A DNA stretch of 64,000 nucleotides. Source: an uncultured virus (IMG/VR IMGVR_UViG_3300042691_048250). Its lineage: Duplodnaviria > Heunggongvirae > Uroviricota > Caudoviricetes. The position numbers were made by a program, and so were the translations under genes. The stretch is taken from IMG/VR virus record IMGVR_UViG_3300042691_048250. The stretch is one strand, 5' to 3'. The notes beneath the pieces are model-generated. The model made no database searches, was not told where the DNA came from, and saw only the letters and a program-made list of their open reading frames with translations. Shown here piece by piece: positions 1 through 64,000 of the stretch; the first letter of the stretch is position 1, and each line of letters starts with the position of its first letter.

Positions 1-1
1 G

Positions 2-610
2 TTGTCGGGGGTGCCACAACAGAAAGAATTATTACAAAAATTCATAGATCAAGGTCGATCTCATGAGATATGCCTACATTATACTACCAACGCTACTATC
101 TGGCCAGATCAAGATTGGTGGAATCTCTGGCAGCACTTTCAAGAAATTGATATGCAATTGAGCATAGATGGCATAGATAAACATTTTGAATACATCAGAT
201 ACCCGGCCGACTGGAATCAAGTATCAATCAATATTCAACGATATCTATCAGAGCAGACATCAAGATCAAATCTCCGCCTCAGTGTAAGCCACACTGTCAG
301 CGCATACAATATAGCATACATTCCAGAATTTTTATCCTGGTGTCACACCATGACCTTGCCACGTCCTTGGTTAGGTCGTGTGCATGATCCTCAGTACCTA
401 CGCCCTAGCGTGTGGCCAGACAATGCCAAAAAATATATTATTGATAAATTACAAAGCAGTGATCAAGATGCCCAAATCTGGGCTAATCTAATCATCAATA
501 CCGATGATAGCAAACACTTTGATCAATTCCGCGATAGATTGGCTTGGCATGATCGTTATCGAAAAACCAATTTTGCCCAAACTTTTCCTGAAATGGCAGC
601 GTTTTTATGA
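2..610 (+). CDS. Radical SAM protein, C-terminal part (truncated by window edge)
   Basis: YTTNAT, LSIDG and FEYIRYP motifs and the C-terminal 'DRYRKTNFAQTFPE' resemble the paralog at 56691-58022. Confidence 0.75.
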   Translation: MSGVPQQKELLQKFIDQGRSHEICLHYTTNATIWPDQDWWNLWQHFQEIDMQLSIDGIDKHFEYIRYPADWNQVSINIQRYLSEQTSRSNLRLSVSHTVSAYNIAYIPEFLSWCHTMTLPRPWLGRVHDPQYLRPSVWPDNAKKYIIDKLQSSDQDAQIWANLIINTDDSKHFDQFRDRLAWHDRYRKTNFAQTFPEMAAFL

Positions 611-2067
611 GACAAGCTCGTTTGATTATACGTGACGAAGTCAACGTCAAGATCGAAGGTCTGGAACTGGACGCCAGACGGGCATTGGTAAACAAATTCA
701 AATACGATGTACCTTACGCAAGATATCTGCCCGCAGTAAGATTGGGCCGCTGGGATGGCAAGGTTAGTTTCTTCCAACTGGGTGGATCCACTTACGTGAA
801 TCTATTACCCGAAATCATTCCTGTGTTAGAAGAATATAACTATGACATAGATCTTGATGATCAACGTGAATACCGTACCACGTTTGAGTTTACTCCGGTA
901 CAGGAAAATACCTTTGCCAACTATACCTGGCCCAAGGGCCATCCCCAGGCTGGCGAACCCGTGACCATGCGAGACTATCAAGTGGAAATTATCAACGAAT
1001 TCCTGGCCAATCCACAATGTATCCAAGAAGTAGCCACAGGGGCTGGAAAGACCGTGATGACCGCGGCACTAAGTCATGCCGTGACCCCGTATGGTCGTAG
1101 CATTGTCATTGTGCCCAACAAGAGCCTGGTCACACAGACCGAAAAAGATTACGTCAATCTTGGCCTGGATACCGGAGTGTTCTTTGGTGACAGGAAAGAA
1201 TTTGGTCGCCAGCACACTATCTGCACATGGCAGAGCCTCAATGTGTTGCTAAAGAATACCAAGAATCAATCAGCGGATATCACAATAAATGAATTCCTGG
1301 AAGATGTGGTATGCGTGATAGTGGACGAAGTACACATGGCCAAGGCCGATGCACTGAAAACCCTGCTCACAGGCGTGATGTCACAAGTGCCGATCCGCTG
1401 GGGTCTCACCGGGACCGTGCCAAAAGAGCAGTTTGAGTTTCAAGCCATACACGTAAGCCTGGGCCCTGTAGTATCAAGATTAGCCGCGGCAGAATTGCAG
1501 GATCGCGGTGTGCTGGCCCAGTGCCATGTGAACATTGTACAGTTGGTAGATCACGTGGAATATTCAAACTATCAGAGCGAACTTAAATACTTGTTGGAGG
1601 AATCCGGCAGGCTGGATACCATGGCCAATCTCATAGCCGAAGTCAACAAGACCGGCAATACCTTGGTCTTGGTAGATCGTATCACAGCCGGTCAGGAGTT
1701 GGTCGCGAGATTAGACAACGCAGTATTCATTTCCGGTGCAACCAAGGCCGGAGAAAGGCAAGATCATTATGACGAAGTGGCGGAGGCGACAGACAAGATC
1801 ATTGTCGCTACTTACGGTGTGGCTGCCGTTGGTATTAACATTCCCCGTATTTTTAATCTGGTGCTTGTTGAGCCTGGTAAAAGTTTTGTTAGAGTTATCC
1901 AGTCTATTGGTCGTGGGATCCGTAAAGCGGAGGATAAAGACTTCGTCCAAATATGGGATATTACGTCGACATGCCGCTTCGCGAAGAGGCATTTGACCAA
2001 ACGCAAAGCCTACTACAAAGAAGCACGATATCCGTTTACACACGAAAAACTCGAGTGGCAGGCTTGA
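607..2067 (+). CDS. uvsW: UvsW-like superfamily 2 DNA helicase
   Basis: Q motif MRDYQ, Walker A ATGAGKT, DEVH, GLTGT, QSIGRGIR. Confidence 0.9.
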   Translation: MRQARLIIRDEVNVKIEGLELDARRALVNKFKYDVPYARYLPAVRLGRWDGKVSFFQLGGSTYVNLLPEIIPVLEEYNYDIDLDDQREYRTTFEFTPVQENTFANYTWPKGHPQAGEPVTMRDYQVEIINEFLANPQCIQEVATGAGKTVMTAALSHAVTPYGRSIVIVPNKSLVTQTEKDYVNLGLDTGVFFGDRKEFGRQHTICTWQSLNVLLKNTKNQSADITINEFLEDVVCVIVDEVHMAKADALKTLLTGVMSQVPIRWGLTGTVPKEQFEFQAIHVSLGPVVSRLAAAELQDRGVLAQCHVNIVQLVDHVEYSNYQSELKYLLEESGRLDTMANLIAEVNKTGNTLVLVDRITAGQELVARLDNAVFISGATKAGERQDHYDEVAEATDKIIVATYGVAAVGINIPRIFNLVLVEPGKSFVRVIQSIGRGIRKAEDKDFVQIWDITSTCRFAKRHLTKRKAYYKEARYPFTHEKLEWQA

Positions 2068-2092
2068 CTTTGATCAAGCCATCATCTATAAT
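2064..2092 (+). promoter_or_regulatory. sigma70-type promoter, likely leaderless transcript
   Basis: TTGACT-17 nt-TATAAT, ATG at 2100 with no SD. Confidence 0.65.
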
Positions 2093-2099
2093 AAAAAAC

Positions 2100-2600
2100 A
2101 TGCGAATACTAACATTAGATAACTTGGCATACGATCTGGATACCTTGCCCGAAGAAGTGGAAGACATGAGATTTGCCATACTCGACAACTCAGATCCAGC
2201 TAACCCTGACTATCATTACATACCTTTGATATTTCTCGAAAGTTTCAGTGCTCCGGCACTGGTTTTACGGGTCGGAGAAAACACTATCAAGATGCCCGTA
2301 GATTGGCAGATACTGATAGGCGAACCTGATCTTGGCGATCTTGAAATGCTACCACTGACATCTATCAATGATCGCGGCTTCAAAGCATTCCAGTTCAATC
2401 CCTTGACTTCTTTCCGGCCCAGTTTTCCTGACATAGAAATCATAGACGTGTATCACGAAGTGATGTGGTATGCGCCCAAACTCAAGAACGGTCAGATGTT
2501 GGCAGTTCCGATCAGCAACGAGGACACGCCTGACTGTGTGTACTTCGTCAAAGACATATCTCGCAACTGTGAGATAGTAGATTACAACAAGGCCTGGTGA
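2100..2600 (+). CDS. Hypothetical protein, possible degenerate Hint-like fold
   Basis: ORF from ATG 2100; pattern resembles Hint blocks without catalytic residues. Confidence 0.6.
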   Translation: MRILTLDNLAYDLDTLPEEVEDMRFAILDNSDPANPDYHYIPLIFLESFSAPALVLRVGENTIKMPVDWQILIGEPDLGDLEMLPLTSINDRGFKAFQFNPLTSFRPSFPDIEIIDVYHEVMWYAPKLKNGQMLAVPISNEDTPDCVYFVKDISRNCEIVDYNKAW

Positions 2601-2601
2601 C

Positions 2602-2799
2602 ATGCAACAGTACAGCAAAAGTGGTCCAAAAATACAAGCACCCGAAAACAAGGTTGTCATAGGAGACGACACAGCCAGTCTCAAGTCGCAGATACAAGAA
2701 CAGAATCGCCTGATCGAAGAACTGCAAAAAGAAGTTCGCCGACTCAAACAAAAGTTGGATCGCCACGCTGATTATATCAACAGACAGAATCATGGATAA
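2602..2799 (+). CDS. Small coiled-coil protein
   Basis: Heptad-rich 65 aa ORF, tightly packed in operon. Confidence 0.6.
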   Translation: MQQYSKSGPKIQAPENKVVIGDDTASLKSQIQEQNRLIEELQKEVRRLKQKLDRHADYINRQNHG

Positions 2800-3232
2800 A
2801 CTCAGCATACACAATGAGATGGCACAGTTTGATCTCAAGAATCGTGACTTCTATGACGAACTCACTGATGAAGAACGCAAGAAATTTTCTAACTATCTCA
2901 TGATACGCTGGGGATCAGCAGTGCAAGGCAGCCGCGAACTGCAAGAATTTTATGTGATCGCTACCAACGAACGGTTGAACAAGCATTTTTTTACCGTGAA
3001 TCGAGAACCCAAACTGCAATGGCTCATGGCCACCACTGTGAGTCCAGGCCTGGGCACACAGCGACATCAGTGGATCGCCCCCAAGAAAAAAGATGGTGCC
3101 AACAACGAAGTCCGCAAGACCTTGATGCAACTTTACCCGGCCATGAAGATGTCTGATATTGATACTCTGGCCGCTCTCACTGACCGAAAAGAATTGAAAG
3201 AGCACATGCGTGAGCTCGGCGATCAAGACTGA
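2792..3232 (+). CDS. Clamp loader small subunit (T4 gp62-like)
   Basis: 'KKFSNYLMIRWGS...NE...HQWIAPKK' pattern, size and replication context. Confidence 0.6.
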   Translation: MDKLSIHNEMAQFDLKNRDFYDELTDEERKKFSNYLMIRWGSAVQGSRELQEFYVIATNERLNKHFFTVNREPKLQWLMATTVSPGLGTQRHQWIAPKKKDGANNEVRKTLMQLYPAMKMSDIDTLAALTDRKELKEHMRELGDQD

Positions 3233-3908
3233 ACCACAACACACTTGCCGTTACTGCGAGAAAACCTTCCGCAGGCCCGAAAGCCTGGCAGTGCATGTCT
3301 GCGAGCCCAAGCGCAGATACCAAGAACAACAGGAAGTCGGTGTGCAACTGGGACTACAGTGCTATCTCAAGTTCTATGAATCCACGCAGGGTTCGGCAAA
3401 GTTGAAGACCTTTGATGACTTTGCTCGCAGTCCCTATTATCGTGCATTCGTAAAATTTGGACGATACTGTGTAGACATCAAGGCCATAAATGTCGCCCGG
3501 TTCATTGACTGGCTGCTCAAGCACAACAAAAAAATTGATCACTGGTGCAGAGACTCTATCTATGGAGAATACATCACTGACTATGTTAGATCTGAATCTA
3601 CTGCTGACGCCCTGGCTCGTGCCATAGAAGAAGCCATGACCTGGGCTGAAGAAACTGGCAATCCAGATCGAGATTATCTGCGCTATGGTAACACCAATCG
3701 GGTGTGCTACGCCATCACCACGGGTAAGATATCGCCATGGGTGTTGTACAACTGTGGATCTGGCATGACTCTGCTGGAGAATCTATCTCAAGAGCAGATC
3801 GCCATGATCTGGCCCATGATAGACAGTGATTTTTGGCAGCGGAAGTTCCGCGACTACAGGGCCGACGCCGAGTATGCCAGAGAAATATTGACCAAGGCAG
3901 GATGGTGA
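3210..3908 (+). CDS. Hypothetical protein with N-terminal C2H2-like zinc finger
   Basis: CRYCEKTF...LAVHVC. Confidence 0.7.
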   Translation: MSSAIKTEPQHTCRYCEKTFRRPESLAVHVCEPKRRYQEQQEVGVQLGLQCYLKFYESTQGSAKLKTFDDFARSPYYRAFVKFGRYCVDIKAINVARFIDWLLKHNKKIDHWCRDSIYGEYITDYVRSESTADALARAIEEAMTWAEETGNPDRDYLRYGNTNRVCYAITTGKISPWVLYNCGSGMTLLENLSQEQIAMIWPMIDSDFWQRKFRDYRADAEYAREILTKAGW

Positions 3909-4474
3909 TGAGCGCAGATATCGACATAGACTTGCCAGACCGAAGCCGTGTGCTGTCATTGATACAGCATGTGCCAGCCAGGCAAGGCGATCGCCGACAC
4001 AATTCCGGAGTGTACATACAAAACATACCCAGAGATCCTGTGCTGGATTGTGCAGCCATAGACTATGAAACCGCAGAGCAACGCGGATATTTCAAGATCG
4101 ATCTGTTGAATCTTGGGGTGTATCAATTGATCCAAGATCAAGCGCACTATGACCGCATGCTGGCCCAGGAGCCAGATTGGGCCAAACTGTGGCAAGATTC
4201 TGATTGGGCCAAGTCCTTGATACACGTGGGCAACTATACTGATCTGCTGTCGGCCATGCGCCCAGACAGCATACCTCGCATGGCTGCTTTTATATCGATA
4301 ATACGTCCTGGCAAGGCACACCTGCAAGGGCACTCATGGGATCGTGTTTTTGAGTCAGTATGGGACGGTGACGACAGCCGAGGATATACATTCAAGAAAA
4401 GCCATGCAGTGAGCTATGCCCGACTGGTGGCCTTGCACATGAATCTAATCTACCCTGCGAACCAAAGTGATTGA
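3908..4474 (+). CDS. Minimal DNA polymerase III alpha (DnaE)-like protein, ~189 aa
   Basis: ADIDID, RHNSGVY, FKIDLLN, IRPG, FKKSHAVSYA in DnaE order; ATG overlaps upstream TGA. Confidence 0.75.
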   Translation: MSADIDIDLPDRSRVLSLIQHVPARQGDRRHNSGVYIQNIPRDPVLDCAAIDYETAEQRGYFKIDLLNLGVYQLIQDQAHYDRMLAQEPDWAKLWQDSDWAKSLIHVGNYTDLLSAMRPDSIPRMAAFISIIRPGKAHLQGHSWDRVFESVWDGDDSRGYTFKKSHAVSYARLVALHMNLIYPANQSD

Positions 4475-4822
4475 TTTCCGTTTACTTTTGCGCCGGCTGA
4501 TCTCGCTGAGACTGCACACAGGGCCATGTATGATTTCGAGATCTTTGTTGCTGAATGTGCGTATATAATCGCGGAAAACGTCCCATTCATTACGCAGGAA
4601 TATGTTGATAGGAATGCTGTGATTGCTTTCCCACCACCAGGTGCTGCCAAGGTCCAAGAAACGGCGTTTTAGCACAGGATCATGGATGTCACCAAAATCA
4701 TATAGACTGGTGATATCAGCATCGCGATTTTGTATGATGCCCACATATTCGTTGCCCGCATGGATGCACAAGGTGATGAAAGGGTACTTCTGGCTTAGTG
4801 TCACGAACAAGTTTTCACCCAT
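4445..4822 (-). CDS. Hypothetical protein
   Basis: 125 aa ORF; TATAAATA late promoter on minus strand at 4862-4869. Confidence 0.7.
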   Translation of the reverse strand: MGENLFVTLSQKYPFITLCIHAGNEYVGIIQNRDADITSLYDFGDIHDPVLKRRFLDLGSTWWWESNHSIPINIFLRNEWDVFRDYIRTFSNKDLEIIHGPVCSLSEISRRKSKRKSITLVRRVD

Positions 4823-4843
4823 AAATATCTGCGGAGATTTCCT

Positions 4844-5635
4844 ATGTATTCAACCACTGCCTATTTATATCAGCAGATACAGCAAGTTTTATTGATCGAC
4901 ATATCGGGTGTGGGTGCGACGTTTGACCGGAGGTGGAATCCTGTGTACGCAAAAAGTTTAAAATTAAATCTTGGAGTAGACAACGTGATCCTATTCCAGT
5001 TCCTTAATCAGGATCAGAAACCAGTGAATATCACTGGCGCTACTTTCACGTTTCGCATCATCAGCCAAGACGGTGAAGACTTGCTGTACAGCAAAGAACT
5101 GGTCAGCCTGAACAATGCCACTGGCCGAGCCAAGGTCACGATCACCCAAGCAGAGACTGACAATCTACAGGCACAACCAGCATCCTGGAGCATAGAGATC
5201 ACCTCAGGCGTGCTTAATCAAGCTGTGTTCACTGATGATTACTCTGGAGCACGCGGAGACATTGACATCGTGGACTCTGTGTTTCCTGCTTTCGTGGCCA
5301 GTTCGGCCTTGACTGTGCCCTCCCAGGCTCCAGACAGCAGTGTTTACTATACCAGCACTATCACCACCAATGGTACCAGGTTGACCACGTTCCAGTTTGA
5401 TACCGTGGACTATACTGGTGAAATCAGTGTGCAAGGCAGCGTGGATGCCACGGCACAGACCGTGATGTGGTATGATATCAACTTCCAAGATCTTGAAACC
5501 AGTAACACAGTATCTCATTTAGATTTTGTCACCAGTACCGCACGTCGTGCTATCAATGTGCAAGGATTCCATCCTTATTTGAGATTAGCATTACAGGTCA
5601 GCGACGGCAACGTAGCAGCCATAACTTATAGATGA
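4844..5635 (+). CDS. Putative virion structural protein
   Basis: T/S/V-rich beta protein; TAAATA at 4822 and GGAG SD. Confidence 0.6.
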   Translation: MYSTTAYLYQQIQQVLLIDISGVGATFDRRWNPVYAKSLKLNLGVDNVILFQFLNQDQKPVNITGATFTFRIISQDGEDLLYSKELVSLNNATGRAKVTITQAETDNLQAQPASWSIEITSGVLNQAVFTDDYSGARGDIDIVDSVFPAFVASSALTVPSQAPDSSVYYTSTITTNGTRLTTFQFDTVDYTGEISVQGSVDATAQTVMWYDINFQDLETSNTVSHLDFVTSTARRAINVQGFHPYLRLALQVSDGNVAAITYR

Positions 5636-6360
5636 AGTTTAATAAAATCGTAGGATTTGGAGATTCTTTCATGTGGGGCGACGAGTTATTGGACCCTGCT
5701 TTGATCGATCACCCCCACGCACATCCTGTGTTAGTAGAGAACACTGTGTACAGAGAATCTCAATGTTTTCTGGGGCAGTTGGGTCGGCATTATGGCGTGC
5801 CCACAGAGAATTTTGGTTTGCCCGGAGGTAGTTTACAAAGCACTATCTGGACCTATCTGTGGTGGGTCGAACACGAATCTGTGCCTTTGGATCAGTGTTT
5901 GGTTTTGGTCGCTCTTACTGATGCCAACCGCCACAGTTTTTATGAGGTAGATCATGTGTGCTACGCCAACGATCCCCCATGGAACCGTTTCGTTCACAGC
6001 GCATGGGTACATAGTGGCAAGGCCACCATTCAGCAAGCATGGGAGGACATGGTTAAAAAACACATGGCACTGACCGATTGCCCAGAATCTCATGATTTAA
6101 ATTACAGGCAGGCTGTGTTGTTTTTTCATGGACAAAGAGAAAATCATCGCGGATTGTTACAATTTAATACTCTGCAACCCGTGACCGTGATCAATAAATC
6201 CACTGTGTTATGGCCAGACCAATGTCTGCAAACCCAGTTCAAATATCTACCGCATCGACAACATCTGTTGGCACCCATGGGCCATCCAAACATCCAGGGT
6301 CATGAATGGATAGCATCAAGGTTGATTCCTGAAATAGATCGTGTTACAATGATTGAGTGA
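5632..6360 (+). CDS. SGNH/GDSL-hydrolase-like protein
   Basis: FGDSF block I, NFGLPGGS, C-terminal GHPNIQGH. Confidence 0.65.
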   Translation: MKFNKIVGFGDSFMWGDELLDPALIDHPHAHPVLVENTVYRESQCFLGQLGRHYGVPTENFGLPGGSLQSTIWTYLWWVEHESVPLDQCLVLVALTDANRHSFYEVDHVCYANDPPWNRFVHSAWVHSGKATIQQAWEDMVKKHMALTDCPESHDLNYRQAVLFFHGQRENHRGLLQFNTLQPVTVINKSTVLWPDQCLQTQFKYLPHRQHLLAPMGHPNIQGHEWIASRLIPEIDRVTMIE

Positions 6361-7346
6361 TTGACATACTCCCTTATCTTCCAACCAAACGCAAGAGTAC
6401 CGCGTCGGGATGGATATCATTCAATGCACCTTGTTGTGTTCACAACGGCGAATCTTCGGACCGCCGGCAACGTGGTGGGATCAAAGTCAATGATCAGGGC
6501 TGGAGTTTCCACTGTTTCAACTGTGGATTCACGGCCAGTTTTATCCAGGGCCGCAACTTGTCTTTCAAGGCCCGCAGATTTTTGCAATGGCTGAATGTAC
6601 CCAAGGAAGAGATCGAGCGTGTCAATCTTGAAAGCCTGCGACATCGCAGTGTGCAAGGTATCCTGGACGATCGGCAGAGGACTGCCAATACGGTACAAGG
6701 CATTGAATTTGAAGACCGAGAACTGCCCGATACCTTTGCACTGATAGATCAGCACATGCCAGTGCATTGGCAATACCTCAGAGATCGCTGTGTGCCGGAG
6801 AACTACCCCACGGGCATGATACATGGTCAGCCCGATGACAAGTTCAGCCGTCGGCAGGGTGTGATCATACCATTTACCTATGACGGGCGCATAGTAGGAC
6901 ATACCCAGAGATTCTTTGATGATCATAATCCACGATATATCCATGACATGCAACCAGGCTATGTGTTTGGTACAGATCTACAAGGCCCCAATTGGAAACA
7001 TGCGATCGTTGTCGAGGGCGTGTTTGACGCACTCAGCATCGCAGGGTTGGCTGTGTTGCATGCTGAAATCAACGATGCACAGGCCAGATTGATACGCAGC
7101 TTGGATCGCGAAGTCACTGTGGTTCCAGATCAGGACGAAGCCGGCATGAAACTGGTTGATCGTGCCGTAGAACTGGGCTGGGCAGTGAGCATGCCTGAGT
7201 GGCCATCGAACATCAAAGATGTCAATGATGCAGTAAAGTGCTTTGGCCAATTGGTGACCTTGATACATATATTCCAAGCCAGAGAAACCAGTAAAATCAA
7301 GATAGAACTAAGGAAGAAGCAACTTGTTAAAAGACTACGGAATTGA
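6357..7346 (+). CDS. DNA primase (T4 gp61-like)
   Basis: Zn ribbon (CC..H...HCFNCG), TOPRIM VEGVFDA and PDQD, KDVND. Confidence 0.9.
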   Translation: MIDILPYLPTKRKSTASGWISFNAPCCVHNGESSDRRQRGGIKVNDQGWSFHCFNCGFTASFIQGRNLSFKARRFLQWLNVPKEEIERVNLESLRHRSVQGILDDRQRTANTVQGIEFEDRELPDTFALIDQHMPVHWQYLRDRCVPENYPTGMIHGQPDDKFSRRQGVIIPFTYDGRIVGHTQRFFDDHNPRYIHDMQPGYVFGTDLQGPNWKHAIVVEGVFDALSIAGLAVLHAEINDAQARLIRSLDREVTVVPDQDEAGMKLVDRAVELGWAVSMPEWPSNIKDVNDAVKCFGQLVTLIHIFQARETSKIKIELRKKQLVKRLRN

Positions 7347-8730
7347 TGTCCAACGACTGTTCCTGGAGATGATGTTGCAGGATGCACAGAGTTACATCCG
7401 TGTGCAGAACATCTACAATCCAGAAAACTTTGATCGCAGCCTGCGTCCAGCAGCCGAGTTCATAAAAGAACACTGCGACAAGCACAAGACCATGCCGGAC
7501 CGTGCGCAGGTGTCGGCTACCACATCCACTCGTCTGGAACACATCCCTGATCTCACTGAAGGACACTTTGACTGGTTCTTGGAAGAGTTTGAAGGATTCA
7601 CACGCAGGCAAGAACTGGAACGTGCGATCTTGAAATCAGCGGACTTGCTGGAAAAAGGCAACTTTGATCCTGTGGAAAAACTGATCAAGGATGCAGTGCA
7701 GATATCCTTGACCAAGGACATGGGCACAGATTACTTTGATGATCCGCGTGCGAGATTGATGGCCTTGAAAAACAACAACGGCCAGAACAGCACAGGTTGG
7801 CCTGCCTTGGACAAGCTGTTGTATGGCGGATTCAATCGCGGCGAACTGCAGATCTTTGCGGGTGGATCGGGCTCGGGCAAGAGCCTGTTCATGCAGAACT
7901 TGGCAGTGAATTGGGTAGAGGCCGGACTTTCTGGAGTGTACATCACTTTGGAACTTTCCGAAGGTCTGTGTGCCATGCGTATCGATGGCATGCTCACCAA
8001 CACAGCACAAAAAGAGATCTTCCGAGACCTTGACACCGTAGAGATGAAGATCAAGATGATGGGCAAGAAGTCGGGCAAGATGCGTATCAAATACATGCCT
8101 GCACAGAGCACAGTGAACGACATCCGGGCGTATCTCAAAGAACTGCAGATACAGACCGGATTGAAGGCAGATTTCCTGTGTGTGGATTATTTGGATCTAC
8201 TCATGCCAGTGAGTGCCAAGGTATCACCCAATGACCTGTTTGTCAAAGACAAATATGTGTCGGAAGAACTGCGCAACCTGGCCAAAGAACTCAACATCTT
8301 ATTTGTCACAGCAAGCCAGTTGAATCGTGCGGCAGTGGAAGAAATTGAGTTTGACCATAGCCATATCTCAGGTGGTATTTCTAAGATCAATACTGCGGAC
8401 AACGTATTTGGTATCTTTACATCGAGAGCCATGCGTGAGCGTGGTCGCTATCAATTACAGTTGATGAAGACTCGTAGTTCCTCGGGTGTAGGACAGAAAG
8501 TGGAGCTGGAATTTGATATCGAAAGCCTGCGCATCCGAGATCTTGCGCAGGATGAAGGTTATCAAGAGTTCAAAAAACGTGCGCCATCGATCTATGAGTC
8601 GATCAAGGCCAAAAGTACCTTGACAGACGACGAACCCAATGCCACTGTTGCTGACGAGCCAGGAAAAATCACGGCAGAAGTACAGTCATCAAAACTTAAA
8701 AGCCTATTGAATCAAATCAAAAGTGTTTGA
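7324..8730 (+). CDS. Replicative DnaB-like helicase (T4 gp41-like)
   Basis: GGSGSGKS, ITLELSE, VDYLDL, TASQLNR. Confidence 0.92.
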   Translation: MLKDYGIDVQRLFLEMMLQDAQSYIRVQNIYNPENFDRSLRPAAEFIKEHCDKHKTMPDRAQVSATTSTRLEHIPDLTEGHFDWFLEEFEGFTRRQELERAILKSADLLEKGNFDPVEKLIKDAVQISLTKDMGTDYFDDPRARLMALKNNNGQNSTGWPALDKLLYGGFNRGELQIFAGGSGSGKSLFMQNLAVNWVEAGLSGVYITLELSEGLCAMRIDGMLTNTAQKEIFRDLDTVEMKIKMMGKKSGKMRIKYMPAQSTVNDIRAYLKELQIQTGLKADFLCVDYLDLLMPVSAKVSPNDLFVKDKYVSEELRNLAKELNILFVTASQLNRAAVEEIEFDHSHISGGISKINTADNVFGIFTSRAMRERGRYQLQLMKTRSSSGVGQKVELEFDIESLRIRDLAQDEGYQEFKKRAPSIYESIKAKSTLTDDEPNATVADEPGKITAEVQSSKLKSLLNQIKSV

Positions 8731-9553
8731 AGTCAAAGTCATAGTGTTTACCGGCCGATAGTTTTGAATCTATGTCCGTGATCCAATCAATTGTGATTGG
8801 AGACACAGGATATTCTGGTAAATGTTCATTGACCCAGGCAAGGTGTTGCAATGGACTTGGATGCATATCAACTGTGTTCCAAAGATTTGAAGATATCGTT
8901 CTGTCTTGCTTAATCATGTCACAAAAGTCATATAGTTCTTGTTTCACAAATGCATCAAGAGGCATGTTGCGATACTGTCCATCTAGAATTTGATCCAACG
9001 GGGGCCAACTTGCACCTGCCATCCTATCGTAAAGTTGCCGCGCAGATTTTAAACTCTGTGGATGTAAACGATATGGTTTTTGATTGGGCGTCATGGGTGC
9101 ATATTTGATACGGTCTAAGATTGGACCATAGAGTTTGTATGGCTCAGTATCGCCATCAAATTCCTGCCAATGCAACATTTTATAGTTGATCTTGAGGTAA
9201 TCTAGCATGTACTGTACAGATGCCATCCACGCAAATGACAACCATTGATAACCGACAGGACATGACAACGGTATATCTTTGCGAGATAGATCAAAATATT
9301 GATTCACAAAGTGAGACCATTCATTGATCTGATAGTAATCAATTCTAGCCAAACCCGACCAAAGTATGATCACGGTATCATCGGGCCGGAATTTATGAGT
9401 CAGATGGCATCGATTTATCGCGTTGAGAATATAATTATTGCCGGCTCCGGGACGACCCCAATTGTAAAATTCAGTGAAACTCCTGCCTATGATATCTGCC
9501 CAGGTAGGATAGTGATAAGAGGTGTGGCTGCAACCAAATGTGAATAGTCTCAT
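8717..9553 (-). CDS. SGNH-like hypothetical protein
   Basis: FGCSHT, NWGRPGAGN, DMHPSP. Confidence 0.6.
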   Translation of the reverse strand: MRLFTFGCSHTSYHYPTWADIIGRSFTEFYNWGRPGAGNNYILNAINRCHLTHKFRPDDTVIILWSGLARIDYYQINEWSHFVNQYFDLSRKDIPLSCPVGYQWLSFAWMASVQYMLDYLKINYKMLHWQEFDGDTEPYKLYGPILDRIKYAPMTPNQKPYRLHPQSLKSARQLYDRMAGASWPPLDQILDGQYRNMPLDAFVKQELYDFCDMIKQDRTISSNLWNTVDMHPSPLQHLAWVNEHLPEYPVSPITIDWITDIDSKLSAGKHYDFDFKHF

Positions 9554-11250
9554 TGATTTAGATACTCGTCAATTTTTATGCTTTTGACATTGGATTTTTG
9601 ACACATCAAAAACTGGCTACCGTCTCTGTTTTGACGTTCGCCTTGTCCTACTATCACAGAGCCTGAATCATACTTAATGGGCCGATCCACGATAAGGTCC
9701 ACATACTCTCCTTCGCCTACTCCCAGGGTGATGAAGTGAATATATTTTTGTCGATCTCTGCGGAATACCCGGCTGTTGGCCACGATACCAGCAAACTCAA
9801 ACTTATCCAAGTAGAGATTCCTTACTCCCATTCGCGGCAAGAAGCCCGGAGAATTCCAGCAGCCATGCTCCACAAATGACTCCACAGGATCTTCAGTGAT
9901 CCAGTTGTCAAATCCAAGATCGCGCAGGTCCCAGCCTGCTCGCTTGGCTTCGTTGCGATAGACCCAACGAGCATAACTTCCTTGGCAATGCTTGAGTGCG
10001 GCACGCCAGAACTCTCTGGGGTTGTGTGCTTTCTGCCAGGCCAGGGCCCAGATCAAGCGGCCAAGGTTCACAGCATGTGCGCGGCACAGGCCAAAACCTG
10101 ATAAACTCTGCATCTCTTGATAGATGGCGTGTCGATCAGGGTGGTCACCCAGCCGAGCCATGAACTCCATGACCTTTTCTTCGTTGCGCTTGGCAAAGGC
10201 CCGGCGATACATGTCGGCTTCGTAGGCATTTACAGAGATCAGTTTCATGATCTTTTCTATGGCATCGTCTTCGCATACTATGGCCGACTCTTGCACAGTT
10301 TTTTTGGTCCAGTCATGGAAGAACGAAGCCTTTTTACGACCTTCCACGGCCACGGGTCGTACCAAGGCCGTGGCAAACACACAGTCTTCTACAGACGTGG
10401 GCTTGATGGCTCGGAACAGTCGGCGCATGGCCGGGGATTCTCCCTGTGTCACTCCCAAGACATCCCCGCGCTGTAGCAGATCCGCTGTGAGATCATCTTC
10501 CTTGGGATATTCGTGTATCCGGCGGGCGGCATCAATCTCCATGAGTTGGCTGAGCCCACGATTGGCCAGGATGTCTACTTTGAGGTGCTCGAGATCCTCT
10601 ACTTCGTTTTTGTCCAGCAAGATGAGATTGTCATCGCGGAACAGGCTCTGCGGTAACTTGCGATCAAACACTATGACTCCACCGCAGTGCTTGCTCAGGC
10701 AACGTTTCTTGCCCATGAGTTTTTTCTCTATGCGGCGTGCTTCTTCCACATCCACGCCCAGTTTGGCATAGTCTATTTCCTTGGGCAAGCGTCCTCGAGC
10801 GCCCAGGCGCTTGGCTGCTTCGCGCCGGGCCGATTTTTCTTTGTACATCACATAGTTGCTGATGCGAGCAGTCTTGCCGGGCCAGGCATCAAAGATCCTT
10901 TGCATGGCCAACTCTTGTTGGTGGTGTGGCACATCGATGTCCACATCAGGCAGATCGTCTCGGAAGGGATTGAGGAATCGGGCCAGGGGTATGCGCCATT
11001 CTATGGGATCCACATCTGTTATGCCCATGAGATAGCACACCAGGCTGGATCCTGCGGATCCGCGTGTCATGTGTGGTATGTCTTTATTGAGATCTAGGAC
11101 CCTGCGTATCTTGAGGAAATAATCCGTGAATCTCTGGTTGATGATTATGCCAAATTCTTCTGCTAATCTTTCTTGGTAGTCCAGTGTGTCCGGACAGGAC
11201 CTGCGGAATTCTGCTAACAATTCCTCGATCTGCTGTAATTCTGTCGCCAT
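9550..11250 (-). CDS. dnaE: DnaE-like C-family DNA polymerase lacking the PHP domain
   Basis: RGSAGSSLVCYLMGITDVDP, PDVDID, KHCGG, KVDIL, GFGLCRAHA. Confidence 0.85.
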   Translation of the reverse strand: MATELQQIEELLAEFRRSCPDTLDYQERLAEEFGIIINQRFTDYFLKIRRVLDLNKDIPHMTRGSAGSSLVCYLMGITDVDPIEWRIPLARFLNPFRDDLPDVDIDVPHHQQELAMQRIFDAWPGKTARISNYVMYKEKSARREAAKRLGARGRLPKEIDYAKLGVDVEEARRIEKKLMGKKRCLSKHCGGVIVFDRKLPQSLFRDDNLILLDKNEVEDLEHLKVDILANRGLSQLMEIDAARRIHEYPKEDDLTADLLQRGDVLGVTQGESPAMRRLFRAIKPTSVEDCVFATALVRPVAVEGRKKASFFHDWTKKTVQESAIVCEDDAIEKIMKLISVNAYEADMYRRAFAKRNEEKVMEFMARLGDHPDRHAIYQEMQSLSGFGLCRAHAVNLGRLIWALAWQKAHNPREFWRAALKHCQGSYARWVYRNEAKRAGWDLRDLGFDNWITEDPVESFVEHGCWNSPGFLPRMGVRNLYLDKFEFAGIVANSRVFRRDRQKYIHFITLGVGEGEYVDLIVDRPIKYDSGSVIVGQGERQNRDGSQFLMCQKSNVKSIKIDEYLNQ

Positions 11251-11335
11251 AATGTATGCCTTTAAATATGCCTGTGTGATATTTACGGTAGTTGGAATCG
11301 GTCACCACAATAAATAATAAAAAGGTCCAGGCAAC

Positions 11336-11593
11336 ATGCAGAAAAAAACCCGTAGCATATTAGAAGAATTGGATTCCATTTACCAGGAACGGCATGCTGA
11401 AAAGGATCGTCGCTACATCATCGAGAGCCGGGCCAACAATGTTATCGCTTCTGCTGTGCGTCTTGTGGAGCAGATCGAAGAGAGCTATCCCCCGGATCAA
11501 GCAGAAAACCTGGTACGCAAATTGTTGAATGCTATACGTTCCAAAGACGCAGGAAAATTTACACGATCAGTGAGACGCACAGATGCAGATTAA
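11336..11593 (+). CDS. Hypothetical late protein
   Basis: 85 aa ORF; TAAATA at 11311. Confidence 0.7.
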   Translation: MQKKTRSILEELDSIYQERHAEKDRRYIIESRANNVIASAVRLVEQIEESYPPDQAENLVRKLLNAIRSKDAGKFTRSVRRTDAD

Positions 11594-13457
11594 CGAAGGC
11601 GGCAACGTATTCAAGGACGATCAAGGGCAGCCGCTTACACGCCGGATCCTACAGCCAGAAATAGGTCCCACAGTAGACTGGTTAGAACAGGTCACGGGCC
11701 TGGATTTCAGCACGGAAAAAGATCCCATCGACCAATTGCCCTCGCGTTGGTTAGGTAGCACAGGACGCAAAGAAAGCAGTGGCGACCTTGACCTGCAGAT
11801 TGATGCCAATGAAATCAGCAAGGCCGAGTTAGAAGGTAGGCTGGCTGACTGGGCCACAAAAAACAAAGTTGACCCCCGGAAATACATCCGTAAATCCGGC
11901 AGCGCGGTGCATTTTTTCACGGCTATCAGCGGCAATCCCAGCAACGGTTTCGTGCAGACCGATTTTATGTTTGCCAACAAGCCTCGCTGGAACCAGTTCA
12001 TCCTGCGCAGTGATCCCAAAAGCCAGTACAAAGGCGCCCTGCGCAACATCATGATAAACTCCATGGCCAAAAGCCTGGGCTACAAACTCAATCAAAACGA
12101 CGGCATCGCACAGAGATCCGACAATGAAATAGTGACTGATGATCCTGATGTTGTGGCCAAGATGTTGCTAAACCCTACAGCCTCTGCCAAGGATTTATAT
12201 TCGGTAGAAAGCATACTAAAATCTCTCAAGATGGATCCCAAGCGCGAAGAAAAAATAGCAGATTTCCGGGCCCATATGCAAAGAGAAGGTCTGCCCTTTG
12301 ATGAAACCTTGGAGGAAAGCGAAGTCAATTTCTTGGCTCGTTTGAGAGACCGCATAGTGAATCAAGGCATGATTGCCATATTTGAAGGTGTGCGCATAGA
12401 ACATCCTGAGGACATGGTCTTGGACGGCGGCAGCCGGGGATTAAAGGCCGCGTTACAAGGCATCATGTCTGCAGCCAAACAGCCCGGTGATACCACGGTC
12501 AAGTGGGATGGTCGCCCAGCCATAATATTTGGTCGCAAGCCCACGGGTGAATTCGTTCTCACAGACAAATCCGGCTTCCTGGCCAAGGGCTATGATGGCT
12601 TGGCCACCAGTCCTGAACAGATTGAGCGCATCATGGCCGCTCGTGGCGGTGAGCGCGGCGAACTGGTGGATCTGTATCGTAGATTGTTTCCTTTGTTGCG
12701 TCGTGCAGTGCCACAGGATTTCCGTGGCTATGTGCAAGGTGATTTGTTGTATGCATCACAGCCTGAGATAAAGAATGATGCCTATGAGTTCCAACCCAAC
12801 ACCGTGAAATATCGTGTGCCAGTAGATTCGGCCCTGGGGCAAAAAATTGGCAACAGTGAAGTGGGCATAGTGGTTCATACCCAGTTGGCTGCTCCTGGTG
12901 CTCCAGCCACACCCATCAAGGCCACACAGTTGGCTGACGTGCCGGGACTGTTGATCCTGGATCCCAGCCTTAAAGAAACCGGGCAGATACGTCTCAATGA
13001 TCGCACAATCAAAGACGTGCAACGCATAATTTCGAGCTACGGTGCTGCCATAGACCAACTGTTCAATCCGGCCGAACTACGGGCTCGCAAGATCACAGAC
13101 CTGCCTGCGCTGATAAAACAATACATCAACAGCCGCGTGCGTTCAGGATCCTATGACAATCTCATCCAGGGGTTTGGCGAGTGGGTCAAACGCCAGGCTC
13201 CGGCCAAGGCCCCACGCATATTCCAATGGGCCACAGAAAACAAACAGGCCATGGCTGCTGTGTTCCAGGCATTCTTGGATATCAGCAGCCTCAAAAACGA
13301 ACTGGTACGTCAGTTAGATGCCCAAGGACAAGACGTGCAGGCCTCGGTGAACGACGAGCCTGGGCATGAAGGCTATGTCGGACAGGGCATGAAGTTCGTG
13401 GATCGCATGCGATTTTCAGCAGCTAACTTCGCTAAAAACAATCCAGAATTAGCATAG
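11583..13457 (+). CDS. Two-domain protein: Pol-beta-type nucleotidyltransferase-like domain plus KWDG (DUF6267/ligase-like) domain
   Basis: LGSTG...GDLD...QTDF; IEHPED...KWDGRPAIIFG...QGDLLY. Confidence 0.6.
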   Translation: MQINEGGNVFKDDQGQPLTRRILQPEIGPTVDWLEQVTGLDFSTEKDPIDQLPSRWLGSTGRKESSGDLDLQIDANEISKAELEGRLADWATKNKVDPRKYIRKSGSAVHFFTAISGNPSNGFVQTDFMFANKPRWNQFILRSDPKSQYKGALRNIMINSMAKSLGYKLNQNDGIAQRSDNEIVTDDPDVVAKMLLNPTASAKDLYSVESILKSLKMDPKREEKIADFRAHMQREGLPFDETLEESEVNFLARLRDRIVNQGMIAIFEGVRIEHPEDMVLDGGSRGLKAALQGIMSAAKQPGDTTVKWDGRPAIIFGRKPTGEFVLTDKSGFLAKGYDGLATSPEQIERIMAARGGERGELVDLYRRLFPLLRRAVPQDFRGYVQGDLLYASQPEIKNDAYEFQPNTVKYRVPVDSALGQKIGNSEVGIVVHTQLAAPGAPATPIKATQLADVPGLLILDPSLKETGQIRLNDRTIKDVQRIISSYGAAIDQLFNPAELRARKITDLPALIKQYINSRVRSGSYDNLIQGFGEWVKRQAPAKAPRIFQWATENKQAMAAVFQAFLDISSLKNELVRQLDAQGQDVQASVNDEPGHEGYVGQGMKFVDRMRFSAANFAKNNPELA

Positions 13458-13528
13458 CAGATACCATTTTTATCCAATCTGGTAAATAAAAGTAGGCCCG
13501 CCAAAGGCCAAACATTAGGAGAAATATC

Positions 13529-13918
13529 ATGGCAACAGTAACACGCACATCTGGTGATTTTAAGCCAGTAATGAACCAGGACACACCGTCCTATACCTTT
13601 ACAGCGATCAATGCTGTTACATCCGGTGCTTCAGTCAACGTACAAGGTCCTAAACTGGACTTCGGTACAGTGACATTCACTGGTATCGCTACACCTGCCA
13701 ACGCTGACATCCTGACAGCAATGGAAACCATCCAGCAAAAAGCCACAGTGGCTATCTATGAGTTCACCGAAGTTGGTGGCAACACAGACACGCTGGGCTT
13801 GGCGATCTACCCCACTGGCGCTTGGGATTTTACCAACGGTGGCGATCTTGACGTAGCATTGACAGCAGCTCTTGGTTACGCAGTGACCACAGCCGCAACA
13901 GCAACATTCACAAACTAA
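13529..13918 (+). CDS. Small abundant virion protein (putative)
   Basis: TAAATA late promoter, AGGAG SD, own terminator, T/A-rich sequence. Confidence 0.65.
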   Translation: MATVTRTSGDFKPVMNQDTPSYTFTAINAVTSGASVNVQGPKLDFGTVTFTGIATPANADILTAMETIQQKATVAIYEFTEVGGNTDTLGLAIYPTGAWDFTNGGDLDVALTAALGYAVTTAATATFTN

Positions 13919-13937
13919 TCCATTAGCATGTGAACAC

Positions 13938-13964
13938 AAACCCCGGAACTTCTCCGGGGTTTTT
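13938..13964 (+). terminator. Rho-independent terminator
   Basis: AAACCCCGGA-ACTTC-TCCGGGGTTTTT. Confidence 0.85.
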
Positions 13965-13984
13965 GTTTGGCCGTAAATATCACC

Positions 13985-14608
13985 ATGCAACCCATAGCAT
14001 TGTGGCCCGTGATGTTCTACGATTTCCAATGGTCTGATCATGACCATTGGGTCCAAGATCTCACCAAACTCTGTTATGAATTAGAGGCCAAAAAACACGT
14101 CAGCGGCATAGCAACGCAGGCCAAACGCGGTCTCTACGAAAGCGGATTTGATTTTGTGCAGGATGACTCGCCCGCGGTTCAGGCCTTTGCTACCTGGGTT
14201 CGGCAGTGTTTTTCTCAAGCCATCACGCATGCCAATCAAGCATTTTGGCCCACGGGTTTGAATTTGGATGTTGACATACACGAATCCTGGTGCCATATCA
14301 CCCGAGACGGTGGTTACCATGACTTACATGCCCATCCAGACAGTTCGTGGTCTGCTATCTATTATCTTGACATTGGCGACATGAAGGCTGGGGATAAAAA
14401 TGGGGTCAATAGATTCTACAACCCTAATCATTGCATGTATGTAGATCCCGGCACGGCCTGGATGCAGAACAGCACCAGCACTGATTTCATCGCAGAACCC
14501 GGCATGATGGTGATATTCCCCAGCTGGGTACCACATTCAGCACTGACTTATCGTGGCACACAAGATCGCTTGGTCATTGCACTGAACTGCAAAGTCAGAG
14601 AGGTCTGA
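13985..14608 (+). CDS. 2OG-Fe(II) oxygenase (TIGR02466-like)
   Basis: YHDLHAHP, WSAIYY, IFPSWVPH, RLVIALN. Confidence 0.8.
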   Translation: MQPIALWPVMFYDFQWSDHDHWVQDLTKLCYELEAKKHVSGIATQAKRGLYESGFDFVQDDSPAVQAFATWVRQCFSQAITHANQAFWPTGLNLDVDIHESWCHITRDGGYHDLHAHPDSSWSAIYYLDIGDMKAGDKNGVNRFYNPNHCMYVDPGTAWMQNSTSTDFIAEPGMMVIFPSWVPHSALTYRGTQDRLVIALNCKVREV

Positions 14609-14609
14609 C

Positions 14610-15017
14610 ATGCGAGTAAGATGCAGTACCACTTTTGATATCACCAAGACTGGTGTGCGGCATAACATGAACCGCACCAAGTTTCCTTTCTTAGACCAAG
14701 CCGGTGCTATGATCCGCGATGAAGCGCAATGGACTCGGAGCCGCAATCAACAACGGAACTGGGAGACCTTGATGCAGATCATCAGTCTGCGAACATTGCC
14801 GGAAAACATTTCAACCCCACAGCGCGATCAGGATTCTTGGTCATTTGAGTTCGACGTGCCCACACCAGGCAGCGTGGCCAACATCGCAGGTCCTCTGGGA
14901 CAGTTGGCCGAAGATTGCCAGGATGTTCCCATGATAGTAGGCCTGGATGAAACTGCTGGATCATCCCCATGCCTTGCCCCAGGGAGCAATGTATTTTTTA
15001 CCGTGGTTGATCCATAA
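14610..15017 (+). CDS. Hypothetical protein
   Basis: 135 aa ORF in operon. Confidence 0.65.
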   Translation: MRVRCSTTFDITKTGVRHNMNRTKFPFLDQAGAMIRDEAQWTRSRNQQRNWETLMQIISLRTLPENISTPQRDQDSWSFEFDVPTPGSVANIAGPLGQLAEDCQDVPMIVGLDETAGSSPCLAPGSNVFFTVVDP

Positions 15018-15024
15018 ATATACC

Positions 15025-15288
15025 ATGTCCGAAACTACCGAAATCGAAAAAAAGAGCCTGGAAGCACACGTAGAATTGTGTGCAGAACGCTATCGTTTCT
15101 TGGAAAACAAACTGGAGACTGTGGAAGGAAAAATACAGGATCTAAACAACGTGATACGAGAGGTCCATGACATGGTACAGGCCATGGCGGAAAAACGCAC
15201 CGATCAGATCATAGCCTGGGGCATGGGATTCATCACTGTGCTGGTAGGCACACTTGGTTACCTTTTGGCTATATACGTAATCAAATGA
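15025..15288 (+). CDS. Coiled-coil protein with C-terminal TM helix
   Basis: Heptads then hydrophobic tail; TAAATA 4 nt upstream of ATG. Confidence 0.65.
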   Translation: MSETTEIEKKSLEAHVELCAERYRFLENKLETVEGKIQDLNNVIREVHDMVQAMAEKRTDQIIAWGMGFITVLVGTLGYLLAIYVIK

Positions 15289-15785
15289 ACGAACAGATCT
15301 TAGACCGCCTGAAAGACATGGTGGCCATGGACATTGAACAATTGGCTAAAAATGCCATTTTGCCCGATGGTCCGGGTTACAACGTTTTTGAAATATACAG
15401 CATCCAGCCTACACAAGGACTTTGGAATGTGAGCCGACGAGGCATTGAAATATCTGTGATGACTTCGCTGAAATCTGCTTTGAGTTGGTGCATTGCCGAC
15501 AAATATCACCAGACACGTTTGAGCACTGACATTATCGCGCTAGATCAACAATGCCGTTTGACCCAGAGCGACATTTTCGTGAGATCTTCATTGCAAAAGA
15601 AAATACGAGATCGCGATCACAAAGAAGCAGTGAACATGAAAATTTATACCCGCCAACTCCGCTTGAAGTCGCTGTCCAAGCGGCTGGAAATTTGCGTAAA
15701 TCAGGCTAAATATCTACAAATACGAGGATTCAACAATGAAACTGCAAGATCTGGACGCACGTCGTCCAACAGACCATATCGCTAA
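15285..15785 (+). CDS. Hypothetical protein
   Basis: 166 aa ORF, ATGA overlap. Confidence 0.65.
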   Translation: MNEQILDRLKDMVAMDIEQLAKNAILPDGPGYNVFEIYSIQPTQGLWNVSRRGIEISVMTSLKSALSWCIADKYHQTRLSTDIIALDQQCRLTQSDIFVRSSLQKKIRDRDHKEAVNMKIYTRQLRLKSLSKRLEICVNQAKYLQIRGFNNETARSGRTSSNRPYR

Positions 15786-16602
15786 AACCCTGCGCAGCCA
15801 CATGGGCGACCGCATGGACTTCAATCGTTTGAGCACGGAACAAGCACAAGCATTGTTGAATCGTACCACAGGATTGTTACGCGAGTGGCGTGGCAGCGTG
15901 AGCCGTCATTTTGCTGAACGCAATCCTGATTATCTGCGCTTGATCATGGTAGAACAGGCATTGAAAAACGTTATCGAACAAGCACCTGCATCTGCAGCTG
16001 GCATAGGCGATGTGGCCAAACAGGCTGCCTTGCAGACAGCCCAAGTGGCCCAGAAAAAGCGCGAAATCCAGGATCAGATCAAAGAAAAACAGCGCGAGAT
16101 CTCCGAACTCCAGCGTGCCATGAACAATCCTACCATGATGGCAGAGAACAATAAAAAGCGTAGTCGCCGTCTCCGTGAAGCCAGCGAACTACAACAAGCA
16201 CAGGTAGTGTTGGCCAGCCAAGACATGATCGATCGAGTGCAGGGCATGATGGAGGACATTTCTGAGATGCAGTTCAAGGATCTCCCTGCTTTGACAGATT
16301 CTATAAAAAATGACATGGGCGTGGAACAAGCATCGCAGTTCCAAAGCCAGGCAGCGGCGGCACTGACTAACTTGCTGGCAGCTGTGCAAGCAGGCAAGAC
16401 CGAACTGGAATCAGCACAAGGTGTGCTCACAGGCCAGGCTCCGCAGGTACCCGGCGCAGATCAAAGCATGGCACCAGCACAGCCCGCCGCTGAGCCAGCA
16501 GGCGGAGAAGTAGATGCTGATCTGTCCTTGGATGCTAACTTGCCCGCTGAAGAGCCCGAAGAAGAAACACCAGCGACCAGTCTGGGCCGTGAACGCAGAT
16601 GA
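15736..16602 (+). CDS. Putative head scaffold/core-like protein
   Basis: Coiled-coil, acidic P/A/E-rich tail ending LGRERR. Confidence 0.5.
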   Translation: MKLQDLDARRPTDHIAKTLRSHMGDRMDFNRLSTEQAQALLNRTTGLLREWRGSVSRHFAERNPDYLRLIMVEQALKNVIEQAPASAAGIGDVAKQAALQTAQVAQKKREIQDQIKEKQREISELQRAMNNPTMMAENNKKRSRRLREASELQQAQVVLASQDMIDRVQGMMEDISEMQFKDLPALTDSIKNDMGVEQASQFQSQAAAALTNLLAAVQAGKTELESAQGVLTGQAPQVPGADQSMAPAQPAAEPAGGEVDADLSLDANLPAEEPEEETPATSLGRERR

Positions 16603-16949
16603 TCATCCGAGAAGTAGCTGCAAATCCCGATGAAGAGAAACTGGCTGCCATCAGCCAGTTTTTGCTTGGCCGCATTCAAGATACTGATAGTCAGAAAAAA
16701 ATAATCAGCTATCGCACCTTTGCCAATTTGGCACAGGGCCAGAGGATCAGCCTTACGCCCGGCTTGCTCAAGCAGATGAGCCAACGACCACCACTCAATG
16801 CTTTTATCAACGATGTCGAAGGCGATGATCCTGACACTGCCACTGTGGTGTTCCAGGGCGCAGAACAGACCCCTCCCGAAATGTCCGTTGACCAAGCACG
16901 CCAAACCGTGGACAGCATGGCCAAACGAGCAACCAAACGAGCCATTTAG
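16599..16949 (+). CDS. Hypothetical (possible internal head) protein
   Basis: MIIRE N-terminus, late cluster. Confidence 0.55.
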   Translation: MIIREVAANPDEEKLAAISQFLLGRIQDTDSQKKIISYRTFANLAQGQRISLTPGLLKQMSQRPPLNAFINDVEGDDPDTATVVFQGAEQTPPEMSVDQARQTVDSMAKRATKRAI

Positions 16950-16950
16950 A

Positions 16951-16979
16951 TTGACCTTGATCCTGGCATAGTCTATACT
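16951..16979 (+). promoter_or_regulatory. sigma70-type promoter of the oxygenase-iscU-iscA operon
   Basis: TTGACC-17 nt-TATACT; ATG 6 nt downstream. Confidence 0.65.
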
Positions 16980-16985
16980 TGACAC

Positions 16986-17582
16986 ATGCAGATCGAAATA
17001 AAACATCACCAACTGCCCAATCTTGGCTTCATAATGTTCGACATCCCTCCGGTGGCTCTGTCCTATCTTGACAAGGTGTGCGCAGACATCCAAGCCAACC
17101 CTGATCAATACAAACCCTGGAACGATCATCTCGTGGGGCATATTCAAGATCAATACAGTTTTGATCCATCACCCGAGTTCCGTGAATTCATTCAGCAAGT
17201 GGCTGCTCAATATACTTCGGCCAGCACCGTGACACGGCCAAAACCCTTTGAGTTAGACAGCGTTTGGGCCAACTTCCAAAAGCGGCATGAATACAATCCA
17301 TCTCATGATCATGATGGTGATCTCAGTTTCGTGATCTGGGTGCAGATACCCTACGATCTCAAAGAAGAATTGGCGGTGTATCCAGATGCTCGCGGACAGA
17401 GGCACAGTTGTTTCGAATTCAAATACACCACGATCTTGGGCAAGGTCTGTACCTATACCTTGCCAGTAGATCAAGACTGGCGTGGCAAGATGATCATGTT
17501 TCCTGGCAAACTGGTACATCAGGTAAATCCTTTTACCACAACGGATGGCATCAGGATATCAGTCAGTGGCAATCTAATATAA
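16986..17582 (+). CDS. 2OG-Fe(II) oxygenase
   Basis: WANFQ..HEYNPSHDH, FPGKLVHQV, RISVSGN. Confidence 0.8.
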   Translation: MQIEIKHHQLPNLGFIMFDIPPVALSYLDKVCADIQANPDQYKPWNDHLVGHIQDQYSFDPSPEFREFIQQVAAQYTSASTVTRPKPFELDSVWANFQKRHEYNPSHDHDGDLSFVIWVQIPYDLKEELAVYPDARGQRHSCFEFKYTTILGKVCTYTLPVDQDWRGKMIMFPGKLVHQVNPFTTTDGIRISVSGNLI

Positions 17583-17606
17583 GTACAACAGTAGGAGGTA
17601 CCCAAC

Positions 17607-17999
17607 ATGGCTTATAGTGAAAAAGTATTAGATCACTACGAGCATCCCCGCAACGTAGGATCATTTGACAAGGCAGACACGCAAGTGGGCACCGGCATGG
17701 TCGGTGCTCCTGCCTGCGGTGATGTGATGAAATTGCAAATAAAGGTAGATGATGATACAGGTATTATTACAGACGCTCGCTTTAAAACGTATGGCTGCGG
17801 CTCGGCGATCGCAAGCTCAAGCCTTGTCACCGAATGGGTCAAAGGAAAAACCCTCGACCAAGCCGCAACAATCCGAAACACTCAAATCGCCCAAGAGTTA
17901 GCACTTCCACCGGTCAAGATACACTGTTCGATCTTGGCCGAAGATGCTATTAAAGCCGCCATAGAAGATTATCGTAAAAAACATGCTGTCACTGACTGA
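17607..17999 (+). CDS. iscU: Fe-S cluster scaffold IscU
   Basis: YSEKVLDHY, GAPACGDVM, KTYGCGSAIASSS, LPPVKIHCSILAEDA. Confidence 0.97.
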   Translation: MAYSEKVLDHYEHPRNVGSFDKADTQVGTGMVGAPACGDVMKLQIKVDDDTGIITDARFKTYGCGSAIASSSLVTEWVKGKTLDQAATIRNTQIAQELALPPVKIHCSILAEDAIKAAIEDYRKKHAVTD

Positions 18000-18312
18000 T
18001 GAAGCAGCCTGCCGGGTCAAAGACAACATCGCACGTCGTGGTCGCGGTATAGGCATAAAGATTGGTGTGCGCACCACAGGGTGTTCGGGATTGGCTTACA
18101 CCTTGGAATATGTAGATACCGAGCAAGGTAGGGAACACTGTATGGCACACTATGACGTCAACGGTGTACGTGTGTACATAGATCCTAAACATCGCCCTTA
18201 CCTCGAAGGCATGACCATGGCCTGGGTCAAGAAAGGACTCAACGAAGGATTTGATTTCATCAACCCCAATGAACGCGACCGTTGTGGTTGCGGAGAAAGT
18301 TTTAGAATTTGA
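17983..18312 (+). CDS. iscA: Fe-S carrier IscA
   Basis: TTGCSGLAY, NPN..RCGCGESF. Confidence 0.95.
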   Translation: MLSLTDEAACRVKDNIARRGRGIGIKIGVRTTGCSGLAYTLEYVDTEQGREHCMAHYDVNGVRVYIDPKHRPYLEGMTMAWVKKGLNEGFDFINPNERDRCGCGESFRI

Positions 18313-19022
18313 TCAATCACCGATTTGATTACCAGCCGTTGCATCGCGCAACCGAAGATGGTCGCCGACTCTATGCCACACCTGATGGCCAAAGATTGCC
18401 CAGTGTTACAACGATCTTAGATCGTACCAAGCCCGAAGAAAGCCGTAGAGCCTTGAACGAGTGGAAAAAACGTGTGGGCACCGAGCGTGCCCAGGCCATT
18501 ACCACAGAAGCAGCCAATCGCGGCACCAGGATGCACACCTACCTGGAGCACTATGTCAAGACCGGCGAGATAAAGCCAGCTGGTACCAATCCCTATGCCT
18601 GGGCCAGCCATGCCATGGCCATGACCGTGATCGATCAAGGACTTAAAAATGTTGAAGAATTCTGGGGTGTGGAAGTGCCTTTGTATTTTCCTGGCCTGTA
18701 TGCTGGAACCACAGATGGCTGTGGCATACACCTGGGTGAAGAATCCATCTTGGACTACAAGCAGACCAACAAACCCAAACGCGAAGAGTGGATCGACGAT
18801 TACAAACTACAGCTGGTGGCCTATGCCCTGGCGCATAACGAAGTGCATGGAACAAAAATACGCAAAGGTGTGATCTTGATGTGTGTCAAACCCGAAGTGG
18901 ATGCGCAGTTCAACATCGTCAAGCCTCCGGAATATCAAGAATTCATGCTCCGTCCTGATGAATTTGATCATTGGGAGCAAGAATGGTGGAAACGACTTGA
19001 GTTATACTACCTGTCGTCTTGA
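18309..19022 (+). CDS. PD-(D/E)XK exonuclease
   Basis: LPSVTTIL, RGTRMH, E..L....YAGTTD, LDYKQ, QLVAY. Confidence 0.85.
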   Translation: MINHRFDYQPLHRATEDGRRLYATPDGQRLPSVTTILDRTKPEESRRALNEWKKRVGTERAQAITTEAANRGTRMHTYLEHYVKTGEIKPAGTNPYAWASHAMAMTVIDQGLKNVEEFWGVEVPLYFPGLYAGTTDGCGIHLGEESILDYKQTNKPKREEWIDDYKLQLVAYALAHNEVHGTKIRKGVILMCVKPEVDAQFNIVKPPEYQEFMLRPDEFDHWEQEWWKRLELYYLSS

Positions 19023-19536
19023 CCCCGAGTTGCACCTCGCTGCCTGGCAAGTGATAGATCAGAAGCCTGGCTGGCGCTACATTGCCATGCACGGTGATCA
19101 TCACTGGCACTGGAATTGGCCAGTTACCACGCTGACCAACACCGCTGGAAATCTTGCATCCATCTGGCTGCCGAACGTGCCGGACCCGATCAAGTGCCTG
19201 GTTCAGCACATGATACAGAACCATAGCGACTTGCGAGCGAACCGTGTGGTAATCAACGGACAGACCCGGGGCATGCACAGCGCACGGCACAGAGACAGCA
19301 TCCGGCCTGGAGCCCGCACTCTGCTGGCCTATCTTAATCCTGTGTGGCAAGAGATCTGGTGCGGTCACACTGTGTTTTTCCAAGGAGACCAAGAAATCTG
19401 CAGGGTGTTGCCCGAACCGGGCTTGATGCTGGATTATGACAGCACACAGTACCATCAAGGACTGGGTCCTGAGGTAGATAATGTGCTTAGAGTGACCCTG
19501 AGCGTGCAGATGGTTCCGCTAAATACACGAACTTAA
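18997..19536 (+). CDS. 2OG-Fe(II) oxygenase / prolyl hydroxylase-like (start uncertain)
   Basis: HRD, LAYLNPVW...CGHTVFF, YHQG, RVTL. Confidence 0.7.
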   Translation: MSYTTCRLDPELHLAAWQVIDQKPGWRYIAMHGDHHWHWNWPVTTLTNTAGNLASIWLPNVPDPIKCLVQHMIQNHSDLRANRVVINGQTRGMHSARHRDSIRPGARTLLAYLNPVWQEIWCGHTVFFQGDQEICRVLPEPGLMLDYDSTQYHQGLGPEVDNVLRVTLSVQMVPLNTRT

Positions 19537-19547
19537 CGGATCCAACC

Positions 19548-21167
19548 ATGGCAATTGTACAAGTATCGCGTATTACCAACCGCAAAGGGCTCTACGAAAA
19601 TCTACCGCAGTTAGCCGGTGCAGAATTCGGCTGGTGCGTGGACCAGCGCAGGCTGTTCATTGGCAACGGAACCTTGCAAGAAGGTGCCCCTGTGATCGGC
19701 AACACAGAGATCCTGACAGAATTCAGCGATCTCCTGGCCCTGAGCCCTTACACTTATAAAGATTTGGCAGTGGGCTATGCGGCCCAGACCGGTCCTGATG
19801 CATCAGATCCTGTGATCCGTACAGTGCAGGAAAAACTGGATGATTTTGCCGACGTGAGAGATTTTGGTGCAGTGGGCGATGGTGTAGCAGATGATACATC
19901 CGCGGTACAACGTGCGTTGACACAGCTCTATTGCCGAGATACCAACACCCAGGTCAGACGTACCTTGTATTTTCCAGCGGGCACCTATCGTGTAACACAG
20001 AGCATAGTGATTCCTACCTATGCCAAGTTGGTAGGTGAGGGCGCCGACTGTTCCATCATCTATCTTGACGAGGCAGTGGACATTTCCACGCTGACAGAAT
20101 ACGTGGCCAGATTTGGCGACAATGTGATTGGACCCGACGGCCTGCCACAGACTGGACCCAATATAGGCAACAACGGTGGCACGCCCCCACGCAACATTGA
20201 AATTTCTTCCATGACCTTCCAGACCGGGCCGGTCACTGATGTGTTCTTGATTGAGGACGCTACCCAGTGTTATTTTGACAGCGTAAACTTCCTTGGTCCC
20301 CTGACTACTGCCGTGATCACGGCCAATGGTGCCACGGACAACGTCGCTGGTGTGAGATTCAACAGCACTACTACGGAGATCTGCAATCAGATCACCTTTG
20401 ACAAGTGTCGTTTTGCTGGACTAACTTATGGTCTCAACACTGATGAGCAAATACAAAGCGTGACCATAAGCAACGGCAAATTCGCCACGCTGTATCAGGG
20501 TGTGGTCATGGGCGATGGTGCTGTGGTCAACGGTGGGCCAACCGGCGTGCGTGTAGTACAGAACATGTTTGATACGGTGTATGGCGAAGGCATCATTTTT
20601 GATGACGTATCTCTGTGCGCATCTGCCTATAATGCGTTCTATAACGTGGGCAACGAATTCCAAGGCGCGGGCAATCCGGCCACACCGGTAATCCTGTTTG
20701 GCAATGACGACAATGTCAGCATCAGTGATCTGTTTGAGCGTGACGACACTGACAGCAACTCATTCCCACGTGTGGAGATCATAGGTGGCGAAGTCACTAC
20801 CGGCACTCAGCTACAGGTAGGCAGATATGCCCGTAACAATGGTCGTACCTTTGTCATGGATGACAATCAATCCAGTCCGGCCACTGTGTTCACCTGGAAT
20901 CTTACACAGAGCAAGAGTTTCAGCATGAACTACAGCATAGAACGTGGCAGCCTGCTACGGCATGGTGTGTTCACAGTGGTAGCCTACAGTTTTGACGACA
21001 GTGTAGGTACCTTGAGTTATTCAGACGACTATAACGAAAACATCGATACCGGTGTGACTTTGTACGCTGAACAGAGTGGTGCTAACATTTTGATCAAGTA
21101 TACCACTACCAACACCGGTGACAGCACCGGGGGAACCCTGACCTACTCAATAAGCCATCTCGCTTGA
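19548..21167 (+). CDS. Tail fibre/spike with pectate-lyase-3-like beta-helix
   Basis: N-terminal LPQLAGAEFGW...RRLFIGNG; VRDFGAVGDGVADDT; LYFPAGTY; late promoter. Confidence 0.8.
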   Translation: MAIVQVSRITNRKGLYENLPQLAGAEFGWCVDQRRLFIGNGTLQEGAPVIGNTEILTEFSDLLALSPYTYKDLAVGYAAQTGPDASDPVIRTVQEKLDDFADVRDFGAVGDGVADDTSAVQRALTQLYCRDTNTQVRRTLYFPAGTYRVTQSIVIPTYAKLVGEGADCSIIYLDEAVDISTLTEYVARFGDNVIGPDGLPQTGPNIGNNGGTPPRNIEISSMTFQTGPVTDVFLIEDATQCYFDSVNFLGPLTTAVITANGATDNVAGVRFNSTTTEICNQITFDKCRFAGLTYGLNTDEQIQSVTISNGKFATLYQGVVMGDGAVVNGGPTGVRVVQNMFDTVYGEGIIFDDVSLCASAYNAFYNVGNEFQGAGNPATPVILFGNDDNVSISDLFERDDTDSNSFPRVEIIGGEVTTGTQLQVGRYARNNGRTFVMDDNQSSPATVFTWNLTQSKSFSMNYSIERGSLLRHGVFTVVAYSFDDSVGTLSYSDDYNENIDTGVTLYAEQSGANILIKYTTTNTGDSTGGTLTYSISHLA

Positions 21168-21592
21168 TGTGGTCACCCGATTTCCAAAATAGACTAAGAG
21201 ATTGGTCGGATCTGCGCCGACGATGCCAAGGCCTTGACCTTGAATCCGCATTGTTAGAAATCAATCAATGGTGGAGCCAAACCCCATGGCGTCCTTACTA
21301 TCTGCACTGGGATGATCATCAATCCTGGCCAGACCCCTGGAGCCTTTTGGCTGACAATGTGTTCTGTGATGTTGCAAGAGCCCTGGGTATATTGTATACT
21401 ATTGAATTGTTGGATAGATCTGACGTAACGGATCTTGAGTTGGCACAGTGTTTTGCAGGCAATTTAGTCCTGGTCAACAAAGGAAAATATATATTGAATT
21501 GGAACACGGGCCAGGTCTTAAATATCTCATCAAATATTCCAACTATCACGAGAACGCTGGATCGTGATAAATTATCCAGTTTAATAGGTTAA
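21167..21592 (+). CDS. Hypothetical protein
   Basis: ORF coupled to tail gene; WPDPWSLL motif. Confidence 0.65.
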   Translation: MWSPDFQNRLRDWSDLRRRCQGLDLESALLEINQWWSQTPWRPYYLHWDDHQSWPDPWSLLADNVFCDVARALGILYTIELLDRSDVTDLELAQCFAGNLVLVNKGKYILNWNTGQVLNISSNIPTITRTLDRDKLSSLIG

Positions 21593-21596
21593 AACA

Positions 21597-23903
21597 ATGC
21601 AAATACAAGTACAAAAAAGAAACGGTCAGCGAGAGTCATTAGATTTAGAAAAATTACACAAAGTAGTATTCTGGGCCACACAAGGTATCACTGGCGTTTC
21701 GGCCAGCGAAGTAGAAATCAAAAGCCATATACAATTTTACAACGGAATCAAGACCACGGACATCCAAGAGACCTTGATCAAATCCGCGGCAGATCTCATC
21801 AGCGAAGATACCCCCAACTATCAGTACGTGGCTGGTCGCTTGATCTGCTATCACATACGCAAACAGGTCTATGAACAGTTCCAGCCTTGCCATATTCACG
21901 AATTGGTTACCAAGAACGTTCAGGCTGGTTTTTATGATCAGGAATTGCTGGAAAGTTATAGTATAGAAGAATGGGACAAGATCAACTCATTCGTCAAACA
22001 CGAGCGCGACGAAGAACTGACCTATGCGGCCATGGAGCAGTTCCGTGGCAAGTACCTGGTACAGAATCGCGTGACCAAAGATATCTATGAAACACCGCAG
22101 ATTGCCTATGCACTGATCGCTGCCACTTTATTCAGCCGTTATCCCCGAGAAAGCCGCATGATGTGGGTCAAGGATTATTATGATGCCATATCTACACACC
22201 AAATATCACTGCCCACCCCGGTCATGGCCGGCGTGCGTACACCCATGAGACAGTTCAGTTCATGTGTGCTGATCGAAACTGACGATAGTCTTGACTCAAT
22301 CAATGCCACAGCAAGTAGCATAGTAAAATACGTGAGCCAAAAGGCAGGCATAGGAATAGGCGCAGGCCGGATACGTGCTCTTGGCAGTCCCATCCGCAAC
22401 GGCGATGCTTATCACACCGGTGTCATACCATTTTACAAACTTTTCCAGGCGGCCACCCGCTCGTGTAGCCAAGGCGGTGTACGCAATGGTGCCGCCACTC
22501 TTTATTATCCTATCTGGCACCTTGAAGTAGAAGATCTCTTGGTGCTGAAAAACAACAAAGGCACTGACGACAACCGTGTGCGCCATATGGACTATGGTGT
22601 ACAGTTCAACAAAGTCATGTATGAGCGTCTGCTCAACAACGGTGACATCACCCTGTTCTCTCCGCACGATGTGCCAGAGATGCGCGATGCATTCTATCAA
22701 GATGTGGATCGTTTCCGTGAATTGTATGAGCGTGCCGAGCGCAACACCAAACTACGTAAAAAGACCATCAAGGCAGTGGAACTGTTCAGTCGTTTCATGC
22801 AGGAGCGCAAAGATACTGGCCGCATCTATCTCATGAACGTGGATCATGCCAATAATCATGGTGCCTTCCGCCCTGAGGTGGCACCCATACGGCAAAGCAA
22901 TCTCTGCTGTGAAATAAATCTACCCACTCGTCCGCTCACAGACATCAATGATCCTAATGGAGAGATTGCACTGTGTACTCTGAGCGCCATCAACTGGGGA
23001 GTGTTCCGTGACCCTGAGGACATGGAACGTGCCTGTACCTTGGCTGTGCGTGGTCTGGATGCGCTATTGAGTTACCAAAACTACCCCATCTTGGCCGCAC
23101 AGATCGCCACAGAGAATCGACGACCCTTGGGCGTGGGCATCATCAACCTGGCCTATTGGTTGGCCAAGAATGATCTTTCCTATTCTGATCCTCAAGCATT
23201 GTCACTGGTCGATCGTTGGGCACAGCATTGGTCCTATTATCTGATCAAGGCCAGTGCGGATCTTGCCAAAGAATTTGGTTCTTGCCCGTTGAGCGACCAG
23301 ACCCGTTATCATACCGGGGAACTGCCAGTGGATACCTACAAGCGCGAAGTCGACGAACTGGTACCACATCAAGACCTAATGGATTGGGAGTCTCTACGTC
23401 AGCAACTGCGCCAGCACGGTATACGCAATAGCACACTTATGGCCCTGATGCCAGCCGAAACATCGGCCCAGATTTCCAACGCCACCAATGGTGTGGAACC
23501 ACCACGCAGTTATGTTTCAATCAAGCAGAGCAAAGATGGTGTGCTAAAACAGGTTGTACCCGAATTCCGCAGGCTCAAGAACAAATATGAGCTACTGTGG
23601 GACCAGCGTTCGCCCGAAGGCTATTTGAAAATCATGGCAGTCCTGCAAAAATACATAGACCAAGGTATCAGTGTCAACACTTCCTATAATCCTCAGCACT
23701 ATGAAGATGAAAAGATACCCATGAGTGACATGCTCAAACACATGATCATGTTTTACAAGTATGGAGGCAAACAATTGTATTATTTCAACACCTACGATGG
23801 ATCAGGAGAGATCGACATCGATAGGCTGCAGAACAAATCAATCCTGATAGAATCAGTGGATACATCATTGGCCGACGATGACTGTGAAAGCTGCAAAATA
23901 TAG
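21597..23903 (+). CDS. nrdA: Class Ia ribonucleotide reductase alpha subunit
   Basis: ATP cone, QFSSCVLI, SNLCCEI, MPAETS, LYYFNT, CESCKI. Confidence 0.98.
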   Translation: MQIQVQKRNGQRESLDLEKLHKVVFWATQGITGVSASEVEIKSHIQFYNGIKTTDIQETLIKSAADLISEDTPNYQYVAGRLICYHIRKQVYEQFQPCHIHELVTKNVQAGFYDQELLESYSIEEWDKINSFVKHERDEELTYAAMEQFRGKYLVQNRVTKDIYETPQIAYALIAATLFSRYPRESRMMWVKDYYDAISTHQISLPTPVMAGVRTPMRQFSSCVLIETDDSLDSINATASSIVKYVSQKAGIGIGAGRIRALGSPIRNGDAYHTGVIPFYKLFQAATRSCSQGGVRNGAATLYYPIWHLEVEDLLVLKNNKGTDDNRVRHMDYGVQFNKVMYERLLNNGDITLFSPHDVPEMRDAFYQDVDRFRELYERAERNTKLRKKTIKAVELFSRFMQERKDTGRIYLMNVDHANNHGAFRPEVAPIRQSNLCCEINLPTRPLTDINDPNGEIALCTLSAINWGVFRDPEDMERACTLAVRGLDALLSYQNYPILAAQIATENRRPLGVGIINLAYWLAKNDLSYSDPQALSLVDRWAQHWSYYLIKASADLAKEFGSCPLSDQTRYHTGELPVDTYKREVDELVPHQDLMDWESLRQQLRQHGIRNSTLMALMPAETSAQISNATNGVEPPRSYVSIKQSKDGVLKQVVPEFRRLKNKYELLWDQRSPEGYLKIMAVLQKYIDQGISVNTSYNPQHYEDEKIPMSDMLKHMIMFYKYGGKQLYYFNTYDGSGEIDIDRLQNKSILIESVDTSLADDDCESCKI

Positions 23904-23911
23904 AGACCCAG

Positions 23912-25036
23912 ATGACTGTACTGAATTTACGCAACAAAGATCATACCCAGGCCTTGGCCTTCATTGATCCTGCCGGCCCGCTGGGTATGCAGAGATATGA
24001 TACATTGAAATATCGCCAGTTTGACAAACTCACAGACAAACAGTTGGGTTTTTTCTGGCGCCCTGAAGAAGTAGATGTGCTACGTGATGCCAAGGACTTC
24101 AAAGACCTGACCACATGGGAACAGCACATTTTTACAGCCAATCTCAAGCGCCAGATCCTGTTGGATAGTGTACAAGGCCGCAGCCCCAATCTGGCTTTTC
24201 TGCCCTTGGTCACACTGCCTGAGTTGGAAACGTGGATTGAGACCTGGGCGTTCAGCGAAACCATACACAGCCGCAGTTACACACACATCATCCGCAACGT
24301 GTATTCGGATCCCAGCGAAGTGTTCGATCACATGTTGGAAATCGATGAAATCGTGACCTGTGGCCGCGACATCAGCAAATACTACGACGATCTCATACGT
24401 TATAGTTCGTGGTATCAACTGTTAGGAGCAGGCCAACATGAGTGCAACGGAACACGATTCGAGATCACCGAGTACGAACTCAAGAAAAAACTGTGGTTGG
24501 CCTTGGCCTCGGTCAATGTTCTCGAGGGCATCAGGTTCTATGTGTCTTTCGCGTGCTCCTGGGCGTTCGCAGAGCTCAAGAAGATGGAGGGTAACGCTAA
24601 GATCATTAAGTTTATCGCCCGAGACGAAAACGTCCACTTGGCCAGCACCCAACAACTATTGAAACTGTTGCCGCAGGATGATCCTGATTATGTGCGCATC
24701 CGCCAAGAGACCGAAGCAGAGATGACAGCCATGTTTGACGATGCTGTGGCTCAAGAAAAGACCTGGAGCCATTATCTGTTCAAGAATGGCAGCATGATCG
24801 GACTCAATGAACAGTTGCTCAATGACTACGTAGAATGGATAGCACACAAGCGCATGACCGCGGTTGGCCTGCCCACACGTTATCGTGGCGGTAGTAATCC
24901 CTTGCCCTGGACAGCCAAATGGATTGCCGGCGCCGAAGTGCAGGTAGCGCCACAGGAAACAGAAATCAGTTCCTATGTAGTAGGTGGAACCAAACAAGAT
25001 GTAGACTCATCGACCCTGGCTGGACTTTCTCTATAA
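23912..25036 (+). CDS. nrdB: Class Ia ribonucleotide reductase beta subunit
   Basis: FFWRPEE, ETIHSRSY, EGIRFYVSF, RDENVH, VAPQETE. Confidence 0.98.
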   Translation: MTVLNLRNKDHTQALAFIDPAGPLGMQRYDTLKYRQFDKLTDKQLGFFWRPEEVDVLRDAKDFKDLTTWEQHIFTANLKRQILLDSVQGRSPNLAFLPLVTLPELETWIETWAFSETIHSRSYTHIIRNVYSDPSEVFDHMLEIDEIVTCGRDISKYYDDLIRYSSWYQLLGAGQHECNGTRFEITEYELKKKLWLALASVNVLEGIRFYVSFACSWAFAELKKMEGNAKIIKFIARDENVHLASTQQLLKLLPQDDPDYVRIRQETEAEMTAMFDDAVAQEKTWSHYLFKNGSMIGLNEQLLNDYVEWIAHKRMTAVGLPTRYRGGSNPLPWTAKWIAGAEVQVAPQETEISSYVVGGTKQDVDSSTLAGLSL

Positions 25037-25311
25037 TGCTGACCATATATTCTAAAACTGTTTGCCCTTACTGTGTGCAGGCCAAGAACTTCCTCAAAAG
25101 CAAAAATATCAAGTTCGTTGAAATCAACATCGAACAGGATGCCGAAGCCAGAGAATTCATCACCCAAAAAGGTCTGCGCACAGTGCCGCAGATCTTCATG
25201 GATGGTAAAATATTCGTCGAGGGTGGTTGGACCGGTTTAAGTAAGATGAGCGCGGAAGAAATACTCAATGAAATCGATCTGCGCCACTCACTTAGCGACC
25301 AAACACTATGA
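25036..25311 (+). CDS. Glutaredoxin
   Basis: CPYC, TVPQIF, GG. Confidence 0.92.
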   Translation: MLTIYSKTVCPYCVQAKNFLKSKNIKFVEINIEQDAEAREFITQKGLRTVPQIFMDGKIFVEGGWTGLSKMSAEEILNEIDLRHSLSDQTL

Positions 25312-25613
25312 CCCAAAAGATAGAAACCAACACCGTATACACCTTCAAACTGATCACAGGCGAGGAACTCGTGGCCAAAATCATCGAGATCAATCCTGAT
25401 CACATGATCATAGATCACCCCATAAGCACAGTGCTCAGCCCGCAAGGGTTGCAAATGATGCCTGCGCTGTTTAGCTCAAATCAGGACAAAACTGTGAGGC
25501 TAAATAATTCAAGTTGGGCCATGATCGCAGAAACTCGCGATGACGTGCGCGACAGTTGGATCCAAGCCACCACGGGCATAGCGCCTGTGCGCAAACAGAT
25601 CATCACTGGTTAG
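25308..25613 (+). CDS. Conserved T4-like Sm-fold hypothetical protein
   Basis: FKLITGEELVAK pattern. Confidence 0.6.
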   Translation: MTQKIETNTVYTFKLITGEELVAKIIEINPDHMIIDHPISTVLSPQGLQMMPALFSSNQDKTVRLNNSSWAMIAETRDDVRDSWIQATTGIAPVRKQIITG

Positions 25614-25614
25614 C

Positions 25615-25830
25615 ATGCCGCACAGGTTCGTGATCATGATCTCGGGCCAGATACATGAGTACACCAAGTATGAAGACATACCTGAGGTGTTCGATCATGT
25701 CATAGAGTTCTGCCCCGAAATTCCTCCGGAGCCCCATACAGAAGAACAGCATCACGAAATAGATTCGTGGTTGCCCAAGTTTGACAGATTGATGGAGATA
25801 GAACATGCCCGCAGCGGCCAGAAGAGGTGA
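25615..25830 (+). CDS. Hypothetical protein preceding PAAR
   Basis: IPPEPHTEEQH motif; synteny with PAAR. Confidence 0.65.
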   Translation: MPHRFVIMISGQIHEYTKYEDIPEVFDHVIEFCPEIPPEPHTEEQHHEIDSWLPKFDRLMEIEHARSGQKR

Positions 25831-26095
25831 TGCCGGAGTACCACATTGCAGTGGTTATGTCATTGCATCGGCAAGCAACAATGTAGTGATCAACGGTCGA
25901 GGAGCAGCTCGGCGCGGTGATTTTTCTTCGCCGCATCTCAGACCCGCTGGTAAAAGATGCGGCGGCCATACTGCCCCCATCATAGGTGGCAGCGCCACGG
26001 TAAACATCAATGGTCGTGCGGCAGCCAGGGTAGGCGACGGATTGGCCGCTTGCACACGGGTAGCCACTGGCAGTAACAATGTGATCATAGGTTAG
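25805..26095 (+). CDS. PAAR spike-tip protein
   Basis: PAAARRGD, GAARRGD, AAARVGD repeats with His/Cys ligands. Confidence 0.9.
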   Translation: MPAAARRGDAGVPHCSGYVIASASNNVVINGRGAARRGDFSSPHLRPAGKRCGGHTAPIIGGSATVNINGRAAARVGDGLAACTRVATGSNNVIIG

Positions 26096-26096
26096 C

Positions 26097-27209
26097 ATGA
26101 GTTGCGGTGGTCCACTCAGTTCGGTAATGATGATAGCTGGTGCGGGCATGATCCCGGGTGCCAGCGCATTGTCGGGTATCGGTAGCAGCCTCGGTGTATC
26201 ATCAGCCCTGACCGGCGCCTTGGGCAGCTTCAATGGTCTGGGCATTACTTCACAGTTCAGCGACATTGTTAGCAGTGCTACAGGAGTGCTGTCGGGTGGT
26301 ACCTTAGACAGTCTCAGGACTCTGGGTGCCGATATCTTTCCTGCTTTAACCAATGCCATCCCTGGAGATTTTGCCAGTGCCCTTGGGAGTATTGCACCAG
26401 GCGGAGTGTTTGATGGCGGATTTACCGGCCTGGTCGGTAGCATGGCTACCAATCTCATGGGCGCCGGAGACATCACCAAGTTTGCTCAGATTTTCAATGG
26501 TGCCGACGGTTTCCTGAGCCAGGCCAATCAATTTATCAACAGCGGTGCCAACATCGGAGACATTGCCAAGACCTTTGGTCCATTGACCGGGGGGATGGAC
26601 AATCTCATTACCGGCAGTTTCAGCCAGGTCTCACAGGCTTTTGGAGCCTTTGGTGGAGACCTGTCGAATCTCGGCAATCTCATTGACATGAAAAATCTTG
26701 AGAATCTGGGCAATCCAGCGGCCCTGGTCAAACAACTCACAGATGTAGGCGGTCTCATACCATCGGTGGAAAATGTGCTGAGAGAATCAGGACTTAGTTC
26801 TGGCAACCTCGGAAGTTTGATCAGCGGAAATTTTGCAGGCTTGGCCGACAACGCAAATGCACTGCTCTATGACGGCATGACCAAGATCACTGGTAGGGAT
26901 CTGCAACAGGTCACAGGCCTGTTGGGTGTGACCACCCCTGGCATCAACAGCATGGCTGATCTGCTGAATCCAACCAAGATACTACCCAATAGCTTTGCCA
27001 CGCTGACCATGCCCACACCCGACGGACTACGAGGAATCTATGCCACCACTGGGGGAGCAGTCAACACTAACTTAGAAAAATATTTCACTCGGTCTCTTAA
27101 CACCTTGCCCATCACCAATGATCTCATAGGACAGGCGAGATCTGGTCTGCCGGAGTTAGGCTCCTTGGTTAACACCACGGTAAGGAAAGGCACACAAAAG
27201 TTCATATGA
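26097..27209 (+). CDS. Gly/Ser/Leu-rich putative baseplate/spike-associated protein
   Basis: Follows PAAR; low-charge amphipathic sequence. Confidence 0.55.
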   Translation: MSCGGPLSSVMMIAGAGMIPGASALSGIGSSLGVSSALTGALGSFNGLGITSQFSDIVSSATGVLSGGTLDSLRTLGADIFPALTNAIPGDFASALGSIAPGGVFDGGFTGLVGSMATNLMGAGDITKFAQIFNGADGFLSQANQFINSGANIGDIAKTFGPLTGGMDNLITGSFSQVSQAFGAFGGDLSNLGNLIDMKNLENLGNPAALVKQLTDVGGLIPSVENVLRESGLSSGNLGSLISGNFAGLADNANALLYDGMTKITGRDLQQVTGLLGVTTPGINSMADLLNPTKILPNSFATLTMPTPDGLRGIYATTGGAVNTNLEKYFTRSLNTLPITNDLIGQARSGLPELGSLVNTTVRKGTQKFI

Positions 27210-28261
27210 CCACTTATAACAATCTTAAAAAAATCATTCCTCCGGATCAGGCCTTGGCCAACCAAGCACTGAGTCGCAGCCTTCGCCAGGTCAAAAAGAT
27301 TTTCGATACTGATCTACCAACACTGTCACGGGCTGTCGAGGCATTAGAAAGCAACAAAGACCTACCGCTGATCAATGCTTTGACACAGCCCTTGCCTGAT
27401 GCTATTTCAACCTATTGGGGCAACACCTTTGCCACTGGCACAGGCCCAGGCAACTCTCTCACAGTCAATGATCTATTAGGCGTGGCATCGGGAAATACCA
27501 CCAACGTGGATTTGCCCGAAACATCTAACGCACTGATCAGCTTGGCATCAATTGGCGCTTTGAATCCGTTGACCGGAAACGGGGGCACACCTTCATCGGC
27601 AGTGAATGGAGTGTACACTGTTATGTCCTATACCTTGGCTGGAGCATATACCACTGTGACGCCTGGTATACCACCTGCCGGAGACGAGTATTTCATCACC
27701 ATTCCTGCGCCACTTCCGGCCCAAGGTACCTACGGCCCCGATACATCGTACGGCAACGTAATCAACTCTGCCTTCATCAGCCTTATCAGCAACGCCAACA
27801 CCCGGATCAACAACATCGCCACTGCATATCCTTCAGAAACTGCTGTGAGTAATCAGTCCTTTGGAAACATCGCTTTTCAAGTAGAATACAATCAGAACAA
27901 TCTAATCTCGGCTGGTATTGACATAGCCAACATTGTTGTAGGCAATTTCAGCAACGCCAACATCATAGCAAATCAAACCAGCGCCAGCCTGGGCCTGGCA
28001 TCGAGATTGCACGAATTTGGCACCGATATCACCACAGGTGGCAAAGCACAGTTTTTTGAACAAACTGCCAACATGGCCACGATCACTGGTCAGGCCGTGA
28101 TAGCCAGCATGAGAGAGGGAAGGAATATAGCGGTACTTAATGCCGTGGGTATCAATCTGGACACACAACTGGTAGACGTCAATGAGAATACCACGGTTGA
28201 CAACAATATCAGCAGTGCTCAGTATTCGGTCTCAGAAGCCCGGGCCAATATAGTCATATAG
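27206..28261 (+). CDS. Putative virion structural protein
   Basis: N/T/A-rich, coupled to previous gene. Confidence 0.55.
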   Translation: MTTYNNLKKIIPPDQALANQALSRSLRQVKKIFDTDLPTLSRAVEALESNKDLPLINALTQPLPDAISTYWGNTFATGTGPGNSLTVNDLLGVASGNTTNVDLPETSNALISLASIGALNPLTGNGGTPSSAVNGVYTVMSYTLAGAYTTVTPGIPPAGDEYFITIPAPLPAQGTYGPDTSYGNVINSAFISLISNANTRINNIATAYPSETAVSNQSFGNIAFQVEYNQNNLISAGIDIANIVVGNFSNANIIANQTSASLGLASRLHEFGTDITTGGKAQFFEQTANMATITGQAVIASMREGRNIAVLNAVGINLDTQLVDVNENTTVDNNISSAQYSVSEARANIVI

Positions 28262-28338
28262 ATATTTTTCTATGGCATCTGCACATGCTAAGTAATTCGT
28301 GGCGTTTCATGCCACATTCTTTTCGAAAAGGAAAATCA

Positions 28339-29487
28339 ATGAAAAAATTAGCAATAGCTGCGGCCTTGGCCGCGATGGTCTCAACCGTTAACGCACAATC
28401 AATTAGCATCTATGGTGTGTTTGACAATGCAGTACGACAGGATTCGTCAGCCAATGCTGCCGGTGGCAACCGCACTGATATGTACAGCGGTGTCCAGTCT
28501 ACCAGCCGTTTGGGCTTCCGCGGCACTGAGGATCTGGGCAATGGACTATCAACTCGATTTGTGTTAGAAGGCGGAATCAACACAGCCACTGGTGCATCAA
28601 GCCAAAACGGTAGCACGGGTTCGATCTTGTTTGATCGTTTCGCCTATGTAGCTCTGGGAAGCAAAACCGCTGGTGAATTGCAGTTGGGCCGCAACACCGG
28701 TGCCACTCTTGACATCGCGGCACGTGGTATCACAGATCCTTTGCGTGCGGCCATGGACGGCGTTGCAGCTCCAGTGGTCGTATCCAATGCGACCTATGGT
28801 GTGAGTTCGGCTCGCATCAATCAGTCGATCTATGCGTATGGCAACACCAACGGTCTCAAAAACAGCCGTGCCGACGGCATGTTGAAATATGTTAACAAAT
28901 TTGGTCCAGTAGGCGTGATCGCAGGTTACAGCCCAGGTGGTGTGGCCGGTAGTGAGTCGGCCAGCACAGCCACTACCTTTGGTGCTACAGTTGACGCAGG
29001 TCCGGCTGTGTTGGGTGCCGCGCAGTTTGTAGCCAAAGATGCCACAGGTAAAAAAGCTACCAGCGCCACCTACGGTGGCAATGTCAAGTTTGGTGCTGCC
29101 ACGCTGACCGCTGGTTATCACACAGTTGATAGCGATGCTGGATACGTGGCTTCACACTTGACCACCACGGCCACTGCTACCACGCCGATCTTGGGTCTGG
29201 CTACCACAGCCGGCCCTTCTACCGAAGCCAAGATCGCCAGCGTGGGTGTGCGCTATGAACTATCTTCCAAGTTCGCCACTACATTGGCTTACTATGACGG
29301 CGAGTACAAAAACGGGTTGGGTTCCAAAGGTGATCTCAAGACCACGGTACTGTTCAATGAGTACAACCTCAGCAAGCGTACCAATCTCTATGGTATCATC
29401 GATCATGCCAAAGCCTCAAATGACCTGGTAGCAACAACCAAGTCAACCAACGTGGGCATCACTGCTGGTATCCGTCACACGTTCTAA
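28339..29487 (+). CDS. Gram-negative trimeric porin (Betaproteobacteria type)
   Basis: Signal peptide, AQSISIYGVFD, SRLGFRGTEDLGNGL, YNLSKRT, C-terminal GIRHTF. Confidence 0.93.
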   Translation: MKKLAIAAALAAMVSTVNAQSISIYGVFDNAVRQDSSANAAGGNRTDMYSGVQSTSRLGFRGTEDLGNGLSTRFVLEGGINTATGASSQNGSTGSILFDRFAYVALGSKTAGELQLGRNTGATLDIAARGITDPLRAAMDGVAAPVVVSNATYGVSSARINQSIYAYGNTNGLKNSRADGMLKYVNKFGPVGVIAGYSPGGVAGSESASTATTFGATVDAGPAVLGAAQFVAKDATGKKATSATYGGNVKFGAATLTAGYHTVDSDAGYVASHLTTTATATTPILGLATTAGPSTEAKIASVGVRYELSSKFATTLAYYDGEYKNGLGSKGDLKTTVLFNEYNLSKRTNLYGIIDHAKASNDLVATTKSTNVGITAGIRHTF

Positions 29488-29510
29488 AAAGTTTCACAGG
29501 TAGTACCTTG

Positions 29511-29541
29511 AAAAACCCTGCCCTGCGCAGGGTTTTTCTTT
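29511..29541 (+). terminator. Rho-independent terminator
   Basis: AAAAACCCTGC-CCTGC-GCAGGGTTTTT. Confidence 0.85.
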
Positions 29542-29594
29542 GGTAAGTGAGCACTAACCTCCAGGTTGACCGGAAAATACCATTTCTGTATAAT
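29542..29594 (+). promoter_or_regulatory. Early promoter with upstream palindrome
   Basis: GGTAAGTGAGCACTAACC; TTGACC-17-TATAAT. Confidence 0.8.
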
Positions 29595-29625
29595 AAGGGT
29601 TATAGTAAACAACTGGAGCCACAGC

Positions 29626-29799
29626 ATGTCTAAGAAACACTTTGAACTGCTCGCCAAATACATCGAGTCCATAATGGACCCGCATTGCCGTTTACAAGCG
29701 GCCGTAGCAGTAGCATCAGCCTGCCAAGAAGCCAACAGCAGATTCGACCAGCAGAGATTCTTTGCCGCTTGCCGCATCGGTGCCGAGGAGGTACAATAA
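29626..29799 (+). CDS. Small early protein
   Basis: GGAG SD; MSKKHFELLA...RFDQQRFFAAC. Confidence 0.7.
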   Translation: MSKKHFELLAKYIESIMDPHCRLQAAVAVASACQEANSRFDQQRFFAACRIGAEEVQ

Positions 29800-29800
29800 C

Positions 29801-30004
29801 ATGGCCTATCACGTTTTCAAGCACAACCAGGACTATGGTCCAAGATCCGGACTGGAAGGTCCGTTCCACTATCCCAATGGTCAGGTCTTGTACTATGACC
29901 CTCGCGCCGGGGAGTATTGGGATCCACGCACTGATTTCTATGTGCCAAGCGAAGATGTGGCTCTTTTACAACAGAGCATTTTTAACATGGTAAGTGCCCA
30001 CTAA
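29801..30004 (+). CDS. Small early protein
   Basis: GAGGAGG SD; GLEGPF...LYYDP..GEYWDP. Confidence 0.7.
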   Translation: MAYHVFKHNQDYGPRSGLEGPFHYPNGQVLYYDPRAGEYWDPRTDFYVPSEDVALLQQSIFNMVSAH

Positions 30005-30053
30005 CCACGCTATTCTACCCCGGTTGACCAGAAACCGTCATTTCGGTTATAAT
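29989..30053 (+). promoter_or_regulatory. Early promoter with upstream palindrome
   Basis: GGTAAGTGCCCACTAACC; TTGACC-18-TATAAT. Confidence 0.8.
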
Positions 30054-30083
30054 GTGTGTATAGTGAATAAAAAGGAGCTTGAT

Positions 30084-30428
30084 ATGGAATATACCCAACA
30101 ACAGATCAATGACATCGTATCTGAAGCCAAGACAGCGGCTTATATCGCGGCTGAAGCGTTTTTCAAAGACAAACTTGGTGGACAAGATCGATATGCCTGT
30201 GGCTTCGCCTGGGTCGACATCTACGGAGTCAAGGGTAATACCAAACTTGGCAAGATGCTCACTGCCGCTGGTGTCAAACGTAGCGACTACAAAAAGTGTT
30301 TCTCGATCTGGAATCCATCCGAACATAATTGTCAAAACATTGACACCAAAGAAGCCGGTGCCTATGCGGCCGCCCAGGTTTTTGAAAAACATGGCTTCCG
30401 TGCCTACGCTGGTTCGAGATTAGACTAA
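30084..30428 (+). CDS. Conserved phage hypothetical protein
   Basis: AAGGAG SD; CGFAWV...KEAGA...SRLD. Confidence 0.75.
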   Translation: MEYTQQQINDIVSEAKTAAYIAAEAFFKDKLGGQDRYACGFAWVDIYGVKGNTKLGKMLTAAGVKRSDYKKCFSIWNPSEHNCQNIDTKEAGAYAAAQVFEKHGFRAYAGSRLD

Positions 30429-30437
30429 GGAGCAAAC

Positions 30438-30629
30438 ATGACCTTAGATGCACTCAAAGCAGACATCGTTAAAAGCAAGACCGAGGTCTTACGGCAAAGA
30501 TACGATCTTTATCAAGATCTAAAGAGCCTGGGAGTGAGAGACATCGTCATGCGAGACCTTCTGGAATTAGAACTGGCACGCCGTGGTGTGTTCGAAGATC
30601 TCGGCCCTTATCGCACAGTGAACAGTTAA
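30438..30629 (+). CDS. Small hypothetical protein
   Basis: AAGGAG SD. Confidence 0.65.
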   Translation: MTLDALKADIVKSKTEVLRQRYDLYQDLKSLGVRDIVMRDLLELELARRGVFEDLGPYRTVNS

Positions 30630-30630
30630 A

Positions 30631-30849
30631 ATGCCACGCTACACTTTCGTCCGTCGGAGCATCGTAGAAGAGATTTTCACCGTGACTGCTCCCAACGAGC
30701 ACGATGCACTGGACATGGTATCTGACGGCCATCCCAAGGTTGAAGTCGAACAGGGAGAGTGGGTAGACTGGGCAGAAGACAACTATCACCTGGACTCAGT
30801 AGAAGACGAAGTCACAATGTTTGTCAAAGGAGAAGCAGTCAATGGATAA
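30631..30849 (+). CDS. Small acidic hypothetical protein
   Basis: Packed ORF. Confidence 0.6.
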   Translation: MPRYTFVRRSIVEEIFTVTAPNEHDALDMVSDGHPKVEVEQGEWVDWAEDNYHLDSVEDEVTMFVKGEAVNG

Positions 30850-30997
30850 GACCATGAATGATGTCATAGAAGAACTGATCCATCTCTGCGAGATCCGCAG
30901 TGAACTGGATCTGGAGGCTAACGCAAAGAATGAACGACGTATCGCTGAACTCAATCAAGAGTATCTGCGCCTGCAGGCCTTGGAGCCACAGCAATGA
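30842..30997 (+). CDS. Small hypothetical protein (51 aa, not in ORF track)
   Basis: AAGGAG SD; MDKTMNDVIEELIHLCEIRSELDL...; fills gap with overlaps. Confidence 0.55.
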   Translation: MDKTMNDVIEELIHLCEIRSELDLEANAKNERRIAELNQEYLRLQALEPQQ

Positions 30998-31221
30998 TAT
31001 ATCAACTGGTATTGATAACCAATCTGGGCGTGATCACGCCCTTGGCACAGTTTGACAATCGCATGGACTGTATCCGCGAGCAAGCATACATCCAGAAAAC
31101 CGAACAGTTTTCAGCCACCTGCTTGCCGGCCAACGATGCCCGACATGCCAAGGCACAGATGGAGCAGAGCATGAGGATGATGACAGAAATGATGAACAAG
31201 ATGAAGGAGCAGATGAAATGA
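30994..31221 (+). CDS. Small hypothetical protein
   Basis: GGAG SD, ATGA overlap. Confidence 0.6.
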   Translation: MIYQLVLITNLGVITPLAQFDNRMDCIREQAYIQKTEQFSATCLPANDARHAKAQMEQSMRMMTEMMNKMKEQMK

Positions 31222-31694
31222 ATTGCGATGTCACTCTCACCGCAGACGAGTTCAAGATATTACACAACAGTCTGTATGATCTTAACCAGTTGGCCTATTA
31301 TCACCATGTGCCTAAAGTAGAAGAGATCGTAGAACGCATCCGCAAGGTGGCACTGAAATCGGCCTACGAGCAGGACAATGCGGACTTCGATCGAAAGAAC
31401 CGTGAATACCAGCATTGGCAACAACACTATGGGCTCCGCTCCACTTGGAGCATATACCGGGTCAACAACATGACCACCTGCCATCCCTACAAAGATGCCA
31501 CGCATGTGGTCTATGACGAACATTGGGGTGATAAAGAAATCGTGGTCAAGATCGACGGCCGGGACTGGAACGCTCTGTATCGTGCAGCCGATGCGGCCAT
31601 CCAGCAGTCAGGTGACTCGCATCACTGTTTCATCGAGTCGTTCTCTACCACAGTGGATAAACCTGGGCATTTAAGGTTGCACACCGGGAGTTAA
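31218..31694 (+). CDS. Hypothetical protein
   Basis: AAGGAG SD; SGDSHHCFIE motif. Confidence 0.7.
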   Translation: MNCDVTLTADEFKILHNSLYDLNQLAYYHHVPKVEEIVERIRKVALKSAYEQDNADFDRKNREYQHWQQHYGLRSTWSIYRVNNMTTCHPYKDATHVVYDEHWGDKEIVVKIDGRDWNALYRAADAAIQQSGDSHHCFIESFSTTVDKPGHLRLHTGS

Positions 31695-31697
31695 ATA

Positions 31698-33089
31698 ATG
31701 TCACAAGGCAAAGCACAGGCATTTGACCCCACAGACGAAAAGGCATTTACAGGCACGGTGTCAGCAGACTGGATAACTGATCTCGAGTCATCAGACTCAC
31801 GCATACACAAAGAACAGGTCATCGAAAAGGCCCTGATGGCGGCCAATCTCGGATCAGCCTCGGCACAGGCGTTCCTTTACAACTGCTATCTCGCACTGAA
31901 TCCTTTCCATGTCTACGGGGTGAAGAAGGTACCTGAAAGCCGAGCACTCACCAATCAAGAGAATCCCTGGGTCTCGTTCTGGGGGCTGTGCGAAAGCCTC
32001 CGCACTCGTAGTGTCACTGGTGGCGATGCCCGCAGAGCCATCGAGGCCATGATGGCGAGATTTGATTCTGAACAATGGAACAAGATGTGTAGGCGTGTGC
32101 TGATCAAAGACCTACGCTGTGGTGTGAGTGAAAAGACAGTGAACAAGATCTGCGGACGCACTCAATGGGCCATACCCGTGTTCTCCTGCCAGTTGGCCCA
32201 GGACTCAAATGATCGACCCAAAGACATGCAGGGTCGCAAGCGTCTGGAATGCAAACTGGATGGTGTGCGTGTGCTGGCTGTGTTCAATGGCACGGGTTGC
32301 ACGCTGTACAGCCGCAATGGCAAGGCCTTTGAGAACTTTCCGCAGATCCAGGAGTTCCTGGAAGACAATCGCCACTTGTTCGCACATGGCGCCAGGACCG
32401 GTGGACGGTTCGTGCTGGATGGCGAGATCGTGGGCGAATCATTCCAGAAACTCATGCGACAAGCACATCGCAAGAGCGATGCTGAGACCACGGGCATGGT
32501 ATATCATGTGTTTGACATGATCCCTTTGGAAGATTTCGAGCGTGGACACTGGAATGCCCAGCAACACAAACGACTAACCCTGTTAGACCGAGCCCGTGAG
32601 CGGCTGACCAAGACCGATCCGGTACAGATCATGCCCGGACTGGAAGTGGATCTCGACACAGCCGAGGGGCAAGACATCATGCGTCGCTTTGCTGAAGACG
32701 CTGTCACAGCCGGCTACGAAGGCATCATGATCAAGGATTTAGATGCGCCTTATGAATGCAAACGAAGCAGTTTTTGGATGAAATGGAAGCCCACCATAAC
32801 GGTGGATTTGAACATCATTGGTTTCGAATCTGGCACCGGTCGTAATCAAGGTCGGTTGGGTGCTATAATTTGCGAAGGAGTTGATAATGGTAGAAATATT
32901 CATGTTAATGTTGGCAGTGGTTTGTCTGATAGCGATCGCGATCAGTACTGGGCCTTACGGCACGATCTGGTTGGTCGAGTGGTTGAAGTCCAAGCGGACG
33001 CAGTCACACAAAACCAAGACGGATCATACAGCCTGAGATTCCCCAGATTTGTAAGATTCCGCGGATTTGAACAAGGAGAAAAACTGTAA
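31698..33089 (+). CDS. ATP-dependent DNA ligase
   Basis: KLDGVR, LDGEI, VFD, EGIMIK, WMKWK, SLRFPRF. Confidence 0.95.
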   Translation: MSQGKAQAFDPTDEKAFTGTVSADWITDLESSDSRIHKEQVIEKALMAANLGSASAQAFLYNCYLALNPFHVYGVKKVPESRALTNQENPWVSFWGLCESLRTRSVTGGDARRAIEAMMARFDSEQWNKMCRRVLIKDLRCGVSEKTVNKICGRTQWAIPVFSCQLAQDSNDRPKDMQGRKRLECKLDGVRVLAVFNGTGCTLYSRNGKAFENFPQIQEFLEDNRHLFAHGARTGGRFVLDGEIVGESFQKLMRQAHRKSDAETTGMVYHVFDMIPLEDFERGHWNAQQHKRLTLLDRARERLTKTDPVQIMPGLEVDLDTAEGQDIMRRFAEDAVTAGYEGIMIKDLDAPYECKRSSFWMKWKPTITVDLNIIGFESGTGRNQGRLGAIICEGVDNGRNIHVNVGSGLSDSDRDQYWALRHDLVGRVVEVQADAVTQNQDGSYSLRFPRFVRFRGFEQGEKL

Positions 33090-33235
33090 TGTTTGATCAG
33101 TATGTCAAAATATTTGATTTGGTGTCCTGGATAGATGCTTGGCTGATCGAGGCTGTGGGCATTATCATTGGAGCCTTTTTTGTTGGTTATGTAGTGATAA
33201 AGGCAGTAACAATTTTTAACGGAGATGAACAATGA
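33089..33235 (+). CDS. Small membrane peptide (48 aa, not in ORF track)
   Basis: TAATG overlap, AAGGAG upstream, one hydrophobic helix. Confidence 0.5.
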   Translation: MFDQYVKIFDLVSWIDAWLIEAVGIIIGAFFVGYVVIKAVTIFNGDEQ

Positions 33236-33301
33236 TACACCCTAAAGAATGGGTTGCCTATATCAAATGGCGTATCCAAAAGATGTTCCGCAATCGCAGA
33301 T

Positions 33302-33451
33302 ATGAGATTTAGGATATACTGGCGCATCGTTAGTCCCTGGATTATTATACCAGCAGTCTTGATATCCACACCTTTCGTCTTGGCCTGGGTATGGATTAAA
33401 AATCCACGACAATGCTGGCGATTATGGCGAGAAAGTAAAAAAATCTATTAA
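33302..33451 (+). CDS. Small membrane peptide
   Basis: MRFRIYW...hydrophobic core, basic tail; ends before terminator. Confidence 0.45.
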   Translation: MRFRIYWRIVSPWIIIPAVLISTPFVLAWVWIKNPRQCWRLWRESKKIY

Positions 33452-33457
33452 CCAAAT

Positions 33458-33479
33458 GCCGCCTCCAGGGCGGCTTTTT
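33458..33479 (+). terminator. Rho-independent terminator
   Basis: GCCGCC-TCCAG-GGCGGC-TTTTT. Confidence 0.8.
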
Positions 33480-33490
33480 GTGTTATAATA

Positions 33491-33725
33491 ACTTTGCAGT
33501 GAAGGAGTATAATGGAAGGCAAGGGTGGATGGAACCCGGGATATCCAGTCCGTGGCGATTAGTCCCAATAAGTCCTTCAAGGTTGAGGCACCACCAGATC
33601 GGATCAGCCGCTGGAAAAGATCCGATCAAAATCGAACTCGTAAGCGACCTTGGGTCGCCACTGCGGTCGAGAGTAAGCCATAGTGGTGCGGCAGGGTGAA
33701 AGCAGGTATCGGCAACTGTATCGAA
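33491..33725 (+). ncRNA. Candidate structured non-coding RNA, family not recognised
   Basis: Extended -10 TGTTATAAT at 33481-33489; six or more nested helices visible by eye; no convincing long ORF. Confidence 0.55.
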
Positions 33726-33745
33726 ACGGAGATCTCTAAACTAAT

Positions 33746-34045
33746 ATGTCAACGCAACTCGATCCTCTTAAAACAACGGCTCCGGAACTGCACCGGTTTT
33801 GGTTCTTTGTATCCACAGAGAAGCAATGGTACGACATCATCCGGGAGTGCCGATCTTGGTTTGGAAAGAACTGGCAAGGCATGGCCAAGGTACGCAAGAA
33901 GTTGAGTGCCCGCCATGGCCGCTTGCGTATCGGACCTATGCCTGTTTGGTTTGAAGTGCCAGATCCGCGATTCGCTACCTGGGTTTCGGTCAAACTCAGC
34001 CTACAAGTTCAGAGTGATGCCAAATATCATTCGGGAGAAAAATAA
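33746..34045 (+). CDS. Hypothetical protein
   Basis: 99 aa, W/basic-rich; VWFEVPDP.FATW. Confidence 0.65.
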   Translation: MSTQLDPLKTTAPELHRFWFFVSTEKQWYDIIRECRSWFGKNWQGMAKVRKKLSARHGRLRIGPMPVWFEVPDPRFATWVSVKLSLQVQSDAKYHSGEK

Positions 34046-34046
34046 T

Positions 34047-34655
34047 ATGCCATTAAATCAAGAATTTTGGAATACCAAACACGAATCAAACGACCTCACG
34101 TGGATCACTGGCAACTATCTACAAAAGTATTACCAATGGCTGGGGATATCAGAAAATGATTTGCGGGATAAAACCGTGTTGGAAATAGGAGTGGGCATGG
34201 GCTATGCTTCGGCACAGATATCTCAACTGTGCGCCGCTCTTTACTGTGCCGATATCAGTGCCAAAGCCCTGCGGCGTGTGTCGCTGATCGCTAAAGGCTG
34301 CTATCAAACCATGGACATCAAATTGGCCCCTCCGGTAGATTTGGCCCTGTGCCATCTTGTGCTGGTCCATTGTGATGATGATGAATTCGTTAGGATAATC
34401 AATGATGTAAATCTGTTGCCCAACGGTCGTCTCATAGTACAAATTTCCGGTCCGGGTCCAGGGGGATTACCGGAACGAGTCAACACTGAATGGCCGCCAG
34501 GCAGCCATTTTTTCCGATCCGCAGATCAAATCAATGATCTGGTGGGCCGGACCAACAAAAAAATAGTAACGCAACTTCCGTCACGGGGAATATTACATGG
34601 AGATTGGTTTCCGCATGTGTGGCACGTGGTATCTTTAGGTAACCAATCCACATGA
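34047..34655 (+). CDS. Class I SAM-dependent methyltransferase
   Basis: VLEIGVGMG, ADIS, LVLVH, LLPNGRL. Confidence 0.8.
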   Translation: MPLNQEFWNTKHESNDLTWITGNYLQKYYQWLGISENDLRDKTVLEIGVGMGYASAQISQLCAALYCADISAKALRRVSLIAKGCYQTMDIKLAPPVDLALCHLVLVHCDDDEFVRIINDVNLLPNGRLIVQISGPGPGGLPERVNTEWPPGSHFFRSADQINDLVGRTNKKIVTQLPSRGILHGDWFPHVWHVVSLGNQST

Positions 34656-34675
34656 AAAAACGATAAATATTCACT

Positions 34676-36214
34676 ATGTTTCTAACTTACCTTATGCTGG
34701 TGGTTGCTTTGTGTTTAAGCGCCATCGCCGCTTTTTATAGTATCATAGGCCTCACTGCTATCTTCGCTTCAGCAGTGATTCCTGTGGCTATCATGGGCTC
34801 GATCTTGGAAATCGCCAAGCTCACAGTCACAGTATGGTTGCACGAATACTGGCATCGTTGCAAGCGTGCCATGAAGGTATATCTGGTGCCAGCCGTGGGC
34901 GTGCTCATGCTGATCACATCCATGGGCATTTTTGGATTCCTATCAAAGGCCCATCTTGATCAGGCTGTGCCAGCAGGCGATGTATCAGCCCAGGTTGCCA
35001 TCTATGATGACAAGATCAAATCGCAACGCGACAACATCGAGGCTGCTCGCAAGGCACTGCGCCAGATGGATGACGCTGTGGACCAACTCATGGCTCGTAG
35101 CCAAGACGAGCAAGGTGCGCAACGTGCAGCCAATCTTCGCAGGAATCAAGGCGCAGAACGCAATAGGTTAAACACAGACATCAGTCGTGCTCAAGCCGAA
35201 ATAGTCAAACTACAAGAACAAAGGGCACCCATAGCCAGCCAGGCTCGCAAGGTAGAGGCCGAGGTTGGACCTATCAAATACATCGCCGCACTGATCTATG
35301 GTGATAACCCCGATGCCAATCTCCTGGAAAAGGCCGTGCGCTGGGTCATAATCATCCTGGTGGTAGTGTTTGATCCCTTGGCCATATTCATGTTGTTGGC
35401 CGCCACAGAAAGTTACAAGTGGGAAAAGTATGGCCGAGATGGTGACCCCAAAGAATCGGACGAGCCACCTCCCAAACAGCCGGTCAATGATGCTGTTCAA
35501 CGAACCCGGATCTGGGCCGAGGATCTATGGAACCGTGTCAGGAGATCGAAAAATGCAAGTGTGGATGATGATGCAACTGTTACCCCGAGTGTGGTTGGAC
35601 AACCTACAAGCAATGATATGGGAATTCAACCCGTGGCTGCGGTGGTGGGACAATCTCAAGGTATACCCCCGGAACAATGGGGCGGATTAGATCTCACTCC
35701 TCGCACACCACCGGCGCCGCAGGTAAAATATGTGGGCGATGCAGATGAAGAAATCGTCGAACCGGACAAAAAGATTGCATTGGAAGATCTCGACAGCGAC
35801 AACGAAGACGACGCTGTGAAACGAGCCAAGACCTTGTGGAAAGAACGCCATCCAGATCAAACGTTGAAAGAGCAACGGGCGTTGTTGGCAGTAGGACGCA
35901 TACCAGAATTACCATGGATGTCACTGGTGCCCGAATGCGAAAAAGACATGATTAGATTTGGTCAACAGAAACCGCAGGATGCTATCAAGGGTGATATCTT
36001 TGTAGACACATCGGCCTTGCCCACGATTTTGTTCAAGTTCAATGGCAGTAAATGGATCGAGGTAGACAAACGCAACACAGATCGTTATGCTTACAATGAT
36101 CAATACATTGATTATCTCATTGATAAGATTGGAACGGGTGAGTATGACCCGGAACTGCTGAGTGATGCCGAAAGATCGCAAATTGAGCAACGTTTGAAGA
36201 AAGGTGATGCGTGA
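34676..36214 (+). CDS. Membrane protein with long coiled-coil
   Basis: Three N-terminal TMs, coiled coil, [11 protein letters not shown] with VFDPLA; late promoter. Confidence 0.75.
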
Positions 36215-37398
36215 GTGCAGACAAAGTTGGAGCCTGTAGTTTCTGTAACAAACCCAAAGACGCAGTTAAAAAACTCATAGTCAGTGACTCCGTAGCTATT
36301 TGCAACGACTGTGTGCAACTGTGCCAAGATCTATTGCAGGACGAAAAAATAGACCTTGGTACCGTGGCTGATCGCCAGATGGATGCTCGTGCCATCAAGG
36401 AATTTTTGGATCAATATGTGATTGGTCAGGAAGCCAGCAAGATAGTGCTCTCCGTGGCCATAGTCAATCATTACAAGAGATTGTCTGCTAAAGAACAAGA
36501 TTGCGAGATCGCCAAGGCCAATATTTTGATGATTGGTCCCACTGGATCAGGCAAAACCTTGCTGGCCCGCACCGTGGCCCGGTACCTTGATGTTCCTTTT
36601 GTAATCGCTGACGCTACTTCTATCACAGAAGCAGGCTATGTAGGCGATGACGTAGAAAGTCTGATTTCTCGATTGTATGTCACTGCAGGCAACGACGTAG
36701 CAAAAACCCAGCGAGGCATAGTGTTCGTAGACGAGATAGACAAAATAGCTCGTAAAAGCGAAAGCACATCTATCACCAGAGATGTATCCGGCGAAGGAGT
36801 GCAACAGGCCCTGCTAAAAATGGTCGAAGGCACTGTTTGCCGCATACCTGCAGGTGGCGGTCGCAAACACCCTGCGGGTGAAATGATTGAAATTGACACT
36901 GCCAATATCCTGTTTATCGCCGGCGGCGCATTTGTGGGATTAGATAACATCATCAAACAACGTATGTATGGATCCAGCATAGGTTTTGGATCACCGGTAC
37001 GTAGCCACGACGACGTGGATATGAAAAATGTGGTTCCAGATGACTTGGTCAAATATGGTATGATTCCTGAGTTTGTGGGCAGATTTCCCAGCGTGGTAAC
37101 ATTGGACAATTTGGAATTTGGAGACATGCGCCGGATCCTGACCGAAATCAAGCACAACTACGTGGATCAGTATCGCTGGCTGTTTAAGCAAGATGGCATA
37201 GAATTGACCTTTGATCAAGGAGCTCTGGATGCCATAATTGAAAGAGCCATGGCCAGTGGAACAGGTGCCCGTGCTCTGCATTCAGAGATAGAGCGGGCAT
37301 TGATGCCTCATATGTTTGATATCCGAGAATACCGCAAGCAGAGCATAGATAGCCTGCAGGTAACCAAAGACATGGTAAATAAACCACATACATTATAG
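36211..37398 (+). CDS. clpX: ATP-dependent Clp protease ATPase ClpX
   Basis: CSFC...CNDC zinc domain, [29 protein letters not shown] loop, TGARAL. Confidence 0.97.
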
Positions 37399-37404
37399 GA
37401 CGCG

Positions 37405-37626
37405 ATGAAATTTTACGGTAAAACAGTGATAGTGCAAGACGGCAACGTAGAGCGTGCCCTGCGAAAATTCAAGAAAAAAATACAAAATTCGGGCCTGCTT
37501 TTAGAACTGAGAGAAAGAGAAACCTACGTCAAGCCCACCACCCGCCGGAAGATCAAAAAAGGACAAGCTAAAAGCCGCTGGAAAAAATACCTGCGCAGCC
37601 AAAAACTTCCTCCCCGTCAATATTGA
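37405..37626 (+). CDS. rpsU: Ribosomal protein bS21
   Basis: VERALRKFKKK...RERETYVKPT. Confidence 0.9.
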   Translation: MKFYGKTVIVQDGNVERALRKFKKKIQNSGLLLELRERETYVKPTTRRKIKKGQAKSRWKKYLRSQKLPPRQY

Positions 37627-37680
37627 CACTTGCCAAAAAATCCTGTATAAATATATTTGTAGCGCCGATGGTCGGGCTAC
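37623..37680 (+). promoter_or_regulatory. Dual sigma70/late promoter and 5' hairpin of hsp20
   Basis: TTGACA-17-TATAAA overlapping TATAAATA; hairpin 37659-37680. Confidence 0.6.
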
Positions 37681-37716
37681 TTTATAGTCAACTTGCTTAA
37701 CAAAGGAGAAGACATC

Positions 37717-38157
37717 ATGACTAAAATCTCAACGTTTGACCTCACCCCATTCTACCGTTCCACGGTAGGTATCGACAGCCTGTTCGATCGTATCACTCGC
37801 AACATCGACATGGCTGCCAACGCAGGAAATTATCCTCCGTACGACATCGTGAAAACCGGCGACGAATCCTACGAGATCCGCATCGCGGCTGCAGGTTTCC
37901 GCCAGGACGAAATCGATGTAGAGGTCAAAGATGGCCAATTGGTAGTACAAGGCGGTCAGAGCACAGAAGCACGTCCGGAAGTAGAATATCTACATCATGG
38001 CATCTCAAACCGTAGTTTCATCCGCACTTTCCAACTCAGCGACTATGTTGAGGTCAAGGAAGCGGTGATGAAAGACGGCATCCTAACGGTAAAATTAGAG
38101 CGCATGATTCCTGAGGCCATGAAACCCAAGAAAATCGCTATATCTTACCAATCCTAA
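37717..38157 (+). CDS. Small heat shock protein Hsp20/IbpA
   Basis: NYPPYDI, AAAGF, YLHHGISNRSF, DGIL. Confidence 0.95.
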   Translation: MTKISTFDLTPFYRSTVGIDSLFDRITRNIDMAANAGNYPPYDIVKTGDESYEIRIAAAGFRQDEIDVEVKDGQLVVQGGQSTEARPEVEYLHHGISNRSFIRTFQLSDYVEVKEAVMKDGILTVKLERMIPEAMKPKKIAISYQS

Positions 38158-38205
38158 AACCTGTGTAAATACTGGAGGGGCTTGTCCCCTCCGCTGGAGA
38201 TCACG

Positions 38206-38514
38206 ATGATGGCAGATGCAGAAACAAAAACAAGAGTCCGACAAAAAGCAACGATCAAAGAACCACCTATGTTCAAAGTTATCTATATCAACGACAACCA
38301 GACCTCTGTTGAATTCGTAGTTGAAACCTTGATCGAACACTTTGATTACACAGCACACACGGCCGAGCAACTAACCATGGATATACATCAAGCCGGATCG
38401 GCCGTGGTAGCCGTTTTGCCTTATGAGATTGCTGAACAGAAAGGCATTGAAATCACGGTAGAAGCTCGCAGCCAAAACTATCCCTTACAAATCAAACTTG
38501 AACCGGACGCATAA
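38206..38514 (+). CDS. clpS: Clp adaptor ClpS
   Basis: PPMFKVIYINDNQTSVEFV, IHQAG, EIAEQK, YPL. Confidence 0.92.
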   Translation: MMADAETKTRVRQKATIKEPPMFKVIYINDNQTSVEFVVETLIEHFDYTAHTAEQLTMDIHQAGSAVVAVLPYEIAEQKGIEITVEARSQNYPLQIKLEPDA

Positions 38515-38861
38515 TGAACGTTGTTTTTAGCAGAGAATCAATTCCTCTGGATGGAAAATACACAGCCTTAGAACTTGATACAATCATAGTTGATGGTCAG
38601 GACCCTGTGACAGCATTTTGTCTTGTTGAAAATATTCCTATCACAGAGATCACAGCCACTGACAACTGGATCTCTCTACACGCAGACTTGATCAAAAATT
38701 ATAAATTGCGCAACTGGGAGTTTTGTGAGCATGCGCTCGAGCATCTCATGGGCAAATGGAATCGCGAAGCCGACAGTTTTTATATTGATCTAAGCCAGCG
38801 CATCACCGAACTCAAAGAACAAGATCTCGGTCCGGATTGGAATGGCATCATTCGCCGCTGA
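38514..38861 (+). CDS. Hypothetical protein
   Basis: LELDT motif, TPR-like C-terminus. Confidence 0.65.
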   Translation: MNVVFSRESIPLDGKYTALELDTIIVDGQDPVTAFCLVENIPITEITATDNWISLHADLIKNYKLRNWEFCEHALEHLMGKWNREADSFYIDLSQRITELKEQDLGPDWNGIIRR

Positions 38862-40086
38862 GACGCTGGCGATATCTTCGGCTCAATATTGGTGCCCAGG
38901 GGGACACAGAACGTCTCTGCCTATGATATTCCATGCCTTTCTCTCGTTTGCGTTGTGTAATATTGGTCAACCATACACGGCTATGCGCTGAATCCTTGAC
39001 CTGAGATATACCAGCAAGGAAATTGTCGCGGAATTCGGACATCACAGCGTCTCTAAAATCCATACCAAAGAACCATTCACGATTGTACCGGGCGATTTCA
39101 TACAAATATTCATGCAATTGTTTTTTCTCTGCAGTGGGTAGTTGGGACAAGCGTTGCATTTCACACAAGATTAGATCCATGCGTCGTATCGGATCAGTCT
39201 CAGTGTCATAGGTCTCGTCTATCAATGGATCGAAGGTTTTGAATCCGTAGTCTCTAAGGTATTGCAAACAACCCGGTGAGCTCATCAATATGAAAGGATG
39301 ACCAACTGCGATAGGTCGTAAAATCTTTTCGGTGAGATGTTGCACAGGACGCACATAGTTGGTTTCCATGACCACAGATATAGCTGTGTCTACAAAATCT
39401 CTATTGCAATAATCCGCGCTGGCATCACCACTGGCTGTGCAAGGGCGTATCTTGGTAACGAGCCGAGACAGATCATCCACGGCGAATCTTGGATCTTGGA
39501 AAACATGATCCTGCATGTGGGTTTGATTTTCTACCAATAGCATGCTATGGTGGCAATTGGGCTGGAGCCCGCGATGGCAAAGTTGATCAGCAAATCTCAA
39601 TCTATACTCTCGGCTGCCTTGCCAACCTCGGCTGTAGATTAAGAAATCTCGCAGACAGGAAGTGCCGACTCTGTCCAGCACTGGATCGTAACGAGCGTAC
39701 CGATACCAGTCCAGAGCCAGCACAGCATGACTCCAGAAGTATACCGTGGTCCATCCTGCATCTTTGTATTTTTCTACTTGATCGCTGTTTTTTTCACTGT
39801 GAGTGATCATGAAACTGTCGTGTACGTTGTTCCACCACCGCCAACGGAGATTCAAATCTCGAAGGAAAGAACTGGGTATTTGTGCTTGAAAATGTGCTTG
39901 ATCCTGCATGCGATCATCTGTGTACAAGTTCCAGTCCAGCAATTCTTGATCATGGCTCATAACCGTGGGCCAGTAACGCAGCTGGCGGAGATTTCTATGC
40001 ACAAACATGTTCCAACCGTCTAAATTACGGTTTTGTAAGTCTTGTAAAAAAAATAGATTGATCTTGCGATTGGATAAATCAAGCAT
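38848..40086 (-). CDS. Glycosyltransferase-like (GT-B/GT10-related) protein; start 40086 or 40116
   Basis: VMET...LTEKILRPI..GHPF...GFKTF...DETYD shared with 54184 and 55131. Confidence 0.55.
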   Translation of the reverse strand: MLDLSNRKINLFFLQDLQNRNLDGWNMFVHRNLRQLRYWPTVMSHDQELLDWNLYTDDRMQDQAHFQAQIPSSFLRDLNLRWRWWNNVHDSFMITHSEKNSDQVEKYKDAGWTTVYFWSHAVLALDWYRYARYDPVLDRVGTSCLRDFLIYSRGWQGSREYRLRFADQLCHRGLQPNCHHSMLLVENQTHMQDHVFQDPRFAVDDLSRLVTKIRPCTASGDASADYCNRDFVDTAISVVMETNYVRPVQHLTEKILRPIAVGHPFILMSSPGCLQYLRDYGFKTFDPLIDETYDTETDPIRRMDLILCEMQRLSQLPTAEKKQLHEYLYEIARYNREWFFGMDFRDAVMSEFRDNFLAGISQVKDSAHSRVWLTNITQRKREKGMEYHRQRRSVSPWAPILSRRYRQRLSGE

Positions 40087-40114
40087 GTAATCGTAGATCT
40101 TGTATGAAGGAATC

Positions 40115-41368
40115 ATGATGATAGATATAGGTTTTATTGGATTGGGAAAACTGGGATTGGACTGTGCCGAAGTTTTCTCACAGCACTATCGTGTCCGGGG
40201 TTATGATATTTACCCGCGCCAGAGCTGCACCGTGCAAGTTTGCAGTGCCCAAGAAACCATCGCCAAAAGTGATTGGATCTTTGTAGCAGTACCTACACCG
40301 CATGCCGCGGGGTATGATGGATCGGAACCCAGCAGTCATTTACCACCAAGAGATTTTGGACATGATGCAGTGCTTGATGCCTTGCGCTTGATCAACCAAC
40401 ATGCAGATCGTCCCAAAAAAGTGGTATTGATTTCCACAGTCTTGCCCGGCACCACACGCAAGTATTTCGTCCCGGTATTGGACCAACAGCATCAATTCCT
40501 TTACAATCCTTATCTCATTGCCATGGGATCTGTCAAATGGGACATGATAAATCCAGAGATGGTCATGATCGGTACCGAACACGGACGGTCAACTTCTCTG
40601 GCCGAGCAACTGATTGATATCTATAGACCATTGATGCAGAATGCTCCAAGATACGAGATAGGCACCTGGGAAGAATGCGAAGCTATAAAGATTTTTTACA
40701 ATACGTTTATTTCGGCCAAGGTCGGGCTGGTCAACATGATACAGGATTTTGCCATCAAGATTGGCAACATAAATGTAGATGTGGTAACATCGGCGCTGGC
40801 CAAATCAACCATGCGCATCATGGGACCCAAGTATACCACAGCGGGCATGGGCGATGCCGGAGCTTGCCACCCCAGAGACAACATCGCTCTGCGCTGGTTG
40901 GCTCAAGAATATGATATTGGTTATGACCTGTTCGACACTATCATGCATGCCCGAGAAATACAGGCCAAGAACTTGGCCAAGTTCTTGGTACAACAAGTAG
41001 AAAATCACGTTGAGTGCGACAACCAGCCTATAGCCATACACGGCAAAGCCTACAAACCCGATGTGCCTTACTGCATTGGTAGTTACTCCACGCTGGTCGG
41101 ATACTATATTAAACAACTGGGGCACTCGGTGGTCTATATCGATCCCTTGGCCGATGATCAGACTGACGTGGTCACAGATCTTGGTAATAGACCGCATGTG
41201 GTACTCTGGGCTCACAATAGACAAGTGACCTATGACTATACTGGAGCCACCGCTGAGACTCTACCCTATTGCCAAATCCCGCAGGGATCTGTAATCGTCG
41301 ATCCTTGGCGCAAGATGGGTCTCACAGGCCAACACACTATCATACATTATGGCAATACCAGATCATAG
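40115..41368 (+). CDS. UDP-glucose/GDP-mannose dehydrogenase family
   Basis: GFIGLGKLG, AVPTP, STVLPGT, KIFYN, GACHPRD, AYKP. Confidence 0.9.
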   Translation: MMIDIGFIGLGKLGLDCAEVFSQHYRVRGYDIYPRQSCTVQVCSAQETIAKSDWIFVAVPTPHAAGYDGSEPSSHLPPRDFGHDAVLDALRLINQHADRPKKVVLISTVLPGTTRKYFVPVLDQQHQFLYNPYLIAMGSVKWDMINPEMVMIGTEHGRSTSLAEQLIDIYRPLMQNAPRYEIGTWEECEAIKIFYNTFISAKVGLVNMIQDFAIKIGNINVDVVTSALAKSTMRIMGPKYTTAGMGDAGACHPRDNIALRWLAQEYDIGYDLFDTIMHAREIQAKNLAKFLVQQVENHVECDNQPIAIHGKAYKPDVPYCIGSYSTLVGYYIKQLGHSVVYIDPLADDQTDVVTDLGNRPHVVLWAHNRQVTYDYTGATAETLPYCQIPQGSVIVDPWRKMGLTGQHTIIHYGNTRS

Positions 41369-41885
41369 CAATACCTGGACCAGGACCTGGATCCAGCCTT
41401 GGTGGAAAAATCATCAAGATCTTGATTATGTTAACGAACCTTTCAATGATACTCAAAGCCTTGGTCTTTGGCGTAGCATGGGTTATACGCAAACCAAGTT
41501 CACTGGGGATATGTATGACATGCGCAACCCCGAACCCGATTGGATCAGCCCTTTCCGAAGTCACTTCAACTGGCAACATTTTTGCTGGTCTGTATACAGG
41601 ATGACTCCTGGCTGTGTACTACCCAATCATTCTGACACCTATGCCCGTTTCCGAGAAATCTACAAGATTCAAAACCCAGATTCGATCTATCGTGCAGTGG
41701 TATTCTTAGAAGATTGGCAAAGCGGCCATTACTTTGAAATCGATAACACGCCTTTGGTCACATGGCGTGCTGGGGATACAATAATTTGGCACAACGACGT
41801 CAAACACTTGGCGGCCAACATGGGCATGACCAATAGATACACTTTACAAATTACTGGAGTCCCGTATGCACATACATTCGTTTGA
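41349..41885 (+). CDS. 2OG-Fe(II) oxygenase / cupin-like
   Basis: LPNHSD, W..GD, HLAANMG..RYTLQITG. Confidence 0.7.
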   Translation: MAIPDHSNTWTRTWIQPWWKNHQDLDYVNEPFNDTQSLGLWRSMGYTQTKFTGDMYDMRNPEPDWISPFRSHFNWQHFCWSVYRMTPGCVLPNHSDTYARFREIYKIQNPDSIYRAVVFLEDWQSGHYFEIDNTPLVTWRAGDTIIWHNDVKHLAANMGMTNRYTLQITGVPYAHTFV

Positions 41886-42792
41886 TGAATGGTCTCCGCT
41901 GAAAGAAATCATAGTAGGCAGTGCCACTGGCGCACGCTGGCTTGATGACGATCCAGTTTGGCAAAAAGAGCGAGAAAAAACAACTTGGACTGAAACAACA
42001 CCGCCATCGGGTACCGTTCCCCAATGGATCGTGGACGAGACCAATGAAGATTTGCAAGGCTTGGTGGATATCTTGGTCCAAGCTGGGGTCGCTGTACACA
42101 GACCTGCTCCGATGGATTTCCAGATCTATGGGGGCATGTACAATTACTGTCCCCGTGACAGATTGTTGATAGCCGGCAGCACCATTGTAGACACAGCCAT
42201 GATGTATCCTGGCAGAGACGCTGAAATATTCGCATTAGAAGAAGTCTGGAGGATCAATCCGCACAGGATCATGATCACCATGCCCAGAGATCAAGACATG
42301 ATCTGCGATGCTGCCAATGTATGCAGGCTGGGCGACCATTGGTTGTTTTTACAAAGTGCTTCAGGCAATCGCCGGGCCTATGATTGGTTGTGTGAAAACT
42401 TTCCCCATGTGCGCATAGAATTATGTAATTTTTACGCAGGTGTACATATCGACAGCACCGTGGTTCCGTTGCGAGAGGGCTTGGTCATGCTCAATGCCGG
42501 ACGTGTATCCGAACAAACAGTGCCGCAGTGCCTGAAATCCTGGGACAAAATCTGGGTGGAAGATGTTGTGGCTCGAGATTTTTACCAATATCCCTATGCA
42601 TCTAAATGGATAGGTATGAACACTCTTAGCATAGATCCACAAACAGTGATAGTGGACCGACTGCAAACCCAGCTAATTAAACAAATAGAACGGCATAATA
42701 TCACTGTGATTCCGCATGAATTGAGACATAGCCGCACCCTGGGCGGTGGATTCCATTGTGTGACCTTGGATACCTGGAGAGAAAATGATTGA
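41866..42792 (+). CDS. Amidinotransferase (glycine/inosamine-phosphate family)
   Basis: EWSPLKEIIVG, CPRD, DAAN, HIDST, GGFHCVTLD. Confidence 0.9.
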   Translation: MHIHSFDEWSPLKEIIVGSATGARWLDDDPVWQKEREKTTWTETTPPSGTVPQWIVDETNEDLQGLVDILVQAGVAVHRPAPMDFQIYGGMYNYCPRDRLLIAGSTIVDTAMMYPGRDAEIFALEEVWRINPHRIMITMPRDQDMICDAANVCRLGDHWLFLQSASGNRRAYDWLCENFPHVRIELCNFYAGVHIDSTVVPLREGLVMLNAGRVSEQTVPQCLKSWDKIWVEDVVARDFYQYPYASKWIGMNTLSIDPQTVIVDRLQTQLIKQIERHNITVIPHELRHSRTLGGGFHCVTLDTWREND

Positions 42793-44068
42793 TTCAAAAT
42801 ACATAGAAGATCTCATCAATGATCAGATTTCCCGCACTGTTGAGGACCGGGTCGATGCCATACTGGCACAAAACAAGTTGTTTGACGAAATTGAGATGAG
42901 GATCACAGAACACGTCAAAGGTCGCATCACAGCTCGTTTTGCCAATTTATCGTCGATGCCTGATCTCGTGGCCACGGTGAAAACCAGCGTCAAAGAACTC
43001 ATGGATCAGGGCTCCTTACCTGGGCTTGGTGATTATGTGCAGGAAGATGTGATACGCCGATCTATAGACAACAGTGTGCAATCACTGATCAAACAGGTTC
43101 TGGATGATCTTACCGTGGATCAACAATGGTTGGAAAAAATAGAGTCAGTCATCAATCAAACTTTCAGCCAAAAGATCTCACAGAAACTCAATACTATAGA
43201 TGTCAATCACGCCATAGCAGGCAACATCGATAATGCCGTGGCACGTTGGTATGAAAAGCATCCTCGTCCTTCGGGCATGATCGATACAGCACAGCAAATC
43301 GAGATCACGGTCATGGATGGTGCTGTGGTCATTGAAAGAGACCTGCACAGTGAAAATCTCTTCGTAGAATCAGATGCTGAAATAAAGAAAAATCTTACCG
43401 TTAACAATTTAGTGGTCAAAGGCAGTATCAACACCGACAATCATAGTTGGAATGAGCTATCCGGACATATCACTGATCAGTGTCTCAACCAAATCAATCA
43501 GCAATGGCGCGATCAATTGATAGAACAAGTTCTCGATATGAGCAAGAGATCTGGCATAGACTTTGCTTCTGTGCTGGTCAACGGTTCGACCTTGGTTGAC
43601 GGTGACTGCCTTGGACAGACTATCAAGCATAGCCATCTTCTCACTGTGGGAGTGCTACAGGACCTTACAGTGACTGGTGCATCTAATCTTTCTGGCACCA
43701 TGACAGTGGACCGCAATCGTGTAGGCATCAACACTCAATCTCCCGAAAGTGCTCTCAATGTCTGGGATCAAGAAGTTTCAATAGTAGCAGGCAAACTCAA
43801 AGAACAAACAGCATTCATAGGCACCAGTCGGGCACAGGCCTTGAGCATTGGTGTCAATAGATCGCCTGCAATAGAAATTTCAGTGGATGGGGGTGTGGCA
43901 GTGAAAAATCTACGAGTTGGTCGCCATCGCATTGTGCATGAAGCAGAGATGCCGGGCTATAGTGGAACCAAGGGCGACATTGTATTCAACAGCAATCCCA
44001 AAGGGGATGGTGTCTGGGCATGGCAATGTTTAGGTGCATTTCGCTGGATTCCGCTCAGGACTGCATGA
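42785..44068 (+). CDS. Fibre-like structural protein (putative)
   Basis: Helical N-part, RVGINT, C-terminal GDIVFNSNP...W.C. Confidence 0.55.
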   Translation: MIDSKYIEDLINDQISRTVEDRVDAILAQNKLFDEIEMRITEHVKGRITARFANLSSMPDLVATVKTSVKELMDQGSLPGLGDYVQEDVIRRSIDNSVQSLIKQVLDDLTVDQQWLEKIESVINQTFSQKISQKLNTIDVNHAIAGNIDNAVARWYEKHPRPSGMIDTAQQIEITVMDGAVVIERDLHSENLFVESDAEIKKNLTVNNLVVKGSINTDNHSWNELSGHITDQCLNQINQQWRDQLIEQVLDMSKRSGIDFASVLVNGSTLVDGDCLGQTIKHSHLLTVGVLQDLTVTGASNLSGTMTVDRNRVGINTQSPESALNVWDQEVSIVAGKLKEQTAFIGTSRAQALSIGVNRSPAIEISVDGGVAVKNLRVGRHRIVHEAEMPGYSGTKGDIVFNSNPKGDGVWAWQCLGAFRWIPLRTA

Positions 44069-44619
44069 TGCGTATCAGCTGGGTGTTGCAATCAGATTAC
44101 AGATTTGATCCTTCTATGGACATGGATCGTCTTAAAAGCGTGGGACCTCTCTGGGGCAGTTGGCAAACTTGGAGAGATTGCACGACAGACAATGTGATAT
44201 CTCACGAAATGGCCAAATGCCGTGAACTGTTAGATCGAGCATTCCAGGCTGTATGTAATTTTTATATTCCTAAGAAACATTATCAATCTTTGAACCGACC
44301 CATGGGTGTCAAACTTTACGAGGGAGATTTCATGCAAGAAGTCACCAACATTGAAGACATAGTATCTATGCATCTTGCCAGCCAGCAAAGCGATATAATA
44401 TTGTTATTGGGTTTTGATCTGAGTATGTCAACGTCCGCCAGCGACAAATATGAATTACATAAATTCAAAAACTATCATGGACTGATACGTAGTATCATCC
44501 ATTCAACTCCGGAAGTGCAGTGGGTGTGTGTGGACCATCGTGGGGACTTTGACAAGGCCTATGGCGATCTTGGCAATCTAAGCCAAGATCACATGCAAAG
44601 GGTATTTGAGATGCTGTAA
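44065..44619 (+). CDS. Hypothetical protein
   Basis: ILLLGFD motif. Confidence 0.6.
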   Translation: MMRISWVLQSDYRFDPSMDMDRLKSVGPLWGSWQTWRDCTTDNVISHEMAKCRELLDRAFQAVCNFYIPKKHYQSLNRPMGVKLYEGDFMQEVTNIEDIVSMHLASQQSDIILLLGFDLSMSTSASDKYELHKFKNYHGLIRSIIHSTPEVQWVCVDHRGDFDKAYGDLGNLSQDHMQRVFEML

Positions 44620-44654
44620 CGAGCAATGCTAATTGCGGACGCCTGAGTTAGTTA

Positions 44655-44891
44655 TTATTCGGTCAGTGTGATCGCGCTGGATGCGGCAGGAGGAAGCATG
44701 ATATTTAGGCTATAATTGATCCATTTGTTGGCATCGTTAATATCGCTAAATTTATGGGTACTGGTCCGGTTATCATTTGTTGATAATTTTTCGATACGGC
44801 TGGGACAATTGGAAGAGATCCAGGCGATAGCTTCCGTGGTCCGATCTCCATTGTTCTCATTGTATTGGTTTGTAACGTGGTAAATGGGCAT
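44655..44891 (-). CDS. Small hypothetical late protein
   Basis: TAAATA and AAGGAG upstream on minus strand. Confidence 0.6.
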   Translation of the reverse strand: MPIYHVTNQYNENNGDRTTEAIAWISSNCPSRIEKLSTNDNRTSTHKFSDINDANKWINYSLNIMLPPAASSAITLTE

Positions 44892-44964
44892 AAGGTTCTC
44901 CTTGTTCTGAAATATTTATGCCAAAATAGGTTGTGCCAAATCAAAGGGTGTGTTACAATAAAGT

Positions 44965-45990
44965 ATGACTACAAATCGCATTGGTTTCTGCTGTAAATGG
45001 CTCAATGATCCAAGTGAATGCGGGGGCATGAAAGTCAACGCCAAAGATCGTGATCTCAATGGTCGTAGCACCACCATGCGGTGGCTACGCGAGCACCCTG
45101 AAGAAGCCGAACAGCGGCAATGGGACATCATGAATCACAATGCTCGAGCTGCGTTAAACATGGTAGAACGGGTGGGTAGTCTACGCCCCGAACTGCGCAT
45201 GGTGCGTCTGGGCAGTGAAATGCTACAGGGCTATACAGAACCCAACTGGAAAGCCTGGTGGCAACAAAGTGATGTGCAACAACACGTTGAAAAAATATTC
45301 CGGCCCGTGGGCGATCGTGCTCGCGAACTTGATGTACGCCTCAGTTTCCATCCAGGCCAGTTTTGTGTGTTGGCCAGCGCATCAGACGAAATCGTAGAAC
45401 GCAGTATCGAAGAATTTGAATATCATGCTGATATGGCTCGTTGGATGGGCTATGGCGATACCTGGCATGATCATGGGTTCAAGATCAACGTTCATCTATC
45501 GGGCAAAGGCGGCCCGGCAAAATTCTTGCAAACGCTAAGTAAGCTGTCCCCCGAGGCCCGAAACCTCATAACTATCGAAAACGACGAGATATCAAATGGT
45601 CTGGATGTTACTCTTGCTGTGGCTGATCACGTGGCTCTTGTGTTGGACATTCACCACCACTGGATCAACACCGGCGAATATATTGAACCCGAGGACGATC
45701 GTGCGAAGCGGGTTATTGAGTCTTGGCGTGGTGTGCGTCCTGCTCTCCATTTTAGTGTTAGCCGCGAAGATATTCTTGTGGATCATCCTACCGGAGATCG
45801 TCCAGATCTTGCAACATTACTTGGACGCGGCTATCGTAAACAGCACCTCCGGGCACATTCGGACTTTTATTGGAACACCGCTGTGAACAACTGGGCCGCT
45901 GGATTCAGTGATGCTTGGGATATCCAGTGCGAAAGCAAAGGCAAAAATCTTGCATCATTTGCATTTGCTGAGGCACATGTCCTCGATTGA
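44965..45990 (+). CDS. uvsE: UV damage endonuclease UvsE
   Basis: RLSFHPGQF, IENDE, LDIHHHW, AHSD, ESKGKN. Confidence 0.92.
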   Translation: MTTNRIGFCCKWLNDPSECGGMKVNAKDRDLNGRSTTMRWLREHPEEAEQRQWDIMNHNARAALNMVERVGSLRPELRMVRLGSEMLQGYTEPNWKAWWQQSDVQQHVEKIFRPVGDRARELDVRLSFHPGQFCVLASASDEIVERSIEEFEYHADMARWMGYGDTWHDHGFKINVHLSGKGGPAKFLQTLSKLSPEARNLITIENDEISNGLDVTLAVADHVALVLDIHHHWINTGEYIEPEDDRAKRVIESWRGVRPALHFSVSREDILVDHPTGDRPDLATLLGRGYRKQHLRAHSDFYWNTAVNNWAAGFSDAWDIQCESKGKNLASFAFAEAHVLD

Positions 45991-46759
45991 CATTCCTTTT
46001 CCAGTAGAAGTTCCCTACGCCATGCGCCCACACATGCGGTCGTGGCAGCCTAGCGAGTCTATACTCACTACCGACAGTGATTTTGATAGGTACCAGGATG
46101 AAAAAATCTGGTGTTACGATCCTGTATATGGCGACAGTGCTGGAAAACAATTAGTCTATGATGCAGTTGATGCTTTGCGTCGGTATGATTCTTCGGCTCC
46201 CATCATCTCGGGCGATGCTCCAGTATGGCAACTGACACGTTCCTTGCAAGAAGATTTTGTTATATGGGCGCCAAACAAAGACGGCAAGTTATCGGCACAG
46301 ATACTCAGCGTGTGTTTGCCCTCAGGATGGGAACCCCGGAGCAAGGTGAACAAAACATTTTTAGAAATACACGAGCCGGTACCGGATTTTGATACCGTTA
46401 ATCGAGCCTCGGATCACATGGCCAAAATGATCACGGAACGTGGGCCTTTTATCCGTCATGTATGGTCTATATGCAATAGACCTGGTTTGAATCGCAGGCC
46501 GGACCTATGCCGACCTTGGACAAACGAAACCATGGATAACATGTGGTTTCGTAGCGAACGGCAAGTCACTGTACCTATGGATGGTCGAGGTGCGCTATTT
46601 TTGATCAGAGTCTACATGAGACCTTTGAGAGACATCATGCAGGATGCCCACAAGGCCCAGACCATAGTTGACAGCATCATGTCTATGACAGATGCTGTGT
46701 TAGATTACAAAGATTTTAGGTATCTAAAACAATATTTTTTAAATCGACCAGTCATTTAG
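45977..46759 (+). CDS. DUF3445 / heme-dependent oxidative N-demethylase alpha-like
   Basis: LQEDF, VCLPSGW..K....EIHEPVP, RHVWSI, FRSERQ, LFLIRVY. Confidence 0.75.
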   Translation: MSSIDIPFPVEVPYAMRPHMRSWQPSESILTTDSDFDRYQDEKIWCYDPVYGDSAGKQLVYDAVDALRRYDSSAPIISGDAPVWQLTRSLQEDFVIWAPNKDGKLSAQILSVCLPSGWEPRSKVNKTFLEIHEPVPDFDTVNRASDHMAKMITERGPFIRHVWSICNRPGLNRRPDLCRPWTNETMDNMWFRSERQVTVPMDGRGALFLIRVYMRPLRDIMQDAHKAQTIVDSIMSMTDAVLDYKDFRYLKQYFLNRPVI

Positions 46760-46955
46760 TTTTTTTAGGTCTGGCTGTCTTGGTCTTGGCTACAACCTTT
46801 TTTGCTGTGGTTTTGACTTTGTCTGCGGCCACTTTGGCTTCGGCCTTGACACCGCACACAGCAGTATGTACTGCCGCTTTGACTTCGGCTTGGTCAACCT
46901 TGCCATCTTTGTTGGCATCGGCTTTGGCAAAAAGTTTCTTAAAGTATGCTAACAT
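46752..46955 (-). CDS. EF-hand plus Lys/Ala-rich histone-like tail protein
   Basis: DANKDGKVDQAE loop; K/A/T tail; AGGAG SD and TAAATA. Confidence 0.7.
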   Translation of the reverse strand: MLAYFKKLFAKADANKDGKVDQAEVKAAVHTAVCGVKAEAKVAADKVKTTAKKVVAKTKTARPKKTK

Positions 46956-47015
46956 GCGTCGGCTCCTGTAAATAGACATATATTTAGCCCAGAACTTCAC
47001 GATAAATCATTCTGT

Positions 47016-47028
47016 GTTGCACTGCAAC
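47016..47028. promoter_or_regulatory. PhaR-like palindromic box
   Basis: GTTGCACTGCAAC abutting TAAATA upstream of aceA. Confidence 0.45.
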
Positions 47029-47056
47029 TAAATATCGCATAAAACAGGAGATTCCG

Positions 47057-48337
47057 ATGGACAACGATCGTAAATGGCAAGCGTATAACCTTCAAAAAGA
47101 ATGGGCTGAAAATCCTCGATGGAGAGGAATCAAACGAGGTTATTCTGCCGAAGATGTAGTGCGATTGCGAGGTAGCGTCCAAGAGGAACATACCCTGGCA
47201 CGCCGAGGAGCCGAGAGACTGTGGCGAGATCTCAACGAAACTGATTATGTCAATGCCTTGGGTGCATTGACTGGCATGCAGGCACTGCAACAAGCCAAGG
47301 CTGGTCTGCGAGCCATCTATCTCAGCGGCTGGCAAGTCGCGGCCGATGCCAATCTTGGAAGTGAAATGTACCCCGATCAGAGTTTGTATCCCGCCAACTC
47401 AGTACCGGCCGTGGTACGCCGTATCAACAACACGTTTAAGCGTGCGGATGAGATACAGTGGATGGAAGGCGTTGAAGACACAGATTATTTTATACCCATC
47501 GTGGCCGATGCCGAAGCCGGCTTTGGTGGGGTGCTGAATGCTTTTGAACTGATGAAAGGAATGATACATGCAGGAGCCGCAGGAGTACACTTCGAAGATC
47601 AGCTTGCGTCTGTCAAAAAATGCGGACACATGGGTGGCAAAGTCTTGGTCCCGACTCGGGAGGCTGTGGCTAAACTCATATCGGCACGTCTTGCTTCTGA
47701 TGTCATGGGTATTCCTACTGTGCTTATCGCTCGCACTGATGCAGAAGCCGCCGACTTGGTTACATCAGACATTGACCCTAACGACGAGCCCTTCCTCACC
47801 GGTGAGCGAACTGTGGAAGGCTTTTTCAGATCCGCCAACGGAATCAACCAGGCCATAAGTCGCGGCTTGGCCTATGCACCTTACGCTGATTTAGTGTGGT
47901 GCGAAACTGGTGTGCCTGATCTGTCCTTCGCTAAACAATTTGCCGAGGCAATGCATAAACAATATCCTGGCAAAATGTTGGCATATAACTGCTCACCCTC
48001 GTTTAACTGGAAGAAGAATCTCGACGACGCTACCATAGCAAAATTCCAGAGAGAACTTGGCGCCATGGGCTACAAGTTCCAGTTCATCACCCTGGCTGGT
48101 TTCCATCAGCTCAACTATGGAATGTTTGATCTCGCACATGGTTACGCTCGTGATGGCATGACATCGTTTGTCAAATTGCAAGAACAAGAGTTTGCCGCAG
48201 CTGATCGTGGATTCACTGCTGTGAAACACCAGCGCGAAGTTGGTACCACATACTTTGACGCAGTAACCACCACTGTGGAAAGCGATTCATCTACTCAGGC
48301 CATGAAAGGTTCCACGGAAGAAGGGCAGTTCCACTGA
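47057..48337 (+). CDS. aceA: Isocitrate lyase
   Basis: [50 protein letters not shown]. Confidence 0.98.
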
Positions 48338-48441
48338 TGCGCATGTGGAAAGGAGTACCCCCTCGCAAGCGTAACCAGACCATTGGCTTTTTGATTATCT
48401 GGTTGGTTGGTGGCTTTATTGCTATCTGGGTAAATATCTAA
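48337..48441 (+). CDS. Small membrane peptide (34 aa, not in ORF track)
   Basis: TGATG overlap; basic N-terminus plus TM helix. Confidence 0.45.
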   Translation: MRMWKGVPPRKRNQTIGFLIIWLVGGFIAIWVNI

Positions 48442-48489
48442 TGTTAGAAACAATTTTAGTTACTGTGCTTTCAAAACCCAAATAACTCT

Positions 48490-49197
48490 ATGACCCTATT
48501 CATATACATCCTGGTGATGACACACATCACCATAGCCTGTGTTACTCTTTATTTGCATCGCAGCCAAGCACATAGAGGAGTCACATTCGATCCACGTGTG
48601 GCACATTTCATGAGATTTTGGCTGTGGCTGACCACAGGCATGGTCACCAAACAGTGGGTTGCCACACACAGGAAACATCACAGATTCACCGATGTAGAAG
48701 GTGATCCACACAGTCCACAAAATGAAGGTATCTGGCAGATACTGCTGGGTGGTGCTTTCTACTATGCAGAAGCTGCCAAAGATCGCCAGATGGTCGAACA
48801 ATATGGTGTGGGCACACCCGATGACTGGGTGGAACGCAATGTATATACACCCTACAACCTTGCAGGCATAGCACTCATGTTGATCATAGATCTATTATTA
48901 TTTGGCTGGTGGGGCATATTGGCCTGGGGCTGGCAAATGATTTGGATCCCTTTGTGGGCAGCCGGTGTCATAAACGGCCTGGGACACTGGTGGGGGTATA
49001 GGAACACTCAAACCAAAGACTATTCCACTAATATTGTGCCCTGGGCATTCTTCATCGGTGGCGAAGAACTGCACAACAATCATCATGCAGATCCTGCCTC
49101 GCCAAAACTCAGCCAAAAACCCTGGGAATGGGATCTGGGTTGGACCTATATCAAACTGCTACAACGTCTGGACTTGGCACAGGTCAAAACTGTTTAA
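48490..49197 (+). CDS. Membrane fatty acid (delta-9-like) desaturase
   Basis: His boxes HRSQAH, HRKHH, HNNHH. Confidence 0.93.
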   Translation: MTLFIYILVMTHITIACVTLYLHRSQAHRGVTFDPRVAHFMRFWLWLTTGMVTKQWVATHRKHHRFTDVEGDPHSPQNEGIWQILLGGAFYYAEAAKDRQMVEQYGVGTPDDWVERNVYTPYNLAGIALMLIIDLLLFGWWGILAWGWQMIWIPLWAAGVINGLGHWWGYRNTQTKDYSTNIVPWAFFIGGEELHNNHHADPASPKLSQKPWEWDLGWTYIKLLQRLDLAQVKTV

Positions 49198-49574
49198 GCT
49201 TTAGTAAACTTCATGTCTATGGTACCGCCGGATTCGAATCCGTTCCAGGGTACCACTGTGGCTCCACCGTTTTCGGTTTGAATGAATGCAGTGCCATTGA
49301 CATCGGCATCTAACCTTATGGTTTGATCTCCAGGCGCCATCCACCCTCGATCCATGTACACACCGGCCATGGGACCATAGGCCACTGACCCTTGCATGTA
49401 CCATTGATTGGGTACATTCCAGAATCTCAGGGCGTTGGTGTTGTTGGGATCAGACGTGGCCCAGGACCAGGATTGACCAGGTAGGATAGTGATCAAATCT
49501 CCCACGGTGTTGTGGTTCACCGTGAGATTGTAATCGGTGTCATTGACTATGTTTAGGGTAGCAGTCCAGACCAT
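49194..49574 (-). CDS. Beta-rich hypothetical protein
   Basis: GGAGG SD; MVWTATLNIVNDTDY... Confidence 0.65.
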   Translation of the reverse strand: MVWTATLNIVNDTDYNLTVNHNTVGDLITILPGQSWSWATSDPNNTNALRFWNVPNQWYMQGSVAYGPMAGVYMDRGWMAPGDQTIRLDADVNGTAFIQTENGGATVVPWNGFESGGTIDMKFTKA

Positions 49575-49635
49575 GTGATCCTCCGTTTTGTTACAGATAC
49601 TTAGCCAAAACACCATTATCTGGGTAGATAAATTA

Positions 49636-49649
49636 TTGTGCAGTGCAAT
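49636..49649. promoter_or_regulatory. PhaR-like box
   Basis: TTGTGCAGTGCAAT upstream of the phasin-like gene. Confidence 0.5.
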
Positions 49650-49740
49650 AAGTATCATATATAATGTTGGAAGTTAGATGCCGCATGGGGCGGGTCTACA
49701 ATTACCAAAAGGTTCGCTTAATATGAAAAGGAAACCAAAA

Positions 49741-49974
49741 ATGGATTTTACCAAAATCGATTTCGCTAAATTTGATGTAGCAAAAATGTTTGATGTTGAC
49801 GGCGCCATCGCCCAGATGGAAGACGCCAATGGCAAGGCGATCTCTTTGATCACCGATAAAAAAGCCAAATCTATCGCTGAAACAGTTTCGGCCGCTTCAT
49901 TTGAATTCGCCCGTGCCCAGGCAGCCGCTGCCAAGGCATTTGGTGAAGCAGTGAAAAAAGCCATCCAGATCTAA
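49741..49974 (+). CDS. Phasin-like amphipathic small protein
   Basis: AAAGGA SD; Ala-rich amphipathic helix FEFARAQAAAAKAFGE. Confidence 0.45.
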   Translation: MDFTKIDFAKFDVAKMFDVDGAIAQMEDANGKAISLITDKKAKSIAETVSAASFEFARAQAAAAKAFGEAVKKAIQI

Positions 49975-49986
49975 GCTCAAAAACAC

Positions 49987-50038
49987 AGGTTAGAGTCACT
50001 AACCTGAGGTTGACCAATAAACCTTGTTCTTGTATTAT
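49987..50038 (+). promoter_or_regulatory. Early promoter with variant palindrome
   Basis: AGGTTAG-AGTCA-CTAACCT; TTGACC-17-TATTAT. Confidence 0.7.
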
Positions 50039-50084
50039 ATACACATGAACAAGGTTTTTCTTTTTTATATTTTGGAGGCATATC

Positions 50085-50219
50085 ATGCATAAAGTCATTG
50101 CCGTATTTTTGGTTGCCGCTTGCCTACAGGCCTGTGGCACAGTGAAAGGCACAGCCGGTGGTTTTTTCGAAGGTGCTGCCGAGGACATGAAGTCCGTGGG
50201 CGGTTGGATCAAAAATTAA
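50085..50219 (+). CDS. Entericidin-like small lipoprotein (44 aa, not in ORF track)
   Basis: GGAGG SD; lipobox LQAC then GTVKG...G..ED. Confidence 0.65.
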   Translation: MHKVIAVFLVAACLQACGTVKGTAGGFFEGAAEDMKSVGGWIKN

Positions 50220-50228
50220 GGAGAAACA

Positions 50229-50909
50229 ATGAAAAAGACAGGTATAGCAGTGGCCGTGGCCGCCGTGGTCATGCTGTCGGCATGCAGTTCAACCAAACGC
50301 TCAGATGTTGGCACCGGTGCATCGATCCCACCGGGGATCCAACAACCTATTTCTGAACAACGAGCAGTCAATGACTTCAAGCGGCAAGGAGTCAAGATAA
50401 TATTCAGCACCTTTGGCGCGGTCGAGGGCGTGGAAGCCACAGGTTATGCACCGATCTGGGGCAACAGCCAGAATGCTGTGCGTGAAGCATATCGCGTGGC
50501 CGAACTGGAAGCCAAGAAGAGCCTCAATGACTTTATCAACTCTGAGCAGATCCGCAGTAACACGTCTGTGAAAATGATCAGTAAGAATCTTGAAAAAGCA
50601 CGCGACAACAAAACTAACAACATCGCGACCAATAAAAATCGCGACGAAGTTAGCGCCATCACTGATGATACTGAAGTGGCCTCGGAAGATATCAATACCG
50701 AACGGAACACTGCTATACGCAATGATGCGCTGAATATCGCAAGCCGCGTTAGTACGGAGATATCAGTCAAAGCACAGGGCATACTCAGCGGTCTGCGCTT
50801 GGTTGAAGGTGAAGTGATCAACGATGGCAAGAATGTGCGTGTGATCTACCGCTGGGATTTAAAAAACCAGGAAGCCCGTCAACAAATCCGTCGCATGATG
50901 ATGCAGTAG
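50229..50909 (+). CDS. Lipoprotein, LPP20-like
   Basis: Lipobox LSAC; ATGYA...AELEAK. Confidence 0.7.
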   Translation: MKKTGIAVAVAAVVMLSACSSTKRSDVGTGASIPPGIQQPISEQRAVNDFKRQGVKIIFSTFGAVEGVEATGYAPIWGNSQNAVREAYRVAELEAKKSLNDFINSEQIRSNTSVKMISKNLEKARDNKTNNIATNKNRDEVSAITDDTEVASEDINTERNTAIRNDALNIASRVSTEISVKAQGILSGLRLVEGEVINDGKNVRVIYRWDLKNQEARQQIRRMMMQ

Positions 50910-50910
50910 C

Positions 50911-51981
50911 ATGCGCCGGCTGATTTCTGTGGGCCTTGCGGCCCTTATGCTCACGGTTTCTATACCGGTCAAGACCGCCACGGGCCTGGAACTGTTCCTC
51001 AAAGTGCCCTGGAGCCTGGGCATCCATTTGGTGCAGTGGATGGCACGAGATCAGAAAAAGGTATTGTATGTTGAGGTCATGGCCGAAGGTGCAGATCTCG
51101 AGACCGCTCGGCAAAGTGCCTTCCGCATGTCCGTAGAGCGTGCCGTGGGTGTGATCGTGAGTTCAGAGACCGAAGTACACAATCAGCGCATCCGGCGTGA
51201 CGACATCATCACCTATGCGTCAGGTTTCGTCAGTGATTACAAATTGGTAGATCAGGCACAGCGCGGCAATCGCACCTGGGTTAAGATGCAAGTCTGGGTC
51301 AGTCATAGTGCCCTGCGTGATCGCTTGCTCAACGAGAGCCGTGGATCGGGACAAATCGAAGGTGGACGTATTTCAGAGCAGATCCAGAGTTTTCAGCACA
51401 GCCGTCAGAGTGGTGATCGGTTGCTGGAATCAGTGCTGGCAGATTACCCACAGCGAGCGTTTGACATAGCCATGAAACCCACGCAGGTAGTTGTAGACAA
51501 CGACCGGCGCATGTTTTTGATCGTGCCGTTTGACATGACATGGAACGGTCACTACGTCAACAGCCTCAAAGAAGCAGTTAAAACCATAAATCAACGCACC
51601 GACTGTGGTGGTTGGTTAAGTCTTTGCCAAAACGTGCAGGCCAAGATCCAAGTTGGTGATGTGACCAGTTATTTCGATGATCAAGTGGCTGTGTTGGCCA
51701 TGCAACGGCACATGATAACCAGCCAGCCTGTGTTAGAAGCCACCTTTTATGATGCCACCGGCCGCACAGTGGGGCGTGATTGCTGGAATTTACCTGAACT
51801 CACACAGAATGATTATGCGCCCCGTCCTTTTGTGGATGTGGGCGGCGGTCAAGCCACGGTTTGGAATCGCAGAGTCAGCGCCCATTTGGCGGTACATCTG
51901 GACGTCCTGCCCGTGAAAAACCTGGATAGGGTGAGTATCCGGGCTGTGCGCCAGGCACAATGTCCGCAAGCACGTCGTTAG
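50911..51981 (+). CDS. Exported protein with LPP20/FlgT-N-like domain
   Basis: Signal-like N-terminus; EG...ARQSAFR.SVE.AVGV.VSSET. Confidence 0.6.
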   Translation: MRRLISVGLAALMLTVSIPVKTATGLELFLKVPWSLGIHLVQWMARDQKKVLYVEVMAEGADLETARQSAFRMSVERAVGVIVSSETEVHNQRIRRDDIITYASGFVSDYKLVDQAQRGNRTWVKMQVWVSHSALRDRLLNESRGSGQIEGGRISEQIQSFQHSRQSGDRLLESVLADYPQRAFDIAMKPTQVVVDNDRRMFLIVPFDMTWNGHYVNSLKEAVKTINQRTDCGGWLSLCQNVQAKIQVGDVTSYFDDQVAVLAMQRHMITSQPVLEATFYDATGRTVGRDCWNLPELTQNDYAPRPFVDVGGGQATVWNRRVSAHLAVHLDVLPVKNLDRVSIRAVRQAQCPQARR

Positions 51982-52059
51982 GTAGCATAAGTAATTGCGG
52001 ATTACCAAAGAATGTGTAATAATATACATACTTTATAGTCCGATTTTTATTTCAGCCCT

Positions 52060-52635
52060 ATGACCATAGAAAAAGATTCACAAGTCTACGATTCTAATAC
52101 ACAGGCCCTGAACGATCATGGGATCTATGTACTCATGGACGATATCGATCCCGAAAGCATTAAGCCCGTGATCGAGTGGATCCTGCATGAAAATCATGTC
52201 AAAAAGAAAAAACACAAAGAACTCCTTCTCATGGTCTGCTCCAATGGGGGCAACATTTCCGAAGCATTTGCTCTGATCGATGTCATGCGCAGTAGCAAAA
52301 TCCCAGTCAAGACTGTGGGCCTGGGATGTATTGCCAGTTGTGGCTTACTGATATTCTTAGCCGGCGCTCAGGGGCGCAGGGTGCTCACTCCTAACACTTC
52401 AGTGCTGAGCCATCAGTTCTCATGGGATGTTGGGGGCAAGGCGCATGAACTGTTTGCCACTGTGAAAGAGTTTGACTTGACCCAGAAACGCATGATCGAG
52501 CACTATCGGCGTAGCACTGGCTTGGATGATGACACTATCCGCCGGGTCCTGTTGCCGCCACAAGACGTTTATCTTGATGCCGAAGAAGCCATGAAATACA
52601 AGATCTGCGATGCCATCGCAGAACTGCCTGCTTAA
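52060..52635 (+). CDS. Divergent ClpP-family protease
   Basis: CSNGG, GCIASCG (Ser), SHQ (His), DVYLDAEEA. Confidence 0.85.
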   Translation: MTIEKDSQVYDSNTQALNDHGIYVLMDDIDPESIKPVIEWILHENHVKKKKHKELLLMVCSNGGNISEAFALIDVMRSSKIPVKTVGLGCIASCGLLIFLAGAQGRRVLTPNTSVLSHQFSWDVGGKAHELFATVKEFDLTQKRMIEHYRRSTGLDDDTIRRVLLPPQDVYLDAEEAMKYKICDAIAELPA

Positions 52636-54155
52636 CGGCGACGTTTCCTACCCAGAGATTTTTCATCCGGTTCTGCTGTGTCCTTGGGCGCGGCCGTGAC
52701 TTGCGTGCGTTTCTGGCTGAATTGATCAAGGTCTGCTTCGGGTCCTGCAGATGCAGTGGGCAGGCCCAACTGCTCGTCATCGGGCATGAGATCATCAGCG
52801 GACCTGGCCGCGCCAGCAGGGCTGAGTTTGAAGTTTAGACCACCCTTGGTAGGATCCGTTCCTCCAGACTTGCTTTCCATGGTTATCACACCATCTAACT
52901 TGGCCGGCCACTGGGTGCTGAATGCCAGAGCACCACGCAGGGACTTGGCATATTGTTGGATGAAGTTATAATCCAGGATCTCTAATATGGTTTCTTGGAA
53001 TTCTGGCACTCCGCCACCGTTGACCATTTCTATCACGGCTTTTTTGACCACATAGGTCAGCTTGCCTCCATCGGCTCCGCGGCTGTCAAGGTCTTGGAAC
53101 AGTTTCCTATACTTGGGCATGGCCGTGCCATTTTTACGGCTGTCATTGACCAGCAAGATGATTTCTCGAGGCCAAGGCAGGAAAGGCTTGAATTTTTTGG
53201 GTACCTTTTCTGGAACTCGTTCGTTGAGCAAATTCATCATCAAGAAAACCTGGCTCACCGTCTTGGGCATGGGTATGGCTTCGTTCTGCGTCAGTTCAAT
53301 GATGTCTATGGCTGTCTGGAAATTGGGATTTTTCTTAACATGGTCAGGTATCTTCAATCCAGATAGGCTGGGTGGTGCTCCTCCACCGGTGCCTTTGCTG
53401 GAGATGTTGATGGTATGACCCGTGTCAGTGTTGCGTATCTCTGCATAACTGTCGGCTAATTGATTGGCAGGATCGCTGGGGAAATTCAGCATGAGACTTC
53501 CGATATCGCCACCAAGCCACGTGAGAAAGTCTGCTTTCTTTTTAGCACCGCCCAGCCAGTCCGTGCCATCATAGATCAATGCCAGCACTCCGAGATATTC
53601 GCCGGCATAGTCTACTATGGCCTTTTTGATCTGTTCATTCTTGGCAAACTCGGGTGGTATCTGTGCAGTTTCCCCGGCCATGATAGATTGGGCCATCTGT
53701 ATCACTGCACGACCATAGTCCGTGCTCTGCAATACAGGATTGTTTACTATGACCGATCCCAGGTCCTTGGCAGGAATGTCTCGGTCCGTGATCTTGATCT
53801 GTGAAGGTTTCAGTTGCGCCCCTTCTTTTTTGACTTCTGCGCTGTCCTGCTCTCCGGGCTTGGCACTGGCCCCACCGAATTCTGCTGTTTTGCGGAATCT
53901 ACTAAGCGGCCACTCGCGACCTTCTAAGTCGCGAGCCTTTAGTGCACCACGAAACTGATTTTGATTTTTTAATTTGATGAATCGGGCAGCTTCTCTGGGA
54001 TCCAATACCACCTCAGTGCCGTCGTTGGTATAAAAAGGACGGTTATCTTTGATATGGGTGATAAAAGCATCAAACCTCTCGGGATATTTGATGATCTGGC
54101 TGGGTTCCAGTGTGGCTTCTGCTATGGCATCTAAGGTGTCTAATAAGTCGCGCAT
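52632..54155 (-). CDS. Late protein, possible restriction-nuclease-like fold
   Basis: TAAATA 4 nt before ATG; GE...FP...LADS...ISSK pattern; tail LGRKRRR. Confidence 0.55.
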   Translation of the reverse strand: MRDLLDTLDAIAEATLEPSQIIKYPERFDAFITHIKDNRPFYTNDGTEVVLDPREAARFIKLKNQNQFRGALKARDLEGREWPLSRFRKTAEFGGASAKPGEQDSAEVKKEGAQLKPSQIKITDRDIPAKDLGSVIVNNPVLQSTDYGRAVIQMAQSIMAGETAQIPPEFAKNEQIKKAIVDYAGEYLGVLALIYDGTDWLGGAKKKADFLTWLGGDIGSLMLNFPSDPANQLADSYAEIRNTDTGHTINISSKGTGGGAPPSLSGLKIPDHVKKNPNFQTAIDIIELTQNEAIPMPKTVSQVFLMMNLLNERVPEKVPKKFKPFLPWPREIILLVNDSRKNGTAMPKYRKLFQDLDSRGADGGKLTYVVKKAVIEMVNGGGVPEFQETILEILDYNFIQQYAKSLRGALAFSTQWPAKLDGVITMESKSGGTDPTKGGLNFKLSPAGAARSADDLMPDDEQLGLPTASAGPEADLDQFSQKRTQVTAAPKDTAEPDEKSLGRKRRR

Positions 54156-54183
54156 GGAATATTTAGCGCGATAATTACGCTGT

Positions 54184-55134
54184 ATGACAGACATTAAAAT
54201 CAGTACCTGCGGTGACCACTGGTTAAATCCTCAAGAGGTCATTGAACAAATACGTGCCACACACCCAAATGAGCCCATCGTATTGAATCTTGGATCAGAG
54301 GGTGCGAGTTTAAGGGCTTTGGGCATCGTGGATATCGTCACGCAGACCAGCAACGAACAAGGGCGCGATCTTGGGTCAGTATCGATCAAAAGTTGGCCCA
54401 ATCTTGTTGAGACCGTGCCTTTCCAGCGTGCGGACAATCACAGGATAAGCCATTTTTTCTGGATGGCCGATAGGTACCGAGATACACCTATCGCATCACC
54501 CACTGATCAGCATCTTTTCGCCTTGTTCATAGGTCGTCGTACATGGCCCCGCATGCGCATCGCTTATGATTTGCAGAGGATGCTGGGCCAACGATTCATG
54601 CTCAGCATGATGCGAGATGGACCTTATGACAGCCCCTACGGTATCAATCTAGACAGTGAACATGTCTGGAGCAACAATAGAGATTTCAAAATCTGGTATT
54701 CATCTCCATCGGTAGACAGTATTGATGGGCACGATTTCCGCGATCAATATGATGGCGAGCAGAACACCCATGCTGATCTCTTGAGACACTATCACAAATT
54801 CAGCATCGAAATAGTTTGCGAAGCGCATACTCGAGGTTCCTGCTTCTTCCCTACAGAAAAAACCGTAAGACCATTGGCTGCCGGCAAACCCATCATGGTC
54901 TATGGTTCACGAGGATTCCTGGCCCGGCTGCGAGATTTGGGATTCCAGACTTGGAATGGTTTGTGGAACGAAGACTACGACGATCTTGAAGGTTTCGATC
55001 GTTGGCTTGCCATGCGCAGTCAGATCCAACTATTGGCCAACTGTATAAACACTATGCCCAAGATGGCCATAGACATAGCCGAGCACAACAGGCAACATGC
55101 CAAGGCGTTGGCCGATCGATATCGACCTCAATGA
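54184..55134 (+). CDS. Glycosyltransferase-like protein
   Basis: IVCE...PTEKTVRPL..GKP...GFQTW...EDYD. Confidence 0.55.
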   Translation: MTDIKISTCGDHWLNPQEVIEQIRATHPNEPIVLNLGSEGASLRALGIVDIVTQTSNEQGRDLGSVSIKSWPNLVETVPFQRADNHRISHFFWMADRYRDTPIASPTDQHLFALFIGRRTWPRMRIAYDLQRMLGQRFMLSMMRDGPYDSPYGINLDSEHVWSNNRDFKIWYSSPSVDSIDGHDFRDQYDGEQNTHADLLRHYHKFSIEIVCEAHTRGSCFFPTEKTVRPLAAGKPIMVYGSRGFLARLRDLGFQTWNGLWNEDYDDLEGFDRWLAMRSQIQLLANCINTMPKMAIDIAEHNRQHAKALADRYRPQ

Positions 55135-56123
55135 TAATACGCACCGTAGATCGTGGTTGGGGCCCTGAATGGCCTATCAAACAGTATGAACAACACATAC
55201 TGGATCAATATCTGCAACCAGTAAGCAATGACAGCGTGCCTACAGTAGTCATCAATAGCACCTGGTATGACGACGAAACACATCAACAAACCATGCAATG
55301 GCTACGCCAAAGTTCCGCGGAGAGACTGATCTTGGTCAGTATGATAGACAGCGCAATCGCCCGCAAAGAAAAATTCCAAGACCTCGGGCTTCCTGTGTAT
55401 GAATTAGGATCTTATCCAGGATCGCATGAGATAGTTTTTTGGGCACTGGTGTTGGATCGTTGGTCGCCGAGCATAGATGACTCTGAATTGATGTGCACCG
55501 ATAGATTTGCCCATGCTTTCATGTGCTTGAATAGGAAGCCGCATCGCCATAGATCAATCTTGTACAAACAATTACAGGCCAAAGGCCTTGTGTGCTCCAA
55601 TTTAGTCACTATGGGAAGTGACGGTGATCGCGCCGAGAGATCATTGCCCGAAGATGTGACGCATCAAGAACTATCACCTAACAGCGCAGTGCGCAATCAT
55701 GGCATTGTCAATGACAATGTGTCATTGGGTTTGATGGCCAATTGGCAGAGCCATTTTCTCAACGTGGTCACAGAAACAGTATTTGATGTCAGCCGGCAGT
55801 GGTTTGTCAGCGAGAAGATTTTCAAGCCTATTATTGGCTTACGACCTTTCTTGGTGTATAGCATGGATGGAGCACAGGCCTGGCTCGACCATCATGGGTT
55901 CCAATCCTATGCAGATGATTTCCGGGATATCACGGATCTCACACCCAGAGATCCCACACAGATGGCCGATTTTTTGGCAGTAGTGGATGCACAGGGCCCG
56001 GCATACTGGAAGGAAAAATATCTTGACCTACTGCCCAAAATCCTTTACAATAGACAAGTGTTCCACGACCTCGTGGCCCAGACAAAGACCAAAATCAAAC
56101 AAGGATTCTCATGCCAAACTTAG
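55131..56123 (+). CDS. Glycosyltransferase-like protein
   Basis: [15 protein letters not shown]...[14 protein letters not shown]. Confidence 0.55.
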
Positions 56124-56701
56124 TGCCTATCGTTTTAGAAAACACCTCCAAAGGTGAGCGCAGTTATGATATCTACAGTCGCTTGCTCCGAGACAGGATC
56201 ATCATGCTAGACAACGAAGTCACCCAGCATTCAGCCAGCCTGGTAGTGGCACAGATGTTGTTTCTTGAAGCCGAAGATCCTGACAAAGATATCCTGTTGT
56301 ATATCAATTCTCCCGGCGGCAGTGTCACAGCCGGCATGAGCATCTACGATACCATGCAGTTCGTCAAATGCGATGTATCAACCATAGTATTAGGGCAAGC
56401 AGCCAGCATGGGCAGTTTACTGGCCGCAGCCGGTGCATCCGGCAAAAGATACATCCTGCCCAACGCCAGACACATGATACATCAGCCTCTGGGCGGCGCC
56501 TCAGGCCAAGCCACCGATGTAGAGATACAGGCCCGAGAACTGTTGCGCTGGAAAGAAGTCCTGACCAATGTTTATGTCAAGCACACTGGTCGCACGTTTG
56601 ATGTTTTGCGTGCTGACATGGAGCGCGATAACTTCATGACTGCTGAACAGTCTGTGACCTATGGCTTGGCCGACAAGGTGCTGGACCGACGTGACGCCTA
56701 A
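56111..56701 (+). CDS. clpP: ATP-dependent Clp protease proteolytic subunit
   Basis: [33 protein letters not shown]. Confidence 0.97.
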
Positions 56702-58022
56702 CGCTAAGATATTCTGCAATTCTCCTTGGTATGAACTGCAGATCTACTGGGATGGGTCTTTAGGGTTTTGTTGCCAGGAAGCCCACAAAATCTATCCTGA
56801 GTCCGAGTCTGCCAAATACAACATTCGTAACATGTCTATCTCAGAATGGATGGATAGTGAGCCTATGAGACAGGCACGGTTGAGCATGTTTGGTAATGAA
56901 AAAAATAGTTTTTGTACAAGATGCTACAACGAAGAAGACCACAGCGGCACCAGCAGGCGTAATCGAAGCAATCAGAAATCTGTGATATTCCAACGCAACT
57001 TCCAAGAAAGTTATGATCAAGGACCCGGACGCAACAAGTTTGAAAGTTCACGTGTGCGCCAGGGACATCATGCTGATTTGCCCGTAGATCTTCACATAGA
57101 TCTTGGCAACTATTGCAATCTCACTTGCAAAATGTGCAATCCTCGAGCCAGCTCCAGCATCGCTGTTCAGCATGTCCGTTGGGGCATGACTGATGCACAG
57201 CAATATGTAGGTACTGATTGGACACGAGACACCGACTTATGGCAGCGCACCTTGCGAGATCTGGCCAACATACCGCGTTTGAAAAACGTACATTTCATGG
57301 GAGGCGAAACTTTGTTGACTCCTCGATTTGAAGAATTTTTAGATTTTATGATTGCGCAAAATCGACTTGATATCAATATCAGTTTCGTTACCAATGGCAC
57401 ACATTTCATTGACAGGATCATGCCCAAGCTGGCTCGCTTCCGGGGCGTGAACATCGAAGTCAGCATTGAAAGTCTGACCCAACACAATGCCTATCAAAGA
57501 CAGGGCACCAACACAGACCAAGTCATGATGCATGTCAAACGCTACCTGGATCTCACCAATGAACATATGAGCCTCACCGTTAGACCTGCTATCAGCGCAT
57601 TGACCATAGGTACATATCACACTTTGTTAGCCTGGTGTTTGCAAAACAATGTCGTGGTAAAATCCTTGCTATGTACCCAGCCTCAACATCTTAATGTTGT
57701 GATCTTGCCAGATGCTGTAAAAAAACACTACAGCCAAAGATATCATGATTTCTTGGCGCGGTATGACCTTGAATCTTTGCCGGTGACAACTGATTACAAT
57801 GCCAGCGATCGCAATGAAATTAAAAAAATCATCAAGAATCAGGTATTGCAGTGCCTATCTGTTCTGGCCACACCACGTCCAGAAGATGCCGACGCATGCC
57901 TTGGACAAATGGTGTATTGGTGCCAACGCTGGGATAGGGTACATGGACTCGATGCCCGAACGTTATACCCAGAGTTGGAAGAGGTGTTTAATCTATATCA
58001 CTATGACCCGTTACCGCAGTAG
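56691..58022 (+). CDS. Radical SAM protein with extra Cys (SPASM/twitch-like) domain
   Basis: CNSPW...CC...[20 protein letters not shown]. Confidence 0.9.
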
Positions 58023-58458
58023 ATTTCTTATCGATATTGAGCCTATATGGCAAACGCAACCACCCTTGGTCACGATAGTCTTGGATGATCATGTTGCTCA
58101 TCATGGTATTGTGCCCCAGGCTACACAACTCATGATCGATAAAGAATTAGATTCAGGTTGGCACGATCTCGCTGTGATCCTTGGCCACAAGTCCGACCAC
58201 GATCCAGTGCAGGCCGTGAAGATTAAAAACATCAAGATAAATGATATCACCAGCGCCAAATTTGTTTGGCAAGCCCGATATCGCCCTGACTATCCTGAAC
58301 CTTGGGCCAGTCAACAACGCCAGTTGGGCATGGATTTACCGGAAGAAATTGGCATGACTGATTATCTTGGCTGGAACGGACGGTGGAATCTGCGTTTTTC
58401 GGCGCCGGTGTTTACCTGGATCCATGACATAGAGTCACTGGGCTGGATCTACGACTAA
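58003..58458 (+). CDS. Hypothetical protein
   Basis: LGWNGRW.L.F..PVFTWIH C-terminus. Confidence 0.65.
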   Translation: MTRYRSRFLIDIEPIWQTQPPLVTIVLDDHVAHHGIVPQATQLMIDKELDSGWHDLAVILGHKSDHDPVQAVKIKNIKINDITSAKFVWQARYRPDYPEPWASQQRQLGMDLPEEIGMTDYLGWNGRWNLRFSAPVFTWIHDIESLGWIYD

Positions 58459-58573
58459 AGAATGAGTTCGCGTGTGGTATGGTAATGGAGATAATACCAT
58501 CGCCACGAGGGACCATACCGCCAGTGGCAGTACTGGAAAACCATGTAATCTTGCGCGGCTCTTATGATGCCGC

Positions 58574-58714
58574 TTACCAACTGATATCCCCGGTCTCGAG
58601 ATAGCGTCGCCAGGCCTCTACCCACCAGTCACCGTAGCGTTGGCGGAACCAATCTTGTAGCAGGCTTTGATCGTAGTCCTCGGCCAGCAGTATGTTTCTC
58701 AATTCATCATCCAT
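58574..58714 (-). CDS. Small hypothetical protein (46 aa, not in ORF track)
   Basis: MDDELRNILLAEDY...; overlaps upstream stop. Confidence 0.45.
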   Translation of the reverse strand: MDDELRNILLAEDYDQSLLQDWFRQRYGDWWVEAWRRYLETGDISW

Positions 58715-58844
58715 GGGTGCGTTGCATGAGATCCTGCGCATCTTTGTAGCGTCCGCGGCGAGTCAGTTCCGCGGCTGCTCGAGCCCGCGACAAGGTATCG
58801 GCCCAGTATACCAAACAATTCCACATTTTTTTCATAGTTTTCAT
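58707..58844 (-). CDS. Small protein (45 aa, not in ORF track)
   Basis: GGGAGG SD, TAAATA and TGCACTGCA box upstream; ARAAAELTRRGRYKDA. Confidence 0.6.
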   Translation of the reverse strand: MKTMKKMWNCLVYWADTLSRARAAAELTRRGRYKDAQDLMQRTHG

Positions 58845-58924
58845 AGTATTCCTCCCAGGTATTTATTGTTGCAGTGCATTATAAATCGGAAAATATAATG
58901 GTTTATACTGAGCCAAATCCCAGG

Positions 58925-58953
58925 TTGACCAGAAATGGCGTTTCTGGTATAAT
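58925..58953 (+). promoter_or_regulatory. Early promoter
   Basis: TTGACC-17-TATAAT; spacer contains inverted repeat ACCAGAAA..TTTCTGGT. Confidence 0.8.
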
Positions 58954-58980
58954 CGTTGTATTGAAACTAAAGGAGCCGAC

Positions 58981-59256
58981 ATGCCCACAATCAGCGAAAT
59001 AAATCACGAGATCATGCAAGGATCATTTACCAATGATCAACTCAATGCCATCGCTTCGGCCATACAGTTTCGTCGTCGCCAGATTGGCAAGGAACTCAAA
59101 ATCACTATCCGCGTGGGCGATACTGTGAAATTTTATCACCCCAAACTGGGCCAGGATCTACAAGGTCCCGTGACCAAGGTCAAGATCAAGAACATCTTGG
59201 TCAAGACTGCTCGTGGTACTTACAATGTGCCAGCCAATCTCCTGGAGCGAGTTTGA
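58981..59256 (+). CDS. Small SH3/KOW-like early protein
   Basis: AAGGAG SD; IRVGDTVKF...G.VTKV. Confidence 0.7.
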   Translation: MPTISEINHEIMQGSFTNDQLNAIASAIQFRRRQIGKELKITIRVGDTVKFYHPKLGQDLQGPVTKVKIKNILVKTARGTYNVPANLLERV

Positions 59257-59486
59257 AGTTAAACACCAACGAGGCCCTGCAATGGATCGCGGCTGTGTTC
59301 GTGATCCTGGGCCACGTGCTCAACGCTGTCGGACCAGCGGCTTATCCCTGGAACATCCTGGTGTTTTTCGTGGGCATCACTTTTTTCTTGATCTGGAGTC
59401 TCCAGGTACGCAATCGTCCTCAGACCGTGGTCAATGTTTTTTCTTTGGGCATCACTGTTTTAGGGCTGTTCCGGGCCTTATCTTGA
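59253..59486 (+). CDS. Small three-TM membrane protein
   Basis: Hydrophobic segments; YPWNI. Confidence 0.65.
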   Translation: MKLNTNEALQWIAAVFVILGHVLNAVGPAAYPWNILVFFVGITFFLIWSLQVRNRPQTVVNVFSLGITVLGLFRALS

Positions 59487-59488
59487 CA

Positions 59489-59555
59489 TAGGTAAGTGCT
59501 CACTAACCTACTGTTTTTAGGGTGGTTGACCAAAAATACCCATTTCGGTTATACT
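59489..59555 (+). promoter_or_regulatory. Early promoter with upstream palindrome
   Basis: TAGGTAAGTGCTCACTAACCTA; TTGACC-18-TATACT. Confidence 0.8.
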
Positions 59556-59584
59556 ATAGATACAGTAAACAAAAAGGAGCAGAT

Positions 59585-59863
59585 ATGTCATACTACATCA
59601 TAGTCAAAGCAACCGGACTTATCGTCAGCGATGGTCCCAACTCCACTCGTGCTTATCGCACTGAAGGTGCCGCCAAGGCCACCATAACTCGTTTGGTCAA
59701 AAAAGCCGGTTGGAAAGGCAACGAATTCCAAATCACTCCAACCCGCGATTACCAACCACGCATGGTCACTCGCAAAAACCTGATGTCGGGCAAAGAGTTC
59801 CAGGAGGATGTGAACACTCCTTATTTCTGCTCGCCGGCCAGCGAATCCTACTGGAGCATGTAA
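59585..59863 (+). CDS. Conserved early hypothetical protein
   Basis: AAGGAG SD; NLMSG...TPYFCSPASESYWSM. Confidence 0.75.
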   Translation: MSYYIIVKATGLIVSDGPNSTRAYRTEGAAKATITRLVKKAGWKGNEFQITPTRDYQPRMVTRKNLMSGKEFQEDVNTPYFCSPASESYWSM

Positions 59864-59865
59864 GC

Positions 59866-60264
59866 ATGGGGTTGAAGATCATGGAAGAAATCACGGTATG
59901 GGATGTCCCATACCGTCAACCCAATCATGTGTATCTCATGAGCGGCGACAAGGCCGTGGCGTATTCAAAGTGGGGGCAAGGTCCAGCCGAATACTTCAAC
60001 CAACCTCAACGCATCGATCGCCGGGGTCGCAAGTTCATCGAAATCAAAAACAATAAGTGGAAGTTCGATCTCACCGTCCGGACCGACTTGGAAGTATCAG
60101 AGAAGCCTAAAGGCCAGACTTGGATCGTAGCCAGTTCCAAAGGCGGAGAATATACTGTGAGCCTCGACGCAGGACATTGGTCATGCACTTGCCCGGGACA
60201 CGGTTTCCGTGGTCGTTGTCGTCACGTGGATGAACTGCGAGCATCAAACCCGCAACAGGGATAA
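59866..60264 (+). CDS. SWIM zinc-finger protein
   Basis: SSKG..YTV...WSCTCPG..FRGRCRH. Confidence 0.8.
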   Translation: MGLKIMEEITVWDVPYRQPNHVYLMSGDKAVAYSKWGQGPAEYFNQPQRIDRRGRKFIEIKNNKWKFDLTVRTDLEVSEKPKGQTWIVASSKGGEYTVSLDAGHWSCTCPGHGFRGRCRHVDELRASNPQQG

Positions 60265-60295
60265 ACTTAGGTTCCATCCCATATTTACCCAAAAC

Positions 60296-60320
60296 AAAAC
60301 CGCCTCAGGGGCGGTTTCGT
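60296..60320. terminator. Likely bidirectional terminator
   Basis: AAAACCGCC-TCAGG-GGCGGTTT between convergent genes. Confidence 0.7.
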
Positions 60321-60345
60321 CGTTCGAAAATCCGGTGCGCCAGGA

Positions 60346-60510
60346 TTACTTCTTGGCGTCCTTCTTGTCGTCCTTTTTTGCTTCTTTCTTCTCTTCTTTC
60401 TTCACTTCGGCTTTCTTTGGCTCTTCTTTCTTAGCAGGAGCTGCAGGCGCCTGGGCAAATGCTACGCCGGCGGCAAAGAGGCCAGCGATAAGGGTTGCGA
60501 TTGCTTTCAT
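60346..60510 (-). CDS. Small secreted Lys/Glu-rich protein
   Basis: Signal peptide ending AFA; GGAGG SD; TAAATA upstream. Confidence 0.7.
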   Translation of the reverse strand: MKAIATLIAGLFAAGVAFAQAPAAPAKKEEPKKAEVKKEEKKEAKKDDKKDAKK

Positions 60511-60740
60511 GATTCCTCCAATTGGATAAAAAGCGGATTGGGCTGGACCATCCAGCCCGTTGGTATTTACTGTTTTCTTGCTGACCTGGCGTGTTTTTTT
60601 CTGGACAACTTGGTTGTTGACCATAAAAGGTAGAATTTGTACAGGAAATTATGCCGTTTTAGTAGATTTTACGTGAACTTGCTGTTATTATTATAAGACG
60701 CTGTAAACAACACAGCGACTTTATATAGAAAGGTAAAACT

Positions 60741-61010
60741 GTGAAATTTATCAATCCTGAAACCAAGACGTTCCGTGTTTTCCAAGCTCTGCAAGAAGGT
60801 CAGACCCTGACCACCGCTAAAGCCAAGAAAATGGGCATTGGCAATCTCAACGCCGAAGTGTATCGCATCCGCCAGCATGGCTTTGCTGTGTACGCTAACC
60901 GCCGTACCGCTGGCAATGGCGTGCGTGTGACCGAGTACGTTTTGGGCAAACCCAGCCGTAACATGGTCGCTCTTGCTTACAAAGCACAGAGCCTTGGTAT
61001 CACTCTGTAA
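60741..61010 (+). CDS. Winged-helix-like DNA-binding protein
   Basis: LQEG..LT...N..AEVYRIRQHGFAVY; AAAGG SD. Confidence 0.65.
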   Translation: MKFINPETKTFRVFQALQEGQTLTTAKAKKMGIGNLNAEVYRIRQHGFAVYANRRTAGNGVRVTEYVLGKPSRNMVALAYKAQSLGITL

Positions 61011-61046
61011 TACCAACTCGCTGGTCTGATCTCACAGACCACACTC

Positions 61047-61076
61047 AAAAAAGCCACTCAACCTGGGTGGCTTTTT
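61047..61076 (+). terminator. Rho-independent terminator
   Basis: AAAAAGCCAC-TCAACCTGG-GTGGCTTTTT. Confidence 0.8.
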
Positions 61077-61077
61077 G

Positions 61078-61107
61078 TTGACCGGAAACTCTATTGTAGT
61101 GTATAAT
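61078..61107 (+). promoter_or_regulatory. Early promoter
   Basis: TTGACC-18-TATAAT. Confidence 0.7.
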
Positions 61108-61141
61108 AAGTTCTGTTCGTAAATATTCGCAAGGATAATTC

Positions 61142-61651
61142 ATGCCAAATTGGTGCCAAAATACCGCAGTGATCAATGGGCCCAAGCCCGTGATCGATGA
61201 AATCAAAAACATCATCTCAGAAGAAAAAGGTCTGCTGAATTGGATGTGCCCTATGCCCCAAGCCGAATCAGAGAACTGGTACGATTGGTGTTGCTCAAAC
61301 TGGGGAACCAAATGGGATGTAACTGAACCCTTTGTCAGCGATGATACTGAAGAAGATTCGATCACACTGAGTTTTGACACTGCCTGGGCACCACCGTCGA
61401 CAGCCTTCAGGTCATGGGCCGAAAGAGATGGTCGGGTGACCTACAAGTTGTCGTATATTGAAACCGGTATGGGTTTTGTGGGCTGGGAAGGCTATGACGG
61501 CGAATACTTTGATGAAGACCATGCGGAACAAGGTCAAGACTCTGCGAGATACTGGGAGATGGCTGCAGAAGAATTTGGCATGGAGCCTGACGAAGACCCC
61601 GAACCACTGACCGAGTGGTATGAGCAAGGTGTGCGAGAAAAAGGATTGTGA
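61142..61651 (+). CDS. YubB/DUF1281 ferredoxin-like domain protein
   Basis: MPNWC.N, WYDW...NWGTKWD, FDTAWAPP. Confidence 0.8.
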   Translation: MPNWCQNTAVINGPKPVIDEIKNIISEEKGLLNWMCPMPQAESENWYDWCCSNWGTKWDVTEPFVSDDTEEDSITLSFDTAWAPPSTAFRSWAERDGRVTYKLSYIETGMGFVGWEGYDGEYFDEDHAEQGQDSARYWEMAAEEFGMEPDEDPEPLTEWYEQGVREKGL

Positions 61652-61992
61652 TCATGGAAAACTTTATCATAGGCTTGGTCGTTGGTGTTATTCTTACAGC
61701 CTTGGTGATCAGGATTGCACTGCATCTGGCAGTACGCCGCGCCGAGGAAACCTTGGAGGCCCTGGAACAGGCCATAGAAAACCTGCAGGCCAACATGATT
61801 CCGGCCCGTGTAGAACAGCATGATGGTATGTTCTATGTGTACAATGCTCGTGACAACAGTTTCATCGCACAAGGTACCTCCCTGGCCGAACTGCGAAGCC
61901 GCATTGAGCGGCGCATGAAAGATGCTCACGTCGTGGTGCAAGAAGGCGACCCAGCAGTGCTTGAAGCCCTGAAGGCCACTAATCATGCTTAA
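61648..61992 (+). CDS. Membrane-anchored hypothetical protein
   Basis: N-terminal TM; FIAQG. Confidence 0.65.
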   Translation: MIMENFIIGLVVGVILTALVIRIALHLAVRRAEETLEALEQAIENLQANMIPARVEQHDGMFYVYNARDNSFIAQGTSLAELRSRIERRMKDAHVVVQEGDPAVLEALKATNHA

Positions 61993-62170
61993 ATGGTTGC
62001 GCTACAGTGGTGCGTCCATAGTGATAGCCGTGAATCCTCTGTATTGGAAGGCCTGGCCTTGGTATCGCAATGAGACCAATCAAGAATGGCCCAGCCCAAG
62101 CGGGGGTACCTGGGCAGTGGGATTTTTGTTCCTGACAGTGAGGATCTGGATCGATGATGGGTCTTGGTGA
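61985..62170 (+). CDS. Small hypothetical protein
   Basis: W-rich, ends IDDGSW. Confidence 0.6.
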   Translation: MLKWLRYSGASIVIAVNPLYWKAWPWYRNETNQEWPSPSGGTWAVGFLFLTVRIWIDDGSW

Positions 62171-62333
62171 AGCGGCCGATATCCGGTGGTGGTATGAGTT
62201 CTTGACCGAAGAGTGTGGACTCACGATAGGTCAGGATTGGTGTTGGGGCTGGAAAGACGATGCCTGGGCCATAGAATTCACTGACGCCAAACAGGAGACC
62301 CGAGTGCGATTAAAACTGCGCGATGACACATAA
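62154..62333 (+). CDS. Small hypothetical protein (59 aa, not in ORF track)
   Basis: Open frame filling the gap, overlapping both neighbours. Confidence 0.5.
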   Translation: MMGLGEAADIRWWYEFLTEECGLTIGQDWCWGWKDDAWAIEFTDAKQETRVRLKLRDDT

Positions 62334-62523
62334 GACCGTGCTTACACGCCGAGAGCTTGAGCGTGCCGCACTGTGGTTGCAGTTGAACAAAGATTATGAT
62401 TCGGTCATGATTGTGCAGAAACACAAGAATGGCGTTGGCATAGCGACCTGGGCGAGATTTTTCAATCGCGACAGCCCAGATCGCTATGAAGAAATTGATG
62501 TGACAGAATATGAGGAATGGTAG
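62323..62523 (+). CDS. Small hypothetical protein
   Basis: NGVG motif, ends DVTEYEEW. Confidence 0.6.
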   Translation: MTHKTVLTRRELERAALWLQLNKDYDSVMIVQKHKNGVGIATWARFFNRDSPDRYEEIDVTEYEEW

Positions 62524-62596
62524 ATAAATGACAAATGTAAACAACTGGCAGTTGAAATCAGGATCTTTTGCCATGGATCTTGACTTTGCCGCAAAA

Positions 62597-62825
62597 TTGA
62601 TCAAAGAACATTTTGGAGTCAAATGAAAGAGCGAATTCGAGAACTTGCTGAACAGGCCAATCTAACTATTGCTCGCAGTTCGCTATGGCAATATCAAGTC
62701 AATAAATTCGCTGAGTTGATCGTGCAGGAATGTGCCGCAATCGCAGACAAAGAACGACCCAACTATGTTGGTTGTGGATACATCACTAAGACCAAGGGCA
62801 TGTTGATCAAAGAACATTTTGGAGT
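62597..62825 (+). repeat. 23-bp direct repeat TTGATCAAAGAACATTTTGGAGT (62597-62619, 62803-62825)
   Basis: Exact match; both copies encode LIKEHFGV. Confidence 0.85.
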
Positions 62826-62835
62826 TGAAGAATGA
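62623..62835 (+). CDS. Small phage protein (ERIRELAEQA...KFAELIV...KEHFGVE type)
   Basis: GGAG SD; characteristic termini. Confidence 0.7.
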   Translation: MKERIRELAEQANLTIARSSLWQYQVNKFAELIVQECAAIADKERPNYVGCGYITKTKGMLIKEHFGVEE

Positions 62836-63050
62836 AAGTATCAGCCAACGGAGTAGAAGGACAGTTGATTTGGTGCGGCGACGGAGTCTACAGATTCCGT
62901 GTTTATACAGACGATTTTGAATTCACAGATTACGACCTTTTACACAGCGATTTGTCTGTGATAATTACTGATTCCGATGCTACATTCTATTCTGATGAAC
63001 AAGGTAACAGATTAGATCATAGCCCGCAAACATTGGGAGTTGAACGATGA
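62832..63050 (+). CDS. Small hypothetical protein
   Basis: FRVY..F.DYDL.HSDL...LDHSP.TLG. Confidence 0.65.
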   Translation: MKVSANGVEGQLIWCGDGVYRFRVYTDDFEFTDYDLLHSDLSVIITDSDATFYSDEQGNRLDHSPQTLGVER

Positions 63051-63772
63051 AAGTATATATTTCTAACTATAGGGATCACTGGTACAGCCCTTACACGATC
63101 ATCGAGGGTGTGTTCTTTTGGACAGACTGGTCCAAATGCGGTCGCTGGACACTGACACAAACACTGGAAGATGAACAGCGAGAAAAAAGCCAGTGGGTGG
63201 ATCATCCTGGGTGGGTTGACCGCTGGGCAGATAGGATCGAACCCATCAGCCGCGCTATCAAATGGGTGTTGGACAAGATCCATCCGCCTTTGAACTATGT
63301 CAAGATCGATCGCTGGGATACCTGGTCCATGGATCATACCTTGGCTTCCATCGTGTTGCCCATGTTGCGACAACTCAAAGAAACCAAACATGGTGCTCCA
63401 CTGGTAAATGACGAGGATGTGCCAGAGCATCTGCGTAGCACTGCCGCTCCGCCCAAGAAAAACGAGCACGATACCGATGACAATCATTTCCTGCGTTGGG
63501 ACTGGGTCTTGGATGAAATGATCTTTGCCTTTGAAAAGAAGAACCAAGACGATTGGAGTTCAGAGTTTCACTCCGGAGAGATCGACATGTTGTGGGTGCC
63601 AGTGGACAAAGATGGCAATGAGGTTGACAAAGGCGATCACAAGTATTACAAAATGAAGCACGGTCCTCAGCACACCCACGAAGTTGATATGGATGGCATG
63701 ACAGCAGTCCAGGATCGCATAACCAATGGTTTCCGCTTGTTTGGCAAATATTACGAAGCACTTTGGGACTAA
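63047..63772 (+). CDS. Conserved T4-like hypothetical protein
   Basis: IDRWDTWSMDHTLA, WDWVLDEMIFAF, GFRLFGKYYEALWD. Confidence 0.8.
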   Translation: MKVYISNYRDHWYSPYTIIEGVFFWTDWSKCGRWTLTQTLEDEQREKSQWVDHPGWVDRWADRIEPISRAIKWVLDKIHPPLNYVKIDRWDTWSMDHTLASIVLPMLRQLKETKHGAPLVNDEDVPEHLRSTAAPPKKNEHDTDDNHFLRWDWVLDEMIFAFEKKNQDDWSSEFHSGEIDMLWVPVDKDGNEVDKGDHKYYKMKHGPQHTHEVDMDGMTAVQDRITNGFRLFGKYYEALWD

Positions 63773-63852
63773 CATGACACAGAGTCATACTACTCGGCGA
63801 GACCCTCAGGGAGATTTGTATTGCTGGAAGGTAGCACAACCGGAGTTGAGAT

Positions 63853-64000
63853 TTGACTAAAATTGTGTCAATTCGCCCCACTGAAAACCTATTCAGCGTG
63901 ACATGGATGCTGGGGAGCCGGTGCAACTACGATTGCATGTACTGTGATCCTGAGTGGCATGACATGACCAGTACTCCGCATGATCTTGGCACATTGAAAC
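63853..64000 (+). CDS. Radical SAM protein, N-terminal part (runs off window)
   Basis: TTG start after GGAG; W.LGSRCNYDCMYC. Confidence 0.8.
   Translation, partial: MTKIVSIRPTENLFSVTWMLGSRCNYDCMYCDPEWHDMTSTPHDLGTLK

Follow-up and report, generated by a model that had tools for sequence, protein, structure and literature searches.

Probable C-terminal unit of a two-gene minimal DNA polymerase III alpha of the type known from RaK2/Atu_ph07-like phages

The gene and its replication block

The window, i.e., the whole 64-kb stretch of DNA from an uncultured virus that was analysed here, contains a syntenic replication block opened by a UvsW-type SF2 helicase gene (607..2067, + strand; ResIII 4.4e-19, Helicase_C 1.9e-8, a weak UvsW_N match and phrog_16 at E 1.5e-72). 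It is followed by genes matching PHROGs of unknown function only (1953-3232), a zinc-finger protein of 232 aa with an N-terminal C-x2-C...H-x-C finger and a helical body (3210..3908, + strand; phrog_11058, E 6.6e-57), the short gene considered here (3908..4474, + strand) and, downstream in the same block (6357..8730, matching phrog_47 and phrog_19), a Toprim primase (6357-7346, + strand; Toprim_2 1.1e-6) and a DnaB-like helicase (7324-8730, + strand; DnaB_C 4.7e-19). The order uvsW, zinc-finger gene, short gene, primase-DnaB is common to the window, Atu_ph07, PAC2 and RaK2. A conserved convergent small gene (125 aa; 4445..4822, − strand; phrog_11637, E 4.9e-31) overlaps the 3' end of the short gene with its own 3' end by 30 bases, an arrangement also annotated in those three phages. 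An earlier note on this DNA had placed the short gene in a uvsW/clamp-loader operon; the helicase is indeed upstream, and the immediate neighbours gave no sign of a clamp loader. An unsplit compact DnaE of 566 aa, with a GRGS-type loop, a DVDID motif, palm and fingers in one chain, is encoded 5 kb away (9550..11250, − strand; PF07733 3.7e-40, model positions 20-260 of 260, 138.6 bits; PF17657 3.6e-14). A family B polymerase (PolB), which the earlier note expected of a T4-like replisome, accompanies the short gene in all five relatives that are at least 95% complete, and none was found in the window among the 60 of 89 listed ORFs scanned against PHROGs.

The short gene is an open frame of 188 codons plus stop, and its ATG (3908-3910) shares one base with the TGA of the zinc-finger gene (3906-3908; junction ...GGATGGTGATGAGC...); initiation at another in-frame ATG, at 3902, would lengthen the product by two residues, to 190 aa. 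We refer to the product as the C unit, since frame, profile, a phrog_11778 match and an AF2 model indicate that it is very probably the C-terminal (Mg2+- and template-binding) unit of a split minimal DNA polymerase III alpha. The best PHROGs annotation is "DNA polymerase" (phrog_11778, E 3.3e-52), and in a set of 5.8 billion proteins 5932 of 5967 word-sharing candidates (clusters at 90% identity) reach E ≤ 1e-3. The 120 top homologs measure 183-204 aa, i.e., the C unit is a small stand-alone protein and not a piece of a longer gene. Identity to members from cultured phages is only 35-41%, positions 3000-5000 matched nothing in the phage collection at the DNA level, and no Pfam family was matched at E ≤ 0.1, the PF07733 palm model included. 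Given the phrog_11778 match, the 5932 matching candidates and the conservation of motifs in 78 diverse members (see below), this open reading frame is not a product of chance, and we regard the gene as confirmed.

Homology of the C unit to DnaE

The C unit begins three residues ahead of the DxD motif (the earlier note had it start right at this motif) and carries its motifs in DnaE order: A3-D4-I-D6-I-D8, H31-N-S-G34, K63-I-D65, R133-P134-G135 and K164-S165-H166-A167. D4, D6, K63, D65 and P134 do not vary in any of 78 diverse full-length members, which share 30-60% identity, and D8, H31, G34, R133, K163 and H166 are at least 90% conserved. The claim that all catalytic motifs are kept was correct for those listed and overstated as a whole, as the GRGS triphosphate-binding loop, whose absence the earlier note half noticed, is missing, and so is the opening half of the Pol-beta-type palm.

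A single-sequence phmmer search with the C unit found no PDB chain. The family profile retrieved nine chains, all of DnaE, with E-values of 3.1e-6 to 6.6e-5, any other match being at E 0.7 or above; it aligns K63/D65 with K553/D555 of E. coli DnaE, RPG with 639-641 and FKKSHA with 756-761. Structure prediction of the C unit alone, which the earlier note had proposed as a check, gave a folded palm with high confidence (pLDDT 94.4, pTM 0.87), consisting of four palm strands and short helices, the position of the thumb (residues 9-30) being empty. With VIA-align, C-family polymerases filled the 13 top rows, at Z 9.5-6.2 and rmsd 3.1-4.5 over 172-185 aligned residues, and the unrelated row after them had Z 3.5; the best match was 3e0d_A (Z 9.5, 183 residues), and 2hnh aligned with the model at Z 7.9, over E. 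coli DnaE 399-780. Foldseek likewise placed C-family polymerases in all 15 top rows, with a best E-value of only 1.8e-3. The predicted fold is the one shared by bacterial DnaE proteins (E. coli 2HNH/4JOM, Thermus aquaticus 2HPI/3E0D, Mycobacterium tuberculosis DnaE1 5LEW), and the Pol-beta-type palm strands of the E. coli enzyme with D401/D403/D555, K553, RPG 639-641 and KSH 758-760 all have counterparts. By sequence and predicted fold we thus show the C unit to be homologous to DnaE residues ~399-780, and to carry the three metal-binding aspartates (D4, D6 and D65), K63 as the lysine next to them, and a shortened core of the fingers (R133-P-G and K164-S-H166).

The differences from bacterial DnaE are equally plain. 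The C unit is a separate polypeptide equivalent to ~399-780 only, in which about 380 residues are compressed to 188, and besides the first palm half with the GRGS loop it lacks the PHP domain, the thumb, the clamp-binding motif, the OB fold and the tau-binding end. This mapping fits the deletions that had been read from the sequence at the outset (PHP, thumb, most of the fingers, HhH and OB). Of the two marks of a canonical C-family polymerase, the PF07733 palm match stays short of the gathering score, and a complete palm with GRGS, joined in one chain to thumb, PHP, clamp-binding and OB parts, is not present.

The gene is maintained under strong constraint. Among 568 gene pairs with dS between 0.1 and 1.5 (from 3160 pairs), the median dN/dS is 0.078 (range 0.04-0.19), the length stays within 184-192 aa in 80 genes, and no stop codons or lost aspartates were seen in close relatives. 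The proposed test of selection and length conservation thus came out in favour of a maintained protein, with D4, D6 and D65 unchanged in all 78 members. That the C unit might be a stand-alone mini-enzyme, or the decaying remains of a full DnaE like its 566-aa neighbour, could be argued from the confidence with which AF2 folds it alone and from the presence of the complete DnaE 5 kb off, but to this reading we give almost no credence. Without the GRGS loop the C unit should not act as an enzyme on its own, and the idea of a minimal nucleotidyltransferase sufficient in itself, raised in the earlier note, thus finds no support; the missing first palm half, the low dN/dS and the fixed length all count against the stand-alone or remnant reading. 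The identical architecture recurs in the 5932 clusters, and eight large records carry the family but no complete DnaE. The 566-aa protein belongs to the same superfamily (the compact unsplit phage DnaE of phrog_405 type), but unlike the C unit it is a single chain with full palm and fingers that passes Pfam thresholds; between the two, only scattered motif-level matches were found (best segment E 0.036), and no closer kinship with the C unit was detected for it than for cellular DnaE.

A distant N-terminal unit and a conserved zinc-finger neighbour

The loop that the C unit lacks is encoded elsewhere. In all ten related large records (Atu_ph07, PAC2, RaK2, G002, G003 and G007-G011, with one C unit in each), an N unit of ~165-185 aa, ending in GVGRGSS...EFL[KR], lies tens of kilobases from the C unit; PF07733 (~18-98) matches one stand-alone open frame (175-199 aa) or ORF (169-185 aa) in every one of them. 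The residues G151-V-G-R-G-S-S157 are invariant in an alignment of 39 N units, and their profile covers E. coli DnaE 320-392; the N units stop some six DnaE residues short of 399, where the C-unit model starts. In G002, G003, PAC2, RaK2 and Atu_ph07, a small GroES-like gene comes next after the N unit. The 566-aa DnaE serves as an internal ruler for this division, while being no part of the split enzyme: on its open frame the N-unit profile covers residues 20-110 and the C-unit profile 117-321. One of the three suggestions in the earlier note, a split polymerase with this gene for one of its subunits, is thereby borne out, and the search for a partner with an RGS motif succeeded in the ten related records and not within the window, where tblastn with three N units gave nothing better than a 19-residue chance match (E 0.009) and an N-unit HMM run over all six frames found none. 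Three related short fragments (50-59 kb) likewise contain a C unit with no N unit seen, which is expected of fragments, and the present phage would carry its N unit beyond the 64 kb analysed.

Nature also offers the joined form, as one protein of 375 aa (P0177) consists of the N and C halves fused via a 9-residue linker. It is a singleton on a contig of 2415 bases and the one fused case among 150 listed representatives; no fused form scored among 391 longer candidates. Cyanobacteria also make a DnaE-type polymerase from two distant dnaE genes, and there the products are joined by protein trans-splicing through a split intein. This reading was rejected for the phage enzyme, as the ends of the N and C units have no spare sequence; unlike the cyanobacterial halves they leave no room for intein parts, and would therefore act as a non-covalent pair.

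A closer candidate for the missing part was the zinc-finger protein directly upstream (3210..3908), which the earlier note had put forward as a possible partner. The one-base overlap of stop and start, the occurrence of this gene ahead of the C-unit gene at 140 of the 142 loci with at least 750 bases of upstream flank (some contigs being counted twice) and the same order in PAC2, RaK2 and Atu_ph07, at 23-36% identity, would all suit a missing piece or an obligate third subunit. Nevertheless, we consider either role highly improbable. The adjacency is loose: the two genes are within 6 bases of each other in just 41 of the 140 loci, separated by an insert of ~340-373 bases in 56 and by 639-2796 bases in 43. 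The protein has no detectable similarity to DnaE, its "CGSG" is replaced in homologs by ASSS, VPPE or VG-, its predicted fold has no match above Z 4.8, and the actual GRGS unit is found elsewhere in the related genomes. Its C-terminus ("NCGSG...DFWQRKFRDYR") was accordingly rejected as an equivalent of the GRGS...FERFLNPER segment, the motif being unconserved and DnaE similarity lacking, and a programmed frameshift joining 3210-3908 to 3908-4474 is not needed, as 340-2800 bases separate the two genes in many relatives. With neither a GRGS motif nor homology, the zinc-finger protein is refuted as the missing half.

What remains is a conserved neighbour, not a polymerase half. Its C13, C16, H29 and C31 are invariant in homologs, with the Pfam zf-C2H2 model scoring 20.1 bits, under the cut-off of 25.2. 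The AF2 model shows the zinc finger and helices, all-helical; nothing was found by Foldseek at E ≤ 0.001 or by a wide VIA search at Z ≥ 5, and a protein atlas search returned viral hypothetical clusters only. Against the C-domain of T4 gp59 the model reaches Z 4.1 over 94 residues, a value within noise that we record as a lead only; Pfam T4_Gp59_C was matched in none of five related genomes, a result of little information given that no control genome exceeded the cut-off either.

Probable role and relation to the published family

Taken together, we consider it very likely that 3908-4474 encodes the C-terminal unit of a minimal DNA polymerase III alpha divided between two genes, of the kind found in RaK2/PA5oct/Atu_ph07-like (group 2.2) jumbo phages. 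The N and C proteins would associate non-covalently and rebuild one nucleotidyltransferase active site, in which the N unit would hold the dNTP triphosphate and the C unit would hold the two Mg2+ ions and provide part of the fingers contacting template and dNTP, the pair adding dNMPs to a primer. Lacking thumb, PHP, clamp-binding, OB and tau-binding parts, it should be distributive, and would most likely serve as an accessory polymerase beside the family B replicase, in primer extension, gap filling or repair. With a complete 566-aa DnaE also encoded in this lineage, it is less obvious that replication strictly requires the split enzyme.

This family was described from sequence in 2021 by Iyer, Anantharaman, Krishnan, Burroughs and Aravind (Viruses 13:63, PMC7824862), and the present gene is a conserved new example of it, not a discovery. 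In that paper, the minimal polymerase III alpha of group 2.2 phages comes as two units encoded by distant genes, an N-terminal one that binds the NTP and a C-terminal one that binds Mg2+ and template. Phages with the split version also have PolB and are stated to be devoid of all other Pol III domains, and the enzyme is read as a DNA polymerase and proposed as a model of its ancestral state. The published C unit is, like the one described here, a stand-alone protein of ~190 aa that begins at DxD and has Mg2+-binding aspartates and a template-binding stub; its carriers are phages of RaK2/Atu_ph07 type that have uvsW, primase, DnaB and PolB, of which the first three are also present in the window. 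The window and two related records (G001 and G002) depart from it in adding a complete DnaE (566-583 aa, palm and fingers), and this coexistence of a complete compact DnaE with the split enzyme contradicts the published generalisation.

Two further functions deserve consideration. As three catalytic systems may coexist in this lineage (family B, complete compact DnaE and split mini-DnaE), the split enzyme could be a nucleotidyltransferase dedicated to handling primers together with the conserved zinc-finger protein and the adjacent primase-helicase, and not a spare replicase, a proposal that we regard as unlikely. It might then, for example, take over RNA primers, much like eukaryotic Pol alpha, with the zinc-finger protein as a gp59-like loader or adaptor. 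Similarly unlikely, the N and C units might form a nucleotidyltransferase that is not a templated DNA polymerase, and that adds nucleotides without a template, extends or caps primers, or makes a nucleotide product for phage-host conflict. A protein reduced to a Pol-beta-type core and a finger stub (188 residues over E. coli 399-780) would be compatible with such a role, bulk replication is already covered by the PolB of the relatives and the complete DnaE here, and we found no bench demonstration of polymerisation in the open-access literature. However, R133, K164 and H166 of the finger stub are DnaE-specific and show either at least 90% conservation or conservative replacement, every significant relative is a C-family DNA polymerase, the gene lies between uvsW and the primase-helicase in Atu_ph07, PAC2 and RaK2, and Iyer et al. 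(PMC7824862) interpret the enzyme as a DNA polymerase.

Measured enzymatic activity was not found for any member of the C-unit family in the open-access literature, where binding or polymerisation by the two halves also appears to have no demonstration, and on these points the present window adds nothing fundamental. It does offer useful handles, i.e., a lineage with a complete compact DnaE beside the split enzyme, the fused P0177 as a possible single-chain construct, and a measured picture of selection and synteny for the C unit. The split family is very common in environmental jumbo phages (5932 clusters), and no smaller form of the core of the bacterial replicative polymerase is known.

The C-unit gene and its conservation

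The window is the replication block of a jumbo phage, with a UvsW-type helicase (607-2067), a Toprim primase (6357-7346) and a DnaB-like helicase (7324-8730), and, beyond the last, ribonucleotide reductase, ATP-dependent ligase and prohead-protease-like genes. The gene at 3908-4474 (+), an open frame of 188 residues plus stop, encodes the C unit, i.e., the metal-binding half of a split minimal Pol III alpha. Its product begins M-S-A-D-I-D-I-D and carries H31-N-S-G34, K63-I-D65, R133-P-G135 and K164-S-H166-A, in the order that the earlier note had read from the sequence. The TGA of the gene at 3210-3908 overlaps its ATG by one base (junction ...GGATGGTGATGAGC...), and another in-frame ATG, six bases further upstream, is a candidate alternative start. 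No clamp loader was detected adjoining the C-unit gene; from uvsW to the Zn-finger gene (3210-3908), the intervening ORFs had PHROG matches all of unknown function. At the 3' end, a 125-aa gene (4445-4822 (-), phrog_11637, of unknown function) runs toward the C-unit gene and shares 30 bases with its 3' end, a convergent arrangement likewise annotated in the reference jumbo phages Atu_ph07, PAC2 and RaK2. Near-identical DNA to 3000-5000 (at least 0.5 of sampled words) occurs in 10 public DNA runs labeled as fungus-associated, soil and freshwater metagenomes, two of which may represent the source sample, and no RNA run was among the matching runs listed.

Sequence comparison shows that the C-unit gene is real and conserved. 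It matches phrog_11778 ("DNA polymerase") over its full length (E 3.3e-52), and tblastn matched 96 phage records, all jumbo phages of the RaK2/PA5oct/Atu_ph07/XacN1/CBB kind, 95 of which cover at least 80% of the query (identity 35-41% among the 40 matches listed). Nearly all candidates in a collection of 5.8 billion proteins (5932/5967) had E<=1e-3, the best 120 homologs being 183-204 aa long, and a search of 50%-identity representatives gave 348 at the same threshold. Aligning 78 diverse full-length members, which are 30-60% identical to the query, shows no variation at D4, D6, K63, D65 and P134 and at least 90% conservation at D8, H31, G34, R133, K163 and H166. Across 80 genes (the window gene plus 79 from IMG/VR contigs) length stays within 184-192 aa, and the median dN/dS is 0.078 (range 0.04-0.19; Nei-Gojobori, 568 of 3160 pairs, those with dS between 0.1 and 1.5), i.e., strong purifying selection on a gene whose position in the replication block is fixed. 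The objection that homologs might vary in length or carry decayed aspartates is answered in favor of the gene, as lengths are held, D4, D6 and D65 are kept throughout and dN/dS is low.

Likeness to DnaE and the split partner

Pfam had no match to the C unit at E<=0.1 and the single sequence found no chain in PDB; the 78-member profile retrieved nine DnaE chains (E 3.1e-6 to 6.6e-5), the remaining rows being just two, at E 0.76-0.77. The profile alignment to E. coli DnaE sets K63/D65 on K553/D555, RPG on 639-641 and F-K-K-S-H-A on 756-761. Structure prediction of the C unit alone, as proposed earlier, gave a folded, DnaE-like palm (AF2 from the 78-member alignment, pLDDT 94.4, pTM 0.87). The first 15 Foldseek rows were all Pol III alpha or PolC-type, even though the best E was just 1.8e-3, and in VIA-align C-family polymerases fill the first 13 rows, with Z falling from 9.5 to 6.2 and 172-185 residues aligned at rmsd 3.1-4.5 A, the next row being at Z 3.5. 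Since model residues 1-186 align with E. coli DnaE 399-780 (or Thermus 460-837), 188 residues stand in for some 380 of DnaE: the palm keeps its four strands and the aspartates, the fingers keep their helical core, and where DnaE has its thumb (model residues 9-30) there is just a short helix and a strand. The C unit is thus a DnaE homolog by profile and predicted fold, with conserved metal-binding and finger residues.

A Pol-beta-type palm needs a glycine-serine loop that holds the triphosphate, and in DnaE this loop lies upstream of the DxD motif. The C unit had been credited with all catalytic motifs; those listed are indeed present, but it begins past the loop and, because that loop is missing, would by its sequence be unable to act alone.

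A partner of RGS-motif type, which the earlier note had suggested looking for, is present in 10/10 large related records (Atu_ph07, PAC2, RaK2 and the IMG/VR records G002, G003 and G007-G011). This N unit is a separate small protein that complements the C unit and co-occurs with it in relatives. Over its positions ~18-98, PF07733 matches a single small gene in each of Atu_ph07 (177 aa), PAC2 (169 aa) and RaK2 (172 aa), all three ending in ...GVGRGS....L(D/N)..EFL(K/E) and lying 34-183 kb from the C unit of the same genome. G002, a 337-kb record that has terminal repeats and is 100% complete, has a C unit 73% identical to that of the window at about 17.5 kb, and its N unit (185 aa) lies at 117 kb; in G003 the N unit is at 172.5 kb, and in each of G007-G011 a single N-unit match, in an open frame of 175-199 aa, lies far from the single C-unit match. 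Three fragments of 50-59 kb (G004-G006) have a C unit without an N unit. No N unit was found within the 64-kb window, and we infer from its relatives that the window's own phage encodes one. Such a split N-unit/C-unit Pol III alpha is described in a passage of Iyer et al. 2021 (PMC7824862).

G-V-G-R-G-S-S is invariant in 39 aligned N units, and their profile aligns with residues 320-392 of E. coli DnaE, ending at FERFL. As the C-unit model begins at 399, the halves abut with about six residues missing, and therefore leave no room for intein pieces. A natural fusion, P0177 (375 aa, a 50%-identity representative from outside the window), has both halves in one chain in the order ...GVGRGSS...KEFIK, a 9-residue linker (about DnaE's own length at that point) and ADFDID.... 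As a singleton from a contig of 2415 bases, with an N half whose nearest relatives (66% identical) are stand-alone 179-aa proteins, P0177 is suggestive, not conclusive.

The upstream Zn-finger protein

The gene at 3210-3908 (+) encodes a 232-aa protein (phrog_11058, E 6.6e-57) with invariant C13, C16, H29 and C31 and a GK/R-I/L-SPW motif among RaK2, CBB-like, PAC2 and Atu_ph07 homologs (22-36% identity). It had been suggested as a possible second subunit of the polymerase, but it does not supply the absent half: no similarity to DnaE was found, and a conserved glycine-serine loop is absent from its homologs. Its gene lies upstream of the C unit in 140/142 loci with enough flank (two overlapping locus sets, some contigs counted twice). 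The translational coupling noted earlier holds in the window, where the two genes overlap by one base, but in relatives just 41/140 loci have them within 6 bases (overlap or <=6), the others having an insert of 339-373 bases (56/140) or a spacing of 639-2796 bases (43/140); as spacing varies, coupling is common, not fixed. The polymorphic spacer was measured at loci L008-L172 (IMG/VR relatives); the insert of ~340-373 bases has room for one small ORF, as RaK2 ORF123, which suggests repeated small-gene insertion at this junction.

In the AF2 model (pLDDT 87.7) some 14 helices come after a small zinc finger, and neither Foldseek nor wide VIA identified its fold (best Z 4.8, none >=5). Residues 130-231 align with the C-domain of the T4 gp59 helicase-assembly protein (1c1k_A) at Z 4.1 over 94 residues, a score within noise for helical proteins, and Pfam T4_Gp59_C had no match in five related genomes. 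A loader-like role, resting on this modeled likeness, may be taken as a lead only.

Coexisting polymerases

PolB, which the earlier note had proposed seeking elsewhere in the genome, is present in all five relatives at least 95% complete (G002, G007, G008, G009 and G011); it was not found in G003 (61% complete), nor in the window among the ORFs scanned against PHROGs (60/89 listed). The window does encode a complete, unsplit DnaE of 566 aa (9550-11250 (-)), with palm and fingers above Pfam thresholds (PF07733 3.7e-40, model 20-260 of 260; finger domain 3.6e-14). It serves as an internal ruler: the N-unit HMM falls on open-frame residues 20-110 and the C-unit HMM on 117-139 and 202-321. A 278-aa gene, which belongs to no known family, accompanies it (8717-11250 (-) for the pair), and the two separate the DnaB helicase from a small phrog_11854 gene; in RaK2 the helicase and phrog_11854 genes are near-adjacent, 11 bases apart, with nothing between. 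Counterparts occur in G001 and in G002 (77 kb from its C unit); none was found in Atu_ph07, PAC2, RaK2, G003 or G007-G011, and in G003 and G007-G011 PF07733 matches the N unit alone. The highest-ranking phage match to the 566-aa DnaE, at 36% identity, comes from an uncultured phage of 484 kb. The complete DnaE looks like a lineage-specific acquisition, and the lineage of the window would have up to three polymerase systems. According to the text of Iyer et al. 2021 (PMC7824862) on these phages, those with the split version have no other Pol III domains, a statement that the 566-aa DnaE contradicts.

Several other genes of the window deserve mention. The ORFs at 5632-6360 (+) and 8717-9553 (-) have the N-termini …GFGDSF… and …FGCSHT…, respectively, which we take to resemble the first block of SGNH/GDSL hydrolases; neither had a Pfam match at E<=0.1 or a PHROG match at E<=0.01. 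Two paralogous 2OG-Fe(II) oxygenase genes (13967-14608 and 16986-17582, both +) are present, the second beside a NifU-like Fe-S assembly gene (17607-17999 (+)), and two prohead-protease-like genes (52060-52635 and 56111-56701, both +) lie ~3.5 kb apart, with a radical-SAM protein (56661-58022) after the second.

We propose that the N and C units would pair non-covalently as a heterodimer and thereby restore a single active site, at which template-directed dNMP addition could take place. Without the thumb, clamp-binding, OB and proofreading-associated parts, such an enzyme would probably be distributive, with an accessory role beside the family B replicase. Split Pol III alpha is already published, and PHROGs and some GenBank records label its members DNA polymerase; the sole account that we found in the literature is the 2021 computational description. 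To this we add a natural fused form, quantified selection and synteny, and the one point on which the window extends the literature, i.e., a complete DnaE coexisting with the split version.

Follow-up and report, generated by a model that had tools for sequence, protein, structure and literature searches.

What is encoded in the gap that precedes the gene at 33746 in the genome of this uncultured tailed phage? Within the window, as we call the whole stretch of 64,000 nucleotides that was analysed, the original prediction had placed here an unclassified, highly structured RNA of ~230 nt that ended at 33745, possessed its own promoter and might be a trans-acting RNA, a ribozyme or a cis-regulator of 33746. 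A structured noncoding RNA is indeed present in the gap, but it is larger than proposed: it occupies ~33496-33763 on the + strand, a length of ~270 nt, and 18 nt reach into the open reading frame 33746-34045, hereafter gp97. Among the three proposed functions that of a cis-regulator is best supported. We consider it rather probable that the RNA is a cis-acting translational leader of gp97, outside the catalogued families and either riboswitch-like or bound by a protein, and most likely this leader controls whether gp97 is translated. The locus is organised as follows.

33458..33480, + strand: intrinsic terminator of the upstream unit, a stem-loop (33458-33474) followed by a T run (terminator scan)
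33481..33489, + strand: extended −10 element TGTTATAAT (sequence; position conserved in homologues)
33496..33763, + strand: whole RNA element, made up of the 5′ leader and the initial 18 nt of the ORF (covariance model R2; helices P8 and P9)
33746..34045, + strand: gp97, a 99-aa phage protein with a predicted ferredoxin-like fold (beta-alpha-beta twice)
34676-36214, + strand: DUF4407-like membrane/coiled-coil protein (Pfam, match below cut-off)
36211-37398, + strand: ClpX-like AAA+ protein (Pfam)

The element belongs to a family that is tightly bound to its gene. Covariance model R2 matches the window at 33494-33748 with 214 bits, to which helices P8 and P9 add the part up to 33763, and it finds a single copy in 80 of 88 sources. 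Each of the 80 copies lies immediately before a gp97 homologue and stops at its start. In the eight sources without a match, gp97 is N-terminally shorter and sits behind a bare promoter, and these RNA-less variants are also devoid of the N-terminal codons involved in P8 and P9. None of five records whose gp97 is without the RNA carries it elsewhere, and the longer RNA-bearing records hold exactly one copy (4/4). The carriers are uncultured freshwater phages, widespread, with genomes that appear from completeness estimates to be ~350 kb, and the DUF4407-like gene directly follows gp97 in 81/81 loci. The element stands at the head of a conserved module of three genes, namely gp97 and the DUF4407-like and ClpX-like genes. 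An earlier model, R1, based on an RNAalifold structure, failed to recover about half of the family (38/75 loci). RNAalifold gave a poor or misleading consensus on the per-group MAFFT alignments, and the helices were then derived by hand and tested by counting. A pattern scan of metagenomes yielded, among the matches listed, nine real loci in the 80 fetched (L074 being the window's own phage), and a looser DNA pattern gave three real loci in 80, none of them new.

The element is a structured RNA outside the families catalogued in Rfam 15, as had been supposed. At the gathering score there is no match in the whole window; at E values up to 10 the region 33400-33800 gives only sub-threshold matches that lie on the terminator or are due to chance (the best at 18.4 bits against a threshold of 43), and ten diverse homologous loci give none at E ≤ 0.01. 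GenBank phages contain no match to the region by blastn or to gp97 by tblastn. Bacterial RNase P RNA was considered and rejected, with no RNase P match at E values up to 10 and none by blastn against E. coli genomes; the short sequence resemblances that had prompted the comparison do not appear to be collinear. Bulk prediction on IMG/VR, the source of phage contigs from which our element also comes, has produced 10,006 candidate structured RNAs (Fremin, Bhatt and Kyrpides 2023, PMC10690425), and that study likewise reports cis-regulatory candidates upstream of phage genes. Six IMG sample numbers looked for in those of its tables that were available to us are not present there, and the available portions of its text give no function or structure for the element. 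The terms phage, ClpX and DUF4407 are absent from the accessible part of a preprint on prokaryotic noncoding space (10.64898/2026.10.21.760802).

The structure is clearly beyond chance by covariation, not by single-sequence folding. Comparison supports twelve helices, two of which are pseudoknots. In A7, a MAFFT-only alignment of 24 main-group sequences, 78.8% of cells pair compared with 62.1 ± 0.9% after shuffling (reached in 0/500 shuffles) and 35-45% in slid controls, and 42 of 51 pairs change on both sides; in A9, which was fitted with the covariance model, the paired cells amount to 83.6% versus 63.6%. The sister groups A and B (39 sequences) have 88.4% of cells paired, against 77.9% for shuffles and 29-50% for slid controls. 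By contrast, comparing the predicted minimum free energy (MFE) with that of shuffled sequences, a check that had been suggested for this RNA, gave no significant result on the + strand (z = −0.86, 36/200 shuffles as good). The comparative structure has −45.1 kcal/mol as drawn and −59.6 when constrained, compared with an MFE of −76.9, and 19 of its 54 pairs are shared with the MFE fold. The RNA is read from the + strand, because its frequent G-U pairs, for instance the 19-22 GU pairs at the first position of helix P7, would become A-C mismatches on the other.

These counts also bear on the suggestion that the gap is no RNA at all, and that either a coding stretch (ORF 33478-33699 or a 16-codon ORF) or a chance structure was being observed. 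The window does have a 73-codon open frame, 22 of 64 homologues have one of at least 60 codons somewhere in the region, and the MFE z-score is not significant. However, the insertions and deletions among homologues are not multiples of three, which speaks against a conserved protein frame, the ATG of the Shine–Dalgarno-led 16-codon ORF noted originally is missing in most homologues (A7), and compensatory changes are found at more than 40 pairs (A7, A9 and groups A/B). Already contradicted by the covariation counts, this explanation retains practically no chance of being right.

The core of the fold, from the 5′ arm to the last strand of P3, consists of these parts.

33501..33578, + strand: 5′ arm with helices P1, P1b and P2 (A7/A9 counts, sister groups)
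33554..33557, + strand: 5′ strand of pseudoknot PK2, GGC(G), in the conserved CCGUGGCR bulge, partner 33676-33679
33579..33588, + strand: conserved joining strand AAGGUUGAGG, consensus AGGNUGNGR (alignments A7, A10)
33589..33596, + strand: 5′ strands of P3 (CACC, partner 33695-98) and P4 (ACCA, partner 33684-87)
33597..33627, + strand: hairpin P5, 9 bp; its loop GCCGC (33607-11) provides the 5′ strand of pseudoknot PK1 (A7/A9)
33628..33631, + strand: joining strand AAAA (A7, A10)
33632..33670, + strand: P6 (UCGA 33632-35/33667-70) enclosing P6b (33644-49/33653-58) (A7/A9)
33671..33679, + strand: conserved joining strand GAGUAAGCC, of which 33676-79 is the 3′ strand of PK2
33684..33698, + strand: 3′ strands of P4 (33684-87), PK1 (GCGGC 33688-92) and P3 (33695-98)

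About half of the helices originally drawn by eye hold in this comparison. The perfect 9-bp hairpin 33597-605/33619-27 is P5, which covaries with 77-84% of cells paired and changes on both sides in 8-9 of 9 pairs, and GCGACC/GGTCGC likewise survives as the covarying helix P6b (87-89% paired, both sides changed in 5/5 pairs). The pairing GAAGGA/TCCTTC, our P1 (33501-06/33573-78), is kept as tentative: it has three solid pairs, but overall just 66-68% of cells pair. Elsewhere the register or the partner had to be revised. TGGATG/TATCCA is a register specific to the window, and the conserved helix P2 is formed by 33527-32 and 33545-51 with A33547 bulged. Instead of one helix GCACCAC/GTGGTGC, the comparison gives two: P3 (33589-92/33695-98), which is 100% paired in 24-25 main-group sequences and reads CACUG/CAGUG in group A, and P4 (33593-96/33684-87), which covaries but in column terms is only 63-67% paired. 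In place of CTCG/CGAG the conserved helix is P6, 82-90% paired. P1b (33523-25/33564-66) and P2 both covary but are partly misaligned in A7/A9; in the sister groups P1b is 98.5% paired with changes on both sides in 5/5 pairs. Several further pairings were inspected. A 5′ GGGG with a 3′ CUCU lacked compensation by eye, junction GAGG with tail UCUC and the MFE pairing UCCGU 33549-53/ACGGA 33726-30 were without covariation, also by eye, and between 5′ GCAGUG and CACUGC 33659-64 no more than 3-4 of the 6 positions are paired in the group as a whole.

A pseudoknot had been suspected between the P5 loop and 33663-67. The loop, GCCGC 33607-11, was correctly named, but its true partner is GCGGC 33688-92. 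In A7 97.5% of the cells of PK1 pair, with changes on both sides in 5/5 pairs, and on the covariance-model alignment the value is 94.4% though the model had been built without it. In many members of groups A and B a short P5 hairpin with a GCAA- or GAAA-type tetraloop replaces the PK1 loop of the main group, and the tertiary contact thus appears to have been swapped. For PK2, the GGC/GCC pairing is compatible with all but one of 63 distinct sequences (the exception is L139), none of which shows a double change in the three core pairs; the fourth position is AU in 39, UG in 5, GC in 3, CG in 1 and UA in 1, against 14 non-pairs, and in the window it is a G opposite an A. The unpaired junction motifs CCGUGGCR, AGGNUGNGR, CAAAAY, GAGUAWGCC and GUGAAAG are kept in all three groups. 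The AAAA strand sits within CAAAAY (33627-32), the end bases of which pair in P5 and P6, and AAAAC never varies in A10 and hardly ever in A7.

Immediately 3′ of this core the fold continues across the translation start of gp97.

33702..33719, + strand: hairpin P7, GCAG/CUGU (A7/A9, groups A/B)
33720..33763, + strand: P8, AUCGA 33720-24 pairing with UCGAU 33759-63 (codons 5-6, Leu-Asp)
33731..33750, + strand: P9, GAU 33731-33 pairing with GUC 33748-50, within the conserved motif GGAGAUCUCU (33728-37)

A helix TGCAGT/ACTGTA closing both ends of the RNA had been proposed; its ACUGU instead belongs to the local hairpin P7, where it pairs with GCAG 33702-05. P7 is 92.7-97% paired by GC, UA, UG, CG and AU pairs. 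Its homologue in groups A and B contains the Shine–Dalgarno GG and the start codon and is 100% paired, an upstream in-frame AUG inside it being invariant (39/39). When codon 2 changes in these groups between Ser UCU and Thr ACU, the change is matched in the leader (A-U in 25 and U-A in 13 at the first base of the codon). The start codon is thus held by P7 in groups A and B, whereas the main group has it in the loop of P8 and in P9. P7 nevertheless covaries where it holds no start, so that the fold must do more than conceal a single start site, a point against our leader model. P8 closes a 34-nt loop containing the start codon and is 97.5% paired in 55 distinct sequences from all three groups, with changes on both sides in 4/5 pairs; changes of the Leu codon are accompanied by changes of the upstream partner. 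Slid controls for P7 and P8 counted together reach 21-46%. In P9 the 3′ strand is the G of the AUG plus the first two bases of codon 2, and its three core pairs are 96-100% paired (GC 35/AU 17; GC 32/AU 21; CG 34/UG 15/GC 6), to which about three lineages contribute. P8 and P9 are short, with 5 and 3 bp, and for the remainder of GGAGAUCUCU no partner was found. Because the first codons are part of the fold, the choice of codon there follows the leader by covariation, both among synonyms and even between Ser and Thr.

How might such a leader act? One way would be as a riboswitch, with the P1-P6/PK1/PK2 core as the aptamer for a small molecule or an ion and P7-P9 as a translational expression platform. 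The element occupies a 5′ UTR on the same strand as the gene with a promoter directly upstream, its fold is of the conserved, covarying aptamer type with two pseudoknots and unpaired junction nucleotides maintained in all three groups, the core is conserved while the placement of the start codon varies by group, and the apparent swap of the PK1 contact would fit as well. Cobalamin and lysine riboswitches are large aptamers with translational expression platforms, and our element resembles this class in lying in a 5′ UTR downstream of a promoter, in keeping the unpaired nucleotides of its multi-helix junction core, in forming loop pairings over long distances and in having its start region enclosed by helices beside the core; helix order and conserved motifs are different, however, and here the first ORF codons form part of the fold. 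Rfam riboswitch models searched at E values up to 10 do not match the element, and the gene context (a small unnamed protein, a DUF4407-like and a ClpX-like protein) suggests no metabolite. A conserved pairing mutually exclusive with the start-region helices, i.e. an anti-sequestor, was not found, the start region being paired in P7, P8 and P9, which leaves a switch hypothetical. On balance a riboswitch is possible, and we would advance it only with reserve.

The gap follows a terminator, as had been noted, and begins with TGTTATAAT, the extended −10 on which the claim of a promoter was founded. Scored against TTGACA-N16-18-TATAAT, a sigma-70 promoter is found in the homologues at a fixed distance from the 5′ motif of the RNA (49/64 with at least 9/12, 31 perfect), which argues for the claim, but in the window itself the −35 is poor (8/12), and for this reason the consensus scan called no promoter there. 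Transcription is predicted to start at ~33495-33496. A terminator scan of 33475-33781 revealed no terminator-like site; the hairpin at 33782-33802 was rejected as a terminator, as it lies within conserved codons and its stem, by eye, is not kept in homologues. A trans-acting small RNA would be expected to end on its own before gp97 and to occur independently of it, neither of which is observed. Because the element always abuts gp97, lacks a terminator-like site and pairs with the first codons, a cis-regulator is favoured and a pure trans-acting RNA is weakened.

A stable RNA serving as a scaffold, as part of an RNP or by self-association, with the overlap into gp97 of secondary importance, nevertheless deserves consideration. 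Metatranscriptome contigs from four runs of four studies cover only 33563-33784 of a 1001-nt query and end at 33777-33784, before the remainder of the gp97 ORF. Three of the four come from relatives, so that their placement is biased by conservation, and the flanks of the query that they leave uncovered do not show that transcript is absent there. They hint, weakly, at transcription or stability of the leader, and their ends would also fit a discrete stable RNA. The covariation of P7 in the main group, where it holds no start, is in line with such a role. A second copy of the RNA might be contacted through P2, whose 12-nt loop (33533-44) contains the palindrome CCCGGG at 33535-40. When the loop is delimited by eye on A9, a 6-nt palindrome is present there in 18 of the 24 main-group sequences (CCCGGG in 15, CUCGAG in L027, UCCGGA in L158 and AAGGCGCCUU in L156), and L027 and L136 differ in 20 columns, two of which are the symmetric positions of the palindrome. 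An A-flanked 6-nt palindrome in a hairpin loop, preserved through double substitutions, recalls the kissing-loop dimerisation site of HIV-1 (DIS), but here it is absent from 6 of the 24 loops, and 6-nt palindromes are common by chance, occurring somewhere in 32 ± 3.7 of 63 shuffled arms. A second palindromic sequence is the tail motif GAGAUCUC, although its cis partner in P9 accounts better for it in groups A and B. The self-assembling 'ornate' bacterial and phage RNAs OLE, ROOL and GOLLD (10.1101/2024.12.08.627333) share with our element its complexity and its occurrence in phages, but they are free-standing, far larger and not mRNA leaders, while self-association of the element is only our hypothesis. 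With no terminator-like site before the ORF and the element never seen apart from gp97, a stable RNA seems unlikely.

Its location at the beginning of an operon, directly behind an early-type promoter, together with its complex conserved fold, would also suit an RNA that acts on RNA polymerase, like the processive antiterminator put, or a self-cleaving ribozyme. Neither would explain the pairing with the coding region in P8 and P9, no similarity to Rfam antiterminators or ribozymes was found and no cleavage site could be inferred, and we regard both as highly improbable.

If the leader is bound by a protein, one candidate is gp97 or another protein of the module, which would repress or activate its own translation. 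The linkage of RNA and gene is strict (80/80 matches), the RNA-less variants also lack the P8/P9 codons, and the fold overlaps the protein's own initiation region (AUG, codons 2, 5 and 6). The S15, S4 and S6:S18 ribosomal-protein leaders, the T4 gene 32 pseudoknot and the RegA operators are autoregulatory mRNA leaders. Our element is like them in being a pseudoknotted leader that overlaps the start of a small basic protein to which it is strictly linked; it differs in being much larger (~270 nt, 12 helices) and in that gp97 belongs to no known RNA-binding family. Indeed gp97 matches nothing in Pfam or PHROG, all 120 listed of its 519 relatives are unnamed or 'hypothetical protein', and sequence searches of Protein Atlas and PDB gave no lead. 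Its AF2 model (pLDDT 80.3) has no Foldseek match at E ≤ 0.001; the weak structural neighbours of the predicted double beta-alpha-beta fold include RRM domains and ribosomal protein S6, but all lie above E 0.07, many do not bind RNA and the likeness is only generically ferredoxin-like. The 15 N-terminal residues, predicted to be disordered, may owe their conservation to the RNA. Autogenous control is thus a doubtful but real possibility.

Finally, short helices hold the start region, and the downstream genes include those for a ClpX-like protein and, further on, Hsp20 (37693-38157), so that P7-P9, being weak, could be imagined to melt with temperature and tune a proteostasis module. Known RNA thermometers are mostly short hairpins. 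The ~270 nt, two covarying pseudoknots and conserved junctions of our element far exceed what melting would need, and a thermometer is very unlikely.

The translational leader that we favour can be summarized in a model. The gap RNA would be the 5′ leader of the gp97 mRNA, made from its own sigma-70-type promoter just past the upstream terminator. The 5′ arm P1-P1b-P2 would be followed by the P3-P4 stem with its three-way junction (P5, P6), the parts being locked together by PK1, between the P5 loop and the strand intervening between P4 and P3, and by PK2, between the CCGUGGCR bulge and the junction strand GAGUAAGCC. Directly 3′ of the core, P7 and then P8 (leader with codons 5-6) and P9 (GGAGAUCUCU with the start) would hold the translation start, making the element a translational gate in cis. 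We infer that with the core folded P3, P7 and P8 can stack, leaving the start region closed, and that a trigger binding the conserved junction core, which may be a small ligand or a protein, gp97 being one candidate, would shift this balance. The shift would set the output of gp97 and probably also of the co-transcribed DUF4407-like and ClpX-like proteins.

To our knowledge few large complex RNA folds are still uncatalogued, and very few are known from phages. It is tentatively conceivable, if short of probable, that the element represents a new class of ligand-sensing or self-pairing phage RNA, in which an aptamer-like core fastened by its two pseudoknots, a palindromic loop of the kissing type and a platform to which the gene's first codons contribute gate the gp97/DUF4407-like/ClpX-like module on a signal from host or phage. 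With the covariance model and the list of pairs the element can be tested directly. If the leader senses a ligand or its own protein, it would open a direct way to study the timing, in these phages, of an early module with a ClpX-like unfoldase among its products, and it could also furnish a new aptamer or control element.

The structured RNA at ~33496-33763 (+ strand), which probably forms the leader of the gp97 mRNA and reaches 18 nt into the ORF, is real, conserved and complex, and Rfam does not contain it. Rfam 15 at gathering score gave no match anywhere in the window, a permissive search of 33400-33800 gave sub-threshold matches only, most of them on the terminator, and ten diverse homologous loci gave none at E <= 0.01, as in the original prediction, which could assign the element to no known family. 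GenBank phages matched neither the DNA of the element nor gp97, and a full-text literature search found no account of it. The element may be among the 10,006 phage RNA candidates that were predicted in bulk from IMG/VR (PMC10690425); six IMG sample numbers were not present in the readable tables of that paper. Except for its 3' end, the element lies in a 265 nt gap between an intrinsic terminator and the gp97 ORF.

Locus and other features of the window
28285-29487, Gram-negative porin, host-like
31698-33089, ATP-dependent DNA ligase, upstream of the gap along with two small ORFs
33458-33474 plus T run, intrinsic terminator upstream of the gap (terminator scan)
33746-34045, gp97 ORF, 99 aa
34046-34655, SAM-dependent methyltransferase-like gene (Pfam matches on frame 33906-34655)
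34676-36214, DUF4407-like membrane/coiled-coil protein, downstream (Pfam match below cut-off)
36211-37398, ClpX-like AAA+ protein, downstream (Pfam)
37693-38157, Hsp20, host-like
47057-48337, isocitrate lyase, host-like
48490-49197, fatty-acid desaturase, host-like
56661-58022, radical SAM/SPASM protein, host-like
19023-19547, 44069-44704, 54438-55001 and 58023-58691, other long gaps (crude ORF map)

The window is part of a large phage and encodes replication genes and a ribonucleotide reductase. Host-like genes are present as well (porin, Hsp20, isocitrate lyase, desaturase, radical SAM/SPASM). A 566-aa ORF on the - strand (8717-11250), amid + strand replication genes, carries only the NTPase and finger domains of DNA polymerase III alpha; possibly the polymerase has been split or truncated. 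The four further gaps without a long ORF (525-669 nt) had no Rfam match. The DUF4407-like gene directly follows gp97 in 81/81 related loci; the methyltransferase-like gene between them occurs in the window and in none of those 81, and appears to have been inserted into the gp97 module recently.

Searching with gp97 gave 5 viral loci whose upstream regions align. A conserved 21-nt pattern matched 8 viral loci, 7 of them true, and in metagenomes it yielded at least 9 true loci among the 80 matches listed. One of these true metagenome loci (L074) is the window's own phage, with 1421 nt identical. With a gp97 profile, 126 relatives were identified in viruses (80 were retained), along with a single contig from the bin of a Haliscomenobacter MAG. 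Among 75 new loci, 38 carried the RNA according to a first covariance model; R2, the model built after hand curation, locates a single copy per source in 80 of the 88 sources, each ending at the gp97 start. The sequences fall into three groups: main (n=25, window included), A (n=20) and B (n=19). In the eight sources without the RNA (L144-147, L150, L152, L160, L180), gp97 lacks its first ~10-14 residues, starting near residue 11-15, and is preceded by a short spacer that holds only a promoter-like sequence, 3' of an unrelated upstream gene. To judge by these loci, gain or loss of the RNA goes hand in hand with gain or loss of the N-terminal gp97 codons. The RNA was found elsewhere in 0/5 of the RNA-less records, one of them 91% complete, and once in each of four longer RNA-bearing records, whose completeness estimates imply genomes of ~350 kb.

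On a 39-kb contig binned with the Bacteroidota (Haliscomenobacter) MAG, L214, the RNA, gp97, DUF4407-like and ClpX-like genes all occur together, preceded by a perfect TTGACA/TATAAT promoter. This is not known as the usual Bacteroidota promoter type. As a pointer to the host, the binning is doubtful.

Comparison with shuffled sequences went against the element: the + strand folds at -76.8 versus -72.8 +/- 4.7 kcal/mol (z -0.86; 36/200 shuffles equally good), thus no better than shuffles, an outcome that the original prediction had itself named as contrary evidence. The - strand gave z -2.49. The comparative structure (-45.1 kcal/mol as drawn, -59.6 enforced) is not the MFE structure (-76.9), with 19 of 54 pairs common to both. 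The case for the predicted structure is a comparative one, made on the following pairings.

Helices (P) and pseudoknot or long-range pairings (PK), + strand
33501-06 / 33573-78, P1, tentative
33523-25 / 33564-66, P1b
33527-32 / 33545-51, P2, loop 33533-44
33554-57 / 33676-79, PK2, GGC(G) with (A)GCC
33589-92 / 33695-98, P3
33593-96 / 33684-87, P4
33597-605 / 33619-27, P5
33607-11 (loop) / 33688-92, PK1
33632-35 / 33667-70, P6
33644-49 / 33653-58, P6b
33702-05 / 33716-19, P7
33720-24 / 33759-63, P8
33731-33 / 33748-50, P9

In a MAFFT-only alignment of 24 main-group sequences, 78.8% of cells were paired versus 62.1 +/- 0.9% after shuffling (reached in 0/500) and 35-45% with slid partners, and 42 of 51 pairs had changed on both sides. 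PK1 was 97.5% paired with both sides changed in 5/5 pairs, followed by P3 (100%), P7 (92.7%), P6b (87%), P6 (82%) and P5 (77%); P1, P1b, P2 and P4, which are affected by register shifts in this sequence-only alignment, reached 50-82%. Fitting to the covariance model gave 83.6% versus 63.6% (n=25), and PK1 was 94.4% paired even though that model did not contain it. In groups A and B (n=39) the homologous structure was 88.4% paired, against 77.9% shuffled and 29-50% slid, with P1b at 98.5% and P5 at 98.1%. Covariation, which had been proposed as a check, is found in all three groups, and frequent G-U pairs establish the + strand. PK2 is compatible in 62 of 63 distinct sequences (L139 being the exception); five pair types occur at its fourth position, and in none of its three core pairs do both sides change. 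Many A/B members carry a short P5 hairpin with a GCAA- or GAAA-type tetraloop in place of the PK1 loop, which we infer to be a swapped tertiary contact.

The P2 loop raises the possibility of a stable or self-pairing RNA. In 18 of 24 main-group members the loop includes a palindrome of 6 nt (CCCGGG at 33535-33540 in the window), with palindromic variants CUCGAG (L027), UCCGGA (L158) and GGCGCC within AAGGCGCCUU (L156), and two of the 20 columns at which L027 and L136 differ are the symmetric palindrome positions. Such replacement of palindrome by palindrome points to self-pairing between loops or to a binder that is dimeric, but 6-nt palindromes are frequent by chance and six of the 24 members have none.

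A promoter matching TTGACA-N16-18-TATAAT at 9/12 positions or more precedes 49 of 64 sequences (31 perfectly), lying 6-8 nt before the conserved 5' motif of the RNA (GCAGUG or GCAUGA). The window has TGTTATAAT with a poor -35, a predicted promoter that a consensus scan did not call. Logan contigs from four metatranscriptome runs of four studies cover 33563-33784, 33579-33777, 33634-33784 and 33579-33713, and nothing else of a 1001-nt query. One contig is > 99% identical and three come from relatives, whose placement favours conserved stretches and so biases coverage; the coverage hints weakly at a transcribed leader that may be stabler than the remaining mRNA. A terminator-like hairpin with a U-rich tail (33782-33802) lies within gp97 codons 13-19; by eye, its stem is not kept in homologues. 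Position 33784 is where two of the RNA-library contigs, each from a different study, end.

The reading best supported by these data is a cis-acting translational leader. The suggestion of a cis-regulator of the ORF at 33746 is supported by where the RNA ends and by the pairing of P8 and P9 with the start region. In P8, the five bases directly 3' of P7 pair with gp97 codons 5-6 (Leu-Asp), at 97.5% in 55 distinct sequences of all three groups, with both sides changed in 4/5 pairs; when P7 and P8 were counted jointly, slid controls gave 21-46%. Where the Leu codon differs (CUC, UUG, CUG, UUA), the leader differs to match. P9 joins GAU of the conserved motif GGAGAUCUCU to the G of AUG and to positions 1 and 2 of codon 2; pairing in its three core pairs is 96-100%, in several types, contributed by only about three lineages. 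Groups A and B have an in-frame AUG 10-11 codons upstream, invariant in 39/39, which must be the start in those members where the downstream AUG is ACG or AUC. This AUG and the GG of its Shine–Dalgarno sequence lie inside the hairpin homologous to P7, and the leader covaries with a Ser UCU / Thr ACU change at codon 2 (A-U 25, U-A 13). In the main group the upstream AUG is lost and the frame closed by TAA; GGAG is unlikely to act there as Shine–Dalgarno sequence, since between 12 and 19 nt separate it from the AUG in different members.

The Leu-Lys codons (CUUAAA) 3' of P8, at 33767-33778, are conserved in nucleotide sequence: all 63 sequences of alignment A11 have CTT, although Leu has six codons. 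Constraint on the RNA may therefore extend into the ORF beyond P8. The AAG within GUGAAAG is complementary to these codons, with no covariation found.

Two results go against a simple switch: a search found no competing conserved pairing, and P7 covaries even where it contains no start. The conserved pseudoknot-locked core directly adjoins three short helices holding the start region, and the trigger of the proposed translational leader would be a small ligand, as in a riboswitch, or a protein such as gp97 under autogenous control. gp97 matches neither a Pfam nor a PHROG family; of its 519 relatives, the 120 listed are all unnamed or 'hypothetical protein', and its Protein Atlas neighbours are phages only. 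AlphaFold predicts a beta-alpha-beta x2 fold (pLDDT 80.3, pTM 0.69) with a disordered N-terminus. Foldseek returned no match to this model at E <= 0.001, its weak neighbours being ferredoxin-like domains of many kinds, RRM and S6 included. The best-supported view is that the element joins the class of structured cis-regulatory leaders as a new member.
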